Origin: a virus
Virus record (IMG/VR): IMGVR_UViG_3300009162_000001
Direction: 5' to 3' (one strand)
Length of the DNA: 64,000 nt
Part shown: in pieces, positions 1 to 64,000 of the stretch
How the letters are laid out: the number at the start of each line of letters is the position of its first letter
Numbering within the stretch: position 1 is the first letter of the stretch
Notes under the pieces: generated by a model
Database searches by the model: none
What the model saw: only the letters and a program-made list of their open reading frames with translations
What the model was told of the DNA's origin: nothing
Made by a program: the position numbers and the translations under genes

Positions 1-2552
1 CCACCGTTGTCACCCGACAACCTAAGCCAGCTGAGGAGATACTCCTTCGAGTCGAACGTCGAGTGTGCGTCATCCCCGTATTCGTTGTATGCGGAGATCG
101 TACCGTCGCCGTTCGACACGAGATCATGTCGGCTACCGTGTGTGTCGACGCCGGACAGGACGGTCGTACCATCCTTCGTGTTGCGCGCGTTCCAGACGTG
201 ATCGGCCAACTCCATGATGTGAAGGTTACCTGGGTTGGTGTCACGCCATCGACCGTGAGCGTCTCGTGGCTGATTGGGGTCAAAGTCAAAAGGGACGACA
301 TCACCGACCGCCGCCTCGGTCGGACGACCTGGGTGGCGACCCATGGTCGTTCCCGTGGCGAGCTGGTGGTAGTACTGACACAGGCCACCGGCGCGAACTC
401 CGACGTACTTACGCATGTGCTTGATGCAGCGTGTGCCATCGCCCTCGGTGTTCCACCGGATCTTAGCCGCACCAGGACCGTAGACCCAGTAGTCACGAAG
501 CTGATGACCAGCCGAGCCAGGTGACTTGACACCACGCTCCTTAGCCCAGGCGATGTACTCGTTTAGCCAGCCTTGGACGTCCGGATGATCAAGATCGAAA
601 ACCGACTCAAATTCGACCGTATAGCTACCAACGGCCGGCGTGCGTTCGGGCGCCTGGGGAGGTTCAGAGGTCTCAAGTTCAGACCTATCTGTACCAGTTT
701 GTCCAGCTCCAAGGGGGAAGTCATAGTTCTCGCCTGCGAAGGCCACGCGGATGCGATCAAATGTGATCGGACCGACCTGATCCACCAACGGAGTAAGATC
801 GGTAGCGGTCTCGGTCAACGTGATGTGCGGGATCCACGTCTTGAATGAGTGTGCCGACTGATCGATGACGTCGTGCACCTGCTCACAGATGAACTCGTAT
901 GACTCCGTCAGCTCATCACCCTGCACGAGCAGCACCGTGCACTCTTCACGATCCGGCTGAGCGTCACCTGGGTTAAAGAGTGCGAGCCCAAAACCTTCGG
1001 CGTCGATGACATCCAGCGCCGATGCGGCAGCCTCGATCCGACTAAGGATCTGCTCCTCGTTTTCCTCGGTGATGTCCGCGGCCTCGCCTAAGTACTTGAT
1101 CGTACAGTGAAGCTCGCCGGCTGGAAGACCACCATGCACAGCGAGACGACCCGCGTCATCCTCAGACGGGACCAATGCGATCATCGCACCGGTATGTACT
1201 ACAGCTGCAGCTGTAAGATCTTCAACGTTATTCATTACTTCTAACTCGATCACCGGAGTATCAGAGTTAGGCAGCTTACTGATGCCCAAGACACGCATGC
1301 GCTGATCCCGACCAAGAACTACCTCTTGCGCCTTGATGTAGTGATCATTAGCCTCGGGATCGTCAGTGTTCGTGGGGAACTTTACCGCGTGCGTCCCCGC
1401 TGGTACTGAAATCTTAAAGACCACAGCACCTGGTTTCGTCGCGTAGATCTGGGTCGCGACGTCACCATTGGCGCTTGTTGACGTGTATGCCTTGTCAGAT
1501 AAGACGTCGCCAACCTTGAGATTCTTATATTGATCTTGTACACCTTCAAGACCACGCCACACGGTAATCGGTTTAGTGACCGTTCCGCGTGCGACGACAT
1601 CGTCCAGTGCCGCAACCTGCGTCTCAGCGATCTGAGCATCTGACACGCGATCAAGTGCCGGTGGTCCGTTGCGTAGACGATCGTTTAACGCCTTGAAATT
1701 CATGCGATCTGGGTTGTAGCCGTTACCCGTGTAGGCGTTAAGTTCCTTGATATCGGTCGGTTCGAGTGGATGCGTGATCGCATCCAGCGCATCGGTACCG
1801 GTTAGACCTTCAGTCTTGGATAGAGCAGCCTCGTCGTGACCTACGATCTCCGGAGTGACGTCATCGATCGTGCTAGGCACGTCAGCCTCAGTCAACTGTG
1901 GACGAGCGTTCTGATGCGTCTCAGGAACGTTACCGATGAACGTACCGGCGCGTGGCTCGACTTCAGGTGTCTGCCAGTCACCCGTCTTGACCTTGTCGTA
2001 GGCCTGCTTCTTGGTGAGAGGCTTACCCTTTCCCCACGAGTCACCCTTACGCTTCTCGTGGAGAAACTTCTTGGTGGACTGATCCCATCGCATACGCTCG
2101 TTATCGCGCTGAGCGACGACCTCGCCGTCGGGAATCGTGGCACGGTGGATCGCCTTCGTCGGGGCGAACTTCTTCAACGCCTTCACGACACCGGAGATAC
2201 CACCACCTGGTGTCTCGGTCCATTGACCATCAGCATCGCGAAGTTCATGTTTCCACTGATCACCACCGGCTGCGGCCGTCATTGCCGCGGTGATCGAGCT
2301 CTCACCACTGAGGAACGCGTCCACCTCGGCGTCTGTGAAGCCACCGTCATCGAACTCCTCATGAGCGTTGGCCTCATCCTCCTGTGCCTGACGCTCCTCC
2401 GGAGTAAGGGTGTGCGAGATGTCGCGGAAGGGATCATCCAGCGGCAACTCATCGGTCATCAGGTAGTGCTGAGCCTCCGCGAGCGTCATACCACGAGGCA
2501 TCGCAGCGATCTCAGAGAGGTCGAACGTCTCATCAACGTGGAAGTTACTCAT
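1..2552 (-). CDS. multidomain virion-type protein (C-terminus beyond window): ADP-ribosyltransferase + 2H (LigT-like) phosphoesterase + actinophage head-protein motif
   Basis: Absent from the ORF track because there is no stop inside the window. Hand translation of the minus frame from ATG 2552 (ATGA overlap with the stop of the 2627-aa ORF) stays open to nt 1, about 850 codons. R-S-E ART signature: ITVWRG, AYTSTS, KAQEVVLG. Two HxT motifs about 90 aa apart: LHCTIKYLG and IPHITLTE. Then LRDYWVYGPGAAKIRWNTEGDGTRCIKHMRKY. Confidence 0.75.
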   Translation of the reverse strand, partial: MSNFHVDETFDLSEIAAMPRGMTLAEAQHYLMTDELPLDDPFRDISHTLTPEERQAQEDEANAHEEFDDGGFTDAEVDAFLSGESSITAAMTAAAGGDQWKHELRDADGQWTETPGGGISGVVKALKKFAPTKAIHRATIPDGEVVAQRDNERMRWDQSTKKFLHEKRKGDSWGKGKPLTKKQAYDKVKTGDWQTPEVEPRAGTFIGNVPETHQNARPQLTEADVPSTIDDVTPEIVGHDEAALSKTEGLTGTDALDAITHPLEPTDIKELNAYTGNGYNPDRMNFKALNDRLRNGPPALDRVSDAQIAETQVAALDDVVARGTVTKPITVWRGLEGVQDQYKNLKVGDVLSDKAYTSTSANGDVATQIYATKPGAVVFKISVPAGTHAVKFPTNTDDPEANDHYIKAQEVVLGRDQRMRVLGISKLPNSDTPVIELEVMNNVEDLTAAAVVHTGAMIALVPSEDDAGRLAVHGGLPAGELHCTIKYLGEAADITEENEEQILSRIEAAASALDVIDAEGFGLALFNPGDAQPDREECTVLLVQGDELTESYEFICEQVHDVIDQSAHSFKTWIPHITLTETATDLTPLVDQVGPITFDRIRVAFAGENYDFPLGAGQTGTDRSELETSEPPQAPERTPAVGSYTVEFESVFDLDHPDVQGWLNEYIAWAKERGVKSPGSAGHQLRDYWVYGPGAAKIRWNTEGDGTRCIKHMRKYVGVRAGGLCQYYHQLATGTTMGRHPGRPTEAAVGDVVPFDFDPNQPRDAHGRWRDTNPGNLHIMELADHVWNARNTKDGTTVLSGVDTHGSRHDLVSNGDGTISAYNEYGDDAHSTFDSKEYLLSWLRLSGDNG

Positions 2553-5500
2553 CGCCACATCATCCCTGCGTCGACAGCCGCAATGATCTGACTCTCGTCA
2601 TCCGGCTTAGGTACGATGCGAACACGAACCGTAGCACCACTACCGTTAGGTGTCACGCTAAGAATGTGGTAGTAGAGACCGGCGGCGAGCAGCATCTCAT
2701 TCTCGCCCTTGTGGAGTGAGATCGGCTTGGCCCAGTACATCGGCGTCCCAGGTGGCGCCTCGATCTCAATCTTGACGTGACCACCGAACGCCGAGTGCCC
2801 ACCGGTTGACGTCGAACCAAAGCCACCCATCCAGCGCGTCTGGCCGACCATCTTCGCCAGGCTAGCGTACGACGTAGCCTTGAACGCGTCGAAACCAACA
2901 CCACGGTGGAGCAACACCGGCTCGATCGAGGGGATCATCGCCGCCTGAGCGTTGTTCATACTTTGCTCATTCGAGCTGGAGATGCCCTGCACCTTGCCAT
3001 ACAGGAAGGCGTTGATGGAGTGGTAGATACCGCCGGTGTAGTTGGTAATGCCACTCTTAGCGGAGCCTGAAGGTTCCTGCCCGGTCGCCTTCTTAAAGGC
3101 CGCCAGCGCCTTGTTAAACCACGAGGTAGCCGAGCTGGTGTCCAAAACATTGTACGAATACTTGTTCGACTCCTCAAGCGTCGGTAGGTTACCCTCAACG
3201 CCTGCCATGAACTTCGGCGGCGGTGGCTTCGGGATCGGCAGGTTGTGCAGGATCGCGTAGCCGGCGGGTGTCTGCAGCCAGTCGGTGATCTTCTTCTCGA
3301 AGAGGTGATCGTCAGGCTTCGAGACCTTGGCAGCGCCGACCTCATCGATAACGCGCAGCGTCTGCATCTTCGTGAGGTTGTTGTTGTCCGCGATCGTGAT
3401 CAACGCGGCCCAGATGTCCTGGCTTGAGCTCTTGAGGTACGTCGCCGGCTGGGACTTGAACGCCTGGTAGACCTGCTTCTTCTGCGCATCACTTAGGTGG
3501 GAGATGTCCCCGCCACCCATGTCGATCGTCCCACCACCGGGCACCGTGACGACGCTCGCTGAGTGCGACGTCTTAACCGTTGGGACCGTAGCCTCCGGCT
3601 TGTACCAGCCGTAAACGGGTGCTGAGTTAGCGAGCGTCGCTACCTTGTACGACTCGGTATTCGTCGTCGTCCACGTGTTGTTGGCTGGGCTCCAGGTCTG
3701 AAGCTGGAACTCAGACCCAGGCTTGTGATAGACGATTCGATGTTGACCATTAGACGAGTACGCGAGAACGGTCGTCGCATTATACTGACTCTTCTTAGAG
3801 AGCGGACCCCACGCTGCGACCTTCGGACCCTTGGGTACGTCGGTTCCATCGGGAAGCGTGATCGTTCCGAAGATGCCGGTTGGCTTCGGTGGCGGCGGTG
3901 GCGGTGGCGGCGGTGGCGGCGCCGGAGGTGTCGTTGGATATTTCAACGCCACAGGTGCTGGCTTTGGTGGCTTAGGATGAGCCACCGGCGTCGTCGCGTC
4001 GTACCACTTCGTCTTCACAACCTTAGCCAGCGACGCCAACTTGTACTGCTCGCCGTCGACGTAGATCCACTTCTTGTTGGTGTCATCCCACTTGTGTAGG
4101 TAGAAGAACCCGTAGTTGGCCGACAGCCTGTACTTGCCATCTTCCGAGTACGCCAGAGGCTGGCCGCTGTTCTTCTTGGCGGCCAGGTCCTTCCACACCT
4201 TAACCTCGGGACCCTTGTCCACCGTCGTACCGTCGGCTAGTGTCAGCTTCGACTTCGGTGTTGATGAGGCAGCAGGCGCGATCTTTGTCGGACTTAGGTC
4301 AATCGCGTAGTTCCAATAGTCCGAGTGGTCTTGCGCCAGCTTCTTGGGATGGTCACCCTCGGCGAAGAGCTCGTACTTGTTCGTGGCCGGATTGTACTTG
4401 CGAAGCTGGTATCCACCGAAGTTGGAGACCAAGATAAGTTCTTTGCTAGGTGACACCGCGTGTAGCTTGTACCCGGCGTCTGGGTTGACGTCACCGATCG
4501 ACTCCCAGCCATCCATTGGGATCGTGTAACCGGTCGACACTGGTGTTCCGTCCTTGAGTGGGAACACGTTAGGTGTCGTGCTTAGTCCGGTGAACTTATC
4601 CGTGATCGGTGGCGGAGAGTTTGGTGACTGTTCCGCGTGAACCCAACTCTTGAAGAAACCCACCTTGTTAGTTGCTGTGAGGTACGGATCCTTACCCGAG
4701 CCAGCAAGTTCATACTTATGCTTGTCAGGATTCCACGTTGAGACAAAGAACCAACCATCGGTTGAAAACAGTTGGTGTTGAAGATCTGTCGTTACGGCGT
4801 GCAGCTTATGTCCAGGAACAACGCTCTTATCCTTAAGAATCTGCTGCCAGTCTTCAGGCTGAATATCCTCCGCAAGTAGGACCTCGGTGCCGTCCGGCAG
4901 TGTGTCGATCGGTGACGCGATCGACACGTCCTTAACCTCACCCTCGGTCGACACCGGTGCGAGTGTCCACTTCGTGTTCTTGCCGAGGACGTTGTTGTCC
5001 ATGAAGTTTGTGAGTTGTTCCTCGGTGGTGAACTCGTATGACGTAGGCACATCTGTGCCTTCATCATTGTGGTAGAACACCTGCAGCTTCTTAAAGCCTT
5101 CACCATCACCATCTTGCTTGATCTTATAGGTGAAGGTTCCACCTTCCTTGACGTACGTTCCGGTGGCAATGATCTTCGCGTACGTAGCCGAACCAAACGA
5201 TGGTGTCGCGTTCCAGACCTCGTCTGCGGTGGCATTACGTGAACCAACGGTCGGCGACAACGTCGGATCACTACCGCCCGGCGTACCCGCGTACCACTTA
5301 TCGGTCATGTTCCACGTGTCGACCGGGAAGTGATTTAGCAACGACGACTGTGGTTCCGCCGCGACGATCTCACTCGTCCAGTTCGGGCTGTCGGCGGTGC
5401 CGTCGTTGGTCTCGAGAACAAACTTGCTGTCATCGTCATACGTGACTCGCCACTTACCGTCCTCACGCGTCGCGACGACGTCACCGGGAACCCACGGCAA

Positions 5501-8500
5501 CTTTTCTAGATCCGCAAACGACGTGACCACCTGCGGTACATGCACACCAGGTGTTGGCGTCGGTGCTGGCTTAGCGCCAGACAGTGATGCGTAGACCGGA
5601 GCTCCGGTCGGCGTCGGGTATATCTTCCACGAGTCGCCGTTGTCGTCGTTCATCTTAAGGTAGGCGTCGACCTCGTGTGGCTCAACCTTGACGAGCGCCA
5701 CACCGTTCTTAAACACAAACATGTGTTCGCCAAGCTGACCCTTTTCAACGGTAAGAAGATCACCGTTCTCAAGATTCTTGTTGGCGATCACCGAGTAGCT
5801 CTTCACATCGGGATCGGCCAGGGCCTTCATGATCAGTGAGGTGCCGGGATGCTCGTCAGACGACGGCGGCATCACGGTCGGCTTCTTGACGTCAGGATGC
5901 GCGATGACGTAGTCGAGACCCTTCTTCGTCTTCAGCCACTTCTTAAGCTTGTTCGTGTACGAGCTGTTCGTCGGCGCGCTGGGCGGCAACCCAGTGTCCA
6001 GCGCCGCTAGGATCTGCATGTTCGTCAGGTGTTCGTAACCGACACCCGCATCTGAGGTCTTGAACGACTGCAGTGCATCCCAGATCGCCTCAGGCTTGTT
6101 GTGCCACTTCGCACCGTTGGCATTGAAGTACGTCTTAAGAACACCGATCTGCGCGGGCGACATGCTGGTGATGTCAGCACCTGGGTTCGGCGCAGGCTTC
6201 GGTGGATCGACGTTGACGAGATGCCACTTTGACGTACTTGTGTGATCTTGCGCCGTGAACGCTAAGTCATTTGCCGGGATGTTTGTCTCAAGGGTCATCC
6301 AGTCACTGGGGTTGTTCGTTGATTGCTTCTGGATGCGAAACTTCTTCATGTCTGCGTTAGGTAGTGATGTACCACCCGCAATGATGCGGAAGTTACCCTC
6401 AGGTGTCGTCACCGTCGCAATGACTTGGTTCTTGACGAACGTAGCCATAGACTCAAATGTGAACTTTTGCTTCCACGCTTCCGAGGTAAACGTTGTCTCG
6501 TTGTCACCACCGTAGGCACCGGTTGACACAGCACCGTCAATCGCCGCATTGTGCTGTGAGATGTTCGCCGGCACACCAAAGTGCGGAACGGCTACGTCAC
6601 CCTTAAGCCAACTCTTAACACTCTCGTTTGAGTGATACTTGGTGACATCAGCGAGATCATCTTCCCACTCGGCGTCAGACGCGCCTTCACCCGGTAGACC
6701 CAGCTTGCTGACCACCGTCCACTTACCGGTGCTGTTCTGAATCTTACTGAGCTCGATCTGACCGGTGCTGATGTTGTACGTCATCGCCAGGCTACCGTCT
6801 GTCGTCACTCCGATCGTCGTACCGGGTGCGTTAAACAGTCCGGCATCCACCATGTCGTCAACGCTCAGCTCATCCTCAGGCTCCCACCATGTATCTGAAC
6901 CGACATTACCGTCAAGATCTTGATTGAACAACGAGCTAGGATTCCACGCAATGTCAGCACCACCAGCTTTGTCGATCCACCACTGGTTAAACGCATCATT
7001 ATCATGAAACTGAACAGATGACTTACCATCACCGGTCTCTTCGTACAATGCAAGCGGATAGTCAAACGATGTCTTACGAATCGTAACCGGGTTACCATTC
7101 TTATCATTTCCAGCGATAAGAATATTACCCGGCTTTGCGGTCTTAGCTGCGTCAAGAACATTCGTGCCAAGTTCAGCGTGCTTGGTGTCGACCGGATACG
7201 CCATCTTGACGGCAGATGTTCCCAACTTAGCCTGACGCTGTGCGGTCGTCTTCTTGTAAAGATCGCTAAAGTCCTTTTCCAGCGTATCACGACGCTGCAT
7301 GATCGCCTTAAGGAACGTCTCAGGATCGTTACCGTAGGCGCTTAACCATCCGTTCTTGGCGGCACCCTGCGCGTACGAACCGAACATATCCCGGATGTCA
7401 TCGTCAGAGAGCTCGGTCGCGTCAAAGATAACCTGCGCGATCGCATGATCTTCATCCGGATCGTGCATCTGGATGTTCTCGCCGTTGGCATATGCCTTCC
7501 ACATGTCCGGGTACGTGTGCTTGTTTGGACTGAGTGGGCTCCACGGCTTGTAGTCCGGATCAAGCTTGTCCTTGGCGTAGAACCTGAAGGCGTGACCCTT
7601 GTCGATGGACGAGATGTGACCGTTTGGTAGTCTGATGAACTGACCGGAGTGTGCGTCGTTGTTGCCCAGGAGCCAGTCGAGGACTTGCTCCTTCTGCATG
7701 TCACGCACATCTTCTTCAGACAAGTTCGTCGGCTTAAACGAACCGTTCGGGAACGCGTCCTGGGCGTCGAACATCGCCTGCACGGCGGCCGGCTTGCCAT
7801 CGACGTCCATCACCCACGTCTTGGGACCCTTAAGCCCGATGGCTGCCTGCAGCTTGTTCGCCGCGACGTCGAGCTCAAGCACAGGATCATCGTTAGGGTT
7901 CTTCTTACGACGCACCAACCAGCGCTGACCCTTGTCATCGATGTAGATCGGCGACGCGGAGACTCCCGTGGCCGCGTTCCCGATCTTCTTCATCTTCGCG
8001 GGATCAGGCTTGTGTGCGTTCATCACCGCCACGATGGAACCCGGCACACCAGGCGGCGATGAATACGACTTAATGACAACCGGCGGTGAAACCGGTGGTG
8101 GAGCTGTTGACTTCGGTGCGGATGCAGGCTGACGCCAGTCCCACTTCGCGTCCTTCGCCATCTTATACGTGTCGGCCTTGGTGTCATACGAGACCGAGTA
8201 CCACGCATCAGTCACAGTGCTCTTCTGCTGCAGCTGGTACTTCTTCATCCCCGCACTCCAGCGGAGTCGATGAGTGCCATCAGCACTCACGGCGACGACC
8301 GTACCATCCTGGTGTTGCTTGTGAATGGTCGCAGGAATGAACTTCTTAGTTGACGGCGCAGATGATGTGACCTTCGCTGGCTCAACGTTTTCAAGAGGCG
8401 TTGGCACCGTACTTGGAATGGTAGGCACCGCGTTGGGTACGCCCGGTGGTGAATCCAGCTTCATGTTCTCCGGCACCGGCGTGGTAATGGTCGTGTCGGA

Positions 8501-10432
8501 GTCGGGACCCTTGTTCTCAAAGCCAGAGATCTTATGCTTAAGCGGCTCAGACATCGGCGACGAGCTGATGCCATGCGTCAGCTTGGAGATCCAGCCCTGC
8601 TGCTTATCCGTCAGGTTGTCCCAGGTCTCCTGGGAATCGATCGCGCCGACGGCATCCTTCAGCTGCGTGAATGTTGGGCTGTTCATCTTAAAGAAGTCAG
8701 CAAGTGGACCCTTACTGATGAACCGCCCGTCCTTGCCGCGCGGATGCTGCTCAGGCTGCCACTTACGGTGAACGCCACTCGCCGTCAGGGCCATGTCCAT
8801 GGCGAACTTGTACGACTGCGACTTAGGTGGCTTCGGCGGATCAGCCGGGATGATGTCATTGGTATCGGTCGTCGAGTCACCGGTGTCGAAGATGTCGAAG
8901 ATCTTCGGAATGCTGTCGGCCAGCGCCGGGTGGAAGTCACCATCACGCAACATTGTGGCGATCTGCTGCCTCGTCAGCCACAACGCGTTCATAACCTCGG
9001 CGTGATCGACCTCAGGCTCAAACTGACGTGGCGCCTCAGCGGCGATGTTCGTGTACTTCCACGGTTCAGGCTGACCCTCAATAGGCTGAACGGTTACGTG
9101 CGTACCCAGGTGCTTAACGTCATCCAGGTACTTCTGCGAGACGTGCAGTTCCTCATACGTCTCGCGAGCCGCACCCTGGGCCGGAGTCTCATACTGATCC
9201 ATCGCACCGCCGGGAAGCTGCCACTTCCCGGTGTTGGAGACGGCCTTACCACGCTGGATGAAGAGGAAGCTGTCTTCACCGTCCTCGTTTGGCGCCTTGA
9301 TCATGACACCCGAGGCGCCGTACGTTCCCCAGATGCGCCACTGCTGGTTCTTAACGAGGTACTTGTCGCCCGACTTACCACGCAGTGCCGCAGGTAGGAT
9401 CACGAACTTGTTGGGATCCTTGGCGATCTCGGCGATCTGCTCAGGTGTGCGACCACCGTACTTGCGCTCAATGCGAGCCTGCTCAGCCTTCTTCATGGCT
9501 GCAAGCTGCTCAGGTGTCGGTGGCGCCTTCTTCTGCTTAGGTACCTTAAAACCACCAAGCAGCTTTGAGATCTCGACGTCACTCAAGTCATCGATGAACT
9601 CACCACTATGAGGATCCCGCGGATGATCTTTAGGATCCCAGTTAGGCTTACCCTTTGCCCACGGGTATCCCGCGGACATCATGACGAGCTCTTCCTCATC
9701 ATCCGCGGTGACGTCAGGGAACAACTCGTATGTCACAGAGCAGCGACAGTTGATCGTCTCGTCCAGTGGTCCACGAGGATCTCCTGGGTACTGCATCTGT
9801 GAACGACCAACCGTGAACGGCTCGGAGATCTTTTGTGTCTGACCGTCAGCCTCATCATGTGTTGGCCGTGTGTGCGAGTCGTTGGTCGCCAGCCAAGACT
9901 TCTTGCCGTCGGGATCCACCATCGCAGCCTGAGCATATGAGCCAGCTTCTAGCGCAGCGTGGATCTCGGTACGTGCGATCGTCAGTGCCTTGGAGTCTGA
10001 GACGTTACCGACGTGCTTGATGCGCGCGGCGATCTGCTTGACGTCCTCATCTAGCGCGTAACCCTTGATGAGCTGCGTGTGGATCGCGTCCCAGACGTCC
10101 TGGCTTAGATCTTGAAACCGGTTGGCGGCCAGCTGCAGGTGTGTCTCCACGAAGTCTTCATTTAGGAGGAACGCCTTATCCCCCAAACCAAGGTCCTGAC
10201 GCACCCTCTCAGCACCGTCGAGTACCTGCATGCCCAGATATCCCAGCAAGGGTCCGTCCACCTGCTGAGCCCACAGGGAGGGCAGCTCATTGAGGTCTGA
10301 CATCGATACCCGCGTGGTCTGCTTACCGACCAGCGCGCGCATCACGGCACGCCACGCCTTCTGGATCAACGCAGCTAGTGTGTCAGCGCGCTCATCCTTC
10401 TCGTCGCGCGACCACCCCCGTGTGTCCGCCAC
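2549..10432 (-). CDS. giant 2627-aa MuF (SPP1 gp7)-like head-morphogenesis fusion protein: MuF + Nudix + kinase-like motif + repeated beta-rich modules + C-terminal ADP-ribosyltransferase
   Basis: Single uninterrupted ORF directly after the portal gene. MuF motif: ARTEIH...THDEADGQ...INCRCS. Nudix box: GGAMDQYETPAQGAARETYEEL. Kinase-like motif: NNDAHSGQF...SIDKGHAF. At least 10 repeats of about 70-95 aa, PPAPPPPPPPPPPPKP tract. ART signature: YTGGIYHSIN, LLHRGVG, GFGSTSTG, ENEMLL (ExE). Confidence 0.9.
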   Translation of the reverse strand: MADTRGWSRDEKDERADTLAALIQKAWRAVMRALVGKQTTRVSMSDLNELPSLWAQQVDGPLLGYLGMQVLDGAERVRQDLGLGDKAFLLNEDFVETHLQLAANRFQDLSQDVWDAIHTQLIKGYALDEDVKQIAARIKHVGNVSDSKALTIARTEIHAALEAGSYAQAAMVDPDGKKSWLATNDSHTRPTHDEADGQTQKISEPFTVGRSQMQYPGDPRGPLDETINCRCSVTYELFPDVTADDEEELVMMSAGYPWAKGKPNWDPKDHPRDPHSGEFIDDLSDVEISKLLGGFKVPKQKKAPPTPEQLAAMKKAEQARIERKYGGRTPEQIAEIAKDPNKFVILPAALRGKSGDKYLVKNQQWRIWGTYGASGVMIKAPNEDGEDSFLFIQRGKAVSNTGKWQLPGGAMDQYETPAQGAARETYEELHVSQKYLDDVKHLGTHVTVQPIEGQPEPWKYTNIAAEAPRQFEPEVDHAEVMNALWLTRQQIATMLRDGDFHPALADSIPKIFDIFDTGDSTTDTNDIIPADPPKPPKSQSYKFAMDMALTASGVHRKWQPEQHPRGKDGRFISKGPLADFFKMNSPTFTQLKDAVGAIDSQETWDNLTDKQQGWISKLTHGISSSPMSEPLKHKISGFENKGPDSDTTITTPVPENMKLDSPPGVPNAVPTIPSTVPTPLENVEPAKVTSSAPSTKKFIPATIHKQHQDGTVVAVSADGTHRLRWSAGMKKYQLQQKSTVTDAWYSVSYDTKADTYKMAKDAKWDWRQPASAPKSTAPPPVSPPVVIKSYSSPPGVPGSIVAVMNAHKPDPAKMKKIGNAATGVSASPIYIDDKGQRWLVRRKKNPNDDPVLELDVAANKLQAAIGLKGPKTWVMDVDGKPAAVQAMFDAQDAFPNGSFKPTNLSEEDVRDMQKEQVLDWLLGNNDAHSGQFIRLPNGHISSIDKGHAFRFYAKDKLDPDYKPWSPLSPNKHTYPDMWKAYANGENIQMHDPDEDHAIAQVIFDATELSDDDIRDMFGSYAQGAAKNGWLSAYGNDPETFLKAIMQRRDTLEKDFSDLYKKTTAQRQAKLGTSAVKMAYPVDTKHAELGTNVLDAAKTAKPGNILIAGNDKNGNPVTIRKTSFDYPLALYEETGDGKSSVQFHDNDAFNQWWIDKAGGADIAWNPSSLFNQDLDGNVGSDTWWEPEDELSVDDMVDAGLFNAPGTTIGVTTDGSLAMTYNISTGQIELSKIQNSTGKWTVVSKLGLPGEGASDAEWEDDLADVTKYHSNESVKSWLKGDVAVPHFGVPANISQHNAAIDGAVSTGAYGGDNETTFTSEAWKQKFTFESMATFVKNQVIATVTTPEGNFRIIAGGTSLPNADMKKFRIQKQSTNNPSDWMTLETNIPANDLAFTAQDHTSTSKWHLVNVDPPKPAPNPGADITSMSPAQIGVLKTYFNANGAKWHNKPEAIWDALQSFKTSDAGVGYEHLTNMQILAALDTGLPPSAPTNSSYTNKLKKWLKTKKGLDYVIAHPDVKKPTVMPPSSDEHPGTSLIMKALADPDVKSYSVIANKNLENGDLLTVEKGQLGEHMFVFKNGVALVKVEPHEVDAYLKMNDDNGDSWKIYPTPTGAPVYASLSGAKPAPTPTPGVHVPQVVTSFADLEKLPWVPGDVVATREDGKWRVTYDDDSKFVLETNDGTADSPNWTSEIVAAEPQSSLLNHFPVDTWNMTDKWYAGTPGGSDPTLSPTVGSRNATADEVWNATPSFGSATYAKIIATGTYVKEGGTFTYKIKQDGDGEGFKKLQVFYHNDEGTDVPTSYEFTTEEQLTNFMDNNVLGKNTKWTLAPVSTEGEVKDVSIASPIDTLPDGTEVLLAEDIQPEDWQQILKDKSVVPGHKLHAVTTDLQHQLFSTDGWFFVSTWNPDKHKYELAGSGKDPYLTATNKVGFFKSWVHAEQSPNSPPPITDKFTGLSTTPNVFPLKDGTPVSTGYTIPMDGWESIGDVNPDAGYKLHAVSPSKELILVSNFGGYQLRKYNPATNKYELFAEGDHPKKLAQDHSDYWNYAIDLSPTKIAPAASSTPKSKLTLADGTTVDKGPEVKVWKDLAAKKNSGQPLAYSEDGKYRLSANYGFFYLHKWDDTNKKWIYVDGEQYKLASLAKVVKTKWYDATTPVAHPKPPKPAPVALKYPTTPPAPPPPPPPPPPPKPTGIFGTITLPDGTDVPKGPKVAAWGPLSKKSQYNATTVLAYSSNGQHRIVYHKPGSEFQLQTWSPANNTWTTTNTESYKVATLANSAPVYGWYKPEATVPTVKTSHSASVVTVPGGGTIDMGGGDISHLSDAQKKQVYQAFKSQPATYLKSSSQDIWAALITIADNNNLTKMQTLRVIDEVGAAKVSKPDDHLFEKKITDWLQTPAGYAILHNLPIPKPPPPKFMAGVEGNLPTLEESNKYSYNVLDTSSATSWFNKALAAFKKATGQEPSGSAKSGITNYTGGIYHSINAFLYGKVQGISSSNEQSMNNAQAAMIPSIEPVLLHRGVGFDAFKATSYASLAKMVGQTRWMGGFGSTSTGGHSAFGGHVKIEIEAPPGTPMYWAKPISLHKGENEMLLAAGLYYHILSVTPNGSGATVRVRIVPKPDDESQIIAAVDAGMMWR

Positions 10433-10438
10433 GTCGAA

Positions 10439-12127
10439 TCACCCCCGGGTGCGCTGGGTCACGTCGATACTGATCTGCTTGTCGCGTGTCCCGGGTGCGT
10501 CACCGGCTCGCGTCAGCTGCCTTACCTGACCATCTGCGATCTTTTGCGTCGCAGGTTGACCGGCCGTCGACGCTGAACCTTGACCCGGGCCGCTGGGTTT
10601 CGGTCCACCGACGACGGCCGGCGCCTGCTGTCCCGGAAGACCAGGCATACCCGGCAGCGCAGGCTGCGGGATCTCCATCTTGTCCCCGGTGAGCTCTTCA
10701 TATGCGGGTCCGGCAAGCTGCCCGCCCTGACGCACCAGACCACGCTGGAGCATCTTCTTCTCTTCCTTGGAGGACGGCTTGTCAGCCTCGGTAAATCCGG
10801 TCTCTCGACGAGTCGCGGCGTCCGAGATGATGATACGGTCGTTGAGCTGAAGCGCCAGATCAGATCGGTCAGGCCGCTGTGTCAGCTGCGTGGTGTCGTA
10901 CCATACCACGATGCGGTTGCCGTCCTTGGTGACCATCGACTCGCCGGCGGATTTCATCATCGGCGCAAGGTAACCAACGGTCAGACCACGCGTGACGATC
11001 TCGACCTTCGGTGCGATATGGATCTTGATCGCCGACTCCTCAAGCGTCGCCGACGACCAGTAGTTCGTGTTGCCAAGACCGGTCAACACCTCCTGTGGCA
11101 GGTTCAGTGACGCGGCCAGCCGGCGAAGCGCACCCTCACGGGCCTCAAAGATCTTGTCGTCCAGCGGCGTCGCGAACGTCATGTGCCTGAACTTCTCGAT
11201 CAGGTCGGCGGGAACGCGAAGCGGAAGTGGCGCGGCGGACGCAGGACTGCCCGGGTTCTTGATGACCGCACGCATGACGTCGAGCAGCTCAGCGAAGAAC
11301 GGATCCTGCTGCTCGGCGTATGCCGGGTTGACCGGCAGGGTCACCTCATCGGGAATTAGCCAGACGCCGTTGAGCGCGACGCGTGAGATCAGCGTCGCCA
11401 TGATGTAGCGGTTGTACATGTCGATCTCGCGCATGGTCGCCAGTGCGGCGCGCGCCGGTGACGATGCCTTCCACGGCATACGCTCGTCGCGGTCCCAGAT
11501 GCGAACGATCAACGTCTCCTTGGGCAGTGGGATCCACAGGCCCTCCTCGACCTGCAACTCCCAGCCACGCTGCTCCATGCCGAGGATGTTCTTGAACGTG
11601 CGCTGTGACTTCTTAATCGAGGTCTTAGGCTGCACCGTCCAAACTGTGCCGGTCTCATCGGGCTCCGCGTCGAGGATGACGCCAGCGTACGCCTCAACGG
11701 GCATGTCCATGTCGTTGGTGTTGAAGCCAACGAGGTAACCCTCACCCGGAACGGAGAGCTGAACCGCCAACGACTTAAGCATGGCGGACTGACCGGCGAT
11801 GCCGCCGGCGAGCTGTTCAATGATCTCAACGGCTGGACCAGACGTGATCGGCTGTGGTTCGTCGCCACCCGGCGCCATCTCAGCCACGTTGAGACGACAG
11901 CGACTCAGCGCCTCAGCGAACCACGTGACACCGTAGTTGAACTCGCCGAGACCCTCGTAGAACGACCAACCTTCATCCTGCCAGCCATCGTACACCAGCG
12001 GTCGAAGCAGCATCAGGTCACGGGGGCTGGATATCATCTGCACCGCGGCGGTCAGCGGCGGTAGGTCAGCGTGCTGCCCGTTACGAAGCGTTGTCCCCCG
12101 TGACGCACGCCGAAGGTCAGATGCCAT
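10439..12127 (-). CDS. portal protein
   Basis: 562 aa, positioned between terminase and the MuF gene. The N-terminal region (WQDEGWSFYEGLGEFNYGVTWFAEALSRCRL) is typical of SPP1/HK97-type portals. Pro/Gly-rich C-terminal tail. Confidence 0.8.
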   Translation of the reverse strand: MASDLRRASRGTTLRNGQHADLPPLTAAVQMISSPRDLMLLRPLVYDGWQDEGWSFYEGLGEFNYGVTWFAEALSRCRLNVAEMAPGGDEPQPITSGPAVEIIEQLAGGIAGQSAMLKSLAVQLSVPGEGYLVGFNTNDMDMPVEAYAGVILDAEPDETGTVWTVQPKTSIKKSQRTFKNILGMEQRGWELQVEEGLWIPLPKETLIVRIWDRDERMPWKASSPARAALATMREIDMYNRYIMATLISRVALNGVWLIPDEVTLPVNPAYAEQQDPFFAELLDVMRAVIKNPGSPASAAPLPLRVPADLIEKFRHMTFATPLDDKIFEAREGALRRLAASLNLPQEVLTGLGNTNYWSSATLEESAIKIHIAPKVEIVTRGLTVGYLAPMMKSAGESMVTKDGNRIVVWYDTTQLTQRPDRSDLALQLNDRIIISDAATRRETGFTEADKPSSKEEKKMLQRGLVRQGGQLAGPAYEELTGDKMEIPQPALPGMPGLPGQQAPAVVGGPKPSGPGQGSASTAGQPATQKIADGQVRQLTRAGDAPGTRDKQISIDVTQRTRG

Positions 12128-12131
12128 CTAG

Positions 12132-12512
12132 CTACTCCACCTTCTGTGCGAACCAGCCGGTGAACGCCGTTGCGGCGACTCCGTAGAGAACGGTGATCCA
12201 GATGCCTGCGAACCAGTCGGTCGTGTAGTACAAGATCCACATAGTCAGGGTGGCGACCCAAACCGAGGCGCACCAGTCACAGGTGATGAGGTACGCCAAG
12301 CTGCCGCCGAACGCGCCTAAGTGATTGCGACCTAGACCGCCGTGCTTCTTGATGTAACGCTCCCGGGCATCCTCATCGGCGTACTCAGGATGTAGGTATA
12401 GGACGATCGTCTCACGGGGCCACGCGACCAGTGGCATTGTGTCCGTGGTTACAAGCCGTGTCACCCGGTATACGAATAGACACAGCAGCACCAGTAGCAA
12501 CCAGGGATTCAC
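12132..12512 (-). CDS. membrane protein, DUF1360-like
   Basis: 126 aa with several TM helices. N-terminal LFVYRVTRLVTTDTMP resembles the DUF1360 signature. Confidence 0.55.
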   Translation of the reverse strand: MNPWLLLVLLCLFVYRVTRLVTTDTMPLVAWPRETIVLYLHPEYADEDARERYIKKHGGLGRNHLGAFGGSLAYLITCDWCASVWVATLTMWILYYTTDWFAGIWITVLYGVAATAFTGWFAQKVE

Positions 12513-12630
12513 ACTTATCGCACCTCAATGATGTCGGCCCCGCTGATGATACGGTACCACATCAAGCGGTAACTGATCAAGTGACGAAAAAGGCGAGATC
12601 CGAAGATCTCGCCTCAGTCGTCATGTGAAG

Positions 12631-12900
12631 TTAGCGCGTCAGACGGTATCCACCACCGGGATCATTCACGGAGAGCCAGCGGCGCACAAGATCACGTGTA
12701 CGTTCTGTCGATTCACTGATCGAGTTAGACGACAACGTGAACAACACTTCGCGAAACTCCTCACGGCCATCAGCCAGTGAGTTGACCAGGTGGTCAAGTG
12801 TTTCCCAAAGTTCCTTGTGACGCTCAGCCTCTCCCATGATCTCTCCTGTCACTTTGTCGTAGAACGCCCACGCCTCATCTTGCCAGCTGCCGATCAACAT
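12631..12900 (-). CDS. hypothetical protein
   Basis: ORF track 12631-12906. The ATG at 12900 gives a TGATG junction with the upstream stop. Confidence 0.55.
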   Translation of the reverse strand: MLIGSWQDEAWAFYDKVTGEIMGEAERHKELWETLDHLVNSLADGREEFREVLFTLSSNSISESTERTRDLVRRWLSVNDPGGGYRLTR

Positions 12901-13103
12901 CAGCAACCGTCCTCGTAGATGTTGTCGACCAAGAGCTCCAGATCTAGCTGCGCGTCGGCGAGTGCAGCTTGCGCGACCGCGACGATGTGACTGACATCGG
13001 GTGCCGGGTTAGAAGATGACAGCAAGATCCGCAGTCGATCAGACTGCACGTCTAGAATGCCCTTGACCTCGGCACGTGCCTTCGCATGATCCATCCTGTT
13101 CAC
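12900..13103 (-). CDS. hypothetical protein
   Basis: 67-aa ORF immediately downstream of a conserved promoter (13124-13135). Confidence 0.55.
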   Translation of the reverse strand: MNRMDHAKARAEVKGILDVQSDRLRILLSSSNPAPDVSHIVAVAQAALADAQLDLELLVDNIYEDGC

Positions 13104-13123
13104 CTCCTTTTACGACTAAGTCA

Positions 13124-13135
13124 ATTATATCACAC
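13124..13135 (-). promoter_or_regulatory. conserved extended -10 promoter (GTGTGATATAAT on minus strand)
   Basis: Plus strand reads attatatcacac. Member of the cassette family repeated through the window. Confidence 0.6.
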
Positions 13136-13185
13136 ATAAGGCGTGATTCACAGGGATGAACCTGCGAACCACGCCTTGAGTGCCC

Positions 13186-13824
13186 TTACACGCGCTGCTT
13201 GCGCTGCGCGTTCTCCCAGCGGCGCCGACAACGCTTACGAGCCGCGTTACCACGGCCGTGATCACAAAAGCTGTGATCAAGCGTGCCGTTGGGGCGGAGA
13301 TCGGGACCTGCTGTGAAGCCATCCACGTCAGACGTGTCGACCGCAAGCAGTAGGCTCTCATCATCTCGCACATCCGGTTGGTCCTCTTCGTGCAACCAAC
13401 GTCGCGTATTCCCCGTGCGCCGCTGAGACGGTCGGGTGAACTCACCGCGCCAGTACGCCTCCTGGTACGTCTTTGTGGAGAGCTCGTGCATGATCGCGCC
13501 CCACATGCGCAGGTACAGCGTGTGTAGCCGGTGGTCCTTGTATCGATCGGTCGTCGGCTTGAACTTCGTGTAGTCGATGTCAAGGCTCATCTGAGCCATG
13601 GCGGTCGCCCAGTCGGCCTTGGTGCAGTAGGCGCGGTACTCGTAGTCGGTACCCACGAGCGCCTGGATCTCGCCTAGCTTGTCACCCATGTACTTGGCCT
13701 TGAGGATCTCCAGGTCTTGGCGCCGGCGAGCGCGTACCTGAATGACTCGATCGTCACCAGCCGGGACGGTGCCCGCCGGTCGAACGGACGGCATCAGGAT
13801 GCCGAACGACGTACAGATCCACAT
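13186..13824 (-). CDS. hypothetical protein with basic C-terminus
   Basis: 212-aa ORF. ATG preceded by ATAGGAGTGATGCTAT leader and promoter 13859-13870. Confidence 0.6.
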   Translation of the reverse strand: MWICTSFGILMPSVRPAGTVPAGDDRVIQVRARRRQDLEILKAKYMGDKLGEIQALVGTDYEYRAYCTKADWATAMAQMSLDIDYTKFKPTTDRYKDHRLHTLYLRMWGAIMHELSTKTYQEAYWRGEFTRPSQRRTGNTRRWLHEEDQPDVRDDESLLLAVDTSDVDGFTAGPDLRPNGTLDHSFCDHGRGNAARKRCRRRWENAQRKQRV

Positions 13825-13858
13825 ATAGCATCACTCCTATCTCTACCTTCCTAGTTCT

Positions 13859-13870
13859 ATTTTATCACAC
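13859..13870 (-). promoter_or_regulatory. conserved extended -10 promoter (GTGTGATAAAAT)
   Basis: Plus strand reads attttatcacac, about 35 nt upstream of the 13824 start. Confidence 0.6.
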
Positions 13871-13895
13871 ATTGCGTTAGATGTACAACATTTAC

Positions 13896-14333
13896 TTAAG
13901 ATTTTTTATGCTTTTCGAGATATATGATCGCTTGCTTAAGTATCTCTACGTCGTGTAACAGTGATCCAATACCTAAATTACATCGAGAGCACAGCCATCC
14001 ACGTAGTGTCTTCGTGATCTCATCATGATCAACATGTATTCGACCTTTAACATGCTTACCACATATTTCGCATATACCCGTGTATGTCACAAAAAACTTA
14101 TCTAGTTCATCATCTGTGATTCCTGGAATCTTTTTCCTAAGCATGTGTACACGTGAATATGTAGCTATAGGATGTACGTCTGTCCTTCCACGTCTTGCGT
14201 TATATTCTTTGTAATACGCAGAAGAACACAACTTACAATATCTAGATAATGGCATTTTTGATACACGATCAAGATAAAAGTCACTAAGTGGTTTTGTCTG
14301 CTTACATTTACTGCAGTGAGCTTCATCGGTCAT
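13896..14333 (-). CDS. HNH / endonuclease VII-family homing endonuclease
   Basis: 145 aa. Motif CEICGKHVKGRIHVDHDEITKTLRGWLCSRCNLGIG plus an N-terminal Cys4 cluster. The gene is conspicuously AT-rich relative to its flanks. Confidence 0.8.
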   Translation of the reverse strand: MTDEAHCSKCKQTKPLSDFYLDRVSKMPLSRYCKLCSSAYYKEYNARRGRTDVHPIATYSRVHMLRKKIPGITDDELDKFFVTYTGICEICGKHVKGRIHVDHDEITKTLRGWLCSRCNLGIGSLLHDVEILKQAIIYLEKHKKS

Positions 14334-14360
14334 AGATCAAATTATAACAAAAAAAGTTAT

Positions 14361-14478
14361 AGAGCCATCCCAGGAGTCGAACCTGGCCACTCCTCGGTCC
14401 TGCCGTCCCGGAGCGCTCCAGTCGGCTAGGGTTCCGTCGCTCTAGAAACGAGCGGAGATTGGTGCCTGTCACGACGGC
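14361..14478 (-). ncRNA. tRNA-like element of unresolved class (canonical T-arm + acceptor-like 3' strand, no cloverleaf)
   Basis: Minus strand ends CCAGG-TTCGACT-CCTGG-GATGGCT. The only good 5' partner (GGCCGTC) is 118 nt upstream. The body does not fold as tRNA. Lies in a 239-nt non-coding gap (14334-14572). Confidence 0.3.
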
Positions 14479-14572
14479 CATGGGTAGGGGTTAACCCATT
14501 CCCTACCTCGCGTGGGCCCTGAACCTGCAGCTCAAGATCGTCTGCCTTACCACTCCCACGCTTCCCGGTGGA

Positions 14573-15157
14573 TCAGCTTTCTTGTTCCCCACTGATGTCC
14601 GCGATGAACGCCTCGTCAGTGGGTAGCTCGGTCAGCGGCCATGATGCGATCAGTGCCACCGCATAGTAACCGTTCTTCCACACCTCATCGTCCTCACGAC
14701 CGGCGAAACGACCTTGCTCGTGTGGAATCTCCTGAAAGCCCCTGTAGACCTCGAACACACCAGAGTCGAAGTCAACGACGTAACCCCACTCGGCGAACAG
14801 CGAGTCGAATGGGAAACGACCCGCGTCCTCGATCACGCCTGCCTTGAGCATGAGCCCAGGATTACCCTGTGTCTCGCGAAGCAGCTGGTACCAGGTCGGA
14901 CGATCACTATGACCGCCGACGTGGGGGTTGTAGAACGGTTGGAGCCGCTCGATGTCCTCGTCAGTTGGCTCGGAGTCAACGGCAACCACGCGCAAGGCAC
15001 GCGCCTGCTCCCGGATGATGTCCGGCTCAGCCTGCGGTTCGACGTGCAACCAGTGCAGGACGTTGAGACCAAGCGCACTCGGATACGAGTCGTAGTGGTT
15101 GTATGCGATCTTTTCGGTGCCGTCGATGACGAACCCGATGAAGCCTCTTGTGCTCAT
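14573..15157 (-). CDS. hypothetical protein
   Basis: ORF track 14573-15256. The internal ATG at 15157 is preceded by a GTGATGGGAGAGAC leader and follows the stop of the upstream gene (15172). Confidence 0.6.
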   Translation of the reverse strand: MSTRGFIGFVIDGTEKIAYNHYDSYPSALGLNVLHWLHVEPQAEPDIIREQARALRVVAVDSEPTDEDIERLQPFYNPHVGGHSDRPTWYQLLRETQGNPGLMLKAGVIEDAGRFPFDSLFAEWGYVVDFDSGVFEVYRGFQEIPHEQGRFAGREDDEVWKNGYYAVALIASWPLTELPTDEAFIADISGEQES

Positions 15158-15171
15158 GTCTCTCCCATCAC

Positions 15172-15459
15172 TCAGTCTTGTGACTTCACAGCCTTGATCT
15201 TCGTCCAGTAAAACACCGACTGCAGACCCATGCTGTCCTGCCGAACGTCCGCCCACGCGGACACCGGCACAAGCTCGTGATCAAGGTGCGGAACCACAGT
15301 GGCCATGAAGGCGCCCAGATCACGCAACTTGCCGACGATCGAGAAGCAGGTCTCGCCGTACATCGCCCGACCCGAGTAGTCCCACCGGATGGTGTCAGGG
15401 TCGAAGTCGTCAGACTCGTAAGCGGCGTACTCAATGTCCTCCGCGTTGATCAGATACAT
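15172..15459 (-). CDS. hypothetical protein
   Basis: Track ORF starts at a GTG inside the conserved leader GTGATAGGAGAGATC. The true start is taken as the ATG at 15459. Confidence 0.6.
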   Translation of the reverse strand: MYLINAEDIEYAAYESDDFDPDTIRWDYSGRAMYGETCFSIVGKLRDLGAFMATVVPHLDHELVPVSAWADVRQDSMGLQSVFYWTKIKAVKSQD

Positions 15460-15492
15460 GATCTCTCCTATCAATCAGAATCACTACAGCTA

Positions 15493-15504
15493 TTATATCA
15501 CACA
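15493..15504 (-). promoter_or_regulatory. conserved extended -10 promoter (GTGTGATATAAT)
   Basis: Plus strand reads attatatcacac. About 22 nt then GATAGGAGAGATCATG. Confidence 0.65.
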
Positions 15505-15595
15505 AAATGACAGATGAGCGCCACCCGCGGATAGGAGTACGCAGGGTGACGCTCATCGTTTCTCCAGCCGACCAATCCATGTACTCGCCGGAGAG

Positions 15596-15668
15596 AGCCA
15601 CGTGAAGGTATCGAACCCTCGACATTCCGCTTACAAGGCGGACACTCTACCAACTGAGTTAACGTGGC
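15596..15668 (-). tRNA. tRNA-Thr (TGT)
   Basis: Hand fold. Acceptor GCCACGT/ACGTGGC, D-loop AGTTGGTA, anticodon loop CT-TGT-AA, T-arm GAGGG-TTCGATA-CCTTC. Confidence 0.88.
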
Positions 15669-15773
15669 GTGGCACGATGGCGTTTCTCCAAGCGCCACCG
15701 TGCTTTGTGCAAAACAGCACCAACAGCATGTCCGTGGCTAGTGGACATGGAACCAAGACGTTGTCTTGACCCG

Positions 15774-15844
15774 CTGGGAGTGGAGGACTCGAACCTCCAC
15801 AGCGGGAACCAAAATCCCGCGTCCTGCCATTAGACGAACTCCCA
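15774..15844 (-). tRNA. tRNA-Gln (TTG)
   Basis: Acceptor TGGGAGT/ACTCCCA, anticodon loop TT-TTG-GT, T-arm GGAGG-TTCGAGT-CCTCC. Confidence 0.85.
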
Positions 15845-15849
15845 ATGCT

Positions 15850-15926
15850 GTAGGCGACCCCGTACTCAGACGGAACCTTTTAGGAGTTGGTTAGACTCCC
15901 TCTATCCGGTAACCAGCCGGACCTAC
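15850..15926 (-). ncRNA. non-canonical tRNA-sized structured spacer (possible pseudo-tRNA)
   Basis: 77 nt. Complementary ends GTAGGT./.GCCTAC. Internal 5-bp stem with 7-nt loop CTAACCA. No canonical T-loop. Confidence 0.3.
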
Positions 15927-15930
15927 CTCG

Positions 15931-16002
15931 GGTGACTGAAGAGGATCGAACTCTCGTATCTGGGACCACAACCCAGCGCTCTACCATTGAGCTACAATCA
16001 CC
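15931..16002 (-). tRNA. tRNA-His (GTG)
   Basis: Encoded G-1 opposite C73. Acceptor GTGATTG/CAGTCAC, anticodon loop TT-GTG-GT, T-arm GAGAG-TTCGATC-CTCTT. Confidence 0.88.
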
Positions 16003-16003
16003 G

Positions 16004-16074
16004 TACGCCGTGAAGGTATCGAACCTTCGTCCCCCGGGTAAAAGCCGGGTGCTAAGCCACTCAGCTAACGGCGC
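16004..16074 (-). tRNA. tRNA-Lys (TTT)
   Basis: Acceptor GCGCCGT/ACGGCGT, anticodon loop CT-TTT-AC, T-arm GAAGG-TTCGATA-CCTTC. 1 nt from tRNA-His. Confidence 0.88.
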
Positions 16075-16079
16075 TTAAG

Positions 16080-16164
16080 GAGGCGCAGGTCTGACTCTCG
16101 CTTGGATAGTAAGCTGTCATGATCAGCCTTCGAAGCCATGTTCACAAAACTTCGTTAACGCCTC
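16080..16164 (-). ncRNA. structured spacer with closing stem (non-tRNA)
   Basis: About 85 nt bounded by GAGGCG/CGCCTC. No cloverleaf found. Confidence 0.25.
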
Positions 16165-16167
16165 ACG

Positions 16168-16248
16168 CGGAAGGTGAGGGACTCGAACCCCCAACCGTTG
16201 CCGGCTCTGGTTTTCAAAACCAGTTCCCACGCCAATGGGAGACCTTCC
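16168..16248 (-). tRNA. tRNA-Ser (TGA)
   Basis: Acceptor GGAAGGT/ACCTTCC, anticodon loop TT-TGA-AA, long variable arm, T-arm GGGGG-TTCGAGT-CCCTC. Confidence 0.85.
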
Positions 16249-16250
16249 GT

Positions 16251-16324
16251 GTAGTGATATTTCGGTGGACGGTATCGCAACCCACACTGTCCGTTTATGC
16301 GACCGGGTAAATCCAGCTCACTAC
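16251..16324 (-). ncRNA. tRNA-sized structured spacer (degenerate tRNA?)
   Basis: 74 nt bounded by GTAGTGA/TCACTAC. T-loop-like GGTTGCGATACC, but no canonical arms. Confidence 0.3.
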
Positions 16325-16333
16325 GACTGGCCG

Positions 16334-16414
16334 TATGCTCGGAGGGACTTGAACCCTCACACCCGTAGGTACCAGATCCTAAGTCTGGCGCGTCTGCCGT
16401 TCCGCCACGAGCAC
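16334..16414 (-). tRNA. tRNA-Leu (TAG)
   Basis: Acceptor GTGCTCG/CGAGCAT, anticodon loop CT-TAG-GA, long variable arm, T-arm GAGGG-TTCAAGT-CCCTC. Confidence 0.85.
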
Positions 16415-16419
16415 GTGTG

Positions 16420-16523
16420 TAAGAGCGCAGGAGTCGACTAAGGTGTAGAAAGGCGATGACACCCGTCATGACCGACCCTTGGCGTAATGCGAGATGGCTA
16501 TAGTTTCCGCTTTAACGCTCTTA
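16420..16523 (-). ncRNA. structured spacer with 8-bp closing stem (non-tRNA)
   Basis: 104 nt bounded by TAAGAGCG/CGCTCTTA, with internal hairpins. Fills the whole gap between tRNA-Leu and tRNA-Ile. Confidence 0.3.
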
Positions 16524-16525
16524 CG

Positions 16526-16600
16526 TGTCCTTCACAGGATTTGAACCTGCAACCTCGGCGTTATCAGCGCCGTGCTCCTACCAGTTCGAGCTCGAAGGAC
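16526..16600 (-). tRNA. tRNA-Ile (GAT)
   Basis: Acceptor GTCCTTC/GAAGGAC, D-arm GCTC-GAACTGGTAG-GAGC, anticodon loop CT-GAT-AA, T-arm GCAGG-TTCAAAT-CCTGT. Confidence 0.88.
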
Positions 16601-16650
16601 TTGGAGCCGGGGTGGGCAGGCATGGCGTCCTGACCAACCCCACCCCGACG

Positions 16651-16723
16651 TATCCCCAGCAGGATTTGAACCTGCGACCTCTTGATTCGTAGTCAAGCGC
16701 GCTATCCACTGCGCCATGAGGAT
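16651..16723 (-). tRNA. tRNA-Arg (ACG)
   Basis: Acceptor ATCCTCA/TGGGGAT, anticodon loop CT-ACG-AA, T-arm GCAGG-TTCAAAT-CCTGC. Confidence 0.88.
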
Positions 16724-16726
16724 ATG

Positions 16727-16824
16727 CTGTGAAGGCAACAACCCGGATGTTCGGCGCTACCGAGTGGTACGGGCTTAAGCCTCCTTGGGAGCTACCCAAG
16801 GATCAGACCTGTGTACCTTCACAG
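16727..16824 (-). ncRNA. structured spacer with 9-bp closing stem (non-tRNA)
   Basis: 98 nt bounded by CTGTGAAGG/CCTTCACAG. Internal 7-bp hairpin CCTTGGG/CCCAAGG. Confidence 0.3.
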
Positions 16825-16861
16825 TGTTAACGTGGAGGATCTGCAGATCCATCACGTCACG

Positions 16862-16932
16862 TAGAGTTATGGGGAATCGAACCCCAACCCGGTGGCTGAG
16901 AACCACCTGTGCTGCCATTGCACCATAACTCC
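16862..16932 (-). tRNA. tRNA-Glu (CTC)
   Basis: Acceptor GGAGTTA/TAACTCT, anticodon loop TT-CTC-AG, T-arm TGGGG-TTCGATT-CCCCA. Confidence 0.85.
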
Positions 16933-16935
16933 ATT

Positions 16936-17091
16936 ATAACGAGTGACAACCAGCCGTGGCGTTAACGGATTGGGGTCCGCAATACCATCTCAGCCCGGTG
17001 TTTCTGCATCGTAAGGCCCCAACCCGACGACCGATACTCCCGTATACCCAAGGCCCCGCGTGGAGCCCGGGTACAGCCACCAACTCGTTAT
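16936..17091 (-). ncRNA. 156-nt structured spacer with 9-bp closing stem
   Basis: Bounded by ATAACGAGT/ACTCGTTAT, GC-rich internal helices, no ORF. Confidence 0.3.
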
Positions 17092-17165
17092 TGGAAGGTC
17101 ATCCTCACGCCACCACGCGTCCTACCCTAAAGTGGGCGGAATCACGTTACCTCCCGAGGTGGCTC

Positions 17166-17243
17166 TGGCGTCCCATGCCGGACTCGAACCGGCGATCTTC
17201 GGATTGACGATCCGACGTCCACTCCATGCTGGACCGATAGGAC
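17166..17243 (-). tRNA. tRNA-Asp (GTC), CCA encoded
   Basis: Acceptor GTCCTAT/ATGGGAC, anticodon loop TC-GTC-AA, T-arm GCCGG-TTCGAGT-CCGGC, then G-CCA. Confidence 0.88.
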
Positions 17244-17247
17244 AACG

Positions 17248-17320
17248 TACGCTGTGAAGGACTTGAACCCTCAACACCCTGGGTGTAGGCCAGGTGCTCT
17301 TCCAGTTGAGCTAACAGCGT
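17248..17320 (-). tRNA. tRNA-Val (TAC)
   Basis: Acceptor ACGCTGT/ACAGCGT, D-arm GCTC-AACTGGAA-GAGC, anticodon loop CC-TAC-AC, T-arm GAGGG-TTCAAGT-CCTTC. Confidence 0.88.
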
Positions 17321-17362
17321 ATGAAACGAATGTAGTTGTCAAGTAACCGTTTCGTAAGGTTT

Positions 17363-17374
17363 ACTTTATCACAC
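17363..17374 (-). promoter_or_regulatory. conserved extended -10 promoter (GTGTGATAAAGT) upstream of the tRNA array
   Basis: Plus strand reads actttatcacac. Followed on the minus strand by the GACAACTACA box (17331-17340) and tRNA-Val. Confidence 0.5.
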
Positions 17375-17494
17375 TTTGTGTGATCGTGCAACTACTTATC
17401 TCAAGATTTTTTCTTCTAACGTAAAGGGCGCAGCATGGGCTACGCCCCTCACTCTCAACCTGTACTGTGCTGTGTATATTGTATCACGTTTATG

Positions 17495-17579
17495 TGCTCC
17501 GAGAGGGAGTCGAACCCTCACGCAAGTTTCCTCGCAGCAGATTTTAAGTCTGCGGTGTCTCCCATTCCACCACCGGAGC
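17495..17579 (-). tRNA. tRNA-Leu (TAA)
   Basis: Acceptor GCTCCGG/TCGGAGC, anticodon loop CT-TAA-AA, long variable arm, T-arm GAGGG-TTCGACT-CCCTC. Confidence 0.85.
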
Positions 17580-17663
17580 TGGACGACGAACTAGATCATA
17601 CTGATAGTAACGAGTGCTCTTACCTTTATTCTTTCCACGATACGATCCCCCGTGAACTTCAGC

Positions 17664-18143
17664 TTAGACCGCAGGCACCGCTGCACGGCAGACGACCTCG
17701 TTACGTCGATCCACACGTGTCTCAGGCAATGCCACACCATTAAGGTAGAACACACAGGTGATGAGCGTGGTCTTACGCGGTCCCGTGACGCGAATCGACG
17801 AGATGATCGACGATCCCTTCGCGGCCTTCAGGATGACCTGATGGTACGGTCGCTGCGACTCACACTCATTCGGCAGATCCTGAGGTGCCGTCTCAGCCGA
17901 CGTGATGTAATCCGCGTAGAACGCACCTGTGTCATCATCGGTCAATGGGTGACCGTCCTTGCCGTCCACGGCATTAATCACCATCGTGATGTCAACCGTG
18001 TCATCGGTGTAGACACAAAGCCACAGTCGACCAACATCGGGACCTCCCGGCGTACCGGGCGGCGGGACGTAGCATCCCGCCACACCGATAGCCGCGAGGA
18101 GCGCGATCACGATGAAGCATGCGATCTTCTTTGCGCTCCTCAT
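17664..18143 (-). CDS. lipoprotein
   Basis: Signal peptide with lipobox: MRSAKKIACFIVIALLAAIGVAGC. Confidence 0.65.
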   Translation of the reverse strand: MRSAKKIACFIVIALLAAIGVAGCYVPPPGTPGGPDVGRLWLCVYTDDTVDITMVINAVDGKDGHPLTDDDTGAFYADYITSAETAPQDLPNECESQRPYHQVILKAAKGSSIISSIRVTGPRKTTLITCVFYLNGVALPETRVDRRNEVVCRAAVPAV

Positions 18144-18147
18144 GAGA

Positions 18148-18600
18148 TCACGCTCCGCTCGTGGTGTACAGGATCACGATGCGACCCGTACCATCGAAGC
18201 GACTGGCCACCTTGATCAGCTTGCCGTTGTCGTAGATGTCGACAGCCAGCAAGTCCTCACCCGGCCATGTCACATTGCCGGATAGACGCACCGGATTGGG
18301 TAGGTCACCCCAGTAGGTGAACGTGCCGCGCCACTCTCGCACCGCACGCGTGATCTTGACCTGTGCTGGCTCATTGGTGATAGGGTGCCGCGCCAGCTCG
18401 CCGGTGACCGCGTCCTTCAACTCCAGCGTTGCGGTGAACGTGACAATGGGATGACCCTTCGGCACACTCACCACGATGTCGATCGTGTTCATCTTCCGCG
18501 CAGGTGTCGTACCTTCGGGCTTCGCACACCCAACTCCTAGAATCACCAGAAGTCCGAGCGCGATCAGCCACTTACCTCGCGTCAATGCGATCACTCCCAT
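18148..18600 (-). CDS. lipoprotein
   Basis: Signal peptide with lipobox LLVILGVGC. The exact start is uncertain: the GGGAGTGATC leader overlaps the annotated N-terminus. Confidence 0.6.
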   Translation of the reverse strand: MGVIALTRGKWLIALGLLVILGVGCAKPEGTTPARKMNTIDIVVSVPKGHPIVTFTATLELKDAVTGELARHPITNEPAQVKITRAVREWRGTFTYWGDLPNPVRLSGNVTWPGEDLLAVDIYDNGKLIKVASRFDGTGRIVILYTTSGA

Positions 18601-18617
18601 CTATAATGTTTAAGCGA

Positions 18618-19037
18618 TCACCACGAGACGGTGAACGCCTTCTTGCCACGGTAGACCTCGAGGAACGCGACGACGTCATCGACATCCGCGATGCTGTACG
18701 AGGTATCGTTGGTGCTCGCAAACGCCTCACGTACCTTGGCGATGAGGTCATCATCAATGACCGGCTCCTTCTCGCCGATCAACTCTGAGATCACACCCAC
18801 TACCGCCGGCACGTAGGTCTCGGTGGCCTCCAGCATCATGGCCTTTAGCCACGAAACCGAACCCACCCAGATCTGTGGAGAGTTGATGATCGCTTGCCAG
18901 TGACGACAGTCGTAGTCTGTGCCGCATGCACGACGATCCATGCTGAAGTACTTACTCGTCAACGTATGAGCGTTGAAACAACGCAAGTCCTCCTCGGTAA
19001 CGCCAACCATCACATGAATGTGCATATCTGCAGACAC
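18618..19037 (-). CDS. hypothetical protein
   Basis: 139-aa ORF, same strand, tight spacing. Confidence 0.55.
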   Translation of the reverse strand: MSADMHIHVMVGVTEEDLRCFNAHTLTSKYFSMDRRACGTDYDCRHWQAIINSPQIWVGSVSWLKAMMLEATETYVPAVVGVISELIGEKEPVIDDDLIAKVREAFASTNDTSYSIADVDDVVAFLEVYRGKKAFTVSW

Positions 19038-19067
19038 ACGTCACTCCCATCACTTCGGTCTTTTTCG

Positions 19068-19141
19068 TTCCGGGGGTGGGATTTGAACCCACGTCCTCCT
19101 GATTATGAGTCAGGTGAGCTACCGAGCTGCTCCACCCCGGG
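19068..19141 (-). tRNA. tRNA-Met (CAT) with C1:A72 mismatch
   Basis: 5' CCCGGGG versus 3' CCCCGGA (position 1:72 is C:A), anticodon loop CT-CAT-AA, T-arm GTGGG-TTCAAAT-CCCAC. Confidence 0.85.
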
Positions 19142-19200
19142 TAGTGGAGCCGGGATCTGTAGATCCCGGACTCCCATCTTAGAGACGCGTTACGATTGTA

Positions 19201-19566
19201 TCACGCCGTGGTCGGCGCGACCTCCGCGTAACCTGGCACGTAAAGGCGCATGACCATGCTGTCGATGCGCGGGTAGATGTAGGCCTTGACGCTGGTCGAT
19301 GAGATGCGCTCGAAGACCTCCACGTCCTCGGTATTCGGGCCGGTCGGCTTGGTGTCGAGCACTATCACCGCGTGACCCTTGGTCGGCAGGATGACACCGG
19401 GGTTGTCCATCACCGGCAGGCTCTGCACCTTGATGACCAGCTCTGGGTCGAGTGTGTCCACCTTGACGTAGAAGACGAGCTTATTGTGCCAGTACATCTC
19501 CCAGATCGCCACGGTGCCGAACACGCCCATGTAGACCATACCCGAGCCGCTTGCGTCCTTCGCCAT
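19201..19566 (-). CDS. hypothetical protein
   Basis: Track ORF begins at a GTG inside the GTGATAGGAGAGATC leader. ATG at 19566 taken as the start. Confidence 0.6.
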   Translation of the reverse strand: MAKDASGSGMVYMGVFGTVAIWEMYWHNKLVFYVKVDTLDPELVIKVQSLPVMDNPGVILPTKGHAVIVLDTKPTGPNTEDVEVFERISSTSVKAYIYPRIDSMVMRLYVPGYAEVAPTTA

Positions 19567-19598
19567 GATCTCTCCTATCACTCGATCACTGTGGTTCC

Positions 19599-19610
19599 AT
19601 TATATCACAT
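19599..19610 (-). promoter_or_regulatory. conserved extended -10 promoter (ATGTGATATAAT)
   Basis: Plus strand reads attatatcacat. Confidence 0.6.
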
Positions 19611-19763
19611 ATTTTTCCGCTGTGGTAGCCTTCCCGTGTAAATGTAGTCGTAGATCTCCAGCACCAGCGCCTCGACGTCGGTCACCGGGTCAGGCCCCGC
19701 GATGATCGGCGGACCCGGCTGGCGTCGACCTGGGTGATCGGGAGCGAGGATAAGAGGCTTCAT
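19605..19763 (-). CDS. hypothetical protein
   Basis: ATG at 19763 forms a TGATG junction with the upstream stop. Confidence 0.45.
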   Translation of the reverse strand: MKPLILAPDHPGRRQPGPPIIAGPDPVTDVEALVLEIYDYIYTGRLPQRKNM

Positions 19764-19966
19764 CACACACGCTCCTCCCAGGCATCCAGCCACATCATCA
19801 TGGTCTCAAGCGTCATCATGCTGAACTCGTCAGCGTGGATGCGCCGCTGCTCACGACCTGCTGGATCGTACTGGGTGATGACGCGACCACCCTCGTAGAT
19901 GTAGGTGGCGTGCGGCCGGATGAAGCGTGTCTTGCGGTCTCGCACTCGTCGATCGGTCCATGACAT
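19763..19966 (-). CDS. hypothetical protein
   Basis: 67-aa ORF. Confidence 0.5.
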   Translation of the reverse strand: MSWTDRRVRDRKTRFIRPHATYIYEGGRVITQYDPAGREQRRIHADEFSMMTLETMMMWLDAWEERV

Positions 19967-20022
19967 GACTTGTCACTCCCATCACTTAGTTATGCGACGG
20001 AAGTAACTTTACCACACACATA

Positions 20023-20154
20023 TCAGACTGTGGTAAATGCCAGCCCGATTGCGAGGAGACAGACGCCACCCCAACCAACGCTATGGGTCTTGAACGACTC
20101 CCAGCCAGCGGCGATCGCGGCTACGATAAAGAAGATCAACGCGATGTTGTTCAT
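20023..20154 (-). CDS. small membrane protein
   Basis: MNNIALIFFIVAAIAAGWESFKTHSVGWGGVCLLAIGLAFTTV, two hydrophobic segments. Start chosen downstream of the upstream stop at 20184. Confidence 0.4.
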   Translation of the reverse strand: MNNIALIFFIVAAIAAGWESFKTHSVGWGGVCLLAIGLAFTTV

Positions 20155-20183
20155 GCGCTGACAGTTTCCACTAATGTTGATCG

Positions 20184-20594
20184 TTAAACGGCAGCCTTCT
20201 TCGGTGGATGACAGACGGGACACGCGTAGCCGCTCGCAAACGGTGTTGGCGAGTTAAGTACGATCGGTCCATTGTGAACGTGACCACATGTAGGACACTG
20301 CACGGCTGTGTAGACACCATGACTGTACTGCGGTTCAGGTTCACCACGTTCTTCCATCAGCTGCCGCACATAGACGATGGCATCCAGCAGCTCGTCATAC
20401 AGGTCCTGAAGCGCATCACGACCGTTGTTGACCTGCAGCAGCGCGCCATACTTTCGTAGACCGAACGCCTTGCGCTCTTGTATGTCCTGGATGACCAGGT
20501 CGTGCATGCTGGGGCCGTCGTTGGGGACCGGAAGTGGCTGTGTGCCGTCGTATTCGTCACTCATGAGCTCAACCTTACCATATGTCACAGACAT
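20184..20594 (-). CDS. MazG-like nucleotide pyrophosphohydrolase (putative)
   Basis: ERKAFGLRKYG...ALQDLYDELLDAIVYVRQL resembles the all-alpha MazG/dNTP-PPase core common in actinophages. C-terminal CxxC..CxxC. Confidence 0.5.
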   Translation of the reverse strand: MSVTYGKVELMSDEYDGTQPLPVPNDGPSMHDLVIQDIQERKAFGLRKYGALLQVNNGRDALQDLYDELLDAIVYVRQLMEERGEPEPQYSHGVYTAVQCPTCGHVHNGPIVLNSPTPFASGYACPVCHPPKKAAV

Positions 20595-20635
20595 GACAAA
20601 ATACTACGTGTAGCGTGTGACATAATGACGTGATA

Positions 20636-20646
20636 TGTGGTAAAAT
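20636..20646 (+). promoter_or_regulatory. extended -10 promoter (TGTGGTAAAAT); a second copy TGTGACATAAT lies at 20616-20626
   Basis: Upstream of the GGATAGGAGTGATCGAA-ATG leader of the 20681 gene. Confidence 0.55.
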
Positions 20647-20680
20647 AGAACTAGAAGCAAAACGGATAGGAGTGATCGAA

Positions 20681-20848
20681 ATGAACGACATACGCGACAA
20701 CCGATGCGAGCTTTGCGGCGAAAAGTTCGTGGTCGACAAGTTCGGTCTCTACGTTGATGAGGTCGGAGAGTTCTGGAACGAGGAGACCGAGGACAGTGTG
20801 CTCGCGCACGCGCAGTGTGGTTACGACGCCGAGCTCGAGATCGCCTAA
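20681..20848 (+). CDS. small Cys-containing protein
   Basis: MNDIRDNRCELCGEKF... A lone plus-strand gene in a minus-strand block, with its own promoter and leader. Confidence 0.55.
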   Translation: MNDIRDNRCELCGEKFVVDKFGLYVDEVGEFWNEETEDSVLAHAQCGYDAELEIA

Positions 20849-20862
20849 ATCAAAACTTCCAA

Positions 20863-20890
20863 GATGGCCCGGCCAGATGGCTGGGCCATC
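20863..20890. terminator. bidirectional intrinsic terminator
   Basis: 12-bp stem GATGGCCCGGCC/GGCTGGGCCATC with 4-nt loop, flanked by A-run and TTTGTGTT, between convergent genes. Confidence 0.7.
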
Positions 20891-20896
20891 TTTGTG

Positions 20897-22432
20897 TTAA
20901 TCAACCATCATGTCAAAGAGCTGGTCCGTCGGCGAGATCTGGTTGATGAGGCTCTCGCCGCCAGCACCTGACCACGCGCCCCATGCCTGCGTCTGTGCCT
21001 CGCGCTTCACCTCGTAGAACGACAAGATGAGCGCCTCAGCACGGTCAGGTGAGAAGCCGAGCCGATCAATGACGTCCTTCTTCGGCTCAATCTTAATCTT
21101 ACCGTACGAGTCCATGATGACATACCGCGGTGTCGTCAGCTCATAGATGACGTCCTCATCAACCTCGCTGAGGTCCCAACCCTCCAGCCGTGACAGCTCA
21201 CGCCCGACCTGCCACCACAGGTAAGCGCGCATGTTGATGAATTTCTTCTCGAAGCCAGACGGCGGTGCGGCTCCGAAGTTGACCGCTACGACCTCAGCCG
21301 CGTGAGTCGTGTCCGGTGACGTGGGGTTGTTCCGCGATGACAACTCCTTCAGTCGACCGGCAAGTCCCCATCCCAGACCGGTGGAGTCCACCTTGACACG
21401 CGTGAGCTTCCACTCGCGAATCTTTTCAGCCAGGATCCCGACACTACGCATCGGATCGTTGTCCAAGAACTCGAACTCACGACCTGCCTTAGTGCCGCAA
21501 CGCTCGCGCAGTACGGTTCGGTCGCCACCGGCACCAACGTCAATACCACCCTCACGTGGCTCACCCTCCGGGTGTTCGAGGTTCTGACAACGTATCGCCA
21601 TGTCATAGGGAATCGTGGAGAACGGGTCACCACCGGATGGGAACTCACCACCACACTTAGACTGGAAGAGGGCCGACTGACTTCCCCACTTTTCACGACG
21701 CTCTTCCACCCAGCGCTTCGAGACGAGGTGCAGCTTCAGCTCGGCCGAGACCTTCTCGTCGGTGTACGCAGGTGTGTGCTGGAACCCGATGTGAATCGTG
21801 TGCCAAGACTCATCCTTCTCACACACGCTCATGAACTCGCCTGGGCCGTCTGGGTTGCCGATCGCCAGCTGGCGACCATACTCGTTCGATGCGAGTGATG
21901 AGGCTTCATCCCATAAGTTCTTAGGGATGCCGTACGCCTCGTCGAGAACGGCTAGCAGGTACTTAGCGTGGAGACCCTGGAAGGCCGCCTCCTGATGGTC
22001 CGGTGGCTTTCTACCTAGGGCGATCAGCTGTCGTCCGATGTACCACTCACGCAGGTTACACTGTCCGACCAGCCCCAGCTTCCGATGGAAGCGGCCGATC
22101 TCGTACCACAGGATCGCGTCGACCTGCTTTGACGTCGGCGCCGTGGTGATGGCACGCGCTTCGCCAGGCGGATGGACATCCAGCCACCAGCACACGATAA
22201 GCGCTGAGATGTATGACTTGCCCGCGGAGTGGCATGACTTCACAGCGGTGTTGGGATTCTCCACCACCGACATCATGATCTCTTTTTGCTTACTCCACAG
22301 CTCGACGCCAGCGCGTTCACTCGCCCACTTCACCGGATCGTTGCGGTAGCGCAACTGAGGTGGGTCGATGACGTCGGCCAGCGCGCTGGTCAGCGAGGGT
22401 AGAGACAGCTGCACCCTACCATCATAACACAA
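20897..22432 (-). CDS. terminase large subunit
   Basis: 511 aa with a Walker-A-like CHSAGKSY and C-terminal nuclease-type acidic motifs. Start ambiguous (TTG 22432 or GTG 22414). Confidence 0.8.
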   Translation of the reverse strand: MCYDGRVQLSLPSLTSALADVIDPPQLRYRNDPVKWASERAGVELWSKQKEIMMSVVENPNTAVKSCHSAGKSYISALIVCWWLDVHPPGEARAITTAPTSKQVDAILWYEIGRFHRKLGLVGQCNLREWYIGRQLIALGRKPPDHQEAAFQGLHAKYLLAVLDEAYGIPKNLWDEASSLASNEYGRQLAIGNPDGPGEFMSVCEKDESWHTIHIGFQHTPAYTDEKVSAELKLHLVSKRWVEERREKWGSQSALFQSKCGGEFPSGGDPFSTIPYDMAIRCQNLEHPEGEPREGGIDVGAGGDRTVLRERCGTKAGREFEFLDNDPMRSVGILAEKIREWKLTRVKVDSTGLGWGLAGRLKELSSRNNPTSPDTTHAAEVVAVNFGAAPPSGFEKKFINMRAYLWWQVGRELSRLEGWDLSEVDEDVIYELTTPRYVIMDSYGKIKIEPKKDVIDRLGFSPDRAEALILSFYEVKREAQTQAWGAWSGAGGESLINQISPTDQLFDMMVD

Positions 22433-22459
22433 TGGTAGGGTGCGGTACTGCTGTGTCGA

Positions 22460-22864
22460 TCAGACGCTTGCAGCCAGCGTCGCCGGGTCGACGACCTCCA
22501 TCTGCGAGCGGAGCACGTTGGTGTAATACTTCCCACCGTCGCCACCCAGCTTGACGATGCGGTAACGCTCGTTGCGATTCTGCGCCATGACGACATACAG
22601 CTCGTCCTTGAAGCGAACGAGCGTGCCGATCACCAGCGGCGGCTCCCAGGTCATCGTCAGCGAACGAACCTCCGCGGCCGCGTTGACTGCGACGTCGTCA
22701 GCTGCTACGAGGAAGTGGCGCGGAGCGCGAAGACCACGTACGCTGCCGGGCACCTCGAGGTCGACGTTCTTGGGGAGGAACTTCTTGATCGTGAAGGTAA
22801 CACCAGCCCACTTACCCGCGACGTCCGCGCGAAGTTTGACCTGATCGCCTACGCTAAAGTCCAT
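22460..22864 (-). CDS. hypothetical protein
   Basis: ATG at 22864 after the GTGATAGGAGAGATC leader. Confidence 0.6.
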   Translation of the reverse strand: MDFSVGDQVKLRADVAGKWAGVTFTIKKFLPKNVDLEVPGSVRGLRAPRHFLVAADDVAVNAAAEVRSLTMTWEPPLVIGTLVRFKDELYVVMAQNRNERYRIVKLGGDGGKYYTNVLRSQMEVVDPATLAASV

Positions 22865-22898
22865 GATCTCTCCTATCACTGTTGTCCCTGTGGTTCAA

Positions 22899-22910
22899 AT
22901 TATATCACAC
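22899..22910 (-). promoter_or_regulatory. conserved extended -10 promoter (GTGTGATATAAT)
   Basis: Plus strand reads attatatcacac. Confidence 0.65.
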
Positions 22911-22911
22911 T

Positions 22912-23334
22912 TTAGTCACGGCATGACTCGATGAAGCCGTCCATGTCAACAAGATTCATCTCGTAACCCTCGGGAACGACGCGGTAGATCTCTTGGAGGA
23001 ATCGCATCACGGGACGGTATGGCGTGCGCAGCCAGACGATGTCGACGCCGTTGTGCATCTCGATAATCAAGATATGATCCTCACGCCAGATCTTGATGTC
23101 ACCGTCGCCAACGCGATGAGTTGCAACTACACCTGACGCGAGAAGATCACGTGCGAACGACCACTCGACGAACGATTCACCGTCGTTGTCTTCATTGACG
23201 CCAATGAAGACGAGGGAGACCGCGAACGGATCGCGTGTGTGGTACATCAGGCGAACGGGTACGTTGATGCCGTGACCACCGTCGTCAGAACGGGCTGTCA
23301 CGTACACGAGACTTTCATATACCTTGTGGTCCAT
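22912..23334 (-). CDS. SsgA/SsgB-like protein (SALP family, actinomycete sporulation-septation)
   Basis: VPVRLMYHTRDPFAVSLVF...VEWSFARDLLASGV...GDGDIKIW...VVPEGYE aligns by eye with the conserved SsgB core (LRYDTADPYAV..VEWVFARDLLAEGL..GDVRVWP..VPPG.E). Confidence 0.75.
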   Translation of the reverse strand: MDHKVYESLVYVTARSDDGGHGINVPVRLMYHTRDPFAVSLVFIGVNEDNDGESFVEWSFARDLLASGVVATHRVGDGDIKIWREDHILIIEMHNGVDIVWLRTPYRPVMRFLQEIYRVVPEGYEMNLVDMDGFIESCRD

Positions 23335-23359
23335 CGATCACTCCTATCACTAGACTACG

Positions 23360-23430
23360 TAGAGTCACGGGGAGTCGAACCCCGGCTACGAGGGTGAAAA
23401 CCTCGAGGTCTGCCGTTAACCTATGACTCC
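23360..23430 (-). tRNA. tRNA-Glu (TTC)
   Basis: Acceptor GGAGTCA/TGACTCT, anticodon loop TT-TTC-AC, T-arm CGGGG-TTCGACT-CCCCG. Confidence 0.85.
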
Positions 23431-23433
23431 GGG

Positions 23434-23495
23434 TGGAGGAGTGATCTCCCCGGGAGTTTCGCCACCCACACCAACTCTCTTAGATCACTCCTCCA
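23434..23495 (-). other. long hairpin (14-bp perfect inverted repeat)
   Basis: TGGAGGAGTGATCT ... AGATCACTCCTCCA separated by 34 nt, between a CDS and tRNA-Glu. Confidence 0.6.
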
Positions 23496-23513
23496 TCGCA
23501 GACTTTATCAGGA

Positions 23514-30301: not shown

Positions 30302-31234
30302 TTACTTGTTCTGGTTCAGCAGCACGTTGCCGTTGGACCCGATGATGATCGTGCAGTTCGGGTTGGCGGAGCATGCCTTGATCGCCTCGAGCTGCCGGTT
30401 CGCCAGCTCCAGCTCCAGCCACGCCGGGTTGTTGTAGAGCGCCTCCTGAGCCTTGGCGGCCTTGAGCTTGCCCTCTGCCTCAGCCACCTGTGCGGCGGCG
30501 TTCTCCAGTGCCTTGACCTTGGCGTTACGTGCCTCCTGGATCCCCGGGTCCGTGTAGTCCACGTCCTTGAGGATCACCTCGACCGGTGTGCAGTTGCCGG
30601 ACTTCCGATCGAAGGTCGGACCGCAGAAGAAGTCCCCACCCAGGAGCCGCTTGAGTTCCGGCTGGAACGCATCCGCGATCTTCTGCTGCACCTCGGCGTT
30701 ACTGACGCCCGACACCAGGATGTCGGCCGAGTACTCACGCACCACGTTGCGCGTGGAGGTGATCAGCGCGGTCACGATGGTGTTGTTCAGCATCGTGTTC
30801 CAGCCAGCCTCGGTGTTGGCCTGGTAACGACGTCCCTGGGTCTCCCACCACTTGACCAGTGGCGAGTCCTTGCCGCCGACACACGAGGTGTTGAGCTTGA
30901 AGTTCGTCTGGGTCCAGACGTTGACCTGAACACCCGACGGCTGGTTCACCTCAGGCTTGGCCGCCACGGTGATCGGGACGTTCGAGTCCCCACCCGTCGC
31001 GGCGATATTCCAGGTACGAAGGTTGTTCGGCAGCCACACGACGGAGTTGTTCCACTCCGGCTTGTCACTGACGCCAGGCTCGATGCAGTGCCCGAACTTG
31101 TACCCGTCTGACTGGCCCTCCATGTAGTAGAGGCCCACCTCGTCAGGCGGTGCGATGACCGAGCAGGCACCAACGCCGAACAGCACGCCGGCTCCGAGTA
31201 GCGCGATCACCGATCGCTTGAGTCGCTGATTCAC
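30302..31234 (-). CDS. lipoprotein, SPFH/band-7-like (putative)
   Basis: Lipobox LFGVGAC. Central region and the C-terminal Ala/Glu-rich coiled coil resemble SPFH-domain proteins. Confidence 0.5.
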   Translation of the reverse strand: MNQRLKRSVIALLGAGVLFGVGACSVIAPPDEVGLYYMEGQSDGYKFGHCIEPGVSDKPEWNNSVVWLPNNLRTWNIAATGGDSNVPITVAAKPEVNQPSGVQVNVWTQTNFKLNTSCVGGKDSPLVKWWETQGRRYQANTEAGWNTMLNNTIVTALITSTRNVVREYSADILVSGVSNAEVQQKIADAFQPELKRLLGGDFFCGPTFDRKSGNCTPVEVILKDVDYTDPGIQEARNAKVKALENAAAQVAEAEGKLKAAKAQEALYNNPAWLELELANRQLEAIKACSANPNCTIIIGSNGNVLLNQNK

Positions 31235-31533
31235 TTCTGTCCTTCCGGCCGGCTCTTCAGCCAGCGCTCGACGGCCCGACGGTGCTTGTCACTCAGGAGC
31301 GTCACATCATCTCCCAACACCGCAGATGGATGCATCATGGTGGCGAAGATGTTCTCCGCCTCACCAAGAAGATCCTTAAGTTTCTTCTCCTGGGCGGCAT
31401 TCAGGTCACCCTTCGTCGCCCAGCCGTGTCGGAGTGCATCATCCTTAGCCTGGCGACGGCGGAAGTAGACCACCACAAGTGCGATGATCAGCACCACTAC
31501 CACGAAGGCTATCGCGCCGATGACACGTCCCAA
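31231..31533 (-). CDS. membrane protein (N-terminal TM)
   Basis: 100-aa ORF with TTG start. Confidence 0.5.
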   Translation of the reverse strand: MGRVIGAIAFVVVVLIIALVVVYFRRRQAKDDALRHGWATKGDLNAAQEKKLKDLLGEAENIFATMMHPSAVLGDDVTLLSDKHRRAVERWLKSRPEGQK

Positions 31534-31595
31534 CGTGTCCTCCCCTCATCTCTCGAAATCACTTTAATCACTATATCATGGTTGTGCAAATTTGA

Positions 31596-31697
31596 TCACC
31601 AAAAGCGGAACGCCTTTGAGATCCAAAGGTAGAAGATGACGACTCCGACGACAGCCACACACGCACCACCGCATAGGAAGCTGAGGATGACGTCCAT
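31596..31697 (-). CDS. 33-aa single-TM micro-protein
   Basis: Not in the track (<60 aa). MDVILSFLCGGACVAVVGVVIFYLWISKAFRFW. TGATG-coupled to the upstream stop. Confidence 0.4.
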   Translation of the reverse strand: MDVILSFLCGGACVAVVGVVIFYLWISKAFRFW

Positions 31698-32026
31698 CAC
31701 TGACTCTTGACGTGTGTTAGTACACGCGTGAGCAGGAGGAAGAGATCATTGTCGCGGTTGAGGTTGAACAGCCAAGCCTGTGCCTGCTCGGCGGTGACCT
31801 CCGGCGGCAGGCTGAGGACTCCCGTGGCGCGCAATCGCGCGTTGACCGCCTGCATCTCGGCGATCGGGATCGTGTCCAGCAGCGTCATCACGGCCGAGAG
31901 ACGACGCGCCATCTCGGCGTAGAACTGCTGTGCCTGACCGATCGGCCAGTTGGCCGTCAGCGACGTCTCGGAGTTAACCTCCATGAACGGGCCGTTGCCC
32001 GGTAGACCACCGTTCGGACCGGTCAT
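31697..32026 (-). CDS. hypothetical protein
   Basis: ATGA-coupled start at 32026. Confidence 0.5.
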   Translation of the reverse strand: MTGPNGGLPGNGPFMEVNSETSLTANWPIGQAQQFYAEMARRLSAVMTLLDTIPIAEMQAVNARLRATGVLSLPPEVTAEQAQAWLFNLNRDNDLFLLLTRVLTHVKSQ

Positions 32027-32199
32027 ACCAGACACCACGTTCCGGCCTTCTGCGACCGCATCCGGCAGGCGACCGGATCGACACAGCGAACGACCTGCTG
32101 GCTCTCAACGTGCGCGATCTCCATCTTGGCGTGATCGGAGTCGGTGTCACACGCGTCGCAGTTGGCCTTGGCGCTTTCCGGTGGCTTCTTGGTCGCCAT
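32023..32199 (-). CDS. small Cys-containing protein
   Basis: MATKKPPESAKANCDACD... Confidence 0.45.
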   Translation of the reverse strand: MATKKPPESAKANCDACDTDSDHAKMEIAHVESQQVVRCVDPVACRMRSQKAGTWCLV

Positions 32200-32252
32200 C
32201 TTAGGCTCTCGTAGGATTCCCATAGATTGAAATCCTACCACACAACCTAGGC

Positions 32253-33083
32253 TCAAGACTTAGGCGTAAAGACGACCGGTCCGGTAAGTGTGCCCTCGAC
32301 GGGCTGCGGTAGTGGCCCCGCGGCGATCATAGCCTTGATCTCGGCGAGCGTGGCCGTGTTGGCGTTCTGCGCGGCCTCGACGCGGTCGAGCAGGTCATTA
32401 GCCTCGCGGAACCACGTCTCCCACATGATGAAGGAGTTGGTGCCGCCGGCCGGACCGGGCGTGCCGTCGATCTCGGCGAAGTCAGAACGATGACGGAAGT
32501 TAGGAATCCCATCATCGGTCTTCATCATGTCCTTAAAGCCCTCTTTTGTGTAACCCTCAACCTGACCCACGTCATTCTCCCAATCTTCCTTCGACTCCCC
32601 GGACCAGACCGATAGGTGTGCCTTGCCGGCCATCGGATCCTGGCAGTACATCCGTGGATATTCGTCATGCACATGCGACTTATGATCGTTGGTCGCCGTC
32701 GACTTGGTGTTGGCATACAGATCCAGCCGGACCGCGTTGGCGGACTTTCCATCCCAGCAGTTAACGGCGTTGAAGTACTTACGACGCGGATCTGAGTGGT
32801 CGTTGTACACCTTGATGATGCGGTTGTAGTGAGTCACCATGTCGGTCTTGTTCATCGACATGTCGACCGCCGAGGCCTCATCATCATTCGCGGACGGCAT
32901 CTTCGGCGGCTTGTCTGGTGGTCGCACGATGGAGTAGTTGCCCGATGGGTTGTCCTCAAAGGAGATGTGATAGCCGTCGGGATGGTTGAGGTCACCTACG
33001 ATGCCCGCGAACACCGTGCTAGAGAACATGTCCTCCCACCGGTGCGCGGTGTCCACCAGCATCTGCGGCGCCTTGGTGGTCAT
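32253..33083 (-). CDS. hypothetical protein with His-rich motifs (possible metallo-hydrolase)
   Basis: GIVGDLNHPDGYHIS and DHKSHVHDEY. Function not assigned. Confidence 0.5.
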   Translation of the reverse strand: MTTKAPQMLVDTAHRWEDMFSSTVFAGIVGDLNHPDGYHISFEDNPSGNYSIVRPPDKPPKMPSANDDEASAVDMSMNKTDMVTHYNRIIKVYNDHSDPRRKYFNAVNCWDGKSANAVRLDLYANTKSTATNDHKSHVHDEYPRMYCQDPMAGKAHLSVWSGESKEDWENDVGQVEGYTKEGFKDMMKTDDGIPNFRHRSDFAEIDGTPGPAGGTNSFIMWETWFREANDLLDRVEAAQNANTATLAEIKAMIAAGPLPQPVEGTLTGPVVFTPKS

Positions 33084-33403
33084 GTTCCCACCTTCTCCGT
33101 CGTACCATCCCAAACGAACTCACCGTCAGGTCCGACCGGTCGATGTAGACCGCAACCCGCGCAGTACGTGGCGCCGTAAAACGCCGGATCACGTGCGTAC
33201 GTCTCGGCTAGCGCGATACCCATCGTCGTCCGGATGCCACAGGTCGTGTGTACGTATGATCGCCGTACCGGTCGAACAAACCCGCGCGCTCGCTCGTCCT
33301 CAGAGAGCACCAGGTAGACCTCGGCCTGCGGCTGCGGTGGTCCATCGATCGGATCAGCGCCGTGTGTAAGACGTGGATCGCGCGGGTCATCAGTCAGTGT
33401 CAT
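33080..33403 (-). CDS. hypothetical protein
   Basis: 107-aa ORF, ATGA-coupled downstream. Confidence 0.55.
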   Translation of the reverse strand: MTLTDDPRDPRLTHGADPIDGPPQPQAEVYLVLSEDERARGFVRPVRRSYVHTTCGIRTTMGIALAETYARDPAFYGATYCAGCGLHRPVGPDGEFVWDGTTEKVGT

Positions 33404-33681
33404 TGTGTCTGCTCACCTGCCCCGTACGCGATGACGTCGTATGTGTTGCTCTCGGCCGCCGCGTGTGATCGTACTGTGTCCCAGATGAAGGGTGAACCGT
33501 CACGCATTACCCAGCGGGGATCATCAACTTGGCTACGATCATAGAGCCAAGCGAGTCCCGTAGGTTTTTCCACCAACAGGAACCCGTCAGGGAACCGCGA
33601 GATCACTCGTTGACCTTCCAGCGGTCCACCCAGGCAAGCGTAGTCGTACGTAGGACGTTCCACCGGATCAGGCGTCGTCAT
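33400..33681 (-). CDS. hypothetical protein
   Basis: ATG at 33681 (MTTPDPVERP...). Confidence 0.5.
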   Translation of the reverse strand: MTTPDPVERPTYDYACLGGPLEGQRVISRFPDGFLLVEKPTGLAWLYDRSQVDDPRWVMRDGSPFIWDTVRSHAAAESNTYDVIAYGAGEQTQ

Positions 33682-33743
33682 AGTGTTACGGTACAACACA
33701 AAGGGCCACCCCCGCATGGGATGGCCCTTGGTGACGTTGAGGA

Positions 33744-33839
33744 TCAGCGGGGGCTGTGGCTGGCGTACAGGAAGCCGAGCATCGCGAGTACGACGACAAG
33801 CAGCACAAACCCTACGATGAATCTTTGAAACCCATCCAT
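33744..33839 (-). CDS. 31-aa single-TM micro-protein
   Basis: Not in the track. Full promoter plus GATAGGAGAGATC-ATG cassette directly upstream. MDGFQRFIVGFVLLVVVLAMLGFLYASHSPR. Confidence 0.55.
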   Translation of the reverse strand: MDGFQRFIVGFVLLVVVLAMLGFLYASHSPR

Positions 33840-33869
33840 GATCTCTCCTATCGCTCGATTGATAGGATC

Positions 33870-33881
33870 ATTATATCACAC
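33870..33881 (-). promoter_or_regulatory. conserved extended -10 promoter (GTGTGATATAAT)
   Basis: Plus strand reads attatatcacac. Confidence 0.65.
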
Positions 33882-33885
33882 AAAA

Positions 33886-33973
33886 CGCCGCCCCTGCGGT
33901 GGGACATCAACGAAGGTGAGACGACCTGGGGAGGAACGGATCAACACCGGCGAAGAGGTACGCAGGGGCGGCG
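33886..33973 (-). ncRNA. structured RNA element with 13-bp closing helix
   Basis: CGCCGCCCCTGCG ... CGCAGGGGCGGCG enclosing 62 nt. Preceded on the minus strand by the GACAACTACATA box (33978-33989). Confidence 0.4.
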
Positions 33974-34013
33974 AGTCTATGTAGTTGTCTCCGTATGAGC
34001 CGACTCTAGCAGG

Positions 34014-34202
34014 CTAGAGTAGGCCCTCAGCACGTCGCAACTTGGCGATGTTGAGGTCTGACATGCGTTCACGCGGGTACATGAGTAAGTCGTGAAGCAT
34101 GACGACGTAGCCGGCGTAGCGAACGCGCTCGACCGGATCCTCACGGGCCTCATAAGCCCGCGCCTCGAGGTCCGCGATCACCTGCGCGAAGCTAGGACCC
34201 AT
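34014..34202 (-). CDS. hypothetical protein
   Basis: 62-aa ORF. Confidence 0.5.
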   Translation of the reverse strand: MGPSFAQVIADLEARAYEAREDPVERVRYAGYVVMLHDLLMYPRERMSDLNIAKLRRAEGLL

Positions 34203-34662
34203 TCTTCGGACCCGGCATCTTCGCTTGCACCTTGGGAACGCTCGCCTTCTCCAGTGCAGCTTTGTCCAGCTTCAGCTGCTTGAGTTCGGCATCCTGGGTT
34301 CCCATGAGCCCGTTGGCCTCGTCGAGCAACGCCTGTAGGTGGGCGACCTCATCCTCGGTGAGGAGTAGCTGGTTGAGCAGGCGGATCGCGTTGTCGACGG
34401 CGCCGCCCTCCTTGATGCGATCGGGTGCCCGGTCTTGGAACCACGCGGCCAGGTAGTCGATCTGCTTGCCCGCCTCATAGGCCTTGTCCAGCGCCTCCTC
34501 ACGGTCCTGGTCGGCACGCGTGACGTTGCGCTGCATCGTGGCGAGGCGCTCCTCGAGACGCGCGACCTTAGCCTTGAGGTTTTCGAGCGTGATCAGATCA
34601 CCTCTGAGCAGCTCGACCTCCTCCTGAAGTCGGTTGATCTCTGCTTGCTTGCGGCCCAACAT
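34192..34662 (-). CDS. coiled-coil protein
   Basis: 156 aa rich in heptad-like Leu/Glu/Lys. Confidence 0.55.
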   Translation of the reverse strand: MLGRKQAEINRLQEEVELLRGDLITLENLKAKVARLEERLATMQRNVTRADQDREEALDKAYEAGKQIDYLAAWFQDRAPDRIKEGGAVDNAIRLLNQLLLTEDEVAHLQALLDEANGLMGTQDAELKQLKLDKAALEKASVPKVQAKMPGPKNGS

Positions 34663-34784
34663 GGGTCAGCTCCTTAAAGGGTGTGTTGGTCGTCTTAACG
34701 TCACTTAGCGGATACCACAACCACGAGCAGCCGCGTTGTGTGCAGATCATAGCAGGCTGCCCGCTGACGACGGTGGATATCCAC

Positions 34785-35240
34785 CTATGCCTGTGTCTCA
34801 CTCTCGCGCTCTCGTACCTTCTCGATGTGACCAATGATCGCCGCCTCGAGGTCCTGCAGCGTTGTGGTGCCACCGTCGACCTCAACCACGTCGTCATTGA
34901 CCGTCTCGAGACGCATGATCTCGGAGTTCTCAGCATCGAGAGGACAATCTTCGTCACCACAGTAGATGATGATCGGTTCATCAGATCCGTACTGTGATAT
35001 GAAAAGTGGCCACGTCCGCGCGGTCATCACCAGCCGCTGCTCCTCGGGCGCCAGCTCACTAATGACGTCCTTGACCAGCTGTGAAAAGTCGACGTCCATC
35101 GCCTGTGCCATTCGCTTGATGACGCGCAACATGCCGGCGGCGACTGACAGATGGGTGTTGGCGAACGTCTCGTTCACGTTCTCATGAACCGTAACGTCCG
35201 CGTTCGACGTCTGGACCGTCATACTGATGTGCATGATCAC
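34785..35240 (-). CDS. hypothetical protein
   Basis: 151-aa ORF, 4-nt overlap with thyX. Confidence 0.55.
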   Translation of the reverse strand: MIMHISMTVQTSNADVTVHENVNETFANTHLSVAAGMLRVIKRMAQAMDVDFSQLVKDVISELAPEEQRLVMTARTWPLFISQYGSDEPIIIYCGDEDCPLDAENSEIMRLETVNDDVVEVDGGTTTLQDLEAAIIGHIEKVRERESETQA

Positions 35241-35944
35241 TCCATGTCTTGGAACGTGTTCGGTGCCAGCTCCTTAAGCTGACGCAAGATCTCAGCGGCG
35301 AGTGCGCGGATCTCCCCGTCGGCGAACTGGGTGTTCCGCTTCGCGATGACGTCGCGCCAGGCACGCATGTTGCCCGTCACCAGGATCTTGGTCTCCGTCA
35401 TGTTAGGCAACACGGCGCGTGCCGTCTGGCGCGCCACCTTACGCGCCATGCCCATCGACTCCAGCGCCCGGACGATCGTGGCGTAATGGCTCTGCGCCTC
35501 CGTCATGAGCTGAACCAGGTTTTCCTGCAGCTCCGTCCGCGACTGACCGCCGTGAAGCGCCGGCGGCACGATCAGCTTGGCCTTGGACTCGTCGACGTAC
35601 CGCTGTGAGACTTGCGAGAACGACAGGTGACGGTGCCTGACCAACTCGTGCGTCAGGCTCCGCGAGATCCCGTCGAGGTAGAACGTCGCCGAGGCGTGTT
35701 CCAACACCGAGAAGTGCTGCTGGTTGATGATGTTGTCCAGGTAACGAGCGTTCGTCGCGGTAGCTGGATTGGGTCGCTCCCATGACTGGTAGCACAGGCG
35801 GCCACCAAACTCAGCCAGATGATCGGCGTCGGGACCGTCGTCACCCAGGTCCTCATACGTCTGTTCCGGGTAGTCCACCCAGCCGGCGTCGCGCATGTTT
35901 CCCCAGCCCGTGATGACGGTGTGGGCGATGAGCAGCACTCTCAC
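35237..35944 (-). CDS. thyX: FAD-dependent thymidylate synthase ThyX
   Basis: ThyX signature RHRHLSFSQVSQRY. Confidence 0.88.
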   Translation of the reverse strand: MRVLLIAHTVITGWGNMRDAGWVDYPEQTYEDLGDDGPDADHLAEFGGRLCYQSWERPNPATATNARYLDNIINQQHFSVLEHASATFYLDGISRSLTHELVRHRHLSFSQVSQRYVDESKAKLIVPPALHGGQSRTELQENLVQLMTEAQSHYATIVRALESMGMARKVARQTARAVLPNMTETKILVTGNMRAWRDVIAKRNTQFADGEIRALAAEILRQLKELAPNTFQDME

Positions 35945-35950
35945 TTTTAC

Positions 35951-36037
35951 CTACCTCTTAATATCATAGATGATGGCCATGATGACCGCCACGCCACCCA
36001 GCACCGCCAGCACGATGAACAGTGGGTTATTGAACAT
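35951..36037 (-). CDS. 28-aa single-TM micro-protein
   Basis: Not in the track. MFNNPLFIVLAVLGGVAVIMAIIYDIKR. Confidence 0.4.
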   Translation of the reverse strand: MFNNPLFIVLAVLGGVAVIMAIIYDIKR

Positions 36038-36227
36038 CTTTTCTCCCGGCCTTGAGACGAAGTGGACCACGGTACAGGTAAATCGTCTTACCACGTGCTC
36101 GTCCGATCCAGATCGCAAACTGCCAGTGAGAGTACGTCACACCTTCATCTAGTGAGGTGTTAGCCCAGCCCCAGTTAAGCACCCAGTGATAAGGTTCACG
36201 TGGATGACCGATCTTCAGCAACTTCAC
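36027..36227 (-). CDS. hypothetical protein
   Basis: GTGA-coupled to the upstream stop. Confidence 0.45.
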   Translation of the reverse strand: MKLLKIGHPREPYHWVLNWGWANTSLDEGVTYSHWQFAIWIGRARGKTIYLYRGPLRLKAGRKDVQ

Positions 36228-36679
36228 CGCTGGTACGTCTCCTCCGAGCCGTCAGGCCAGACCAGCTTGGGGTAGCAGGCCACGACCTCGTGGCCATTGT
36301 GGATCTGCAGCTTCCAGACGTCGAGGTTGTCCTCACCCTCCATGCGAAGCTCACCGGTGAACTCGTGATCTGGGAAGGTGTTGACCAGCGTCCGGAGGTC
36401 CTCCTCAATGTAGTAACCCTTGTACTCGTCGTCCCAGGCCGTCACAAGTGCGACGCCGGTGATCGTCTTCGTGAGGCTAAGTTCGTCATTGGCCTGCTCG
36501 GCGACGTTGACCCGGACCGCGACGTCCATCTCGGTCTCACGGCCGTAGCGCTGGACGGTTGCGATCCAGCGGTCGGGTGAGTACTGACCGTTGGGGTAGA
36601 TGCCTACGGCCTCCATCTCTTGGCGAGTCAGCGGAGGTGAGATCACGATCTCACCCTCGACGCGTGTGTAGTAACCCAT
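36224..36679 (-). CDS. hypothetical protein
   Basis: 151-aa ORF. Confidence 0.55.
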   Translation of the reverse strand: MGYYTRVEGEIVISPPLTRQEMEAVGIYPNGQYSPDRWIATVQRYGRETEMDVAVRVNVAEQANDELSLTKTITGVALVTAWDDEYKGYYIEEDLRTLVNTFPDHEFTGELRMEGEDNLDVWKLQIHNGHEVVACYPKLVWPDGSEETYQR

Positions 36680-36680
36680 G

Positions 36681-36779
36681 TCAGTATCCTCTCACGAGCA
36701 TGACGAGTCCGATGATGACGAGTGTCAAGCAGAGCACCAGCACCCCGATGACGACGTTATCGCGTCCGCGGTCGTCCAT
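36681..36779 (-). CDS. 32-aa single-TM micro-protein
   Basis: Not in the track. MDDRGRDNVVIGVLVLCLTLVIIGLVMLVRGY. Promoter-like TTGATATGATAG upstream. Confidence 0.45.
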   Translation of the reverse strand: MDDRGRDNVVIGVLVLCLTLVIIGLVMLVRGY

Positions 36780-36821
36780 CTCTCTGATCCCTTCGTATCA
36801 CTTACGTCTATCATATCAAGA

Positions 36822-37223
36822 CTAGCACCACATTGACACCAGCAACCAACCGGCGTCCTTCTCAGGGATCCCGAGCAGGTTGGCCGCCAGCTGCACGTGC
36901 TCATCCCAGACCTCATCACGGCGTCTGTGCTCCAGCTCGACGAGATCAAGATGACGAACGTCACCGCGCCAGGCACGTGACACCTCGATGCCGAGCAGCT
37001 TCATCGAGTAGTCACACGAGCAGTGATTGATGATCTCGACACCGTGCTCGACCCCGTTGGCCTTGAGGTAGTCCGTGATGCCTTCATGGAGATCGTAAAA
37101 ACCCTCCATCCGCTGGATCTTCTCGATGATGTCATCGGGAATCATGTTCTCGAGGCCATCCTCGGCCCAGTCCTCACCTAGGTCAAAGCCGTAGACGAGA
37201 ATGGCATCAGTCGACTGACCCAT
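36822..37223 (-). CDS. hypothetical protein
   Basis: 133-aa ORF. Confidence 0.55.
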   Translation of the reverse strand: MGQSTDAILVYGFDLGEDWAEDGLENMIPDDIIEKIQRMEGFYDLHEGITDYLKANGVEHGVEIINHCSCDYSMKLLGIEVSRAWRGDVRHLDLVELEHRRRDEVWDEHVQLAANLLGIPEKDAGWLLVSMWC

Positions 37224-37506
37224 CAGGCACCTCCTGGGTCATCAGTGGCACGATGTTGAGGAGCGCCTCATTCGGGATCTCCTCGACGTAGAACATGACC
37301 AGCTCGGTCGGCCGGATGTCGATCACCACGCGGCTGACGTTCGGGTACGCCGGAAGAAGTCCCGCGACGTGGAGCGCCTTGAGCATGTCCCTACCGAAGA
37401 CGTATGGCCGTGGCACGTCCTCATGCATGATGTCGGGATCACCACCCATGCCACCACACGTCGCGCACCATCCGTTGATACGATGATGTGGATGCTGGAT
37501 GGTCAC
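37207..37506 (-). CDS. hypothetical protein
   Basis: 99-aa ORF. Confidence 0.5.
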   Translation of the reverse strand: MTIQHPHHRINGWCATCGGMGGDPDIMHEDVPRPYVFGRDMLKALHVAGLLPAYPNVSRVVIDIRPTELVMFYVEEIPNEALLNIVPLMTQEVPDGSVD

Positions 37507-37799
37507 GGTACGATCCCCTCATCCCAGTGGCAGTAGACGTCCTCGTCATCGGGATCGCCCTCATAGGTGCGAACCCAGGCCAGGTACTCCTCCGACTCAC
37601 CCTGCGTCTCGTAGGTGTACGAGCCGTCACGGCTCTCGCGTACGACATCCGGGCAACCCGTCAGGGCGCGAACCATCTGATCGATGATCCACTGCTTGTG
37701 GTGAGCACCGTCGACGTTGGACGCCTGGTCTAGCGCCTTCTTGATGCGATCTTCCAGCGTGGACATGTCCGTCTCGGTAAAGGTGAAGTACGACATCAC
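37503..37799 (-). CDS. hypothetical protein
   Basis: 98-aa ORF. Confidence 0.5.
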   Translation of the reverse strand: MMSYFTFTETDMSTLEDRIKKALDQASNVDGAHHKQWIIDQMVRALTGCPDVVRESRDGSYTYETQGESEEYLAWVRTYEGDPDDEDVYCHWDEGIVP

Positions 37800-38545
37800 G
37801 TTCCCTTCTTACTCGACGAGATCAGCTTGGCGTGGATGATGAGCCGGTGGTAGTTGTCCCACTTGGGATCGCAGGTCGTCAGTGTCAGCAGCTTATCGCC
37901 CGACTTGTAGGCGCCCGGCGGAACCGGAGCGACCTGCTGCCAGGCATCGGGACTGACGATCTGTGGCCCGTCTGTGACCCGGTAAGCGTAGACGTAGTTC
38001 TTGGTCTCAACCTGGATGACGTCACCGACGCGCATCTGATCCAGGTCCCAGAACAGCCCGTGCTCACGATGACCGGCCACCGCGAAGTTGCCCTTCTTGC
38101 CCGGCATCGCGGTTCCGGGGTAGTGACCGGGCGCCGAGGCGATGTCGTCGGCGTTGACGCCCTCGACGACGTACCACGTCAGGCCGAGCCGCTCGATAGA
38201 CATCCGCGCGATCAGGTCGCCCCAGACCACCTCATCCGGTTGCTTGTCGGGCGGCGTAGCACCCTCTGCGCCTCCGGCGATCGCCTCGCCTAGTCCACTA
38301 CCGGGGTCGTTCCAGCGGGCGTCGAGTTCCTGCTGGATGTCCTGGACGCGGTCCTGACCGCCCTCGTACCTTGTGCCCACGTAGATCCACAGTCCCACAC
38401 CGGCGGTAATGCTCAGCACCGCCGCCGTTATGAGCAGGTGGCTGTTGACCCAGCGTCCACCAGATCTCAAACTCGACCCAAGACGTGATAACACGAATCC
38501 TCCCCTGAAGTATGTGATTGATAAACGCGTGAATGGGACCCGCAA
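37796..38545 (-). CDS. sortase (membrane-anchored cysteine transpeptidase)
   Basis: N-terminal TM anchor. Catalytic triad context FAVAGHR, LLTLTTCDP (TLxTC) and RLIIHA. Confidence 0.8.
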   Translation of the reverse strand: MRVPFTRLSITYFRGGFVLSRLGSSLRSGGRWVNSHLLITAAVLSITAGVGLWIYVGTRYEGGQDRVQDIQQELDARWNDPGSGLGEAIAGGAEGATPPDKQPDEVVWGDLIARMSIERLGLTWYVVEGVNADDIASAPGHYPGTAMPGKKGNFAVAGHREHGLFWDLDQMRVGDVIQVETKNYVYAYRVTDGPQIVSPDAWQQVAPVPPGAYKSGDKLLTLTTCDPKWDNYHRLIIHAKLISSSKKGT

Positions 38546-38581
38546 TGTTCACGGGTCCCATTCTAGCGCTTCCTAACGGTT

Positions 38582-39349
38582 CTAGGCCTCGTCGGTCGGT
38601 GCGGCCTGCTCGGCGGCGGTGCGCCGGCGCTTCAGCCACATCGAGCCGAGGATCAGCAGACCGAGCGCGACGGCCGCGATGCCCGAGACCGCGGGCTTCG
38701 TCAGGCTGTCGCCGGTGGTCGGCAGGTCGTTCTGCGGGTTGACCACCGGAGCGGTGGTCGTGGTCGGCGCCGAAGTCGTAGGAACCACACTCGGCGACGG
38801 AGACGCGCTGGGGCTCGGAGATGCCGTCGGGCAAGCCTCGGGCAGCTTCCATGAGTAGAGGTTCTTCAGAAGCGGAACCTCAATGCGCCAGTGAGTGCCG
38901 TCCTTCTCACCCTCGAAGACCAGATAGACCTGCACGTCCTGAACACCCGGAGGACCAAGGGTCACAACGACCGGCTTGTGGTCCGGACCGCCGATCACCG
39001 TGTAGTCCTTGCCGAGGATCTCGAACGTCAGCCGCGTCCACTTGTTGTCCGACACCGCCCAGTTGATCGCTGTGATGACGGTGGTGCCATCGCACTTGTC
39101 CACGACGGTGTAGTCGAGGCACTGAAGAACGTGATCCAGCACATCCCCAGAGATCTTCTCCTCGGCGACACCCTTGGAGACCGTCGACATGGACTCGATC
39201 TGGTCATCCGGGAACTCGCACTGGCGAGTAACCGAAGTGGCGATGCTCGAAGCGGGGGTGGCCGCCTGGGCAGATCCCGCGGCGAACGCCACAGCGCCTA
39301 CCAGAGCGACGGCCGTCGCGCCGAAGAGCGCCAGCAGCTTCCTTCGCAT
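38582..39349 (-). CDS. secreted LPXTG cell-wall-sorting-signal protein (candidate sortase substrate)
   Basis: Sec signal ...AAGSAQA/ATP. C-terminal LPTTG + hydrophobic stretch + KRRR. Pro/Ser/Thr linker. Confidence 0.75.
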   Translation of the reverse strand: MRRKLLALFGATAVALVGAVAFAAGSAQAATPASSIATSVTRQCEFPDDQIESMSTVSKGVAEEKISGDVLDHVLQCLDYTVVDKCDGTTVITAINWAVSDNKWTRLTFEILGKDYTVIGGPDHKPVVVTLGPPGVQDVQVYLVFEGEKDGTHWRIEVPLLKNLYSWKLPEACPTASPSPSASPSPSVVPTTSAPTTTTAPVVNPQNDLPTTGDSLTKPAVSGIAAVALGLLILGSMWLKRRRTAAEQAAPTDEA

Positions 39350-39538
39350 GAAACTTCCTCTCGTTGGCTTCCCCACGCCATTTCTTAGGTCAAGTGCCTC
39401 GGAGGTTCGTGGGGCCGTTCATTAACTCGCGTGACAAAACACTACCACAAGAGGATATGTGATGAACGATTGCATAAGCAAACCCGGCCCTCTCTCGAGG
39501 ACCGGGTCGCATTGTGCCAGCTCAGTGCTGTCGCTGCG

Positions 39539-39940
39539 TTACTCGCGACACACCGAAGAGATGCGGTTCTGCCAGCCGCCCGGGCTCGGGAAGACGCTCA
39601 GGTCGCTGATTCCGGAACCCGCGGCCAGGGAGAACATGTACCCCGAGCCGTTCGCCGAGTCGTAGAACGAGACCTGGAACGGGTTCTCGTTGAGCACAGA
39701 CTCCGCGTTGTTGTTGGCCCCGTTCAGTGGGCTGACGTTGTAGCACGAGCCGAAGGGCCCGTCCATGGGGAACATAGCCGCGGGCGTGCCGGTCCAGTTC
39801 TTGCCGTTCCACAGGCAGGTGTACGTCGTGCCTGTGCAGTTGGACAGTGACCGAGCCGAGGCCGGGTTGGCCGCGACGCCTAGGCCGAGCAGCGTGATGA
39901 CGCCGACGACCAGCACCGTGACGGTGCGCTTCAACCGCAT
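39539..39940 (-). CDS. secreted small Cys-containing beta-rich protein (peptidase-inhibitor I36-like, putative)
   Basis: Signal peptide MRLKRTVTVLVVGVITLLGLGVAANPASA. ATG preceded by GGGAGGAAGT. Ends ...NRISSVCRE. Confidence 0.55.
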   Translation of the reverse strand: MRLKRTVTVLVVGVITLLGLGVAANPASARSLSNCTGTTYTCLWNGKNWTGTPAAMFPMDGPFGSCYNVSPLNGANNNAESVLNENPFQVSFYDSANGSGYMFSLAAGSGISDLSVFPSPGGWQNRISSVCRE

Positions 39941-39971
39941 ACTTCCTCCCAATTGAGTTGGGTTGATGGGA

Positions 39972-40352
39972 CTAGCCGGCTCGTTGGATGGACGAGATCG
40001 TGTTGCGGAACGTCGGCGACATCTGCAGGTACTCCACACCTGGCTCCAAGATGATGGTGGCCGGAGTGATGGAGCAGTTGGAGCTGGTGAACGCGTAGTA
40101 CCTCGTCGACGACTTGTTCCAGAACGACTCGACGTTGTTGTTCCAGACCCCAGACAGGTTCGCGCAGGCGCCGGGACTCAACGACATGATCTGCTTGAGT
40201 CCCTCCTCGTACGGGCTCACCCACATGCACAGGTTTCCCGTTGGGCACGTGTCGTCCGCCGCGGCGGGCGTCGCGACGACGCCCAGGCCGAACATGGCGA
40301 CCGCTGTGACAAGCAGAGCGTGAATGAAACGCTGCTTGAATCGAGACATCAT
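39972..40352 (-). CDS. secreted small Cys-containing protein, paralog-like of 39539-39940
   Basis: Signal peptide. CPTGNLCMW ... NTISSIQ pattern shared with its neighbour. Confidence 0.55.
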   Translation of the reverse strand: MMSRFKQRFIHALLVTAVAMFGLGVVATPAAADDTCPTGNLCMWVSPYEEGLKQIMSLSPGACANLSGVWNNNVESFWNKSSTRYYAFTSSNCSITPATIILEPGVEYLQMSPTFRNTISSIQRAG

Positions 40353-40408
40353 TCTCCTCTGGATTAGGGGGATGTATGCCTAGATTCTATCACATTTAGG
40401 TGATATTG

Positions 40409-41023
40409 CTAACGCCGAGCAAGACGCCTACGACGACTCGGATGTCCGTGAGCTGTTCCACCCGAGGGGACGTCTGGGGTCTCGAAGAGAGGATCTGTGT
40501 AGTGAATGATGCCACCTGGCCCCATGAAGCCGTGCACGTTGTTTGGGTAACCGGACTTACTACTCGTCTCCATTGTGCCATTGGTGATCGACAACCCGTT
40601 AACGGTCGCGTTATTGGCCACACCCGTCAGGTTTCCATGGACCAGCTGGCTGGTAAAGACGTTGGTCTTCATCCCAACGAAGTCATTCGAGCCGATGGCC
40701 ACTCGGTAGGGCAGTCCGGCCGTCACGGCGACCGGTGTGTCGTAGAGGATCGTGTTCCAGGCGTTGGCCGTCACCAGCCCAAAGTCCTTGCTAGCCAGCA
40801 GCGTTCCCGAGCCACCTACGTCTGAGGAGTCCACGCGGTACAACCTCGAGGTGTAGTAGCCCGGAATGCCGCCCGACTGCCCGGTAAGACACCACATACG
40901 AGCGCCTATGACGTTCCCGTTGATCGCGAAGACGATCGTGACACCACCGGAGTGTGGCCCACCCCAAGAGCCACCCGAGTCGACGCTAGGGTTCGCCAGC
41001 CCAAACAGGTTTTCGATCACCAA
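40409..41023 (-). CDS. DUF4082-like protein (putative)
   Basis: 204 aa. The pattern IGARMW...GYYTSRLYRV...AWNTILYDTPVAVTAGLPYRVA resembles DUF4082. Confidence 0.4.
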   Translation of the reverse strand: MVIENLFGLANPSVDSGGSWGGPHSGGVTIVFAINGNVIGARMWCLTGQSGGIPGYYTSRLYRVDSSDVGGSGTLLASKDFGLVTANAWNTILYDTPVAVTAGLPYRVAIGSNDFVGMKTNVFTSQLVHGNLTGVANNATVNGLSITNGTMETSSKSGYPNNVHGFMGPGGIIHYTDPLFETPDVPSGGTAHGHPSRRRRLARR

Positions 41024-41042
41024 ACCATTCTAGACCAAGACG

Positions 41043-41375
41043 CTAACGAACGAACTGCGTGTTGGGCGGTAACTCCACGTCGCTGTCCAGCCGGCGGATG
41101 TCGATCAAGATCTGCTCCTTGGCGGCGTACTCAGCACCAAGCCACCAGACCAGGCCGAAGAGCGTCAGGCAGCGTGGAGAGCAGAAGTACCGCGAGCTGT
41201 CCGTGTTGGCGCACAAGCTGGCCACGGCGGACCTGGCGACCTGGCGCCAGGTCTCGATATTGATGACGAGCCAGTCCTTAGGCGCGTTCGCCGGCAGGAT
41301 GCTGCGCTGATCGGGGTATGGCTCGACGTTGGTGCACGTCGGGCCGTCACAGTGTACCTTCAGTTGAAGTCCCAT
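41043..41375 (-). CDS. hypothetical protein
   Basis: TGATG-coupled start at 41375. Confidence 0.5.
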   Translation of the reverse strand: MGLQLKVHCDGPTCTNVEPYPDQRSILPANAPKDWLVINIETWRQVARSAVASLCANTDSSRYFCSPRCLTLFGLVWWLGAEYAAKEQILIDIRRLDSDVELPPNTQFVR

Positions 41376-41617
41376 CAGGCGTCTTGTCCCCACATTCGGA
41401 GTCGCTCGCCGGTCAGCGGCCACTCATACTCGTCGGTTTCCTTCGTCTTCTTCTTCACTGGCGATTGATCCCAAAGGATGACCTCACCAGGCGGTGCCTT
41501 GGTCGGGCAGTGGCCGGGGCATGCCACGGTGATGACGCGCTTGTCCTTGTGCGGACAACGACACTGCGTCACGAGGGTGCCGTGGCGGCATCGCTTGATG
41601 AAGTGATCGGTGTTCAC
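41375..41617 (-). CDS. hypothetical Cys/His-rich protein
   Basis: 80-aa ORF. Confidence 0.5.
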   Translation of the reverse strand: MNTDHFIKRCRHGTLVTQCRCPHKDKRVITVACPGHCPTKAPPGEVILWDQSPVKKKTKETDEYEWPLTGERLRMWGQDA

Positions 41618-41796
41618 GAGGTCTCTTCCTTCTGACGCTCAACATCCTCACGAGGTTTCTCAGGTTCCCAGTTCTTAGCCCAACCGCACCCTAGACACCA
41701 GACCGAGAGACTGTGAAACTGCAGCCCATACTGCCCGCCTCGCTGCGCACCACAGCGAGGACAGCCTTGACGGATCAGCTCCCAGTCAACGCTCAC
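41614..41796 (-). CDS. zinc-ribbon protein
   Basis: CPRCGA...CLGCGW. Confidence 0.5.
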   Translation of the reverse strand: MSVDWELIRQGCPRCGAQRGGQYGLQFHSLSVWCLGCGWAKNWEPEKPREDVERQKEETS

Positions 41797-42056
41797 GATG
41801 TCCTCCGTGCCTTCCAGACCTGGTACTCGGCCTCCAGCTCGACGGCGCGTTGCTTGGCCTCCTCCTCACGCTTGCGTAGGTTGTCCTTCTCCTTCTTGAT
41901 CGACTCGGTGAAGGCACGGTTGAAGCGGCGGAAGGCGTCCGCCGTCTGCTCGGCGGCCAGCCGGATCTCGAACCAGGCCAGCTTGATCGCCTCGTCAGGC
42001 TTGTTAGGTTCGTTGGGCTTGGTCATGTGTTCTCTTCCTCTCGGCGGCGAAGTCAA
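41793..42056 (-). CDS. hypothetical protein
   Basis: 87-aa ORF. Confidence 0.5.
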   Translation of the reverse strand: MTSPPRGREHMTKPNEPNKPDEAIKLAWFEIRLAAEQTADAFRRFNRAFTESIKKEKDNLRKREEEAKQRAVELEAEYQVWKARRTS

Positions 42057-42068
42057 CGTCGACGTCAG

Positions 42069-42275
42069 TCATCCAAACAACCATGCGACGGCGGCGGCGA
42101 TCCCGAGTATGATCAAGATCATGATACCGAGTGCGAAACCGATCCACAGCGGTGACAGAACCCACCACCATGACCAGCTGATGACACCTACGAGCTTGAG
42201 GACGACGAAGATGATCGTCAGGACGCTGACGAGCCCGAGCCCGCCACCAGAGTTTGATGTTGATGTGTTCGACAT
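42069..42275 (-). CDS. 2-TM membrane protein
   Basis: 68 aa, hydrophobic. Confidence 0.5.
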   Translation of the reverse strand: MSNTSTSNSGGGLGLVSVLTIIFVVLKLVGVISWSWWWVLSPLWIGFALGIMILIILGIAAAVAWLFG

Positions 42276-42279
42276 GTCT

Positions 42280-42549
42280 TCAGTGCCTGTCCAGGTAGGA
42301 GATGAGGGAGATCAGGCCCCAGACCACCAGTCCCAAGATCGCGACGGAGAAGAGTAGGCTGACCAGCCACGCCGCTACGAACCCGGCCAGGCAGCCCTTA
42401 CCGGCGCGCTTCTCACGCTCGGAGAGGAGTGACTCAAAGGGCGGACCCTGAAGGCGCTCGTGGTCAGAGAGGTATGGGCGCGTGGCACGACGGCGTGCTG
42501 CGGCGTCGCGGAGTGACGGGGTGGCCCAGTCGTCATCTTTGTCTCTCAT
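42280..42549 (-). CDS. membrane protein
   Basis: 89 aa with C-terminal TM helices. Confidence 0.5.
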   Translation of the reverse strand: MRDKDDDWATPSLRDAAARRRATRPYLSDHERLQGPPFESLLSEREKRAGKGCLAGFVAAWLVSLLFSVAILGLVVWGLISLISYLDRH

Positions 42550-42561
42550 ATCATTTTCTCC

Positions 42562-42957
42562 TTAGTAGCCGTCTCCGGGTGATCGCACCGTGTTGGTGGT
42601 CGGAGTGGGTGGGACCCGGTGATCTGGGTAGAGGCCGCCGCAGCAGACCCAGCGCCCGTCAACGGTGGCGATGTTGTTTAGGACGTATCCCGTGGTGGGG
42701 CAGACCATGGGTTCGTCGGTGTCGTCGGCGGTGTCGGTGACGTCGGCGTGGCACTCGCACCGGCAGGGCGCGTGACAGATCTTGCACCGACTTGGGTTAC
42801 GTGTGCCTTCGGGTGCGCCGGGGAAGGATGTGGCGCGGCAGGCCTCGTGGCCTGCTGGGTCATCGGGTGTCAAGATCGCATGCCGGCAGTGTGTCGACCA
42901 GTACCAGTGACTGCCGTCTGGGTTGATGACATCCATGAGGTAGCCATGCTTAGGCAT
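42562..42957 (-). CDS. Cys/His-rich protein
   Basis: 131 aa with many Cys/His (CKICHAPCRCECH). Confidence 0.5.
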   Translation of the reverse strand: MPKHGYLMDVINPDGSHWYWSTHCRHAILTPDDPAGHEACRATSFPGAPEGTRNPSRCKICHAPCRCECHADVTDTADDTDEPMVCPTTGYVLNNIATVDGRWVCCGGLYPDHRVPPTPTTNTVRSPGDGY

Positions 42958-43411
42958 GAGGTTCCTCCTGTGGTGCGGCGGGTGTGGTGGGATAGACCTG
43001 CGTGATGGGATCGGTCGTAATGCCGTTGAAGACGGCCAGCGCCGCGGTGGCCTTCAGGCGCGCCAGGTTCCTCTCGGTGCCGGTGGCGGTCTGCCAGTGA
43101 TCGGTGCCGTTCGGACGCTCGGTGTTGTGCAGGAGCCGCGCGACGTCCTGGATGCGAGAGTTGCGGTCGGCATCACTGGTGAGCAAGATCGCGAGTAGGC
43201 CACATGTGCCAACCGCGCCCTCCGCGGAGCCAAGTGATGATCGAGTAAGGTGGAGGACCAGGCGCTCAAAGCCGGTGTCACGGCCATGTCGGGCCACAAG
43301 ATCAGCGTAGAGAAGGCGCAGGGCATCCAGCGCCACAGCTGACTTCTGGATGAGGTCGTCGACGTTCTTGGCGCGGTTGGTCACGCCGGTGAGGAGGTCA
43401 TCAAGATCCAT
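42950..43411 (-). CDS. hypothetical protein
   Basis: 153-aa ORF. Confidence 0.55.
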   Translation of the reverse strand: MDLDDLLTGVTNRAKNVDDLIQKSAVALDALRLLYADLVARHGRDTGFERLVLHLTRSSLGSAEGAVGTCGLLAILLTSDADRNSRIQDVARLLHNTERPNGTDHWQTATGTERNLARLKATAALAVFNGITTDPITQVYPTTPAAPQEEPHA

Positions 43412-43453
43412 GGTGTTTGATCCCTTCGGTCTCTTGGGTCGGGGTCTATCTTA

Positions 43454-43657
43454 TCAAGATTTGGGGTGTGGTGTGTCGTGAGGATTGGTCTCTCGTTCCA
43501 CGACCAGGTGATGCATGCCACACAACTGCAGGTGCATCTCAAACGGGCCATCGTGCAACACAACACGACGACGTGCCTGCTCGTGACAGGGCGCTTCATC
43601 GTGCGGTAGGGAGACCTTGGTGCCCCAGTCGCACCAAATGAGGTTGAGGAACGTCAT
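43454..43657 (-). CDS. hypothetical protein (first gene of leftward block)
   Basis: 67-aa ORF. Confidence 0.5.
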   Translation of the reverse strand: MTFLNLIWCDWGTKVSLPHDEAPCHEQARRRVVLHDGPFEMHLQLCGMHHLVVERETNPHDTPHPKS

Positions 43658-43959
43658 TATTGATCTTGGTCCCTTCGATCGACTCGGAAAAAATTTTAGC
43701 TCGGAGGTGCCAGTGGCACAAAAGTCATATATTTCACATACGGGGACGAAAACGGGATAAGCAACGTAGTTGGCCTAGTCCACCCCAAAACACACACAAA
43801 CATTCACTGCACACCCTTTCGCTCCCAGATCGCCCACTTTGGGCGAAAATGGGAGAGATTCAGGAAAAAGTGAAACACTTTGTTCCAATTTAGGCCAAAT
43901 AGGGCCCTATTGTCCATATTGTACGCTCGCTCACCTGATCTCGCAGGATATAAGAGAAT

Positions 43960-44007
43960 GAGTCTACATTGTTATGTACAATGTAGACACTCGAGAGTCT
44001 ACATTGT
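43960..44007. promoter_or_regulatory. operator-like triple site GTCTACATTGT (inverted pair + direct copy)
   Basis: 43962-43972 and 43978-43988 form an 11-bp-arm palindrome with a 5-bp spacer. A third copy lies at 43997-44007. Confidence 0.6.
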
Positions 44008-44039
44008 ACTCATATAGCTCCAGCGTAGGCGATAGCGTA

Positions 44040-44190
44040 TTGATCTCCCTGCTATACGCCCCTATATAGCCACTGCTCTACGCCCTGTATACGCCACCCT
44101 AGTAGATCTTGCCCTATATAGCCCCTATATACGCCCCCTGGATAGCACCCCCTGTAGATCTTTCCCTATATAGCACCCTGTAGACGCATC
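44040..44190. repeat. array of about 10 degenerate CCCT(R)TA(K)A(S) iteron-like repeats
   Basis: Examples: ccctatatagc (x3), cctatatacgcc, ccctgtatacgcc, ccctagtagatct, ccctgtagatct, ccctgtagacgc, at 10-16 bp spacing. Confidence 0.6.
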
Positions 44191-44257
44191 CTCTAGAGGA
44201 TATCATAGTAATGTGTCAGATACATGACAAAGTTTTCCTGAACTTTTTGTCCTGGAG

Positions 44258-44288
44258 TGTGGCATAATGCTGCAATGTGTGATAAAAT
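44258..44288 (+). promoter_or_regulatory. tandem extended -10 promoters (TGTGGCATAAT, TGTGTGATAAAAT) for the rightward block
   Basis: 44258-44268 and 44276-44288. Confidence 0.6.
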
Positions 44289-44318
44289 AGATCTATCAGG
44301 AAAACAGGGAGGCTGGAA

Positions 44319-44474
44319 ATGACCACGATCTTCTACACCATCGCTGGGCAGCACAGGCAGATCAAGGGCCGCATCATCAGGGAGCGTTCAGACTCGATCA
44401 GCATCGTCCAGCCGGGCAAACCCGCTTGGGCGACCGAGATCATCTTCAAGCGGTTCATCACCAAGATCGCCTAG
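44319..44474 (+). CDS. 51-aa hypothetical protein
   Basis: Not in the track. ATG after AGGGAGG. MTTIFYTIAGQHRQIKGRII... Confidence 0.5.
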   Translation: MTTIFYTIAGQHRQIKGRIIRERSDSISIVQPGKPAWATEIIFKRFITKIA

Positions 44475-44492
44475 CATCCGCTGGGCGTCATG

Positions 44493-44578
44493 GGGTCGCT
44501 GGTAGCACCTCGAGGCAGGCGCACGAGTACCGGCCACAAGCCCTCGAGGGTAGGGAGGTCCGAATCCTCCGGGACCCA
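44493..44578 (+). ncRNA. tRNA-like element (T-arm + acceptor-like stem, non-canonical body)
   Basis: GGAGG-TCCGAAT-CCTCC followed by GGGACCC-A pairing with 5' GGGTCGC (6/7). The body contains an 8-bp CCTCGAGG/CCTCGAGG helix. Confidence 0.35.
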
Positions 44579-44615
44579 CTCAAGAAATTGTGGCATAGTG
44601 ATAGGAGATCACACA

Positions 44616-44927
44616 ATGACACTCTACGCCATGAACACCCGGACCCGCGTCTCGACCGAGGACCCGTCCGCCAACGAGTTCGGACACACCCTCGATGGCT
44701 GCACCTTCGTCTACCTGCGCTCGACCAGCGGGAACGAGACGGTCAAGGTCTGGTCCACGTACGGCGACCCCGGGCTGACGATCGGCGAGCGGGTGAGCAT
44801 GATCAACGACACGGGGCTGGGTCATCGCTCGATGCCGGACCACGTCGTCGTGGCGATCCTGTCAAAGGACGGGCTCCGGGGCGAGCTCCCGGTGCAGCGC
44901 AAGACCTCGTACTGGGTCGCTAAGTAA
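44616..44927 (+). CDS. hypothetical protein
   Basis: ATG after TGTGGCATAGT promoter and GTGATAGGAGATCACACA leader. Confidence 0.6.
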   Translation: MTLYAMNTRTRVSTEDPSANEFGHTLDGCTFVYLRSTSGNETVKVWSTYGDPGLTIGERVSMINDTGLGHRSMPDHVVVAILSKDGLRGELPVQRKTSYWVAK

Positions 44928-44950
44928 GACCCGCTCTCAAGATCCAAAAG

Positions 44951-44978
44951 GGCCCGGCCGCACTCCAGCGGCTGGGCC
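44951..44978. terminator. bidirectional intrinsic terminator
   Basis: 11-bp stem GGCCCGGCCGC/GCGGCTGGGCC, flanked by AAAAG and CTTTTGTG. The stem sequence is related to terminator 20863-20890. Confidence 0.7.
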
Positions 44979-44987
44979 ACTTTTGTG

Positions 44988-45803
44988 TCACAGGCTCTCA
45001 GGTGTGATCTCATCGAACCACCCTGTGCCATCGAGCGTCAGTCCGCCCTGGGCGGCCTGCTCCGTCTCGATGGCCACCAGCTCCTGCCGCATCGCCAGCC
45101 GAGCCACCGTCTCCTGCTCAGCACTGAGACCCAGAGCCGTGAGCGCCTTCTCCAACGGACGTGCGATCAGCTGGACCTGCAGGACCTGAGCCTCGACGAG
45201 CCGCTCCGCCACACCAGCATCGATGGCCATCTTGGCGACCTTTGCCAGCTCGCGGGTCCAGTACTCGTTCTTGGCGACCCACCAGGACCTATCTCTAAAC
45301 GCCCCGACACCCAGCGGCTCGCCCGAGGTCGGATCCACCAGTATTCCGTTCTCGTCCCGGGCCCAACGTCCGTCTAGCTCCCTGTCGTCCGCCGCCTCAG
45401 ATAGGACCTTTTCGGTGTATGCGACCTTTCCCGCCGCGATGCGAACGGCCAGCAGCAGTGCGTCCCAAGGCGAGACGTTCAACTGCGCCGCGAAAGCGTG
45501 ACCCATCAGCCACCCCGCCTCGACTCGTCCCCGGTACCCATTTCCACCGTGTGATCCACAACGTCCCCAACCCTCGTGTTCCGTGCCAAACCCGGCGGAC
45601 CTTTTACATCTCCACCAACCACAGACCACCGGATTCCCACCGACGTGATCGGGCCGTTGTGCCAATCTTCCCAACCACGTCGACTGGGCAACATAAAACC
45701 CGACTCGCCTCCGCTCGGTGAGCTGCTCGTGCCGACGATCATAGACCCAGTCGTCCTCCCAGACGACCGCCGGATCCCTAGGCCGAACCCGCTCCAAAAC
45801 CAT
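44988..45803 (-). CDS. HGG-motif protein (small-terminase-like DNA-binding protein?)
   Basis: 271 aa. The GWGRCGSHGGNG motif plus helical C-terminus is recalled from actinophage small-terminase annotations. Function uncertain. Confidence 0.45.
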   Translation of the reverse strand: MVLERVRPRDPAVVWEDDWVYDRRHEQLTERRRVGFYVAQSTWLGRLAQRPDHVGGNPVVCGWWRCKRSAGFGTEHEGWGRCGSHGGNGYRGRVEAGWLMGHAFAAQLNVSPWDALLLAVRIAAGKVAYTEKVLSEAADDRELDGRWARDENGILVDPTSGEPLGVGAFRDRSWWVAKNEYWTRELAKVAKMAIDAGVAERLVEAQVLQVQLIARPLEKALTALGLSAEQETVARLAMRQELVAIETEQAAQGGLTLDGTGWFDEITPESL

Positions 45804-45849
45804 GATTCGATTCTATCCCCTCGACCACTTTTCGTCTCTCTGTAAGTGT

Positions 45850-46237
45850 AAGCAGCTGGGTGTCCCAAAACCCTCCGTATCTGTAGCGTAGATCGCTCCT
45901 ATATACGACAAATCCCCGAATTGAATACGTATCAGTTTTTTATATATCTACTTACAATCTTACAGAGATAGATAATAGAGTAAAATACAATCCCTCTACC
46001 TCGACAAATGGAGATCAATCATATATCACATACCTGTAAGAGGTACTTACATCTTCCATACAGAACCTGCCCTCTACCTTACAAATGCCGATCTTGATGC
46101 GTTTCTTAAGTCATATGCGCATTTCTCGTATTCCTAAGTTTTTTAGTCATTAATCCCAATAGTAAGCAACTGTCAGTAAGTTCGGTAAGCAACGGTTGAT
46201 CTCCATGATCTACGATCACAAATCCACAAGATCTCCG
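45850..46237. repeat. AT-rich non-coding region with direct repeats (candidate origin/regulatory region)
   Basis: CCCTCTACCT(N)ACAAATG(N2)GATC occurs twice (about 45990 and 46069), GTAAGCAAC twice. Copies of the CTGTAGCG/TAGATC/CCTATATACG motif family at 45870-45908. Confidence 0.55.
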
Positions 46238-47746
46238 CTACGCCCATACGATCGTACCCGCCGTCAGCTTCCAGCCGATCCAGCGTGTACCACTACTTTG
46301 GGTCGACATCCAGCCGCGATCACGCAGAGACTGCCCCAACTGCCTCAAAGATAGTTGATCTTTGCGCAACCCAGTCTCCGCGTAGTTCTTAAGCCAGTAC
46401 TGATAGAGCTTGTGCATCTCATCAGCCTTGATCATGTGCTGCTTAGGCGAGTCCGGATCTACCTTGAGCAGCTTTTCCTCACCGGTCGCCCACGTGAGGA
46501 ACTCATCTATGCTGTCCATCTCGCCGTGGGCGGTCATGGTCGCGAGTACGTACTTCGCCGGCAGGACGTCGATGATGTCATCGCGTGCGCCGTACACCAT
46601 GCGAGCCAGGATGGCCTCAAGACATTTCCTGTCGTTTAGGAAGACCTCGCGCTTGTTCGGGTCTTCCAGCGCCTTGGGGAGGGAACGATCAAAGTGGATG
46701 ACCAGGACCCGGCGCTTCGTGGCGGTGTCCAACCCGATGATGTGCGGGATCGCGTTCGTGACGATGAACGGCGTGAACCTCGGCGTCTCCTGTACCATGC
46801 CTTGGTACAGGTTGCGATACGGAATGGGTTCGCCGCCGGTCAGCCTCTTAACCTGGTCCGCGTGAAGTGACCAGTTCTTCGATGCCTCCGAGGCCCAGAC
46901 GACGCGCTTGTACATCGCCGCCACGAGATCCGGACGTGGCTTGTCATCCAGCGCCCCGCGAAAGACCGAGGCGTTGATCGTGCAGACGTACGACCCCAGG
47001 ACCTTGTGGACGCCCGACATGAACTGCGACTTACCTGAGGTCGTCTCGCCCCAGATGATGGGGAGGATGCGTCGTGCGTTTCCCCTAAACAGCGAATGTC
47101 CCAGCATGGCGAAGATGAAGCGCTGGTCGTCCTCGTCCGGCAGGAACGTCGACAGAAACTCCTCGAAGACCTTGGAGTAGCCCGGCTTAGCCGCGTCCCG
47201 TACGTAGTCGACCTCACAGATGCACGAGTGCATGTCCGGGGCCAACGACGGGACAAGATCTCCGGTGTACAGGTCCACGGCGCCGTTCTGCACGTTCAGC
47301 AGTCCGAGCCGCTGGTCGAAGTCGCCGACCAGGACCTGGATCCTCGGATCACTAGCGGCGATGGTCAGCATCGAGCGCATCTTAGCCACGTTCTGCAGCT
47401 GTGTCGCGGTCTGCAGGATCCGGTTCTGCTCCGTTGGGTCCTCACGCGGATACGCTAGTACCGTGTCCCGTCGCCGCTGGGCGGTCGCCTGGGCCAGCAC
47501 CATGCCACGGTGTGCTTCCCGGGTGTCCTCGGCCCACCTCTTCCCGTTCCAGACGTGCCAGCGTTCGGTATCCAACGAGTACCGTACGTAGTCGCCGTGC
47601 ATCTCGACGAAGACTCGACCGTTGGCCGCGTCCGTCAGAACGAGGTCCTGCGGCGCCAGCTCATTGATGTCGCCATCGAGGATCGCCTCCAGGTTCGGCG
47701 GCTGGATCGTGGTGACGTTCTCACCTAGGACCTCGCTCACTTCCAA
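46238..47746 (-). CDS. D5/P4-type primase-helicase (SF3 NTPase)
   Basis: Walker A GETTSGKS. 502 aa. Adjacent to the PrimPol gene. Confidence 0.75.
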   Translation of the reverse strand: MEVSEVLGENVTTIQPPNLEAILDGDINELAPQDLVLTDAANGRVFVEMHGDYVRYSLDTERWHVWNGKRWAEDTREAHRGMVLAQATAQRRRDTVLAYPREDPTEQNRILQTATQLQNVAKMRSMLTIAASDPRIQVLVGDFDQRLGLLNVQNGAVDLYTGDLVPSLAPDMHSCICEVDYVRDAAKPGYSKVFEEFLSTFLPDEDDQRFIFAMLGHSLFRGNARRILPIIWGETTSGKSQFMSGVHKVLGSYVCTINASVFRGALDDKPRPDLVAAMYKRVVWASEASKNWSLHADQVKRLTGGEPIPYRNLYQGMVQETPRFTPFIVTNAIPHIIGLDTATKRRVLVIHFDRSLPKALEDPNKREVFLNDRKCLEAILARMVYGARDDIIDVLPAKYVLATMTAHGEMDSIDEFLTWATGEEKLLKVDPDSPKQHMIKADEMHKLYQYWLKNYAETGLRKDQLSLRQLGQSLRDRGWMSTQSSGTRWIGWKLTAGTIVWA

Positions 47747-48822
47747 CCTCCTGCGGCTCCGGGCCTACGAATGATCGACTTGGTCCCGATCCGCACTATG
47801 GGTATCTCTTCACATTCGTCATTCTCATCACTCTTCCACGTTCCCGCGAATCGCCGTTGGGCCGTCGTCAACTTCACCGGCTCCCGCGTGGCCCAGACCC
47901 GTTCGGCCTTGTAGACCACGTCCTCCCACGGCATGAGGTAGTCCGCGTCCGGTGGCTGTGCCAGCTTCTCCCAGGCCTCACGCAGCTTCTCCAGGTATCG
48001 GTCACGAGCCATACCTGACATCCTCAAGCGGAAGGCCAGGTCATTGATGAAGTAGTCCCGCTGACCGCCTGGGCAACCCTCGGCCAAAAACCTAGCGAAG
48101 TCGTAGCCCTCTGGTGACCCACTCCCTGACCCACCGACTGACCCGCCGTAACCGTTACGGCGTATACCTAGCCAGTTCGTAACGCCCGCTGGGAGGTCCG
48201 CTACCTTGACCTGCGGATCTAGCCACGACCTGCCATCGACGCCTGAGACGGCCCCGACGTAGCCGGCCTCCCCCTTAACGTCCACGCCGGGCAGGATCCT
48301 ACGACTTGTGATCGGAACCGAGCATCTGTAGAACAGGTGCAGACCACCCGAGACCGATCGTGCCGTCAACGTAGGCGGCAGGCTCAAGCCGTTGGTCCAA
48401 GCCTCGAACTGCTCCAGGACCTCGAGGCCGCTGGGTTCGCCCGGCCGACCCGTGGCCTCCGCGTCTATGACAACCAGCTGCGAAACGACTCCGGTCCTAA
48501 TCGCCAGGTGACCGTGCGGCAGAACCGCCAGCATCGCATCGAAGCGCGCCGCGTCTGTCGTCGCCGCGTAGAAGCCGTGACAGAGCAGGTGACCACAGGA
48601 TCCGGGCGCGTGCCGCTGGTATGACTCACTGCGATGGTCACATTTGGGGCAGTTGTGCGGCGGGATCTTACCACCCGATGAGTCCTGGGCCAAGAGTAGG
48701 CAGTGCCATCCCTGGCCCTGGTAGGCGTTCGCGAAGCTACGGATGGTAGCATGTCGCCGCTCGATGTCAGATTCTTGACCCGATGACGTTTCAAAATCAT
48801 TCAGATGTGGTACAGTAGTCAT
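47737..48822 (-). CDS. bifunctional primase/polymerase (PrimPol-like)
   Basis: HGFYAATTD, LVVIDAEA, GLHLFYR, VDVKGEAGYV motifs. Confidence 0.7.
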   Translation of the reverse strand: MTTVPHLNDFETSSGQESDIERRHATIRSFANAYQGQGWHCLLLAQDSSGGKIPPHNCPKCDHRSESYQRHAPGSCGHLLCHGFYAATTDAARFDAMLAVLPHGHLAIRTGVVSQLVVIDAEATGRPGEPSGLEVLEQFEAWTNGLSLPPTLTARSVSGGLHLFYRCSVPITSRRILPGVDVKGEAGYVGAVSGVDGRSWLDPQVKVADLPAGVTNWLGIRRNGYGGSVGGSGSGSPEGYDFARFLAEGCPGGQRDYFINDLAFRLRMSGMARDRYLEKLREAWEKLAQPPDADYLMPWEDVVYKAERVWATREPVKLTTAQRRFAGTWKSDENDECEEIPIVRIGTKSIIRRPGAAGGWK

Positions 48823-49056
48823 CGGTAGCCTTTCGGAGTAGTCACAGGTAAAGACCCCTTCCTACGAGGTTGCCGAGCTCCGTTCTCTGTGATTGATGGG
48901 CGCCGCGGCGGGCAGCTGGGCGCCCATCAAGGTCTATACGATCACTGAGAGCGTAAAGAGCGGATCAGTCAACCCTAACACAGATCATGATCCCGCCTGC
49001 ATCCTGATGGCGTTGACGGACAACGCATTGCGAGCCGCTCCCGCGTGCCAACCAGA

Positions 49057-49069
49057 TGTGTGATAATAT
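49057..49069 (+). promoter_or_regulatory. conserved extended -10 promoter (TGTGTGATAATAT)
   Basis: Followed by AAGTGATAACAAGTGATCGAAGGGAAGAAAA-ATG. Confidence 0.65.
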
Positions 49070-49106
49070 AGCATTAAGTGATAACAAGTGATCGAAGGGA
49101 AGAAAA

Positions 49107-49376
49107 ATGACCAACATTGATCCCGACGAGATCGCGGCCTTTGACCAGCTGTCCGCCGATCTCGATCCGCGCATCACCCTGACCGTTGAGGCGCTGAGCT
49201 TCGGCTTGCGCGCCGGCATGTCCGTCGAGATGGTGTTCAAGGCTGCGGTCACGGCGCTTCACGGGTCGTACGACAGCACCGAGATCCTAGCGGCCGTGGC
49301 CGCCCTGACGTTGACCCGCATCGCGCAGGTCAACAACGCCATCGAGGACCACATGGCGGAACACCATGGCGTCTAA
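49107..49376 (+). CDS. hypothetical protein
   Basis: 89-aa ORF. Confidence 0.55.
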   Translation: MTNIDPDEIAAFDQLSADLDPRITLTVEALSFGLRAGMSVEMVFKAAVTALHGSYDSTEILAAVAALTLTRIAQVNNAIEDHMAEHHGV

Positions 49377-49734
49377 GCATCAGCCCTACCCGTTCGGCTA
49401 CCCACGCGTCGTACGCGAGGAGCCGACCACGATGCTGGACACGCGCCAGCTCTACGAGTTCCACGTCCGCAAGGCGGAGCACGCCAAGCAGCGATGTGAC
49501 GACATCATCGAGTACCACGTCTCGGTCGCACAGTGGGACGTCAGCACCGGCAACACGACGCTGCCGTACTCGGCCGAGACCCTCAGCGAGCGGTACGTCG
49601 CCAACGACCTGATCTTCGCCAAGTGGTCCGGCAAGTACCGCTTCCACGAGGCGCGTGCCGTCTACCTGGGACAACGTGTCATCATGGCGCAGAACGATCG
49701 CCTTATTCGGTTTCTCACCGGAAAGGCCACCTGA
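49366..49734 (+). CDS. hypothetical protein
   Basis: 122-aa ORF. Confidence 0.55.
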   Translation: MASKHQPYPFGYPRVVREEPTTMLDTRQLYEFHVRKAEHAKQRCDDIIEYHVSVAQWDVSTGNTTLPYSAETLSERYVANDLIFAKWSGKYRFHEARAVYLGQRVIMAQNDRLIRFLTGKAT

Positions 49735-50090
49735 TGAACTTTCGCCTGAACTCGTTCTTCTGGACGTTCGCCGGCATACTCGCCGCCGAGCACGTCATCG
49801 CGATCTTCACGGGCGCGAACAACGAGACCTCGATGCTGACCAGCGCGCTCGTCATCGCACTCACCGTCTGGCTGCTCGTCGTCCCGACTGACCTGCTCCG
49901 GCGTGAACCCAGGCCGAGGGCCGTCAAGCCGCCCCACGAGCACTTCTGGCGCCACTGGTATGACACGGACGGCTACTACATCAACCAGCCGCACGTCATC
50001 GTCCGCAGCCGCGTTCACTACTGCCTGATCTGCCGTGAGGTTCGACGCACGACCGATCCGATCCCGCACTATCAAGGAGGACAACGATGA
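49734..50090 (+). CDS. membrane protein
   Basis: TGATG-coupled ATG at 49734. Two TM helices. Confidence 0.5.
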   Translation: MNFRLNSFFWTFAGILAAEHVIAIFTGANNETSMLTSALVIALTVWLLVVPTDLLRREPRPRAVKPPHEHFWRHWYDTDGYYINQPHVIVRSRVHYCLICREVRRTTDPIPHYQGGQR

Positions 50091-50626
50091 CTCATGATTA
50101 CACCGAGGTCACTCGTCCTAAGATGGATGCTAGTGATCTGGTAGCGGGTTCCTGCTCCTGTGGGTACATGACATCTCCCGGTACGCCGTTGTGGGCATTT
50201 AAGACTTGGGAGCAGCATGTCCGAGACGTTGAGCGCGGCAAGGAACCCGTGATCGAGCCGTTCAACTGGCATGAGGCCGATCGGGACAGCTTCATGCACT
50301 GGGCTGTTGTCGCCATGATCTCAGATCGGCGTGGCGGAAACTCCGCGCTTAACCGGGTCATGCAGGCATCAGACAACGCGAAGGCGTTGAAGATCGTCAT
50401 CGAGATCAACGGTGTTCGGTTGACCGGCGTGCCATTCTTCGAGCGGCTCTGGGACGAGATGCAGCGTCAGGCTGAGATTCACGCCGCTAGCATGGTCGAT
50501 GACGAACTCGCCAAGCTTGTCAACACACGTGTGTTGGTCGAACGAATCATGAACACGGCGGCTGAGGACGTTCGTCGTCGCTTCAAGGAGCTCGGACTTC
50601 CGATGGAGGATAACCATGAATGGTGA
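50087..50626 (+). CDS. hypothetical protein
   Basis: 179-aa ORF. Confidence 0.55.
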   Translation: MTHDYTEVTRPKMDASDLVAGSCSCGYMTSPGTPLWAFKTWEQHVRDVERGKEPVIEPFNWHEADRDSFMHWAVVAMISDRRGGNSALNRVMQASDNAKALKIVIEINGVRLTGVPFFERLWDEMQRQAEIHAASMVDDELAKLVNTRVLVERIMNTAAEDVRRRFKELGLPMEDNHEW

Positions 50627-50816
50627 CCCAACAAAGGACCCACTGACTCAAGCCGCCTGGGAATGGATCGTTCAGACACTCATCGACACGGTCGCGCGAG
50701 AGAACGACGATGAGCTGCTCGAGCCACCGTTAACCGAACGCATCGACGAGTTGATCGAGGCCATCCAGCGGCTACGCTACAACTTCACGGTGATGACCAT
50801 GATCGAGTCTAGGTAA
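50616..50816 (+). CDS. hypothetical protein
   Basis: 66-aa ORF. Confidence 0.5.
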   Translation: MNGDPTKDPLTQAAWEWIVQTLIDTVARENDDELLEPPLTERIDELIEAIQRLRYNFTVMTMIESR

Positions 50817-50874
50817 AACCTGTGAAAGTTGTTGTACTATCAACATCCAGCGGTCTCGAACCGAGAGTAGAGTG

Positions 50875-51363
50875 ATGAGAGTGACAGACCAAGTCTTACC
50901 GACGCGGATCCGACCCGCGACGCAGCTGCACCAACTCGTCGGACGCGAGGGTCACGTCACCGAGTTCATCGGGCGTCAGCTGGCTACCTCGTCCTCCCAA
51001 GAGACCGACCACTGGCGACACAAGACGACATATGCGCCGAAGAAGTGGCGTTGCTCGGCGTGCCGCTGGATCGAGATCGAGCTCTACGCGCTGGATGACC
51101 CCGACGTGCCGATGAAGCGTTACGTCGTCTACACCCGAGGCTGCTCGCAGGTTCCCGAGGAGAAGACGTTTGCCCGCGTGGCCTTCGCCGACGACGCCTA
51201 CGACGTCCTCAAGTTGATGACGCAGTGGCGTGGTCGCTCGGGTCAGGAGGACAGGCCGGTGATTCCCGACGTCAACCTGATCGCCCTGGAGCAGGCCGCG
51301 GAGATCGATCCCGATCTGGCTGAGGCGCTTCGCTCGTACCTTGACGCCGGAGCGGCCGACTGA
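50875..51363 (+). CDS. hypothetical protein
   Basis: ATG after GAGAGTAGAGTG. Confidence 0.55.
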   Translation: MRVTDQVLPTRIRPATQLHQLVGREGHVTEFIGRQLATSSSQETDHWRHKTTYAPKKWRCSACRWIEIELYALDDPDVPMKRYVVYTRGCSQVPEEKTFARVAFADDAYDVLKLMTQWRGRSGQEDRPVIPDVNLIALEQAAEIDPDLAEALRSYLDAGAAD

Positions 51364-51566
51364 TGACCACCGTCAACCTGGCACGCGGAGTTCACATGCC
51401 CAATCTCTGGTACCGCCTGGATGAGTGTCCGAAGTGCCAGGCCAAGACCGGCGAGAAGTGCATGACGCAGTTCAAGACGCGCACCCGCGTACGGAAGACC
51501 CAGCACGAGGAGCGTAAGTTCCTACCGCAGTATCAACGACAGTTCAAGTCTACGCCTACGCGCTAG
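51363..51566 (+). CDS. small basic zinc-ribbon-like protein
   Basis: CPKCQAKTGEKC. Confidence 0.5.
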   Translation: MTTVNLARGVHMPNLWYRLDECPKCQAKTGEKCMTQFKTRTRVRKTQHEERKFLPQYQRQFKSTPTR

Positions 51567-51580
51567 AGAGTAGGTAAGTG

Positions 51581-52174
51581 ATGACAGTGATAGAAACGAT
51601 GACGACCGATGGCCCGATCACCTCCGCCGATCACCTTACGATCTTAGGATTGATCGAGACGAGCCGTGGCGTCTTACGCGCCGCACGGATCAGATCGTGG
51701 AACAGCCCGATCATCCTGATCACCGACGATCTTGATCTGGCGCACAAGCACGTCCCCAACCCAACACATCGCGTCAACCAGAAGAAGTCGTACTACGGCT
51801 TCTGCTGGTCGACCGATCTCGGCCACGTGCTCTGGTTCAAGAACCGGTACCACCGCTCACGGCTGGAGATCGTTAGGACCGTGTGCCACGAGGTCACGCA
51901 CGCGCTGATCTCGACGTCGGCTCACGGCCGCTCGTGGCGTCGCGCCTACGCGATGCTGCTGCCGTTCTGGCTCAACACGATGGCGCCGGGCAAGTTCAAC
52001 GATCCGATCAACTTCGATCTGCACACGGAGCTCACGCGCGTCACGAGGAAGTACCGGCCAAAGCGCCAGGACCTGACCCGCCGCGACATCCAGCGGGAGG
52101 TCGTCGACCACGTCATGGCGGCGGAGACCGCGTGGCGAAAACAGAATGGTTTGTTCATTCCCACAATTGTGTGA
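51581..52174 (+). CDS. HExxH zinc-metallopeptidase-like protein (SprT-like)
   Basis: VCHEVTHALIS...HGRSW. Confidence 0.55.
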   Translation: MTVIETMTTDGPITSADHLTILGLIETSRGVLRAARIRSWNSPIILITDDLDLAHKHVPNPTHRVNQKKSYYGFCWSTDLGHVLWFKNRYHRSRLEIVRTVCHEVTHALISTSAHGRSWRRAYAMLLPFWLNTMAPGKFNDPINFDLHTELTRVTRKYRPKRQDLTRRDIQREVVDHVMAAETAWRKQNGLFIPTIV

Positions 52175-52180
52175 TATAGT
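52168..52180 (+). promoter_or_regulatory. conserved extended -10 promoter (TGTGTGATATAGT)
   Basis: Overlaps the stop of the upstream gene. Leader ends GTGATAGGAGTACCGG-ATG. Confidence 0.6.
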
Positions 52181-52231
52181 ACAACCCAAGCACAGCACAA
52201 CCCAAGTGATCCACAGTGATAGGAGTACCGG

Positions 52232-52972
52232 ATGAGAGCAAACAAGACGACTCCTGACGGCATCGAGATCATCGCGCGGGAGCCCGCGCTGGGACCGCAT
52301 CCGCATCCCAGCCAGAAGGGCAAGATGGTGCCGTTCTCCGGCGTCTCTAAGGTCCTGCTGGCCGACGGCACCGAGGGCTACGAGTGTGACTTCTGCGGTG
52401 ACATCAAGGACACCGCGCGCCAGGTCACCTCACACCGCTCGGGCAAGCACACCAAGTCGCCCAAGCGCGCCACCGACGTCGAGACCGTCAAGACCGTCCT
52501 GCGCGTCTTGGCCCACGAGCGGGCCAAGGCCAAGGCTGATGGGCGTCGGGACTTCAACAGCCCGACCGCCGAGGAGCTCAACCGGCGTGGCCTGAGGACG
52601 TACCACGGACAGCCGTGGACGGCTGACACCGTCCACAGCCTGTACCAGAAGTACAAGGCCACATACAAGGTCCGCACCCCGCGCGTCGGTCCGCGACCGG
52701 TCAAGGTCGCGGCCGAGACCGCCGCCGCGGTGCTCGAGCGCCCGAAGGTCAAGGCGCCCGAAGTCAACGAGGACGGCTTCGTCACGCTCGAGGACGAGGC
52801 GTTGTTCTCGGCGATCCACAAGGACCTGAAGCTGCTCCGCGACGTGGCCGACCGCCTCGAGACGCACGTGCTGGCGGCCGAGGACCGGGCAAAGCAGCGT
52901 TCGGCCATGGACCTCGATGATGAGGCGCTTCGTGCGCTAGAGTCGCTGCGTCGAGCCTGGCAGAACAGCTAG
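52232..52972 (+). CDS. DNA-binding protein with C2H2 pattern and recombinase-domain-like motif
   Basis: CDFCGDIKDTARQVTSHRSGKH (C-x2-C-x12-H-x4-H). LNRRGLRTYHGQPWTADTVHSLY. Confidence 0.5.
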   Translation: MRANKTTPDGIEIIAREPALGPHPHPSQKGKMVPFSGVSKVLLADGTEGYECDFCGDIKDTARQVTSHRSGKHTKSPKRATDVETVKTVLRVLAHERAKAKADGRRDFNSPTAEELNRRGLRTYHGQPWTADTVHSLYQKYKATYKVRTPRVGPRPVKVAAETAAAVLERPKVKAPEVNEDGFVTLEDEALFSAIHKDLKLLRDVADRLETHVLAAEDRAKQRSAMDLDDEALRALESLRRAWQNS

Positions 52973-53069
52973 CACGACCACGGGATGGTGACCGCTTGCA
53001 GCTTGATCGCAGGCGGTCACCGTTCGTTTTGTCCAGCATCGTTGAACCATTCCAGAAAGAGAGAAGACT

Positions 53070-53423
53070 GTGTTCTGGACCCAGCCGGTCGCACTGGGCG
53101 TTCTCATCGTTCTCATCACGCTGACCGCGTGCACCGCTCACGCCATGGTCTCACACTGGCTGCGGACCAGCCTGGAGCGGCGCAAGCTGCGTGAGCTGAA
53201 GCGGTACAACGATCGCCAGGACCGGATCGACCACGCACTGGCAGCTACCTCCAAGGCGCGTCATCCGTCCAGCCCCGCGCCGCGCGTCGTGCCAAGTCCG
53301 TTCGTCCCGCGCTATCCGGCACCACCCGGGTTCTCCCAGCACAACATGGAGCGCGAGGACCTGATCGCCACCGTCATCGACATCGGCGAGTACCAGACGG
53401 ACCCGCTCCGTCAACACATGTGA
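53070..53423 (+). CDS. membrane protein
   Basis: N-terminal TM. Confidence 0.5.
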   Translation: MFWTQPVALGVLIVLITLTACTAHAMVSHWLRTSLERRKLRELKRYNDRQDRIDHALAATSKARHPSSPAPRVVPSPFVPRYPAPPGFSQHNMEREDLIATVIDIGEYQTDPLRQHM

Positions 53424-53429
53424 TAATAT
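53418..53429 (+). promoter_or_regulatory. conserved extended -10 promoter (ATGTGATAATAT)
   Basis: Overlaps the stop codon of 53070-53423. Confidence 0.6.
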
Positions 53430-53438
53430 AAGATCATA

Positions 53439-54329
53439 GTGATCGCAGTGACCACCTGTCCCCGAGTCTTGGAGTCTTACGTGAACCCCAACGTGAACAC
53501 CAGCTTCAACGTCCCTGGCCTGGCCGGTATGACCAGCGCCGAGACCGCAGGTATGATCATCCTCGCCATCTTCGTCGCGTGCGTCGCGCTCGGCATGATC
53601 GTTCTCGGCGTCGCATCCAGCCGGCAGAAGGCCCGGCGCGACGAGCGTCATCTGTCTTACGACGACTTCCGTTCGATCGATCGTCAGTACAATCGCACAG
53701 GCATCAAGCCGATCTCGGACTCCGGCTTCGGAGCCAACCGCTCGGCGCAGATCGTCCAGGACCCCGCCGGGTACTGGCGCACCGCGCAGCAGTATGAGGC
53801 GCCGATCGGCGTCGCCCGCGTGCAGCACCGCCGGCCCATGCAGGAGATGCTTCGCCAGCGTCAGCTGGCGATCGCCAGCCGTCCGGTCTCGCCGAGTAGT
53901 GGCTACCGCATCGACCCGCAGCAATCCCGTCTCCTCGGTCTCGAGCCGGTCTACCTCGACGACCAGGTTCCCGTCTCACCGCCGATGTACCCTGCCGCGC
54001 CGCAGCCTGTGGCCGTTGCCATACCGGCCTACGCCCCGATGACGCCCGAGGAGTTCAGCTCCATCGTGCCGACATCGCCGCCCGTGCCGAGTGCTCGTCA
54101 CTACCGTCCGGCTGTGGCCTCAGACCACTACGAGCCGATCACGTACGCGCCGATCGATCCGACGACCAACTTCAACCCGCTGGGTCAGGAGTTCCGGCCG
54201 CAAGCTGAGGTCTCGGTCGGTCGTCACGCGCGCATCTCGGCGCAGGGCACCGAGTCGCAGCGCCACTGGACTATGGCAACCAGCCAGCTCGACGTCATCG
54301 AGCTGCGACAACTGCTTGCGGTCGGGTAG
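53439..54329 (+). CDS. Pro-rich membrane protein
   Basis: One TM (MIILAIFVACVALGMIVLGV). The start may be the GTG near 53481. Confidence 0.5.
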   Translation: MIAVTTCPRVLESYVNPNVNTSFNVPGLAGMTSAETAGMIILAIFVACVALGMIVLGVASSRQKARRDERHLSYDDFRSIDRQYNRTGIKPISDSGFGANRSAQIVQDPAGYWRTAQQYEAPIGVARVQHRRPMQEMLRQRQLAIASRPVSPSSGYRIDPQQSRLLGLEPVYLDDQVPVSPPMYPAAPQPVAVAIPAYAPMTPEEFSSIVPTSPPVPSARHYRPAVASDHYEPITYAPIDPTTNFNPLGQEFRPQAEVSVGRHARISAQGTESQRHWTMATSQLDVIELRQLLAVG

Positions 54330-54361
54330 TATGTAACGGACCCGATCAATCGTCAGGAGTG

Positions 54362-55285
54362 ATGACAGTGATATTTGGCCTTGAGGGTCCTGACCTCATG
54401 GGTAAGACGTCGTTGGCCGACGAGCTGGAGAAGACGTTCCTCGCCGGTGGGGACGCCGTCACCCGCATGAAGCGTGGCCCTCTCAAGCAGGATCCGCTGA
54501 CGGAGTACCTGGTGCCGCTGCAGGACTACGACACCTCGACGATCTGGATCCTCGATCGCTGGCACCTCGGTGAGCTGGTCTACGGTCCACTCATGCGTGG
54601 CGCCTCGAGGTTGTCGATGGCCCAGGCCTACTACATCGAGCTGGTCTTACGTTCGCTAAACGCGCAGATGGTTCACGTGACCTCGACCGAGGAGGTCTTG
54701 GCTCGGCGGTACGCCTCGCGGGGCGACGACTTCGTCAGCCTCGAGCAGCTGATCACCGTTCGCAAGCACTACAACGACCTCGTCTTCCATCATATGCCGT
54801 GGTACGTTAGCGCCTACACCGATGCCTTCCGATCGGACCAGCTGGCCTACCAGCTGTACCTCACCAGAGAGGCCGGTCTACCTCCTACGGAGTACCTTGG
54901 CGGTCCGCGCCCCAAGGTGCTTCTGCTAGGCGACAGGCAGGCCAACGGATCGGCTACGCTGAAGCGACCGGCTATCATCTGGCCATTCGCGCCGTGGAAC
55001 GGAACCTCAGGCCACTGGCTCTTCCAGTCCATGCTGTCGGCTGAGGTCCAGGTCTACGACATCGGTATCATCAACGCCTGTGACCGTCCGCCGATCGAGC
55101 TGCAGATGACCTGGCTCAAGCTGGGCCAGCCGCCGACGATCGCACTCGGCCTGAACGCCAAGAAGTCCGCGGAAGCCGTCGGGATCCCGCTGGCCAACCA
55201 CATTCCCCATCCGCAGTTCGCGCGCCGGTTCCATCACGCTGACCTGGTGCCGTACGGTCTCGAGATCAAGAAGGTTATGGCATGA
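54362..55285 (+). CDS. fusion: P-loop dNMP-kinase-like domain + UDG-superfamily-like domain
   Basis: N-terminal VIFGLEGPDLMGKTS ... DRWHLGELVYG. C-terminal VLLLGDRQAN ... WPFAPWNGTSGHWL ... IPHPQFARR, resembling UDG motifs A/B. Confidence 0.6.
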   Translation: MTVIFGLEGPDLMGKTSLADELEKTFLAGGDAVTRMKRGPLKQDPLTEYLVPLQDYDTSTIWILDRWHLGELVYGPLMRGASRLSMAQAYYIELVLRSLNAQMVHVTSTEEVLARRYASRGDDFVSLEQLITVRKHYNDLVFHHMPWYVSAYTDAFRSDQLAYQLYLTREAGLPPTEYLGGPRPKVLLLGDRQANGSATLKRPAIIWPFAPWNGTSGHWLFQSMLSAEVQVYDIGIINACDRPPIELQMTWLKLGQPPTIALGLNAKKSAEAVGIPLANHIPHPQFARRFHHADLVPYGLEIKKVMA

Positions 55286-55398
55286 GTGGACAGCAGCAGC
55301 TCGTGGCACTGATGTGCATCCTTCTCACGGCACTCGCCATCACGTTTCTCATTATGGGACCGTCCATCATTCAAGCCAATAAGCAGCGAAAGGATTAA
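55282..55398 (+). CDS. 38-aa single-TM micro-protein
   Basis: Not in the track. ATGA-coupled. MSGQQQLVALMCILLTALAITFLIMGPSIIQANKQRKD. Confidence 0.4.
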   Translation: MSGQQQLVALMCILLTALAITFLIMGPSIIQANKQRKD

Positions 55399-56255
55399 TG
55401 ATGGAGTTCACAGGCTACACCGGTCACGAGGTCTACGCCGCCGCGGTGGCAGCCGTCATGGAACTTGGTGCCTTACGTAAGCCACGCGGCATGCTGACCC
55501 GTGACCTCGGCTTCGCCAGCCTGACGGTCCCAGCACCGATCCAGATGCTGCCGCTAGGTACGCGTCCCAACCTGTCGACCGCGATCGCGGCCGTCGAGGC
55601 CGTGCAGCTGATCGGCGGGTTCTCCAATCCCGAGCTGATCGCACGCGTCGCGCCGGCGCTGATGCCGTACGCCGAGCCGGAGGGTCGCTTCCACGGCGCT
55701 TATGGCCGACGCATCGGGACGCAGGTCGGCAGCGTCATCACCAAGCTGCGCACCGATCCTGACTCGCGCCAAGCCGTGGTGACACTGTGGGATCCGATGC
55801 TGGACAACCAGCCGCACAAGAAGGACTACCCGTGCACCGTCGCTTTGACGTTCGAGGTCCACGGTGGCAAGCTGGCAATGACCACCGTGATGCGCTCCAA
55901 CGACGTCTGGCGTGGGCTGCCCTACGACATGTTCCAGTTCACGCAACTACAGGAGTCTGTGGCGCGTGTGCTTGAGATGCCGTCCGGTCGCTACCGCCAC
56001 GTGGCGCTGAGCCTTCACGCGTATGAGGAGGACTGGCCCGAGTTGGAGAAGGTCGACGCACGTAACGCTAAGACTGAGGAGTACTACCCGACCGGGATCG
56101 GCAACGAGGTGATCTACCCCGGCGACTGGCACCGCACGCAGCATCGCGCCTACGAGACCTCGATCGTCACCATCATGGCGGAGGTCACCAGGTCCGAGCA
56201 GTGGTATCGCACGCGTCTGACACCGAGGGCGGTGGTACCCGATGATGGACCCTGA
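55398..56255 (+). CDS. ThyA-fold pyrimidine C5 methylase/hydroxymethylase (Asp at the Asn177-equivalent position)
   Basis: YPCTVALTFEVHGGKLAMTTVMRSNDVWRGLPYDMFQF aligns with E. coli ThyA [38 protein letters not shown]. The nucleophile Cys is conserved and FN becomes YD. Confidence 0.75.
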   Translation: MMEFTGYTGHEVYAAAVAAVMELGALRKPRGMLTRDLGFASLTVPAPIQMLPLGTRPNLSTAIAAVEAVQLIGGFSNPELIARVAPALMPYAEPEGRFHGAYGRRIGTQVGSVITKLRTDPDSRQAVVTLWDPMLDNQPHKKDYPCTVALTFEVHGGKLAMTTVMRSNDVWRGLPYDMFQFTQLQESVARVLEMPSGRYRHVALSLHAYEEDWPELEKVDARNAKTEEYYPTGIGNEVIYPGDWHRTQHRAYETSIVTIMAEVTRSEQWYRTRLTPRAVVPDDGP

Positions 56256-56523
56256 CCGTTCAACCGTTAAGGGGATGCCGCTTGAGCTGGCGCGTGAGCG
56301 TGTTCGTCAGCGTCTGAGTCAGCGTGCGGTCGCTGTCCGCGCGGGACTTCACGAGTCCATGATCTGCCAGTGGGAGGGCGGTCAACGTGCGCCGTCGCTA
56401 CGCAACCTCGAGCGCTGGTGCGCTGCACTTGACCTTGAGCTGACAACAAGACGAAAGAGATCTGATGACGAATCGTACATCGTGGGACGAGACGTGGTTG
56501 GCGCTCGCTCACGGCATAGCTAA
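56242..56523 (+). CDS. XRE-family HTH protein
   Basis: RLSQRAVAVRAGLHESMICQWEGGQRAPSLRNLERW. Confidence 0.65.
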   Translation: MMDPDRSTVKGMPLELARERVRQRLSQRAVAVRAGLHESMICQWEGGQRAPSLRNLERWCAALDLELTTRRKRSDDESYIVGRDVVGARSRHS

Positions 56524-57121
56524 GCGATCACTCTGCAGTCGTGACCAGGTCGGAGCGGTCATCGTCTCCGCGGACAACACACCGCTGATGGCGTCGTACA
56601 ACGGACCGCCCGCTGGCTTTCTCCATGATGAGAAGCCGTGCACCGAGTGGTGTCCTCGCGCCCGTGGCGACAATAAGACGTGGACACACGACGGCACGTC
56701 AGGACCAAGGCATGAGATCCAGTATGCCAATAATGAAATGTTCTGGCGATATCCCAACACGTCAGAATGGCACATACTAGATGATGCCGCACGCAAGATG
56801 TTAGGCTATGTCGAGACGCCGGTCTTGTCGCCGAACTACGAGGACTGTCCCGCGCTTCACGCCGAGGCTAACGCGCTGTCACGGTCCAATCATCTGCACC
56901 GCGCCGGCGGCACGATCTACGTCACGTCGGACGTATGCTTCAACTGTGCCAAGCTGATCGCCAACTCCGGCATCAAGCGCGTCGTCGTCGATCGGCGTCA
57001 GCCACGCGAGTACCGCAACTCCGCGAGGTCATACGAGTTCCTGACGATCTCATGCGGGTTGACCGTCAGCCTGGTCACCGAACACGAACTTCCCGCCGAC
57101 TACTGGGAGACCGCACAGTAA
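56465..57121 (+). CDS. dCMP deaminase (CDA zinc-binding fold) with insertion
   Basis: HAEANAL and CFNCAKLIANSGIKRVV motifs. Confidence 0.75.
   Translation: MTNRTSWDETWLALAHGIAKRSLCSRDQVGAVIVSADNTPLMASYNGPPAGFLHDEKPCTEWCPRARGDNKTWTHDGTSGPRHEIQYANNEMFWRYPNTSEWHILDDAARKMLGYVETPVLSPNYEDCPALHAEANALSRSNHLHRAGGTIYVTSDVCFNCAKLIANSGIKRVVVDRRQPREYRNSARSYEFLTISCGLTVSLVTEHELPADYWETAQ

Positions 57122-64000: not shown

What the first reader, a model, noticed from the sequence alone, without database searches (positions are those of the whole stretch)
1..2552. Large ORF missing from the supplied track: ADP-ribosyltransferase fused to a 2H phosphoesterase
The minus-strand frame starting at ATG 2552 (ATGA overlap with the stop of the 2627-aa gene) has no stop down to nt 1. 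The ORF caller therefore skipped it, and all track ORFs in 1-2548 are in other frames and look spurious.
- The translation has an R-S-E ADP-ribosyltransferase core: LNAYTGNGY, ITVWRG, AYTSTS, AQEVVLG.
- It also has a 2H-phosphoesterase pair of HxT motifs: LHCTIKYLG and IPHITLTE.
- 2H enzymes act on 2',3'-cyclic phosphates, 2'-5' linkages and ADP-ribose-1'',2''-cyclic phosphate. Some phage 2H enzymes degrade cyclic-nucleotide immune signals.
- The protein follows the MuF gene and ends in a motif common to actinophage head proteins, so it is probably packaged and injected.
Basis: partly seen in the sequence, partly recalled or inferred. Interest (0 to 1): 0.72.

Follow-up and report, generated by a model that had tools for sequence, protein, structure and literature searches.

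The report
Phage head-cargo protein: ADP-ribosyltransferase plus 2H phosphoesterase
The overlooked reading frame is a real phage gene, cut off by the window edge, for a multi-enzyme protein (an ADP-ribosyltransferase, a 2H phosphoesterase and, beyond the edge, an atypical kinase) that is probably carried in the phage head and released into the host; such proteins have been predicted before but never tested biochemically.

Summary
**Observation: confirmed.**
- The minus frame from ATG 2552 to nt 1 is 850 codons with no stop.
- Its start overlaps (ATGA) the stop of the 2627-aa MuF gene.
- It has coding composition. The other five frames carry 14-76 stops.

**Interpretation: supported.**
- Residues 259-440 are an R-S-E (VIP2/C3/Alt-type) ADP-ribosyltransferase. 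It passes the Pfam cut-off, and R333, S358 and E410 are conserved. The upstream E/Q of the ExE/QxE motif is Ala.
- Residues 452-615 are a LigT/ThpR-like 2H phosphoesterase. Both HxT histidines are invariant, the AlphaFold model has pLDDT 89, and all top 50 Foldseek PDB hits are 2H enzymes.

- The protein does not end in the window. A 94%-identical relative continues for about 290 residues into an atypical PI3/4-kinase-like domain.
- It also has a shared ~95-residue leader, a conserved unknown domain, and "TAAA" junctions at the domain borders.
- Relatives swap or lack the ART cassette.
- A Gordonia phage GMA2 homologue was found in purified virions by published mass spectrometry, including a peptide from its 2H domain.

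**Verdict.** This is a new member of the known class of phage polyvalent, head-packaged effector proteins. The substrates are unknown. Interest is moderate.

The parts
1..2552 (-). Partial CDS: the first 850 codons of a multi-domain virion-cargo ('polyvalent') protein. The 3' end lies beyond nt 1. The full length is inferred to be about 1,140 aa.
   Evidence: No stop. Coding composition. The start is shared with P0002 and P0003. P0001 is 94% identical over aa 445-850 and continues 291 aa further.
2265..2552 (-). N-terminal leader, aa 1-96 (…FDLSEIAAMPRGMTLAEAQHYLMTDELP…FLSGESSITAAMTAAAGG). It is a candidate capsid-targeting or pro-sequence.
   Evidence: 54-62% identical to the N-termini of P0002, P0003 and P0004, which carry different cargo after it. 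No Pfam hit.
2262..2291 (-). Junction 1, 'TAAMTAAAGG' (aa 88-97). It is a candidate protease cleavage site or cassette boundary.
   Evidence: TAA[AGMSV] occurs 3 times against 0.21 expected, only at domain borders. P0002 joins the leader directly to 2H at this motif.
1869..2264 (-). Conserved domain of unknown function, aa 97-228 (DQWKHELRDADGQW … GNVPETHQNARPQ).
   Evidence: 90% identical to P0003 aa 300-437, and 46-55% to P0004, P0007 and P0008. Weak paralogue inside the 2627-aa protein at nt 8108-8371. No Pfam or PDB hit.
1233..1778 (-). R-S-E mono-ADP-ribosyltransferase domain, aa 259-440. R333 lies in ITVWRG (nt 1551-1568), S358 in AYTSTS (nt 1473-1490) and E410 in AQEVVLG (nt 1311-1331).
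   Evidence: PF03496 scores 39.6 bits against a cut-off of 23.4. In alignment A2, R, S and E are invariant. The profile hits VIP2 at 1.5e-17, and also ExoT, Vis, Certhrax, CdtA and C3.
1197..1217 (-). Junction 2, 'LTAAAVV' (aa 446-452), between the ART and the 2H domain.
   Evidence: 29 of 44 2H homologues have TAA or SAA within 25 aa upstream of the first 2H strand. GMA2 Orf10 has 'GVTAAAL' at the same place.
708..1199 (-). 2H phosphoesterase domain (LigT/ThpR-like), aa 452-615. H482-x-T484 lies in LHCTIKYLG (nt 1086-1112) and H576-x-T578 in IPHITLTE (nt 810-833).
   Evidence: PHROG 'RNA ligase' families match. In alignment A1, H38, T40 and H132 are invariant. The profile hits 1iuh at 6e-7, 1vdx, LigT and Acb1. 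The AF2 model has pLDDT 89. Foldseek top 50 are all 2H enzymes. The best BFVD matches are actinophage 'RNA ligase' or structural proteins.
327..527 (-). Small Cys/His motif domain, aa 676-742 (LRDYWVYGPGAAKIRW…RC…C..YH). Function unknown.
   Evidence: phrog_6439, E = 6.5e-18. Found in 147 actinophage records, mostly 'hypothetical protein'; some are stand-alone small ORFs and some lie within 'capsid maturation protease' genes. It occurs before or after 2H in at least 10 of 44 homologues.
3..326 (-). Residues 743-850: an 'RDAHGRW' motif (nt 246-266) followed by a small conserved domain. The window cuts the gene here. In relatives an atypical kinase domain follows.
   Evidence: 94% and 80% identical to P0001 and P0002. 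For the kinase beyond the edge: K / E / DRHxxN / IDHG are invariant, the profile hits type II PI4K at 1.5e-4, the AF2 model has pLDDT 86, and Foldseek returns Rio2, PRPK, PI3K and CtkA.
2549..10432 (-). Upstream gene: a 2627-aa MuF (aa 117-233) - NUDIX (382-495) - … - C-terminal ART (2436-2597) polyvalent protein. Its stop overlaps the start of the finding's ORF.
   Evidence: Pfam PF04233 57.3 bits, PF00293 46.6 bits, PF03496 41.3 bits. PHROG head morphogenesis families.
10439..12127 (-). Portal protein gene, which sets the head-morphogenesis context.
   Evidence: phrog_776, E = 1e-107. tblastn hits annotated portal proteins of actinophages at 34% identity or less.

Best explanation
**What it is.** The frame is the first ~75% of a genuine late gene of a novel actinophage-like phage. 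It sits in the head module in the order portal, MuF giant protein, this gene.

**Domain order.**
1. A ~95-residue leader shared by the cargo proteins of related phages.
2. A conserved unknown domain.
3. An R-S-E ADP-ribosyltransferase.
4. A LigT-like 2H phosphoesterase.
5. A small Cys/His motif domain.
6. A short conserved domain.
7. Beyond the window edge, by 94%-identical homology, an atypical PI3/4-kinase-like kinase.

**Proposed mechanism.**
1. The protein is made with the head proteins, translationally coupled to the MuF gene, and is built into the procapsid.
2. It is probably cut at the 'TAAA' junctions that flank the domains.
3. It is released into the cell with the DNA.
4. There the ART uses NAD+ to modify a host macromolecule, as T4 Alt does.
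5. The 2H domain hydrolyses a cyclic or 2'-5' phosphodiester. That is either a nucleotide immune signal (my estimate ~0.35) or an RNA 2',3'-cyclic-phosphate end or RNA cleavage (~0.3).
6. The kinase phosphorylates a host target.

**Shown:** the ORF, the domain identities, the catalytic residues, the gene context, the cassette shuffling, and the virion presence of a homologue.

**Inferred:** packaging in this phage, cleavage, ejection and all substrates.
For: - **Real gene:**
- **ART:**
- **2H:**
- **Kinase continuation:**
- **Head-module context:** portal and MuF and the large terminase subunit at 20897-22432.
- **Where homologous 2H modules sit:** in 509 actinophage records they lie 10-14 kb from the left end, in genes annotated portal, MuF-protease fusion, head maturation protease or 'RNA ligase'. 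They are fused to MuF (PF04233) or to S78/ClpP-type prohead proteases in large-database homologues.
- **Virion proteomics:** GMA2 Orf10 gave 18 peptides at 29.4% coverage, spanning aa 142-846. They include SEVGDYDAYTPHITAVTGQQAR inside the 2H domain. No peptide lies before the TAA sites at 127 and 136 (PMC4524720). Orf10 aligns with window aa 366-614 at E = 4e-25.
- **Modular leader and junctions:**
- **Literature:** 2H, NUDIX and Alt/VIP2 ART domains fused to MuF or portal are predicted to be head-packaged and injected (PMC5512222; PMC9503650). MuF-VIP2 fusions occur in Microbacterium phages (PMC7302621).
Against: - There are no direct data for this phage. The packaging evidence is by homology at 30% identity, and an ART in GMA2 Orf10 is only weakly supported (hhalign probability 36%, C-terminal half only).
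- This polypeptide has no MuF, portal or protease domain of its own.
- The 'TAAA' cleavage idea rests on position and enrichment only.
- The ART has Ala where ExE/QxE enzymes have E or Q, so its activity or target class may be atypical.
- The single 2H sequence is below Pfam's gathering score.
- The 2H is closer to LigT/ThpR than to Acb1 (6e-7 against 1.7e-3), which does not favour a cyclic-oligonucleotide substrate.
- The C-terminus, including the kinase, is not in the window and is inferred from relatives.
Confidence: 0.7

Rival explanations
1. RNA-repair reading. The 2H domain is a 2',3'-cyclic phosphodiesterase that heals tRNAs cut by host anticodon nucleases. It works with the phage's own RNA ligase, its tRNA set and its Ro-like protein. 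Location in the head module is incidental, or simply ensures early availability.
For: - The window encodes an RNA ligase (PF09414, 61 bits, 28968-29675), a TROVE/Ro60-like protein (23860-25476) and 16 tRNAs.
- The 2H is closest to LigT/ThpR-type RNA 2',3'-cyclic phosphodiesterases.
- PMC9503650 proposes this role for many phage 2H domains.
Against: - The ligase is 26 kb away and is not linked to the 2H gene.
- No polynucleotide kinase/phosphatase, KptA or RtcB was found among the 13 ORFs of 13-36 kb that were scanned against Pfam.
- PMC5512222 notes that the 2H versions in polyvalent proteins never associate with RNA ligases.
- The fused partners (R-S-E ART, protein-kinase-like domain) are not RNA-repair enzymes.
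- The family is consistently fused to head proteins.
Confidence: 0.2
2. Bacterial-competition toxin or assembly reading. The protein is a MuF-associated polymorphic-toxin-type cargo whose ART kills or inhibits competing bacteria (or serves a lysogen). The 2H plus Cys-motif part is a head-assembly accessory of the prohead protease or scaffold, with no role in the infected cell.
For: - MuF-linked variable toxin domains in temperate phages are described in PMC5576092.
- The ART cassettes turn over quickly between 80-94%-identical relatives, as in polymorphic toxins.
- In many homologues the 2H module is fused directly to the prohead protease.
Against: - The catalytic His residues of the 2H domain are invariant across 19 divergent homologues, which argues for enzymatic function.
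- No integrase or repressor turned up among the ORFs that were profiled (23 of 24 distinct ORFs scanned returned nothing of the kind; most of the window was not scanned). No immunity gene is identifiable.
- The window looks like a large lytic-type genome, with a tRNA array, DNA polymerase, primase and helicase.
Confidence: 0.08
3. Not an independent gene. The frame would be a pseudogene remnant, or the C-terminal extension of the 2627-aa protein reached by a programmed frameshift at the ATGA overlap.
For: The 4-nt overlap puts the two frames in contact. Giant fused versions (MuF-ART-2H-protease, P0024) exist elsewhere.
Against: - 850 stop-free codons with coding composition.
- Three relatives start their protein at the same Met with the same N-terminal sequence.
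- An ATGA overlap is the ordinary arrangement for translational coupling.
- No slippery sequence was examined or is needed.
Confidence: 0.02

Closest known systems
Phage 'polyvalent proteins' and head-packaged effectors (Iyer et al. 2017, PMC5512222; Iyer et al. 2022, PMC9503650)
   Same: - Several unrelated effector domains sit in one polypeptide.
- The gene is encoded among late or head genes next to MuF and portal.
- 2H, NUDIX and ART domains are listed components.
- The class is predicted to be packaged, possibly processed, and injected to counter host defences.
- Domain shuffling between relatives is extensive.
   Different: - This polypeptide has no MuF, portal or MPTase domain of its own. 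It uses a different shared N-terminal leader.
[quoted passage not shown]
- Its kinase is PI3/4K-like, not the truncated Ser/Thr/Tyr kinase group described there.
T4 Alt (head-packaged, injected ADP-ribosyltransferase)
   Same: It is an R-S-E ART made late, carried in the head and ejected with the DNA to modify host proteins (as summarised in PMC5512222). PHROG 'Alt-like' family 802 matches weakly (E = 0.0026).
   Different: - There is no close sequence relationship.
- The window ART has A-x-E, not E-x-E.
- It is fused to other enzymes.
- The target is unknown, and packaging is not shown for this phage.
Gordonia phage GMA2 Orf10 (KR063281; 'putative structural protein')
   Same: - It aligns at 30% identity over 263 aa, covering the ART C-terminal strands, a 'TAAA' junction and the whole 2H domain in the same order.
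- It follows the portal-like Orf9 in the head module.
- The next gene carries the Cys/His motif.
- It was found in purified virions by MS.
   Different: - The N-terminal 600 aa are unrelated.
- A complete ART is not confirmed there.
- The Cys motif is in a separate gene.
- There is no kinase domain.
LigT/ThpR-type 2H phosphoesterases (1iuh, 1vdx, E. coli LigT 5ldm)
   Same: The fold and both HxT motifs match. These are the best sequence-profile and structure matches.
   Different: Identity is 14-21%. The domain is embedded in a phage head-module multi-domain protein. The substrate is untested.
Acb1 anti-CBASS 2H phosphodiesterase (PMC9117128)
   Same: It belongs to the same 2H superfamily and is phage-encoded. 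Structural matches include 7t27 and 9q2y (E about 1e-4) and BFVD Acb1 entries.
   Different: - Pfam Acb1 scores 14.3 bits against a cut-off of 27.
- The match is weaker than to LigT.
- Acb1 is a small stand-alone protein, not known to be virion cargo.
MuF-VIP2 fusion proteins of Microbacterium phages, clusters EH/EJ (PMC7302621)
   Same: A VIP2-type ART is attached to the head-morphogenesis machinery of an actinophage and is predicted to be a virion component. The window's own 2627-aa protein is of this kind.
   Different: In the finding's ORF the ART is not fused to MuF, and it is combined with 2H and kinase domains.

Membership tests
R-S-E ADP-ribosyltransferases (Pfam PF03496 ADPrib_exo_Tox; VIP2/C3/Alt clade) | Profile match above the curated threshold | tested here: met
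   39.6 bits against a cut-off of 23.4, aa 259-427. The 7-sequence profile hits VIP2 at 1.5e-17.
R-S-E ADP-ribosyltransferases (Pfam PF03496 ADPrib_exo_Tox; VIP2/C3/Alt clade) | Catalytic Arg (strand 1), Ser-Thr-Ser motif and catalytic Glu | tested here: met
   R333 (VWRG), S358 (STS) and E410 are invariant columns in alignment A2.
R-S-E ADP-ribosyltransferases (Pfam PF03496 ADPrib_exo_Tox; VIP2/C3/Alt clade) | E/Q two residues before the catalytic Glu (ExE or QxE, which sets Arg or Asn target specificity) | tested here: not met
   The window has A408-Q-E410, where five of the six aligned relatives have E-x-E.
R-S-E ADP-ribosyltransferases (Pfam PF03496 ADPrib_exo_Tox; VIP2/C3/Alt clade) | NAD+-dependent ADP-ribosyl transfer | not testable with these tools
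   Needs a biochemical assay.
2H phosphoesterase superfamily (LigT/ThpR-like) | Two H-x-T/S motifs, one in each half of the duplicated fold | tested here: met
   H482-C-T484 and H576-I-T578. H, T and H are invariant in 19 homologues, and both motifs align to those of 1iuh.
2H phosphoesterase superfamily (LigT/ThpR-like) | 2H fold | tested here: met
   The AF2 model has pLDDT 89.1 and pTM 0.84. The 50 best Foldseek PDB hits are all 2H proteins, with TM 0.43-0.64.
2H phosphoesterase superfamily (LigT/ThpR-like) | Curated Pfam threshold (PF13563 or PF02834) on the single sequence | tested here: not met
   PF13563 scores 20.7 bits against a cut-off of 27, and PF02834 scores 12.1 against 23.3. Several homologues carry precomputed hits to both families, and the family profile hits PDB LigT-type chains at 6e-7.
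2H phosphoesterase superfamily (LigT/ThpR-like) | Phosphodiesterase activity on 2',3'-cyclic, 2'-5' or cyclic-oligonucleotide substrates | not testable with these tools
   Needs a biochemical assay.
Acb1 anti-CBASS family (PF23474) | Profile match above the curated threshold | tested here: not met
   14.3 bits against a cut-off of 27. It shares only the superfamily.
Phage polyvalent / head-packaged effector proteins (Iyer et al. 2017) | Two or more unrelated effector domains in one phage-encoded polypeptide | tested here: met
   ART and 2H lie in the window, and a kinase is added by homology.
Phage polyvalent / head-packaged effector proteins (Iyer et al. 2017) | Encoded with virion or head morphogenesis genes | tested here: met
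   It lies directly downstream of the portal and MuF genes, on the same strand, with start and stop overlapping.
Phage polyvalent / head-packaged effector proteins (Iyer et al. 2017) | Physically present in the virion and delivered to the host | tested here: inconclusive
   Only a 30%-identical homologue (GMA2 Orf10) is shown in virions by published MS. There is nothing for this phage, and delivery has not been shown anywhere.
MuF-fused polymorphic toxins of temperate phages (Jamet et al. 2017, PMC5576092) | N-terminal MuF domain in the same polypeptide | tested here: not met
   This ORF has no PF04233 hit. MuF is in the upstream 2627-aa protein.
MuF-fused polymorphic toxins of temperate phages (Jamet et al. 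2017, PMC5576092) | Cognate immunity gene immediately downstream | not testable with these tools
   The downstream region is outside the window. In relative L001 the next gene is a 70-aa ORF of unknown function.
PI3/PI4-kinase-like (protein-kinase-like fold) domain; C-terminal part, outside the window | Catalytic Lys, helix-C Glu, DRHxxN catalytic loop, DxG metal-binding motif; kinase fold | tested here: met
   Tested on P0001, which is 94% identical over the shared part.
- K84, D179-R180-H-x-x-N184 and D197-H198-G are invariant or nearly so.
- The AF2 model has pLDDT 86.
- Foldseek returns Rio2, PRPK, PI3K, VPS34 and CtkA.
- PF00454 scores 23.3 bits against a cut-off of 27.1 in P0001, and 28.9 in P0052.

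The most novel reading that the evidence does not exclude
The ART and the 2H domain may form a coupled two-step machine rather than two independent effectors. The tandem ART-TAAA-2H order recurs in three distant lineages: this phage, P0024 and, less certainly, GMA2 Orf10. Three possibilities follow:
- The 2H domain opens a 2',3'-cyclic phosphate on cleaved host RNA, or on a cyclic-nucleotide alarm signal, and the atypical A-x-E ART then caps the new phosphate or ribose end with ADP-ribose, making the damage or the signal irreversible.
- Conversely, the 2H domain clears an ADP-ribose cyclic-phosphate by-product.
- The NUDIX domain and second ART of the neighbouring MuF protein belong to the same injected NAD+/ADP-ribose toolkit.
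Probability: 0.1. Interest if true: 0.8.

Novelty: new member of a known kind. Interest (0 to 1): 0.42.

Why it matters
- **Anti-defence enzymes present from the start.** Enzymes carried inside the virion act before any phage gene is expressed. That is when nucleotide-signalling defences (CBASS, Pycsar, Thoeris, type III CRISPR) and NAD+-based defences are triggered.
- **An untested prediction.** Head-packaged 2H, NUDIX and ART domains have been predicted computationally. My literature searches found no biochemical or infection tests of packaged 2H domains.
- **A concrete test case.** This locus offers a compact candidate with defined catalytic residues: R333, S358 and E410 in the ART, and H482 and H576 in the 2H domain.
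- **Natural controls.** The ART cassette is present in this phage, lies in a separate gene in the JGI relative, and is absent in the Logan relative.
- **A cultivable homologue.** Gordonia phage GMA2 has a homologue already detected in particles.
- **A possible delivery system.** The shared leader and the 'TAAA' junctions, if they prove to be a targeting and cleavage system, could also be used to load foreign proteins into actinophage capsids.
- **An annotation lesson.** ORF callers that drop frames running off a contig end can miss the largest gene in a region.

Tried and rejected
**Searches for the source or for close relatives (all negative or uninformative).**
- Megablast of nt 1-6000 against 50,697 phage records found no match.
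- An exact 47-mer from the window's left end is absent from viral, metagenome and genome contig collections, so the ORF could not be extended directly.
- The search for related loci with P0001 (metagenomes) and P0002 (IMG/VR) returned no confirmed relative.
- The JGI contig carrying P0001 has no retrievable DNA.
- NCBIfam gave no hit for the ORF.

**Single-sequence searches that were too weak.**
- Single-sequence PDB searches of the whole ORF, the ART and the kinase region were uninformative. Family profiles were needed.
- A word-based search with the ART domain alone found only one homologue (P0050, 35% identity). The ART cassette is therefore very divergent, and no ART structure was modelled.

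**Ideas tested and not supported.**
- A complete ART in GMA2 Orf10: hhalign supports only the C-terminal strands (probability 36%), so I do not claim it.
- Yeast-type tRNA-splicing logic (2H CPDase, kinase and a Tpt1-like ART): rejected. The ART is R-S-E exotoxin-type rather than KptA/Tpt1, and the kinase has a protein-kinase fold rather than a P-loop PNK fold.
- An RNA element in the region: Rfam finds only tRNAs elsewhere in the window.
- A second copy of the leader, 2H or Cys motif in the window: none.

Full report
**1.

Translating window:1-2552 on the minus strand gives 850 codons with no stop. The ATG at 2552-2550 overlaps the TGA (2551-2549) of the 2627-aa ORF 2549..10432(-) as ATGA. 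The ORF lister skips the frame only because it runs off the window. The five ORFs it reports in this stretch are on the other strand or in another minus frame.

The frame has the composition of a coding sequence. GC at codon positions 1/2/3 is 0.645/0.438/0.629. The other five frames contain 14-76 stops. A codon log-odds score trained on the neighbouring giant gene is +0.26 for this frame and -0.14 or lower for all the others. Relatives from two metagenomic sources start their proteins at the same methionine with nearly the same sequence, and one has the same overlap with its upstream gene.

**2. The ADP-ribosyltransferase.**

- Pfam ADPrib_exo_Tox (PF03496) matches residues 259-427 at 39.6 bits, above the curated 23.4.
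- I aligned it with the C-terminal ART of the upstream 2627-aa protein and five ARTs from related proteins. Three columns are invariant: R333 (ITVWRG), S358 (AYTSTS) and E410 (AQEVVLG).
- A profile of that alignment hits VIP2 (E = 1.5e-17), ExoT, Vis, Certhrax, CdtA, iota toxin and C3.
- One departure: two residues before the catalytic Glu, where these enzymes carry the E or Q of 'ExE/QxE', this protein has Ala. Five of the six relatives have E. So the R-S-E core is intact, but target specificity, or even transferase versus NADase behaviour, cannot be read off by analogy.
- The cassette is very divergent. A word-indexed search of 5.8 billion proteins with the domain alone found one homologue, at 35% identity.

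**3. The 2H phosphoesterase.**

- PHROG families annotated 'RNA ligase' (LigT-like) match residues ~355-615 at E = 1e-35.
- The single sequence is sub-threshold in Pfam: 2_5_RNA_ligase2 scores 20.7 bits against 27, and Acb1 scores 14.3 against 27. Many homologues carry precomputed PF13563 or PF02834 hits.
- In an alignment of 19 homologues, the first H-x-T (H482, T484) and the second His (H576) are invariant. The second Thr is Cys in many Streptomyces-type members.
- The family profile hits T. thermophilus 2'-5' RNA ligase 1iuh (6e-7), PH0099, ThpR/LigT and, more weakly, Acb1 (1.7e-3). Both motifs align.
- An AlphaFold model (pLDDT 89.1, pTM 0.84) returns only 2H enzymes among its 50 best PDB matches. 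They include LigT, Usb1, plant Appr>p cyclic phosphodiesterase, AKAP18, rotavirus VP3, Acb1 and poxvirus cGAMP phosphodiesterase.
- Against predicted viral structures, the best matches are actinophage proteins named 'RNA ligase', 'structural protein' or 'capsid morphogenesis protein' (TM up to 0.80).

**4.

The protein is a mosaic.

| Residues | Module | Relatives |
|---|---|---|
| 1-96 | Leader | 54-62% identical to the N-termini of P0002, P0003 and P0004, which carry different cargo |
| 97-228 | Conserved unknown domain | 90% to P0003; also in P0004, P0007 and P0008; weak copy inside the 2627-aa protein |
| 259-440 | ART | 26% to the ART of P0003; 35% to P0050 |
| 445-850 | 2H and following modules | 94% to P0001; 80% to P0002 |

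After the 2H domain come two more modules:
- A small Cys/His motif domain (residues 676-742, phrog_6439). It occurs in 147 actinophage records, mostly as 'hypothetical protein'. Some copies are stand-alone small ORFs and some lie inside protease genes. It sits before or after the 2H domain in different homologues.
- A further 108 residues.

The window then cuts the gene. P0001 and P0002 continue for about 290 residues. That extension has 570 relatives in an exhaustive search, many at the C-termini of proteins of up to 6,274 residues. It keeps an invariant Lys, a DAE Glu, a DRHxxN loop and an IDHG motif. Its profile hits type II PI4-kinase (1.5e-4). It models confidently (pLDDT 86) as a protein-kinase-like fold whose best matches are Rio2, PRPK/Bud32, PI3K/VPS34 and CtkA.

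**5. Junctions and cassette turnover.**

The tetrapeptide TAA[AGMSV] occurs three times in the ORF against 0.21 expected. All three lie at module borders: residues 88-96 after the leader, and 447-450 between the ART and the 2H domain. 29 of 44 homologues have TAA or SAA within 25 residues upstream of the first 2H strand. GMA2 Orf10 has 'GVTAAAL' at the same place.

The three close relatives differ exactly at these joints:
- The window has leader, unknown domain, ART, 2H.
- The Logan contig joins the leader straight to 2H ('…ITAAITAAASPHTGAMIAL').
- The JGI contig puts three ART domains into two separate upstream genes and gives the 2H-kinase gene a new N-terminus.

I read the motif as a cassette boundary and a candidate prohead-protease site. 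That is inference from position only.

**6. Context.**

The window is a phage genome segment. It holds:
- a large terminase subunit (20897-22432);
- a portal gene (10439-12127);
- a 2627-aa MuF-NUDIX-…-ART protein (2549-10432), followed by this gene;
- 16 tRNAs;
- an RNA ligase, a TROVE/Ro-like protein, ThyX, a primase, a DNA polymerase and a helicase.

The portal is at most 34% identical to any deposited phage, and most of its hits are actinophages. An SsgA-like gene points to an actinomycete host. Homologous 2H modules in 509 actinophage records lie in the head module under annotations such as 'capsid maturation protease and MuF-like fusion protein', 'portal protein' or 'RNA ligase'. In large-database homologues they are fused to MuF or to prohead proteases.

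**7. Evidence for packaging.**

Gordonia phage GMA2 Orf10 (883 aa) aligns with window residues 366-614 (30% identity, E = 4e-25). The alignment covers the last ART strands (EREAILP against AQEVVLG), the TAAA junction and the entire 2H domain.

Dyson et al. 2015 (PMC4524720, S5 Table) identified Orf10 by mass spectrometry of purified virions. I mapped their 18 peptides:
- They reproduce the reported 29.4% coverage and span residues 142-846.
- They include SEVGDYDAYTPHITAVTGQQAR, which lies inside the 2H domain across its second HxT.
- None falls before the TAA sites at 127 and 136.

This is direct evidence that a homologue's 2H domain is in particles. It is indirect for this phage. A full ART in Orf10 is not confirmed.

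**8. Mechanism and rivals.**

Best supported (0.7): a virion-cargo, multi-enzyme effector. It is made with the head proteins, loaded into the procapsid, probably cut at the junctions, and released with the DNA. The ART then modifies a host macromolecule, the 2H domain hydrolyses a cyclic or 2'-5' phosphodiester, and the kinase phosphorylates a host target. This follows the model of T4 Alt and the polyvalent-protein concept (PMC5512222; PMC9503650; PMC7302621).

The 2H substrate is open.
- A nucleotide immune signal (as for Acb1, PMC9117128) is attractive for a pre-loaded enzyme.
- However, the domain is closer to LigT/ThpR than to Acb1, and the phage has its own RNA ligase, tRNAs and Ro-like protein. 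RNA-end healing is therefore a serious rival (0.2).
- Against that rival: the ligase is 26 kb away, no PNK, KptA or RtcB was seen among the ORFs scanned, and 2H domains of polyvalent proteins are reported never to associate with RNA ligases.

A purely structural or competition-toxin role (0.08) and a non-gene or frameshift-fusion reading (0.02) are unlikely, for the reasons given under the rival explanations.

**9. Novelty and score.**

The kind is known: phage polyvalent, head-packaged effectors with ART, 2H and NUDIX domains have been described computationally.

New here:
- the particular combination of an R-S-E ART, a 2H domain and a PI3/4K-like kinase behind a non-MuF leader;
- the junction motif;
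- the natural presence/absence series for the ART cassette;
- the link to published virion proteomics.

I file it as a new member of a known kind, with moderate interest (0.42). It is a solid and testable candidate, but not a surprise to a specialist. The most novel reading not excluded is functional coupling of the recurrent ART-2H tandem (window, P0024, possibly GMA2). I put that at ~0.1, because close relatives drop or separate the ART.

Noticed in passing
window 2549-10432 (-): A 2627-aa protein with MuF (aa 117-233), NUDIX (382-495) and a C-terminal R-S-E ART (2436-2597). About 1,900 residues in between have no family match. It is a second giant polyvalent protein, carrying its own ExE-type ART ('ENEMLL').
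   Followed up: partly
window 15595-26723 (-): An array of 16 tRNA genes (13 in 15.6-19.1 kb) lies between the portal and terminase region and beyond. Fifteen are confirmed by Rfam.
   Followed up: partly
window 23860-25476 (-) and 28968-29675 (-): A TROVE/Ro60-like protein (PF05731, 77.5 bits) and an RNA ligase (PF09414, 61.3 bits). Together they form a phage RNA quality-control and repair set. No Y-RNA-like family was detected by Rfam at gathering thresholds.
   Followed up: partly
window 22912-23334 (-): An SsgA-like protein (PF04686, 74.4 bits), from a cell-division/sporulation family typical of filamentous actinomycetes, is encoded by the phage. It hints at the host group and at manipulation of host division.
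   Followed up: no
window 327-527 (-); homologues P0005, P0009-P0015, P0020, P0049: The small motif domain '(L)R.YW..G.GAAKI.W…RC…C..YH' (phrog_6439) is a mobile module in actinophages. It occurs before or after the 2H domain, inside protease or MuF fusion proteins, or as a stand-alone ~70-aa ORF near genome ends. It has two conserved Cys and a His. Its function is unknown.
   Followed up: partly
window 2220-2240 and 246-266 (-); also the 2627-aa protein, in the 'HPRGKDGRF' region (within aa 1-700; position not computed): A recurrent short motif, RD..G[QR]W (related to 'PRGKDGRF'), sits at the start of modules in both cargo proteins and in relatives (P0003, P0007, P0008, P0052). It may be a linker or recognition motif.
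   Followed up: no
P0026-P0047 (Streptomyces-type prophage proteins): Giant 2H-…-S78 protease fusion proteins begin 'M..LTAAADGSH' and repeat 'LTAAA' at several internal borders. One (P0038) carries an intein-like insertion (PF14890). In many of these, the second 2H motif is H-x-C instead of H-x-T.
   Followed up: no
window 8108-8371 (-): A weak paralogue (29% identity over 90 aa, E = 0.001) of the unknown domain at aa 97-228 lies inside the 2627-aa MuF protein.
   Followed up: no
window 35237-35944 (-) and 30302-31234 (-): A ThyX flavin-dependent thymidylate synthase (PF02511, 185 bits) and an SPFH/Band 7 protein (PF01145, 25 bits), encoded among the early or middle genes.
   Followed up: no

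Follow-up and report, generated by a model that had tools for sequence, protein, structure and literature searches.

It was asked why a single phage gene should encode a protein of 2627 aa that joins a head-morphogenesis domain to several enzyme-like domains, and where such enzymes would act. The gene lies in a 64-kb stretch of viral DNA (IMG/VR record IMGVR_UViG_3300009162_000001), referred to here as the window, and its product of approximately 285 kDa is encoded by an ORF that is unbroken in the ORF listing (Table 1). The concern that this ORF might be a product of sequencing error was met by its recovery as a single intact frame on three independent metagenomic contigs, identically on one of 104 kb (P0198) and with one residue changed on those of 82.7 kb (P0001) and 84.8 kb (P0196, ENA), and a frameshift or assembly artefact was rejected on these grounds. 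The original prediction had also called the protein exceptionally large, which holds for its length only in a relative sense, as its 44 relatives span 1450 to 3011 aa and proteins bearing its kinase-like domain reach 6354 aa. A megablast search of the whole gene against 50,697 phage records returned no match and thus no close sequenced relative, and in tblastn searches against phages the best coverage of the protein by any record was at most 13%. The window also encodes a DNA polymerase, a primase, a helicase, an exonuclease, two thymidylate synthases, an RNA ligase and 16 tRNAs; the 24 ORFs scanned in it included no integrase (the contig extends a further 19-40 kb), and the gene set looks to be of lytic type. 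From the relatives of the portal and MuF proteins and the closest genomic matches of the kinase-like domain, we infer an actinobacterial host.

Table 1. Features of the giant MuF gene, its product and the neighbouring genes (window coordinates; residues of the protein concerned)
Feature	DNA position	Strand	Residues	Remarks
Portal protein gene	10439-12127	(-)		directly upstream; phrog_776, E = 1e-107
Giant MuF polyvalent protein, complete ORF	2549-10432	(-)	2627 aa	GTG start, TGA stop
MuF / SPP1 gp7-like head-morphogenesis domain	9719-10141	(-)	98-238	
Linker motif	9596-9625	(-)	270-279	HPRDPHSGEF
RenU-like Nudix hydrolase domain	8918-9382	(-)	351-505	
Nudix box	9140-9208	(-)	409-431	GX5EX7REUXEEXGU
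Second linker copy	8720-8746	(-)	563-571	HPRGKDGRF
Beta-repeat, copy 1	8192-8368	(-)	689-747	
Atypical protein-kinase-like domain	7193-8050	(-)	795-1080	
Kinase-like motif	about 7595-7657	(-)	926-946	DAHSGQ...IDKG
Beta-repeat copy	6710-6832	(-)	1201-1241	
Beta-repeat copy	6296-6436	(-)	1333-1379	
Helical pre-ART module, internal copy	5909-6181	(-)	1418-1508	
Beta-repeat copy	5396-5497	(-)	1646-1679	
Beta-repeat copy	4058-4234	(-)	2067-2125	
Beta-repeat copy	3665-3850	(-)	2195-2256	
Helical pre-ART module	3251-3514	(-)	2307-2394	directly upstream of the ART
R-S-ExE ADP-ribosyltransferase (ART)	2606-3154	(-)	2427-2609	C-terminal
Downstream gene	3-2552	(-)	at least 850 aa	ATG at 2552, ATGA (4-nt) overlap; cut by window start
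Beta-repeat, downstream protein			about 125-195	
Second ART, downstream protein	1272-1778	(-)	259-427	ADPrib_exo_Tox, E = 4.5e-10
2H phosphoesterase-type domain, downstream protein	708-1220	(-)	about 445-615	
phrog_6439 module, downstream protein			676-742	

The N-terminal domain was matched by Pfam PF04233 (Phage_Mu_F) over residues 117-233 (E = 3.2e-15, 57.3 bits against a cut-off of 29.6) and by phrog_2468 (E = 8e-35), and contains both cysteine residues of the protein (INCRCS), with none elsewhere. The gene is portal-adjacent, as is characteristic of MuF head proteins; it starts 6 nt past the portal stop codon and its start is preceded by GGGGGTGA. Fusions of MuF to ART, Nudix and 2H domains have been read as head-packaged, injected effectors (PMC5512222, PMC9503650, PMC3482391, PMC5576092), and it is probable that the gene studied here encodes such a 'polyvalent' effector, which would be packaged in the virion, injected, and catalytically competent towards host substrates. 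By analogy with SPP1 gp7 and Mu F, the MuF domain would dock the protein at the portal or inside the procapsid; a few copies might then be carried in the head and, on infection, leave together with the DNA by way of portal and tail, the enzyme modules being active in the host cytoplasm while phage genes are still silent. It counts against this reading that a protein of this length could pass the portal channel only in unfolded form.

A canonical Nudix box had been predicted behind the MuF domain, and its presence was supported by an above-threshold match to Pfam PF00293 over residues 382-495 (E = 4.3e-12, 46.6 bits against a cut-off of 21.1). The REx2EE core is complete (R423, E424, E427 and E428) and the box departs from the consensus at two non-catalytic positions, T425 (U to T) and H430 (G to H), the latter being a further point against a packaged effector. 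The closest solved relative is mycobacterial RenU (PDB 6uuf; E = 1.7e-15, residues 354-511), to which the phage domain aligns over its full length, including the N-terminal GD-W...WG..GA.G extension; RenU itself is a stand-alone host enzyme of 17 kDa. Its substrates are ADP-ribose, FAD and NADH, whereas NAD+ is left untouched (PMC4401782), and it is the sole support for a putative specificity of the phage Nudix domain for ADP-ribose or NADH. The earlier idea of an NAD/ADP-ribose toolkit nonetheless appears strengthened by this relationship, and the domain may hydrolyse ADP-ribose- or NADH-type dinucleotides, thereby removing ADP-ribose-derived defence signals or toxic by-products.

At the opposite end of the protein, the ART inferred from its R-S-ExE signature was matched by Pfam PF03496 (ADPrib_exo_Tox) over residues 2436-2597 (E = 1.4e-10, 41.3 bits against a cut-off of 23.4), with all three motifs present (R2510, S2540-T-S2542 and E2577-N-E2579) and further matches to phrog_3895 and Lmo0066 (PDB 8za7, E = 4e-6). 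It would be expected to carry out NAD+-dependent ADP-ribosylation of one or more host proteins in the manner of T4 Alt, an ART of the same R-S-E clade that is packaged in the head, injected with the DNA and acts on host RNA polymerase among other targets (PMC5512222). Alt differs in being a single-domain protein with a capsid-targeting sequence instead of MuF, and in lacking Nudix and kinase domains. A family HMM built from residues 2290-2400, the pre-ART region, also matched the internal copy of this helical module. The repeats noted originally proved to be real, in that self-comparison and a family HMM detected at least six copies of a beta-repeat of approximately 60 aa (i-E values from 8e-5 to 5e-21), along with degenerate copies near residues 1845-1909 and 1959-2022. 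The AlphaFold2 model of the repeat (pLDDT 86.6) is a beta-meander plus helix without significant neighbours in the PDB, the best matches being single WD40/propeller blades (E = 0.09). Together, the beta-repeat and helical modules make up approximately 40% of the protein and might serve as spacers or adaptors. Residues 510-690, 1080-1420 and 1510-2290 had no match in Pfam, NCBIfam or PHROGs except for a chance-level DUF5780.

The kinase-like call, flagged as weak when it was made, was upheld at the level of fold. An AlphaFold2 model of residues 795-1082 (pLDDT 93.5, pTM 0.90) predicted a bilobal kinase fold, and the best 50 Foldseek matches in the PDB were all protein-kinase-like folds, including CtkA, VPS34, HipA and PI4KA (probabilities 0.93-1.00, E = 2e-5 to 8e-4, CtkA at 1.8e-5), with TM scores of only about 0.4. 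This comparison was decisive, as assignment from sequence profiles stays marginal: HipA_C (PF07804; E = 0.056, 13.5 bits against 30.5) and PI3_PI4_kinase (PF00454; E = 0.14, 12.5 bits against 27.1) fell below threshold and spanned the catalytic loop alone, and a 22-sequence profile of the domain matched Fam20B at E = 0.005 and HipA at about 0.1. With this, every domain call for the giant protein had survived checking by profiles or, for the kinase-like domain, by AlphaFold and Foldseek, and the coordinates first given for the R-S-ExE, Nudix-box and kinase motifs were all correct.

The domain contains a catalytic loop, D926-A-H928-S-G-Q931, in which Q931 takes the place of the metal-binding Asn, and a DFG-like D944-K945-G ('IDKG'). 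Among 180 family domains, 99-100% have Asp at the positions of D926 and D944, and position 931 is N or Q; the other kinase invariants (D919, W920, H928, K945 and R1047) are likewise kept. The bilobal fold, D-x-H-x-x-N/Q loop and DFG-like 'IDKG' are shared with the HipA, CtkA and PI3K/PI4K kinases, from which the phage domain, a member of a separate family, differs in its sub-threshold Pfam matches, its low TM scores and R841. The latter residue (strand RWLVRR) replaces the ATP-anchoring beta-3 Lys found in 98% of the family, and because this near-invariant position is Arg, kinase activity is uncertain and the domain of the giant protein may be inactive or non-canonical. It might phosphorylate, bind or regulate a target, perhaps non-catalytically in this copy, and R841 also counts against the packaged-effector reading. 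This substitution, the two departures in the Nudix box and the large share of repeat and helical modules would suit a mainly structural protein, an internal head or ejection-conduit component or spacer whose enzyme-like domains are decayed relics; such a role is very unlikely, given that the Nudix REx2EE and the ART R, S-T-S and ExE motifs are all intact, that the remaining kinase invariants are retained, and that the domains persist through shuffling in dozens of relatives.

This shuffling was evident in the relatives of the giant protein, of which 36 of 44 bear MuF, with MuF and ART at their two ends and, with a single exception, a pre-ART module preceding the ART. The middle of these MuF-bearing proteins is variously composed of Nudix domains, two types of kinase and one to three extra ARTs; the two kinase types are related to one another in an hhalign comparison of disjoint sets (97.9% probability, E = 3.5e-13). 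A Syntrophus buswellii prophage, from another phylum, has the same order of TerL, portal and MuF plus kinase, and in mycobacteriophage McProf the terminase and portal genes are followed by gp54, a protein of 1185 aa annotated as a fusion of minor capsid protein and ART, which has an N-terminal VG15 domain, the same kinase-like domain (37% identity) and a C-terminal ART. With Nudix, kinase-like and ART domains behind MuF, and relatives in which they are shuffled, the giant protein has the at least two effector or catalytic domains of a polyvalent protein as catalogued by Iyer, Burroughs, Anand, de Souza and Aravind in 2017 (PMC5512222). Likenesses to that catalogue include several unrelated effector domains in one giant polypeptide, the location among head genes, the position of MuF and ART as hubs of its network, and the presence of ART-PolyVal (PF18760) in the adjacent gene of a closely related phage. 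The catalogued kinase, however, belongs to a truncated Ser/Thr-kinase clade of Verrucomicrobia and Bacteroidetes phages, whereas the domain described here is a full bilobal HipA/CtkA/PI3K-like one without a Pfam model; the ART of the giant protein is of the R-S-E (Alt/VIP2-like) kind, and its beta-repeat and pre-ART modules are uncatalogued there.

Further comparisons were found among actinophages, in the MuF-VIP2 fusions of lytic Microbacterium phages (Percival gp4 and Goodman; PMC7302621) and in McProf gp54 and Onyinye gp16 of Mycobacterium phages, all with a C-terminal ADPrib_exo_Tox domain and mostly encoded among head genes, the exception being Onyinye gp16 just upstream of the terminase gene. 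These fusions are smaller by a factor of 2 to 5 and have neither Nudix nor most of the repeats, and McProf gp54 differs further in its VG15-type N-terminus. The kinase-like domain of McProf gp54 and Onyinye gp16 (33-40% identity; TM score of 0.78 to the latter) is unannotated in their records, and the structural evidence supports an atypical kinase fold for this widespread domain.

The downstream gene is, to judge from its overlap with the MuF gene, translationally coupled to it, and as predicted it encodes a second ART together with a putative esterase domain of 2H type. The latter has HCT and HIT motifs and matched phrog_2659 (E = 1e-35) and phrog_755 ('RNA ligase'; E = 2e-5), and homologues carry PF13563 and PF02834; the Pfam score, determined on P0201, a protein 94% identical to residues 445-850 (the C-terminal half of the known downstream protein), was below the cut-off (17.5 bits against 27), and CNPase in the PDB was matched at E of 0.15 or above. 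From P0201 we infer that the missing 3' part encodes a second PI3K/PI4K-like kinase domain. The downstream protein would contribute a second ART, a 2H phosphoesterase and a second kinase domain, and the 2H esterase and RenU-like Nudix are candidates for acting against NAD/ADP-ribose- and cyclic-nucleotide-based defences at DNA entry. It lacks a MuF domain, which counts against the packaged-effector reading. Among its homologues are fusions with prohead proteases of the ClpP type (P0212, with PF00574, and phrog_18402), and HPRxxxGxF motifs occur at module boundaries as possible processing sites, the pattern [HKQ][PK]R-x(2-5)-G-x(0-1)-[FW] being found 48 times in 45 family proteins, where 1.5 occurrences would be expected from shuffled sequences. 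Both observations would fit a late polyprotein with a MuF domain cleaved off by the prohead protease and enzymes acting in the producing cell, for example against NAD/ADP-ribose or cyclic-nucleotide abortive-infection signals. We regard this as unlikely: cleavage is only putative, late timing suits counter-defence poorly because this is needed early in infection, and the fact that the modules are linked with MuF or portal across phyla argues for physical delivery.

The original prediction had compared the giant protein with the MuF polymorphic toxins, and its layout of MuF and C-terminal ART agrees with theirs, though not in the strict sense of Jamet et al. 2017 (PMC5576092). In those toxins, as in EFV of E. 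faecalis V583, an N-terminal PF04233 domain is joined to a C-terminal ADP-ribosyltransferase, the gene is portal-adjacent and delivery with the phage DNA is hypothesised, as it is here; the giant protein likewise extends more than 100 aa beyond MuF and ends in a domain shared with other toxin families (ADPrib_exo_Tox). They have one toxin domain, are confined to temperate phages and mostly have a small immunity ORF behind them, whereas the giant protein has three enzyme modules and lies in a gene set of lytic type. Under such a reading it would be an inter-bacterial weapon of a temperate phage that kills non-immune cells, with an immunity protein guarding lysogens, and the Nudix-kinase-ART cassette found behind a WXG100 (T7SS) domain in P0037 would fit, as would the swapping of cassettes between near-identical phages: in a closely related phage, with 90-94% identity in shared segments, the neighbour gene encodes a different ART and the ART-PolyVal. 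We consider it distinctly unlikely, as the next, overlapping gene is no small ORF but one of at least 850 aa encoding an ART and a putative 2H domain, the window has lytic-type genes, 16 tRNAs and no integrase among the 24 ORFs scanned, and strictly lytic phages are also known to encode MuF-ART fusions (PMC7302621). 'Polyvalent protein' was preferred as the label because of the lacking immunity ORF and the lytic-looking phage. Whilst polyvalent proteins and MuF fusion effectors packaged in the head are already known and the general idea is not new, the contribution of the locus is a clean, independently re-assembled MuF protein of this size with three enzyme modules in a lytic-type, actinophage-like genome, adjoined by a second multi-enzyme protein.

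A word-indexed protein search with the kinase segment gave a single match, and an exhaustive HMM search was used instead, by which the kinase-like family was found to comprise at least 1786 representative clusters at 50% identity. These are spread over phages and prophages from Actinomycetota to Desulfobacterota, haloarchaeal tailed viruses and T7SS toxins, and MuF-kinase-ART was the commonest architecture (46 of 147 kinase-domain representatives, 87 (59%) of which contain an ART), tying the domain closely to MuF and ARTs across bacterial phyla. The frequency of this architecture and of ARTs makes a kinase-ART partnership plausible, and we tentatively raise the rather doubtful proposal that the family represents a large, so far undescribed group of virion-delivered atypical kinases or pseudokinases working with ADP-ribosyltransferases; no relevant account of MuF with a HipA-type kinase, or of Lmo0066, was found in the literature. 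The kinase fold might act in cis to gate the ART or switch it on, by analogy with SidJ and SidE, or might prime the target of the ART, and ADP-ribosyl marks might be cut back to phosphoribosyl by the RenU-like Nudix, which would block their removal by host hydrolases. If so, kinase, ART and Nudix would form an injected, multi-step protein-modification machine, and a functional kinase-ART coupling would offer a testable handle on phage-injected ARTs in Actinobacteria. A kinase also features in the PknG-L13-RenU system (PMC4401782), and its occurrence in both systems may be a coincidence.

The giant MuF protein is encoded on the minus strand by a single unbroken ORF of 2627 codons (2549..10432), which begins with GTG 6 nt past the stop codon of the portal gene, this start being preceded by GGGGGTGA. 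An identical 2627-aa protein was found in a public protein collection on a 104-kb contig, and variants differing by one residue come from contigs of 82.7 kb (JGI) and 84.8 kb (ENA), which rules out an assembly or frameshift artefact. All of the motifs named for this protein in the original prediction were recovered at their predicted positions. Only two cysteines are present in the 2627 residues, both within the INCRCS motif of the MuF domain. The protein is rich in Pro, Thr, Lys and Asp, and a run of 11 prolines lies ahead of the last beta-repeat, inside the Pro-rich stretch PTTPPAPPPPPPPPPPPKP.

Domains of the giant MuF protein (aa) and genes of the surrounding window (nt), with a prophage-like locus for comparison
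Feature	Position	Strand	Evidence or content
MuF	aa 98-238		Pfam PF04233, 57.3 bits (cut-off 29.6), E 3e-15; phrog_2468, E 8e-35
Short motif HPRxxxGxF	aa 270-279 (9596-9625); aa 563-571 (8720-8746)		motif count
Nudix	aa 351-505		PF00293, E 4e-12
Beta-repeat copy 1	aa 689-747
Kinase-like domain	aa 795-1080		AlphaFold2 model and Foldseek
Further beta-repeats	aa 1194-1241, 1333-1379, 1635-1687
Helical 'pre-ART' module, internal copy	aa 1418-1508
Degenerate beta-repeats	aa ~1845-1909, ~1959-2022
Beta-repeats with poly-Pro linker between	aa 2067-2125, 2195-2256
Second pre-ART module	aa 2307-2394
ART	aa 2427-2609		PF03496, 41.3 bits (cut-off 23.4), E 1.4e-10
Portal gene	10439..12127	-	phrog_776, E 1e-107
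DUF1360 membrane-type protein; endonuclease VII/HNH-like gene	12132-12512; 13896-14333	-; -	PF07098, E 2e-7, phrog_781; phrog_2633, E 5e-30
16 tRNA genes	15595-26723	-	from portal region to beyond large terminase
Large terminase gene (TerL)	20897-22432
538-aa 'RNA-binding protein' (Ro-like)	23860-25476	-	phrog_850, E 2e-44
RNA ligase	28968-29675	-	phrog_548, E 2e-18
Two different thymidylate-synthase-family genes and a thymidylate-kinase-like gene	35237-35944, 55398-56255, 54359-55285	-, +, +	phrog_85, E 5e-74; phrog_5131, E 2e-41
Syntrophus buswellii prophage-like chromosomal locus L034	NZ_CP175563.1, 137052-149756		TerL, portal, 1527-aa MuF protein with same kinase-like domain

The ART belongs to the R-S-E class exemplified by C3, VIP2 and Alt, with motif residues R2510, S2540-T-S2542 and E2577-N-E2579, and among solved structures Listeria Lmo0066 is the nearest to it (E 4e-6). 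The Nudix domain could be aligned over its full length with mycobacterial RenU (PDB 6uuf; E 1.7e-15), including the RenU N-terminal extension, and retains the REx2EE catalytic residues intact, with deviations at two non-catalytic positions of the box. The substrates of RenU are ADP-ribose, FAD and NADH, whilst NAD+ is not hydrolysed (PMC4401782). The earlier suggestion of an ADP-ribose/NAD-type pyrophosphatase is supported by both the RenU likeness and these substrates, though it is not proven.

Pfam searches with the kinase-like catalytic loop returned only two matches, HipA_C (E 0.056) and PI3_PI4_kinase (E 0.14), and from sequence alone the kinase assignment is marginal. Profiles of 6 and 22 homologues retrieved, from PDB sequences, almost only kinase-fold proteins at the catalytic motif, including Fam20B (E 0.005), HipA (E ~0.1), ABC1/UbiB and HipT. 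The decisive evidence for a kinase-like fold was provided by the AlphaFold2 model (pLDDT 93.5, pTM 0.90; 22-sequence alignment). When this model was compared with the PDB by Foldseek, each of the 50 top-ranking matches was a protein-kinase-like fold (TM ~0.3-0.4), among them CtkA (E 1.8e-5), VPS34, PI4KA, PI3K-gamma, HipA, HipT and MAP2K7. The kinase-like call, originally made from a DxHxxQ...IDKG motif, was thus borne out at the level of predicted fold, which places the domain within the protein-kinase-like superfamily; it does not belong to the Pfam families PI3_PI4_kinase or HipA_C. In a viral structure library, the best match was gp16 of mycobacteriophage Onyinye (TM 0.78), followed by phage proteins labelled 'PI3K/PI4K catalytic domain' in UniProt, and some of the matches also contain portal, Nudix, ART or 2H domains in the same polypeptide. 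The family revealed by an exhaustive HMM search is large: 1786 representative clusters passed E <= 1e-3, of which 553 also passed E <= 1e-30, and most lie within proteins of 1000-6000 aa. A second kinase type occurs in relatives such as P0005, P0036 and P0037 (Pfam HipA_2 at 26.5 bits in P0036), and the two types were found to be homologous by hhalign on disjoint sequence sets (97.9% probability, E 3.5e-13).

Residues invariant across the kinase family are present in the giant protein as D919, W920, D926, H928, D944, K945 and R1047, and define a D-x-H-x-x-N/Q catalytic loop and an IDKG equivalent of 'DFG'. Q931 takes the place of Asn, as is common across the family. The predicted beta-3 strand ends with R841 (window 7928-7942, aa 831-835...841), at a position occupied by Lys in 98% of the family and in the protein's closest relatives, P0002-P0004. 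Replacement of the beta-3 Lys inactivates canonical kinases. The catalytic competence of this domain is doubtful because of R841, and this copy may be a pseudokinase.

The beta-repeat is a module of ~60 aa (consensus ..KINTKVIYKTKYADG.VVAE....RLVW....KKF.LQ....G.W...) that occurs 117 times in 45 family proteins. Copy 1 was modelled as a beta-meander followed by a helix (pLDDT 86.6), with no significant neighbour among PDB structures, and the repeat is possibly a spacer, adaptor or target-binding module. The motif HPRxxxGxF is strongly enriched in the 45 family proteins (48 observed vs 1.5 expected from shuffles). Across the family it follows MuF and occurs at the boundaries between modules, and it is also found at aa 761-769 of the downstream gene; it may represent a processing or docking site.

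A total of 44 relatives were found (1450-3011 aa), nearly all of them metagenomic. As in the giant protein, 36 of the 44 have an N-terminal MuF and a terminal ART, the latter preceded, with a single exception, by the pre-ART module. Between these ends the MuF-bearing relatives vary, in that Nudix may be present or absent, the kinase may be of type 1 or 2 in up to three copies, up to three internal ARTs occur and the number of beta-repeats varies. In P0037, the Nudix-kinase-ART cassette lies behind a WXG100 domain, the setting of T7SS polymorphic toxins. The 147 best representatives of the kinase domain included at least 46 MuF-Kin-ART and 32 Kin-ART architectures, with ART in 87 and MuF in 52, these counts being lower bounds as they derive from local HMMs. 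S. buswellii and mycobacteriophage McProf also have the gene order TerL-portal-MuF+kinase. Some MAGs have 3-4 separate loci bearing the kinase-like domain.

The downstream gene (window 3-2552) starts with ATG at 2552, in an ATGA overlap with the giant MuF gene, and exits the window after 850 aa. As originally predicted, its product carries a second ART (ADPrib_exo_Tox, aa 259-427, E 4.5e-10) and a putative 2H-type domain, the latter recognised by HCT and HIT motifs and by matches to two 'RNA ligase' families, phrog_2659 (E 1e-35) and phrog_755 (E 2e-5); CNPase matches were weak, and homologues carry PF13563 and PF02834. One beta-repeat and a phrog_6439 module are also present. In other phages, the 2H part occurs in fusion with a ClpP-type protease or, in Streptomyces 'phage minor head proteins', with MuF. 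In a closely related phage (7825-bp JGI contig; 90-94% identity in shared segments), the downstream region is split into two genes. One product, P0203, has a different ART, a beta-repeat and ART-PolyVal PF18760; the other, P0201, matches aa 445-850 of the downstream protein at 94% identity and runs on into a canonical GDRHEYN...IDHG PI3K/PI4K-like domain (PF00454 E 7e-5; Kin1 HMM E 3e-6). On this basis the downstream protein is likely to have another kinase-like domain at its end, just outside the window.

The giant protein is a MuF-family protein. Proteins of this family, SPP1 gp7 among them, sit in the head in association with the portal at 1-2 copies and leave it together with the DNA (PMC5576092, PMC5512222), and the best-supported reading is that the giant protein is packaged via its MuF end and then injected. 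Rival explanations are a mostly structural protein, for which the share of repeat and helical modules and the deviating kinase and Nudix residues might speak, set against the retained catalytic residues of the Nudix and ART domains, and a late-acting polyprotein, with which processing at HPRxxxGxF would fit, set against the linkage of the modules to MuF or portal across phyla. Upon injection, the ART, the RenU-like Nudix hydrolase and the kinase-like module would be in the cell at time zero. A further ART, a 2H esterase and, probably, another kinase would come from the downstream protein. For ART, Nudix and 2H domains packaged in phage heads, Iyer et al. 2022 (PMC9503650) proposed roles in modifying host macromolecules and in destroying immune signals that are oligonucleotides or derive from NAD/ADPr. 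A third rival is a toxin with immunity of the Jamet et al. 2017 type (PMC5576092), which shares the MuF domain; however, the immunity ORF of such toxins is absent after the giant gene, and their temperate carriage may also be lacking in this phage, with no integrase identified among the 24 ORFs scanned in the window. The giant protein instead works like, and belongs to, the polyvalent proteins of Iyer et al. 2017 (PMC5512222). Whilst the concept of such MuF/polyvalent effectors is already known, novelty lies in the recurrence of a MuF-kinase-ART architecture, the likeness of the Nudix domain to RenU and the repeat modules; a HipA/PI3K-like kinase in MuF-ART proteins is unmentioned in the papers defining these classes, and a full-text search was also empty.

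The window encodes a DNA polymerase, primase, helicase and exonuclease, and represents a phage genome. Portal relatives showed at most 34% identity, with actinophages forming most of the 877 matching records and a Pseudanabaena cyanophage the single best match. The closest genomic matches to the kinase domain were in Actinomycetota, and together with the portal relatives these suggest that the host is probably an actinobacterium. Between TerL and the portal gene lie ~9 kb of tRNAs and small ORFs, and the RNA-binding protein and RNA ligase genes adjoin the tRNA cluster; with the 2H domain, these two look like a tRNA/RNA-repair set. The thymidylate genes hint at unusual or modified pyrimidine metabolism. 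The DUF1360 gene lies directly upstream of the portal gene, with the endonuclease VII/HNH-like gene a little further.

Follow-up and report, generated by a model that had tools for sequence, protein, structure and literature searches.

Organization of the SALP Locus

A gene for an SsgA-like protein (SALP) was recognized in the window, that is, the whole 64-kb stretch of DNA that was analysed. The ORF is present at exactly 22912..23334, as an earlier sequence-only reading had it, and it is encoded on the minus strand, which that reading left unstated. The features around the gene are as follows.

23860..25476, minus strand: Ro60/TROVE RNA-binding protein (Pfam TROVE, 77.5 bits; PHROG 850, E 1.8e-44)
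23514..23723, minus strand: small Cys-containing ORF of 69 aa, from the ORF list; its DNA is conserved in the related contig L011
23502..23510, minus strand: extended -10-like element TGATAAAGT, conserved in relatives; candidate promoter of the tRNA-Glu/SALP unit
23435..23494, minus strand: putative hairpin, a 13-bp inverted repeat GGAGGAGTGATCT ... AGATCACTCCTCC between the promoter-like element and the tRNA-Glu
23359..23430, minus strand: tRNA-Glu, anticodon TTC (ARAGORN; Rfam tRNA, 61 bits)
23341..23350, minus strand: ribosome-binding module GTGATAGGAG, with AGGAG 7 nt before the SALP ATG
22912..23334, minus strand: SALP coding sequence, 140 aa, with the ATG start at 23334 and the TAA stop at 22912-22914
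22899..22907, minus strand: consensus phage promoter element TGATATAAT, a perfect extended -10, between the SALP stop and the next ORF
22460..22864, minus strand: 134-aa ORF, a promoter-plus-gene cassette (GC3 0.77; start taken as the ATG at 22864 behind a conserved ribosome-binding site)
20897..22432, minus strand: large terminase subunit, TerL (PHROG 2, E 9e-30)

Read 5′ to 3′ on the minus strand, the order is Ro60/TROVE, a stem-loop, the 69-aa ORF, the extended -10, the hairpin, tRNA-Glu, and SALP, followed by the extended -10 TGATATAAT, the 134-aa ORF, and TerL. The stem-loop was read from the sequence at about 23790-23821, where it follows the Ro60/TROVE gene. A YrlA-like RNA is also seen about 3 kb from the SALP gene.

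The 3′ end of the tRNA-Glu and the SALP start codon are separated by 24 nt, and because of this short distance the two are probably co-transcribed. Upstream of the tRNA-Glu, the element TG(A/G)TAAAGT is kept in the window and in the two closest metagenomic contigs of related phages, L011 and L010. The hairpin with the 13-bp stem is missing from both contigs in the alignment, which indicates an insertion specific to the window phage. The SALP start codon is preceded on the coding strand by GTGATAGGAGTGATCG, and the ribosome-binding motif recurs before many genes of this phage, with 15 occurrences against 3.7 expected.

Downstream of the SALP, the promoter-like sequences are more regular. Where 0.22 sites of the motif TGNTATAAT would be expected, the window has seven, each of them on the minus strand. 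In five of these cases, that at 22899..22907 among them, the module GATAGGAG(A/T)GATCATG comes about 25-35 nt further on. The extended -10 together with the GATAGGAG module is a genuine phage promoter/leader cassette, and the copy at 22899..22907 would mark the start of the next transcription unit, downstream of the SALP. The 134-aa ORF that follows it has no match in Pfam or PHROGs. It is missing from L010 and L011, where the SALP abuts the TerL leader.

The sequence-only reading placed the gene directly upstream of the terminase operon. Proximity to the packaging genes stands, but immediate adjacency does not, as the 134-aa ORF at 22460-22864 with its promoter-like element intervenes. A position of the SALP inside the terminase operon was considered and rejected, since the consensus promoter element and the inserted cassette separate the SALP from TerL. 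Judged from this arrangement, the SALP gene most likely closes the tRNA-Glu unit, perhaps with some read-through beyond it, and is located just upstream of the packaging unit. A host gene at the edge of a prophage was also considered and rejected; phage genes are found on both sides of the ORF, and related phage contigs show the same arrangement.

Identity and Predicted Structure of the SALP

All four motifs by which the family had been recognized in the sequence-only reading are present in the 140-aa translation: VPVRLMYHTRDPFAV at residues 25-39, VEWSFARDLLASG at residues 56-68, GDGDIKIW at residues 76-83, and VVPEGYE at residues 119-125. The search with the Pfam SsgA profile (PF04686; gathering score 25 bits) gave 74.4 bits with an E-value of 7.1e-21, and the match spans profile positions 1-98 of 98; the family assignment, which that reading had made dependent on a significant match to this profile, is therefore retained. 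A profile built from 21 SALPs scores the protein at 153 bits. The GC3 of the gene is 0.67, typical for the coding ORFs of the window, in which it is the sole member of the family. No matching family was found in PHROGs. The only NCBIfam entry returned was the SsgD equivalog (NF052496), with 68.6 bits against a cut-off of 185, which falls short of an SsgD assignment.

The sequence search against PDB returned the SsgB proteins from Thermobifida fusca (3CM1, E 1.1e-10) and Streptomyces coelicolor (6SLC, E 2.2e-10), and these matches, together with the W-x-FARDLL motif, are of the SsgB type. A 21-sequence alignment was the input for the AlphaFold2 model, whose mean pLDDT is 87.3 and whose pTM is 0.78. 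It includes seven strands and four DSSP helical segments, the last two of which (125-128 and 131-139) together represent helix alpha-3. The family fold is defined as a beta-barrel covered by three helices, and the protein is a single domain of 140 aa with the SsgB alpha+beta fold, within the family size of about 120-150 aa. Comparison of the model with PDB by Foldseek yielded TM-scores of 0.80/0.82 to 3CM1_A and 0.76/0.83 to 6SLC, and of 0.76-0.85 across 3CM1, 6SLC, and 6SUJ. The SsgB chains ranged over 0.73-0.85, and no match other than SsgB was found in PDB at E ≤ 1e-3.

All 14 columns that are invariant in the 21-sequence alignment are present in the SALP (P36, A38, W58, F60, A61, R62, L64, L65, G68, G76, G78, D79, P121, and E125). 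Residues critical in S. coelicolor SsgB were mapped by mutagenesis by Xiao et al. 2021 (PMC8061694), and they were transferred to the SALP through the HMMER alignment to 6SLC, with 20 subtracted from the chain number. Ten of the 14 mapped residues are identical or changed from Tyr to Phe: Y35 to F37, V37 to V39, W51 to W58, R55 to R62, L57 to L64, L97 to L102, V115 to V120, P116 to P121, G118 to G123, and E120 to E125. Three are replaced by another hydrophobic residue (L88 to M93, A95 to V100, and L96 to W101), and one, P117 to E122, is the only non-conservative change. The R55-E120 pair, which sets the angle of helix alpha-3, is retained.

The SALP and its clade are characterized by changes in loops: an acidic insertion of 5-7 residues (GVNEDND) preceding beta-4, a 2-residue insertion after alpha-1, and a deletion of 4-5 residues after the GDGD-I/V-K-I-W strand. 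The protein is acidic, with a pI of 4.8 and 24 D+E residues against 13 K+R residues. A phage-borne member of the SALP family, as proposed from the sequence, is borne out by the Pfam profile, the predicted fold, the mapped SsgB residues, and the phage hallmark genes.

Comparison with Cellular SALPs

The SALP of the window shows about 31-40% identity to cellular SALPs, and the values are flat across genera: Streptomyces, Amycolatopsis, Nocardioides/Marmoricola, Frankiales, Micrococcales MAGs, and Stackebrandtia. The best cellular match, from a Micrococcales MAG, has 73 bits and 34% identity, and an exhaustive phmmer search revealed no cellular relative above about 43% identity. The identity to Streptomyces SsgB is 34.5% (61.6 bits) by BLAST and 27-29% in structural alignments. 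SALPs from other genera and Streptomyces paralogues show about 42-59% identity (about 80-130 bits) to S. coelicolor SsgB, while the same cellular SALPs show about 33-37% to the SALP of the window.

The SsgB core is 98-100% identical across more than 40 Streptomyces species. This agrees with the published statement that, among members of a genus, SsgB varies by no more than a single residue (PMC8061694). At 34.5% identity to Streptomyces SsgB, the SALP lacks orthologue-level similarity; nor is it constant among close relatives, as it is 70% identical where TerL is 96% identical and 45-50% identical where TerL is 87% identical. Cellular SsgB (SCO1541, 6SLC/6SUJ; T. fusca 3CM1) has the length class, the alpha+beta fold, and the invariant residues in common with the SALP of the window. 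It is near-invariant across Streptomyces, whereas the latter is phage-encoded and fast-evolving, with its own loop insertions and deletion. The description as a phage copy of SsgB/SsgA thus holds for the SALP family and the SsgB-type fold, but not in the sense of a close copy, given about 31-40% identity to any cellular SALP. The protein is a divergent SALP with an SsgB-type fold rather than a copy of SsgB or of the Streptomycetaceae-specific paralogue SsgA, SCO3926.

Relatives and Rate of Evolution

A search of 5.8 billion proteins revealed four close relatives of the SALP with 99-70% identity, all metagenomic, and all others showed at most 37%. The exhaustive phmmer search covered 1.84 billion cluster representatives and returned 841 SALP clusters at E ≤ 1e-3. 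At E ≤ 1e-30 one cluster was left, that of the query itself; the next, P0125, is 50% identical and the others are at most about 43% identical. The IMG/VR scan with the single SALP sequence found no relatives. A pattern derived from the alignment, which alone gave contigs, revealed six SALP-bearing viral contigs, none of them in the clade of the window.

The gene order is shared by several contigs. In L011 it is TROVE, a small ORF, tRNA-Glu, SALP, and TerL; in L010, tRNA-Glu, SALP, and TerL; and in P0003, TROVE is followed by SsgA, as in the window. TerL of L011 is 96% identical to that of the window and its SALP 70%, and for L010 the values are 87% and 45-50%. In L006, one of the IMG/VR contigs, TerL is 64% identical and the SALP only 32%. 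In that contig the SALP is found 7.6 kb ahead of TerL, and the gene directly after it encodes a T4-type RNA ligase.

The dN/dS ratio of the SALP (NG86) is 0.165-0.185 for pairs within the close clade, about 0.17 against L011 and L001, and 0.17-0.28 against three orthologous genes of related contigs. For TerL, the ratio between the window and L011 is 0.049. The dS in the same comparison is 1.09 for the SALP against 0.48 for TerL, about twofold. The ORF is intact in at least five related contigs. Because its dN/dS is 0.17-0.28, the SALP is under purifying selection, yet the sequence comparison indicates that it is evolving much faster than the terminase, and it may be recombining independently of the terminase. 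The ORF is a genuine, expressed-looking, and selectively maintained phage gene for a SALP with the SsgB fold.

The Phage Lineage and Its Host

Compared with annotated terminases of actinophages (Arthrobacter, Microbacterium, and Streptomyces phages), TerL of the window has an identity of 33-38%, with a maximum of 38%. A portal-like protein is a weak match, with 22.1 bits where the Pfam cut-off is 39.1, and a 2627-aa protein is a fusion of MuF, NUDIX, and ADP-ribosyltransferase. The replication genes include a D5-type primase, a prim-pol, a family A DNA polymerase (PolA), an SNF2 helicase, and a PD-(D/E)XK nuclease. The ORFs scanned across the 64-kb window revealed neither an integrase nor a repressor. 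The window carries 16 tRNA genes and its GC content is uniform at 54-64%, about 59% overall; for tRNA-rich phages a GC content of about 59% is uninformative on the host.

Megablast of the 20-26 kb region against 50,697 phage records returned no match, so the phage differs from any known isolate. Since there is no such match and none of the actinophage terminases exceeds 38% identity to TerL, the window is, by sequence comparison, from an uncultured and distinct actinophage lineage.

Three observations point to an actinomycete host: the relatives of TerL are mostly actinophage terminases, and the window encodes a class E-type sortase and an Inhibitor_I36 domain protein. The named relatives noted for the sortase are class E sortases from Micromonosporaceae, with only 40-45% identity. 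A scan of 185,579 species genomes with TerL found no prophage relatives. The SALP does not specify a genus, because its identities are flat across genera. The host had been suggested to be of the Streptomyces type. The broad part of this suggestion, a SALP-bearing and morphologically complex actinomycete, is upheld, but the genus Streptomyces is not, in view of the flat identities, the GC content of about 59%, and the Micromonosporaceae relatives of the sortase. From the sequence, a sporulating or filamentous actinomycete is a supportable host.

SALPs Encoded by Other Phages

The tblastn search of the phage collection with the SALP of the window returned a sole match, Streptomyces phage Dagobah, with 30.6% identity. 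Hardy et al. 2020 (Viruses 12:1065; PMC7650747) noted the presence of ssgA in Dagobah, and Luthe et al. 2023 (PMC10117723) cited phage ssgA as a gene that may manipulate development. Dagobah gp31 (QMP84409.1), annotated as "SsgA family sporulation/cell division regulator", is a single-domain phage SALP as well, with 74.7 bits to PF04686, and a role in host development is likewise only proposed for it. It differs in its length of 154 aa with a C-terminal extension, against 140 aa in the window. Dagobah is an unrelated 47-kb phage in which gp31 is located among early/replication genes (primase/polymerase and dCMP deaminase) and, unlike the SALP of the window, adjoins neither a tRNA nor the terminase.

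Using the S. coelicolor SsgB core as the query, tblastn revealed 24 records in the phage collection. Streptomyces phages, mostly of 121-130 kb, account for 23 of them, and nearly all the proteins are annotated as hypothetical. Structural matches to the model were found in BFVD from BillNye (annotated as SsgA family), TunaTartare, and Ibantik, with E-values of 7e-8 to 2e-5. All eight phage SALPs tested pass the Pfam SsgA profile with 55-90 bits; Comrade gp209 (Stanwilliamsviridae) does so at 55.1 bits.

SALP-fold ORFs are found in Comrade, BillNye, Wakanda, Faust, and Patelgo, large (about 121-130 kb) and tRNA-rich phages isolated on Streptomyces. Their SALPs are 120-126 aa long, shorter than that of the window, and give no tblastn match to the latter at E 1e-3. 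Their genes are distant from the terminase, in the vicinity of those for Lsr2 and RNA ligase (in Comrade, the RNA ligase is about 1 kb upstream of the SALP), while the SALP of the window is packaging-proximal.

The idea of a phage SALP is thus already published (Dagobah, 2020, with about 23 Streptomyces phage records) and is less novel than the sequence-only reading implied. No functional work on phage SALPs was found in the literature searched. What is added here is an uncultured lineage outside the known Streptomyces phage clusters, with a conserved, packaging-proximal, and tRNA-linked SALP position; a SALP maintained by selection that evolves far faster than the phage terminase and cellular SsgB; and the recognition that many phage SALPs in the databases are still labelled hypothetical. 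The value of the SALP of the window is incremental and hypothesis-sharpening, rather than a new kind of discovery.

Possible Function of the Phage SALP

According to two reports, the direct recruiter of FtsZ to sporulation septa is SsgB, which acts and is positioned together with SsgA and SepG (PMC8061694; PMC4255298). SsgB forms trimers, self-interacts, and interacts with SsgA (PMC8061694). Streptomyces development and sporulation help contain phage infection (PMC10117723).

It is proposed that the phage SALP engages the host SsgB network and interferes with SsgB/FtsZ-dependent sporulation septation; with the sequence and the predicted model as its basis, this proposal may have an even chance of being correct. 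The infected host would be a SALP-bearing, sporulating actinomycete, whose sporulation-specific septation would be re-programmed by the phage SALP. The partners engaged would be those of host SsgB: FtsZ and/or SsgA, SepG, or SsgB itself via mixed oligomers. In the favoured form, FtsZ recruitment would be sequestered or mislocalised, which would result in an infected hyphal compartment without septa and with no escape into spores. The undivided compartment would stay large and metabolically active until packaging and lysis.

Interference is favoured because a lytic phage would gain from an undivided, non-sporulating compartment, sporulation being a means of containing infection, and because the rapid divergence of the SALP is unlike that of a protein bound by all the constraints on SsgB. 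The divergence seen in the sequences would fit a mimic or antagonist freed from the constraints of the host protein, or the tracking of different hosts. The fuller claim, by which the phage would use the SALP, as a fast-evolving mimic or antagonist of the positive control by SsgB, to shut down sporulation septation and with it developmental containment, is tentative and rather doubtful. The direction of the effect, inhibition or activation, is the least certain step. Two observations were counted against the proposed interference: the neighbouring genes (Ro60, tRNAs, and RNA ligase) are RNA-related and not division-related, and the SALP combines low identity (about 31-40%) to cellular SALPs with clade-specific loop changes.

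A partial parallel is known from mycobacteriophage TM4, whose WhiB, as summarised in PMC7650747, is a phage copy of a host developmental regulator that blocks septation. As far as that summary describes it, TM4 WhiB has the concept in common with the proposal, namely a host-type developmental factor in a phage and altered septation, but it is a transcription factor of an unrelated family. Phage inhibitors of FtsZ include lambda Kil and T7 Gp0.4, which are small FtsZ-binding peptides. They, too, alter septation as is proposed for the SALP, but their family and mechanism are unrelated. To our knowledge, no phage effector acting via the positive SsgB/FtsZ recruitment system has been demonstrated.

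Alternative Explanations

The effect could be the opposite one, in which the phage SALP would drive infected hyphae to form additional or early septa, to fragment, or to sporulate. The family and the fold support this as much as they support interference, and membership of the family fits activation just as well. Cellular SALPs act as positive regulators, and SsgB recruits FtsZ. ssgA is said, in work from 2000 ascribed to van Wezel, to stimulate septum formation, and overexpressed cellular SsgA stimulates septation and fragmentation. The functional residues of SsgB are largely intact in the phage SALP, so the protein could be active and not a decoy. Dagobah, another SALP carrier, is a published precedent (PMC7650747). 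The benefit to the phage could be, for example, the compartmentalisation of the infected cell or the dispersal of infected or lysogenic fragments. Extra cross-walls, however, would leave a lytic phage with a smaller compartment, and dispersal of lysogens is unsupported, as the 64 kb examined yielded neither integrase nor repressor. The fast divergence of the SALP is also unlike the near-invariant cellular activator SsgB. Stimulation of septation, with either benefit, is thus considered unlikely, and interference with septation is preferred.

The RNA-related neighbours could instead indicate that the phage SALP binds RNA or ssDNA and works with a Ro60/Y-RNA/tRNA/RNA-ligase module, not with the divisome. 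The tRNA-Glu is 24 nt away, the Ro60 gene is upstream with the 69-aa ORF between it and the tRNA, and the YrlA-like RNA is about 3 kb distant. An RNA ligase gene is found immediately after the SALP in L006 and about 1 kb upstream in Comrade. The fold of SsgB is similar to that of "whirly" proteins, which bind ssDNA or RNA; the ScSsgB trimer was described as "whirly"-shaped by Xiao et al. (PMC8061694), and Foldseek gave weak matches of the model to the plant Whirly proteins 4KOP, 4KOO, and 3R9Z (E about 0.01-0.04). These matches have TM-scores of just 0.33-0.38, however, and the acidic pI of 4.8 is unfavourable for nucleic-acid binding. No report of nucleic-acid binding by SALPs was found in the literature searched. 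The accessory regions are rich in tRNA genes, so the co-location may be incidental, and the neighbours of the Dagobah SALP are unrelated to RNA. Because of the acidic pI and the weak structural similarity, a nucleic-acid role is very unlikely.

That the gene is a mere passenger, a captured host SALP carried without a role in infection, would accord with the mosaic nature of phage genomes, with a dS about twice that of TerL (1.09 against 0.48, which suggests cassette exchange), and with the lack of a PHROG family covering the SALP, but it is hardly credible, as it is contradicted by the selection on the gene (dN/dS 0.17-0.28, with the ORF intact in at least five related contigs) and by the independent recurrence of SALPs in several unrelated phage lineages, and also stands against the conserved position, ribosome-binding site, and promoter-like element and a cellular identity of at most about 40%, which indicates that any capture was not recent.

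Implications

If the fuller claim of a mimic or antagonist of the SsgB control is true, the phage SALP would be without precedent among known viral effectors in targeting the recruitment of FtsZ instead of its polymerisation, and the divergence of the SALP between near-identical phages would represent host-genus tracking or an arms race. SALPs are responsible for an actinomycete-specific placement of the division site, in which SsgB recruits FtsZ positively, replacing negative control of the Min/Noc type. Phage SALPs are natural variants of these proteins and could serve as tools for the interactions among SsgB, FtsZ, SsgA, and SepG. They could also be evidence that phages tamper with the multicellular development that Streptomyces uses against infection.

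Putative Promoter Elements and the Region Between SALP and TerL

A perfect extended -10 element, TGNTATAAT, is found seven times in the window, against 0.22 expected, and all copies are on the minus strand.

Extended -10 elements TGNTATAAT
13124-13132, minus strand, extended -10 element
14341-14349, minus strand, extended -10 element
15492-15500, minus strand, extended -10 element
19599-19607, minus strand, extended -10 element
22899-22907, minus strand, extended -10 element
30228-30236, minus strand, extended -10 element
33870-33878, minus strand, extended -10 element

These elements are usually preceded by tgtg, and a conserved leader with a ribosome-binding site (RBS), GATAGGAG(A/T)GATCATG, is located 25-35 nt after five of the seven. 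TGNTATAAT and the leader/RBS look like a phage-wide promoter and translation-initiation cassette, which marks minus-strand transcription units.

Features near the genes for the SsgA-like protein (SALP), the large terminase subunit (TerL) and tRNA-Glu
~22405-22440, minus strand, inverted repeat CACCCTACCAT tgtgtt ATGATGGTAGGGTG, overlapping the annotated TTG start of TerL
22460-22879, minus strand, ORF of 134/139 aa between SALP and TerL
23435-23494, minus strand, perfect inverted repeat GGAGGAGTGATCT / AGATCACTCCTCC (arms of 13 bp, loop of ~34 nt)

The ORF between SALP and TerL encodes a protein whose two halves are alike (VGDQVKLR... and IGTLVRFK...). A consensus promoter and an RBS of its own accompany the ORF, which is missing from L010 and L011, the two closest related metagenomic contigs with the order tRNA-Glu, SALP and TerL. 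The ORF resembles a moron-like cassette that was recently inserted.

Both L010 and L011 keep the inverted repeat at the TerL start. This repeat may act as an operator or a regulatory hairpin; alternatively, it may indicate that TerL really starts at the downstream GTG instead of the annotated TTG. The 13-bp inverted repeat, found in neither contig, sits as an insertion between the candidate promoter and tRNA-Glu. Instead, L010 has a hairpin-containing insertion of ~110 nt between the tRNA and the SALP RBS.

SALPs and TerL Relatives in Other Phages

Many large Streptomyces phages (NC_048728.1 and ~22 other records) contain SALP-family ORFs annotated as "hypothetical protein". The only one of these ORFs tested, gp209 of Streptomyces phage Comrade (NC_048728.1; 3947-4327 of locus L009), passes Pfam SsgA with 55 bits. 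This annotation gap hides how common phage-borne SALPs are.

In the SALPs of the loci L003 and L005, the C-terminus is extended by a Cys-rich stretch (PPC.DPACVDP.CVEHG) that was not observed in cellular SALPs. The IMG/VR contig of L005 also includes a second, weak match to the SALP profile (26 bits; 13356-13799, minus strand), ~3 kb from its main SALP.

In the phage collection, the best match to S. coelicolor SsgB was encoded by the short contig MT838510.1 (5,175 bp; 44.7% identity), and that to the window TerL by MT835568.1 (31,024 bp; 37.9%). Both are "Bacteriophage sp." records labelled from human faecal samples, an unexpected source for genes linked to sporulating actinomycetes.

Accessory Genes

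Accessory features of the window
2549-10432, minus strand, 2627-aa fusion of Mu F-like head-morphogenesis, NUDIX hydrolase and ADP-ribosyltransferase
23860-25476, minus strand, Ro60/TROVE orthologue (Pfam TROVE, 77.5 bits; PHROG 850)
26495-26615, minus strand, candidate YrlA-like Y RNA (Rfam RF02553, E 2.7e-6; its 41 bits fall short of the gathering score, 69)
28968-29675, minus strand, RNA ligase (PF09414)
35237-35944, minus strand, ThyX
37796-38545, minus strand, sortase (Pfam Sortase, 102.8 bits)
38582-39376, minus strand, 264-aa protein with signal peptide and LPTTG, immediately upstream of the sortase
39539-40039, minus strand, Peptidase inhibitor I36 domain protein
55398-56255, plus strand, ThyA-like thymidylate synthase, the second beside ThyX in the same phage

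The candidate Y RNA lies ~1 kb upstream of the Ro60/TROVE gene and overlaps an atypical "tRNA-Lys" call by ARAGORN (26555-26621). The tRNA-like domain that YrlA has would fit a phage module of Ro60 and Y RNA.

The gene for the 2627-aa fusion is directly downstream of a portal-like gene, and the ADP-ribosyltransferase exotoxin domain is at the C-terminus of the protein. The phage probably packages or ejects this protein as an effector.

The 264-aa protein has an N-terminal signal peptide, and an LPTTG motif, a hydrophobic segment and a KRRR tail at its C-terminus; thus, it and the sortase are a putative sortase/substrate pair. Close homologues (62-88% identity) come from metagenomes only, and the named relatives noted for the sortase are class E sortases of Micromonosporaceae (40-45% identity). 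The literature search found no phage-encoded sortase in Streptomyces. Class E sortases anchor the chaplins, which are required for Streptomyces aerial hyphae. By this analogy, the phage sortase may represent a second accessory function related to development or the surface.

Follow-up and report, generated by a model that had tools for sequence, protein, structure and literature searches.

A class E sortase gene paired with an LPXTG-protein gene in actinophage-like DNA: a putative phage-encoded cell-wall display cassette

Sortases that are encoded next to LPXTG proteins are known from mobile elements such as plasmid- or island-borne pilus loci. The phiSPbeta-like prophage of S. aureus carries SasX, an LPXTG protein that uses the host sortase; to our knowledge, phages with SasX-type LPXTG proteins have no sortase of their own. 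Host pathways also anchor Ltp, a lipoprotein of the S. thermophilus phage TP-J34, and Llp of coliphage T5, which serve in surface exclusion and receptor masking. Giant “Inocle” extrachromosomal elements of oral Streptococcus carry further sets of sortase and LPXTG-protein genes (PMC12340149). The cellular class E sortases of Streptomyces and Actinoplanes govern morphogenesis (PMC5148588; PMC13251363). No report of a phage sortase was found in the literature searched, in agreement with the original prediction for the locus described here, which knew of no characterized phage sortase-substrate pair.

The window (the whole 64,000-nucleotide stretch of viral DNA analyzed) is a large actinophage-like genome with 16 tRNAs and its own replication genes. 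Its hallmark genes encode a portal protein, terminase, a MuF-type giant protein, primase, DNA polymerase, and helicase, and there is also a ThyX gene. A 104-kb ENA metagenome contig is identical to the window region by sequence comparison. The SsgA, WhiB, and DUF397 genes of related contigs indicate an actinomycete host, at that level only; Streptomyces is an assumption. The five open reading frames of the original prediction are all present at the same positions on the minus strand.

The sortase

The following features belong to the sortase gene, with residues numbered according to the 232-aa form of the protein.

37796..38494 (-), class E sortase, 232 aa (Pfam, NCBIfam, and structure matches, fold, and start site)
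38498..38507 (-), ribosome-binding site CAGGGGAGGA of the GTG start, in a stretch conserved in L001 and L002
38120-38122 (-), Tyr125, the class E tyrosine
38069-38071 (-), His142 (AVAGHR), invariant in the alignment
37871-37873 (-), Cys208 (LTLTTC), invariant in the alignment
37844-37846 (-), Arg217 (HRLIIHA), invariant in the alignment

The Pfam sortase profile (PF04203) matches this protein over positions 1 to 124 of 125 (E=1.4e-29; 102.8 bits versus a cut-off of 26.6). Among the class-specific models, the NCBIfam class_E_sortase model (NF033747) is passed narrowly, at 164.9 bits versus a cut-off of 160, with 60 to 68 bits for class D, 59.9 for class C, and 22 for class F. Class E enzymes are also the best sortase matches in a sequence search against solved structures, and they alone occupy Foldseek ranks 1 to 14 with the AF2 model (pLDDT 80). 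The top matches are T. fusca SrtE, C. diphtheriae SrtF, A. oris SrtA, S. avermitilis SrtE (TM 0.84, rmsd 2.0), and SrtE1. His142, Cys208, and Arg217 are unchanged across a 19-sequence sortase alignment and coincide in alignment with the catalytic positions of SrtE from T. fusca and S. avermitilis. Tyr125, in a GHY motif, is nearly invariant in the phage sortase clade, with Phe in one member. Hydropathy predicts a cytoplasmic N terminus of ~18 residues and one transmembrane helix (21-39), with the catalytic domain on the extracytoplasmic side. Thus, the predicted enzyme, membrane anchor, and His/Cys/Arg triad all stood; the TTG start at 38545 did not. The true start is almost certainly GTG 38494, because it is preceded by the ribosome-binding site GGGGAGGA, whereas TTG 38545 lies in the loop of a strong hairpin. 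Close homologs have 230 to 234 aa, and an independent gene call on the ENA contig gives 232 aa. The ancestry of the enzyme is clearly cellular, from actinobacterial class E. In a crude neighbor-joining tree, the phage-context sortases, which are short (197 to 276 aa), form their own clade apart from the cellular class E enzymes with long N termini.

The LPTTG protein and its neighbors

Upstream of the sortase gene lie the gene of the candidate substrate, its putative regulatory elements, and three neighboring genes.

38582..39349 (-), sortase substrate, 255 aa (sequence features and AF2 model)
38711-38725 (-), LPTTG of the substrate, residues 209-213
38523..38571 (-), strong stem-loop between substrate stop and sortase start, 15-bp core at 38531-38563, then GUUUAU
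39355..39447 (-), conserved noncoding leader of the substrate gene (window/L001/L002 comparison)
39355-39362 (-), substrate ribosome-binding site GAGAGGAA
39408-39414 / 39371-39377 (-), leader inverted repeat CCCCACG / CGTGGGG
39439-39447 (-), extended -10-like TGGTAGTGT in the leader
39476..39513 (-), terminator-like GC-rich hairpin 3' of I36 protein “a,” then UUGCUUAU (z=-3.54)
39539..39940 (-), I36-family (SMPI-like) secreted protein “a,” 133 aa (PF03995, 30.8 bits versus 21.1)
39972..40352 (-), I36-family secreted protein “b,” 126 aa (PF03995, 37.7 bits versus 21.1)
40409..41023 (-), DUF4082 protein, 203-204 aa (PF13313, 35.1 bits versus 28.4)

The substrate start at ATG 39349 has a ribosome-binding site upstream, homologs begin with MRRKLL, and the ENA contig gene call is likewise 255 aa. 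All the elements that had been read from this gene are there: residues 1 to 29 form an export signal (MRRK, a 19-residue hydrophobic core with a KD of 2.34, and ...SAQA|AT, by hydropathy), in which the RR pair would fit Sec or Tat export, and LPTTG is followed by a 19-residue hydrophobic helix (221-239; KD of 2.11), KRRR (240-243), and a 12-residue tail. The same C-terminal layout, LPXTG, hydrophobic segment, and basic tail, is common to all members of the substrate family. Actinobacterial sorting signals usually score just under the thresholds of anchor HMMs, as they do here: TIGR01167 gives 14.7 versus a cut-off of 15.9 with the window protein, and PF00746 gives 17.6 to 18.6 versus 20 with its relatives.

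The ectodomain is modeled as two helices and a seven-strand beta-sandwich (pLDDT of >85 over residues ~40-175) with invariant Cys 44, 77, 86, and 173, and a Pro/Ser/Thr-rich linker joins it to LPTTG. It has no structural relative in PDB or BFVD, and structure, domain, and profile searches recognized no relative and no specific adhesin or binding domain; PADLOC models for defense and exclusion gave no match for any of six cassette proteins. We consider it unlikely that the anchored protein is an adhesin or surface modifier (in hyphal aggregation, particle attachment, or debris retention) or a coworker of the I36 proteins against extracellular proteases. The predicted Ig-like beta-sandwich is adhesin-typical, some family members have an Excalibur Ca-binding insert, and several loci have secreted I36 proteins, an M23 peptidase, and small Excalibur proteins in the vicinity. 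However, no adhesin domain was recognized, the adjoining secreted genes differ among relatives, and the swapping of ectodomain types between near-identical phages (see below) fits a race with competitors better than housekeeping adhesion.

Far less probable still is that the pair builds a polymer, with the sortase joining substrate monomers into a pilus-like fiber in the class C manner. Pilus loci, too, have a sortase gene adjoining one for an LPxTG protein, and the main ectodomain type has an invariant Lys (Lys85) in its DKCDG motif. Yet N or D takes its place in the other ectodomain types, the substrate has no YPKN-type pilin motif and consists of one small domain, there is no second pilin gene, and the class C model reaches only 59.9 bits against its cut-off of 160, whereas class E passes.

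The stem-loop between the two genes has an MFE of -44.3 kcal/mol (z=-4.27), and none of 200 shuffles folds equally well. A hairpin occupies the same place in L001, L002, L014, and L017 (its sequence differs in L014 and L017) and is missing where both genes overlap (L003, L005, L007, and L013). We infer that it is terminator- or attenuator-like and sets a high ratio of substrate to enzyme. The leader blocks are invariant in the window, L001, and L002, the last of which diverges between the stem arms; this leader would comprise a promoter and a 5' untranslated region stem, although a consensus promoter scan did not flag the -10-like site at 39439-39447. The hairpin at 39476..39513 (0 of 200 shuffles fold equally well; conserved in L001) parts the I36 genes from the substrate-sortase unit.

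The two small secreted Cys-containing proteins are distant paralogs, as expected, with 29% identity (E=2e-9), a signal sequence predicted by hydropathy, and 4 Cys each. A homolog of I36 “a” is also found in the close relative L001. The DUF4082 assignment held, but the protein had been placed in a secreted cluster, and hydropathy found neither a signal peptide nor a hydrophobic segment in it. It has only 3 homolog clusters among 5.8 billion and is probably not part of the display cassette. The conserved unit is the substrate and the sortase only, because the genes for I36 “b” and the DUF4082 protein form an indel that is absent from L001, the closest relative. Secreted I36 proteins, M23 peptidase, and small Excalibur proteins are found close by in several loci.

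Linkage, distribution, and exchange of ectodomains

In every related locus with enough sequence (~20), a substrate-type gene lies just 5' of a sortase gene of the same clade. These loci include L001, L002, L003/L004, L005, the JGI 3300041967 contig, L007/L008, L009, L012, L013, L014, and L015; in the IMG/VR UViG L009, the cassette adjoins portal and terminase genes. The pair is linked in 9/9 further JGI loci, a count of only those with downstream sequence. Sortase identity across the linked loci falls to ~45%, and the pair is kept across phage contigs of 45 to 63% GC and at least 2 genome architectures. A sorting signal is present in all 37 substrate family members examined, with LPxTG in 36 and LATTG in one; since it is found in 37/37 members and the two genes are adjacent in every sufficient locus, their pairing is not due to chance. 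The original prediction, that a virus carries a sortase along with a cognate, wall-anchored substrate, thus gains support from the hallmark genes, the intact class E residues, and this strict adjacency.

The substrate family comprises 33 clusters among 5.8 billion, found only in metagenomic phage-like contigs, none of them longer than 57 kb. When 1.84 billion representatives were searched exhaustively with a profile, 12 clusters were found at E<1e-10, and a search with one pattern found none in the 185,579 species genomes of GTDB. Codon composition gives the cassette the same GC3 as the neighboring genes, so it was not recently imported. These data bear on the idea that the cassette came from a host and rides along incidentally, or that the contigs are nonviral, with no phage-specific function. 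Consistent with it are the cellular ancestry of the sortase, the entirely metagenomic nature of the evidence, and the fact that sortase matches in the isolate phage collection are only unverified fecal contigs resembling bacterial pilus loci. Against it stand the hallmark phage genes in the window and L009, the retention of the pair over the range of GC content, sequence identity, and architecture given above, the invariant catalytic residues, the lack of the substrate family in the bacterial genomes searched, and the phage-like codon composition, which together make it highly improbable.

Between L001 and the window, the DNA for the signal peptide and the sorting signal has ~80 to 85% translated identity, whereas the ectodomains are nonhomologous. 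Three more ectodomain types are found in P0137, P0143, and P0150/P0152, with a signal peptide and sorting signal almost as in the window. Comparison of these genes shows that ectodomains have been exchanged between near-constant signal peptides and sorting signals, i.e., by cassette swapping.

Class E enzymes are expected to act on LAxTG, and the linked substrates have LPxTG (36/37). The mismatch pointed out earlier is therefore real, but it is mild: the SrtE1 enzyme cleaves both motifs, with a rate for LPETG about half that for LAETG (PMC5148588), and the class E tyrosine is retained in the phage enzyme. In SrtE1, the conserved beta3/beta4-loop tyrosine is Tyr229, just after His228 at the beta3 end, and the class E GHY tyrosine is proposed to favor Ala at P3 (LAxTG) (PMC5148588). 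LAxTG is a preference of class E, not an absolute rule. Since the tyrosine is kept, the targets of the phage sortase could include, or mainly be, host proteins. In the stronger form of this idea, the enzyme mainly processes or mis-sorts host LAxTG proteins (for example, hydrophobic sheath or chaplin-type proteins, which depend on class E sortases), altering the hyphal surface or development to the benefit of the phage, with the partner protein a secondary target or competitor. The enzyme is a genuine class E sortase that has the GHY tyrosine, SrtE1 acts on both LAETG and LPETG, the class E enzymes of Streptomyces and Actinoplanes govern morphogenesis (PMC5148588; PMC13251363), and relatives carry the developmental genes SsgA and WhiB. 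The partner, however, is a dedicated one, linked in about 20/20 loci, and appears to be the selected substrate because the linkage is without exception and the ectodomain is less conserved than the sorting signal. The host, moreover, already has such a sortase and a second enzyme of the same specificity offers no clear gain. We regard this form as improbable. Conversely, the host sortase alone might anchor the substrate.

Proposed function and comparison with known systems

We favor, as reasonably probable, the view that the cassette is a self-contained, phage-encoded cell-wall display system. Because the two-gene cassette recurs in ~20 related phage fragments, these viruses probably fix their own protein to the infected cell's wall by covalent attachment; the predicted anchoring mechanism is well supported by inference, and its export, cleavage, and anchoring steps follow, by analogy, established sortase biochemistry. 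During infection of an actinomycete, the phage would transcribe the LPTTG gene, and the sortase gene would be expressed by read-through past the hairpin. The signal peptide would export the 255-aa protein, which the C-terminal helix and KRRR tail would hold in the membrane until the membrane-anchored sortase (Cys208/His142/Arg217) cuts LPTTG between Thr and Gly and passes the substrate to a peptidoglycan precursor. The disulfide-stabilized beta-sandwich would then be fixed covalently to the host wall on a Pro/Ser/Thr stalk of ~35 residues. An enzyme of its own would free the display from the host's developmentally controlled, LAxTG-preferring housekeeping sortase.

The purpose of the cassette is most likely a specificity function at the cell surface, because close relatives carry different ectodomains, swapped between signal peptides and sorting signals that are nearly identical. 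Superinfection exclusion or receptor masking on the wall of infected or lysed cells is tentatively favored; as the ectodomain has no recognizable relative, this role is proposed from the variability pattern and analogy only. No integrase was seen among the window ORFs scanned; should the phage be strictly lytic, exclusion would need to work inside one infection cycle.

The phage enzyme resembles cellular SrtE proteins (S. coelicolor SrtE1/SrtE2, PDB 5CUW; S. avermitilis SrtE, 5GO5; T. fusca SrtE, 9IOK) in class, fold, triad, GHY tyrosine, and N-terminal membrane anchor. Unlike the cellular class E sortases, with their LAxTG substrates (e.g., the long chaplins), it is virus-encoded and always has one dedicated partner, which carries LPxTG in 36/37 cases. 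Its cytoplasmic N terminus has ~18 residues, versus ~100 to 250 in most cellular relatives, and its beta6/beta7 region is two residues shorter than in cellular SrtE. For SrtE1, the N-terminal segment is reported to be required for function (PMC5148588).

As with Inocles and pilus loci, a mobile element brings a transpeptidase together with surface cargo, presumably altering the host surface. Those systems, however, are plasmid-like, occur in Firmicutes, and use class A or C sortases; here, a tailed actinobacterial phage carries a class E sortase and, as cargo, a small protein whose ectodomain can be swapped. Like SasX, the substrate would be a phage-borne wall-anchored protein that changes the host surface, but in this case the enzyme travels with it. 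The cassette may work in the manner of Ltp and Llp, to which no sequence or fold relation was found, in that the envelope would hold an exported phage protein whose target-binding part varies. Unlike the lipid-anchored Ltp and Llp, however, this protein would be attached covalently to peptidoglycan, by the phage's own enzyme.

The virus genome and its sortase

The window is a virus-like genome and not a piece of bacterial chromosome. Among its products are a portal protein, the large terminase, a MuF-type head protein of 2627 aa, a primase, a DNA polymerase, a helicase, and an exonuclease. It further has 16 tRNA genes and genes for ThyX, a second thymidylate synthase, a DUF6205 protein, and an RNA ligase; the ORFs scanned in the window revealed no integrase. 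There is no near DNA match among the 50,697 deposited phage genomes of INPHARED, and the helicase and portal show just 29 to 40% identity to those of phages of Arthrobacter, Microbacterium, Gordonia, and Micrococcus and of “Actinomycetia phage.” The segment 37409-44020 is 100% identical to a segment of the ENA metagenome contig ERZ27257673 k141_5414491 (104,162 bp). Based on the phage gene set, the actinobacterial-phage matches of the helicase and portal, and the identity to this contig, we consider the window to come from an uncultivated large actinophage. By coordinate arithmetic, positions 1-7010 extend ~7 kb past the end of k141_5414491, so the window must derive from an assembly of this phage that is longer or permuted in another way. 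The features discussed here are as follows.

Features of the window
37796-38494, minus strand: sortase
38523-38571: strong hairpin (z=-4.3) separating the stop codon of the substrate gene from the start of the sortase gene
38582-39349, minus strand: LPTTG protein, the sortase substrate
39476-39513: terminator-like hairpin 3' of the I36a gene
39539-39940, minus strand: small secreted protein I36a
39972-40352, minus strand: small secreted protein I36b
40409-41023, minus strand: DUF4082 protein
2549-10432, minus strand: polyvalent protein, 2627 aa, with an N-terminal MuF/SPP1 gp7-like head-morphogenesis domain
15595-26723, minus strand: the 16 tRNA genes, most of them in a single cluster at 15.6-17.6 kb
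23860-25476, minus strand: TROVE/Ro60-like RNA-binding protein (phrog_850)
28968-29675, minus strand: RNA ligase
30302-31234, minus strand: SPFH/Band 7 family protein, 310 aa
35237-35944, minus strand: flavin-dependent ThyX
55398-56255, plus strand: ThyA-like thymidylate synthase domain protein

Several genes outside the cassette deserve mention. The polyvalent protein also carries a NUDIX domain (residues ~373-508) and, at its C terminus, one resembling ADP-ribosyltransferase toxins (residues ~2502-2609), and it looks like a putative virion-delivered effector. The TROVE and RNA ligase genes lie near each other and close to the tRNA cluster; among the related loci compared with the window, TROVE is also encoded in L012 and L014, the latter of which encodes an RNA ligase as well. 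Rfam found no Y-RNA-like partner of TROVE in the window, its only matches there being tRNAs, and a 67-nt tRNA-Lys called by ARAGORN at 26555-26621 is without Rfam confirmation.

All five ORFs of the original prediction are present on the minus strand. Its sortase call was borne out by the proposed Pfam search (Sortase, E=1.4e-29), and the catalytic residues that it named correspond to His142, Cys208, and Arg217, invariant among 19 homologues. The gene itself stands, while its start had to be moved from TTG 38545 to GTG 38494, giving a protein of 232 aa, because the ribosome-binding site GGGGAGGA precedes the GTG and the TTG lies within a hairpin loop. The gene call on the source contig is likewise 232 aa long, and the homologues have 230 to 234 aa.

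By sequence comparison, the sortase belongs to class E. It passes the NCBIfam class E model (164.9 bits versus a cutoff of 160), with scores far under the respective cutoffs for the class C, D, and F models, and class E enzymes are its top sequence matches among solved structures. The nearest folds to its AlphaFold model (pLDDT 80) are those of Thermobifida fusca SrtE, Corynebacterium diphtheriae SrtF, Actinomyces oris SrtA, Streptomyces avermitilis SrtE (TM 0.84, rmsd 2.0), and Streptomyces coelicolor SrtE1. The characteristic class E tyrosine, Tyr229 of the GHY motif in SrtE1 (PMC5148588), is Tyr125 in the window enzyme. The sole class E feature that finds no match is the LAxTG signal, in place of which the linked substrate has LPxTG. 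The nearest homologues (88 to 62% identity), as well as a larger group at 44 to 52%, are short proteins from metagenomic contigs. In a phylogenetic check of the class, a crude neighbor-joining tree groups the short sortases from phage contexts in a clade of their own, and the cellular class E enzymes with long N termini fall outside it.

Conservation of the pair and exchange of the displayed domain

The substrate, read from ATG 39349 (255 aa), has everything ascribed to it earlier, i.e., a signal sequence, LPTTG, a hydrophobic helix, and KRRR, and in addition contains four Cys residues and a Pro/Ser/Thr linker. A search by word index through 5.8 billion clusters returned 33 relatives, all of them metagenomic and none from a contig longer than 57 kb. 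When 1.84 billion representatives were searched exhaustively with a profile of the ectodomain (the exposed part) alone, 12 clusters came up at E<1e-10, all of small proteins built in the same way; weaker matches were generic Ig, FN3, and cadherin repeats. No copies of the substrate or of a prophage carrying it were found in 185,579 GTDB species genomes scanned with one degenerate pattern, and INPHARED tblastn gave no match for either the substrate or the DUF4082 protein. The sorting signal is LPTTG, LPVTG, or LPLTG in 36 of 37 family members and LATTG in the remaining one. Taken at the sequence level, the substrate family is phage-restricted and modular.

This modularity is apparent in near relatives, where the signal peptide and sorting signal are almost unchanged and the ectodomains are nonhomologous. 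Between the window and its closest relative, L001, translated similarity covers 39549-39289 (leader and signal peptide) and 38728-38609 (sorting signal), with none in between. One alternative ectodomain type is found in the family members L001/P0152 and P0150, a second in P0137, and a third in P0143; some members have an added Excalibur insert. A surface specificity factor would be expected to show just such cassette-like swapping of its exposed part on a constant scaffold. The window ectodomain itself is predicted with confidence at residues ~40-175 (pLDDT >85) as two helices packed against a seven-strand beta-sandwich, with four invariant Cys. Foldseek against PDB and BFVD detected nothing significant, just generic Ig-like similarity (TM ~0.35 or less); Pfam, NCBIfam, and PHROGs assigned no function, and PADLOC had no match among the cassette proteins. 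The ectodomain has an invariant Lys85, as might suit pilus-like polymerization of the substrate. However, this Lys is not shared by the other ectodomain types, the enzyme is of class E and not class C, and the substrate has no pilin motif, all of which makes polymerization unlikely.

Wherever the context is readable, the 5' neighbor of the sortase gene encodes a protein that has a signal peptide and carries LPxTG, followed by a hydrophobic helix and an RRRR tail. The substrate-sortase pair is found in L001, L002, L003/L004, L005 (a 56-kb contig), a 36-kb JGI contig, L007/L008, L012 (57 kb), L013 (41 kb), L014 (33 kb), and L015. In IMG/VR, a single-protein scan gave nothing and an alignment-based scan gave one locus, the viral contig L009, where the pair adjoins portal and terminase genes. 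Ten more loci came from a profile scan of JGI metagenomes, with the sortase present in all nine that have downstream sequence. The surrounding genes encode PrimPol/D5_N primase, ThyX, thymidylate synthase, dUTPase, and SNF2 helicase, other phage-type proteins (TROVE, RNA ligase, Phage_VG64, and a phage zinc-binding domain), and the actinomycete-typical WhiB, DUF397, and SsgA. The GC content of the cassette contigs ranges from 45 to 63%, which argues that the cassette has been kept through much phage divergence, and the GC3 of both cassette genes equals that of the neighboring genes. Comparative sequence evidence thus indicates a cassette that is real, beyond chance, and far wider than one genome: conserved, phage-restricted, and swappable in its displayed domain.

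Features of related loci
L014 13377-13847; L012 11545-12084 and 13157-13607; L003 and L007 1-7400: SsgA, WhiB, and DUF397 genes, with sugar-gene clusters in L003 and L007
L013 6123-6824: M23 peptidase gene directly upstream of the substrate gene
L005 8723-8920; L003 13286-13486: small Excalibur-domain proteins near the cassette
L015 7001-8754: the sole LATTG-type substrate, with a 79-aa ORF between substrate and sortase

In sporulating actinomycetes, SsgA is a protein of cell division. The clusters in L003 and L007 lie upstream of the cassette and consist of genes for glycosyltransferases, epimerases, and methyltransferases. Together, the SsgA/WhiB/DUF397 genes and the sugar-gene clusters may hint at the host and at further surface modification.

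The genes next to the pair proved less constant. I36a and I36b, described earlier as small secreted paralogs, are Pfam Inhibitor_I36 members, predicted to be secreted and only distantly paralogous. The DUF4082 protein does match its family, and just 3 homologue clusters of the protein exist among 5.8 billion (its own included); having no export signal, it drops out of the proposed secreted cluster. Compared with L001, the stretch with I36b and the DUF4082 gene (~39955-41088) is an indel, so the conserved unit consists of the substrate and sortase.

Regulatory anatomy and proposed mechanism

In the 189-nt leader of the substrate gene, the window and L001 hardly differ, and L002 shares part of this conservation. 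The leader contains the extended -10-like TGGTAGTGT, a ribosome-binding site, and an inverted repeat, CCCCACG/CGTGGGG, the sequence between whose arms has diverged in L002. The hairpin between the two genes recurs at the same position in L001, L002, L014, and L017, in unrelated sequence in the last two; in other relatives, the substrate and sortase genes overlap instead. The hairpins and the conserved leader came from folding and alignment; a scan for consensus promoters and terminators gave nothing above the shuffled background. This arrangement suggests an autonomous unit that would produce much substrate and, by read-through, less enzyme.

Established sortase biochemistry offers a well-supported inference as to mechanism. 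The substrate would be exported and retained via its C-terminal helix and basic tail, whereupon the membrane-anchored sortase would cut after the Thr of LPTTG and pass the product on to a peptidoglycan precursor, leaving the ectodomain on display, covalently bound to the infected cell's wall. Cellular sortases of class E favor LAxTG and are bound up with development (PMC5148588; PMC13251363). SrtE1 is described as dependent on a long cytoplasmic N-terminal segment (PMC5148588), whereas the phage enzymes have no such segment. A private enzyme would allow fast display, whatever the state of the host. The orthogonality of the pair has to be judged in light of the class E tyrosine kept in the phage enzyme and of the acceptance of LPETG by SrtE1, which cuts it at about half the LAETG rate (PMC5148588). 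The sortase of L015, the locus with LATTG, resembles cellular class E enzymes in its HRTPAIWW motif, C-terminal extension, and insertion in the beta6/beta7 region; this single pairing (n=1) may represent natural covariation of enzyme and signal.

Biological role and known systems

Superinfection exclusion or receptor masking is the role that we favor for the cassette, the main alternatives being adhesion, a change in surface properties, and manipulation of host LAxTG proteins. The reading in full, an actinophage clade with an orthogonal sortase/LPxTG pair that covalently grafts a viral protein, rapidly exchangeable, onto infected-cell peptidoglycan as a superinfection-exclusion or receptor-masking device, is put forward tentatively, as possible but rather doubtful. 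If true, it would be the first virus-encoded ligation of protein to the cell wall and a new mode of viral control over the bacterial surface: a conserved enzyme-substrate cassette would let phages attach proteins of their own covalently to the host wall. The combination of an interchangeable ectodomain with a constant export-and-anchor scaffold suggests a phage-phage or phage-host contest, and such an arms-race locus could be followed straight from metagenomes. The phage pairs also constitute natural data on LPxTG versus LAxTG specificity of class E enzymes, and the short phage sortases, together with their LPxTG partners, may offer compact starting points for sortase engineering and for surface display in actinomycetes.

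Sortase-mediated anchoring is textbook Gram-positive biology and is viewed as a cellular function. Phages are known to alter the infected-cell surface by lipoproteins, membrane proteins, and glycan modification; some prophages bring LPXTG proteins that depend on the host sortase, and phage exclusion lipoproteins are known as well. The earlier remark that no characterized phage sortase-substrate pair was known of held up, as a full-text literature search covering ~8 million papers found no report of a phage-encoded sortase; one gut virome paper mentions “sortase B” solely as a KEGG term in its list of predicted auxiliary genes. Deposited phage genomes (INPHARED) contain four sortase matches only, all in UNVERIFIED human-faecal contigs, including L010 (MT835974.1) and L011 (MT835683.1), both labeled “UNVERIFIED: Bacteriophage sp.” in GenBank. 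These encode large LPxTG pilin-like proteins followed by one or two sortases and, looking like bacterial pilus loci, were set aside. The Inocle elements of oral streptococci (PMC12340149) similarly combine a sortase with LPXTG proteins on a mobile element but are not phages. In the cassette described here, the class E sortase is of a known type, and its virus-borne pairing with a substrate whose displayed domain is swappable appears to be new.
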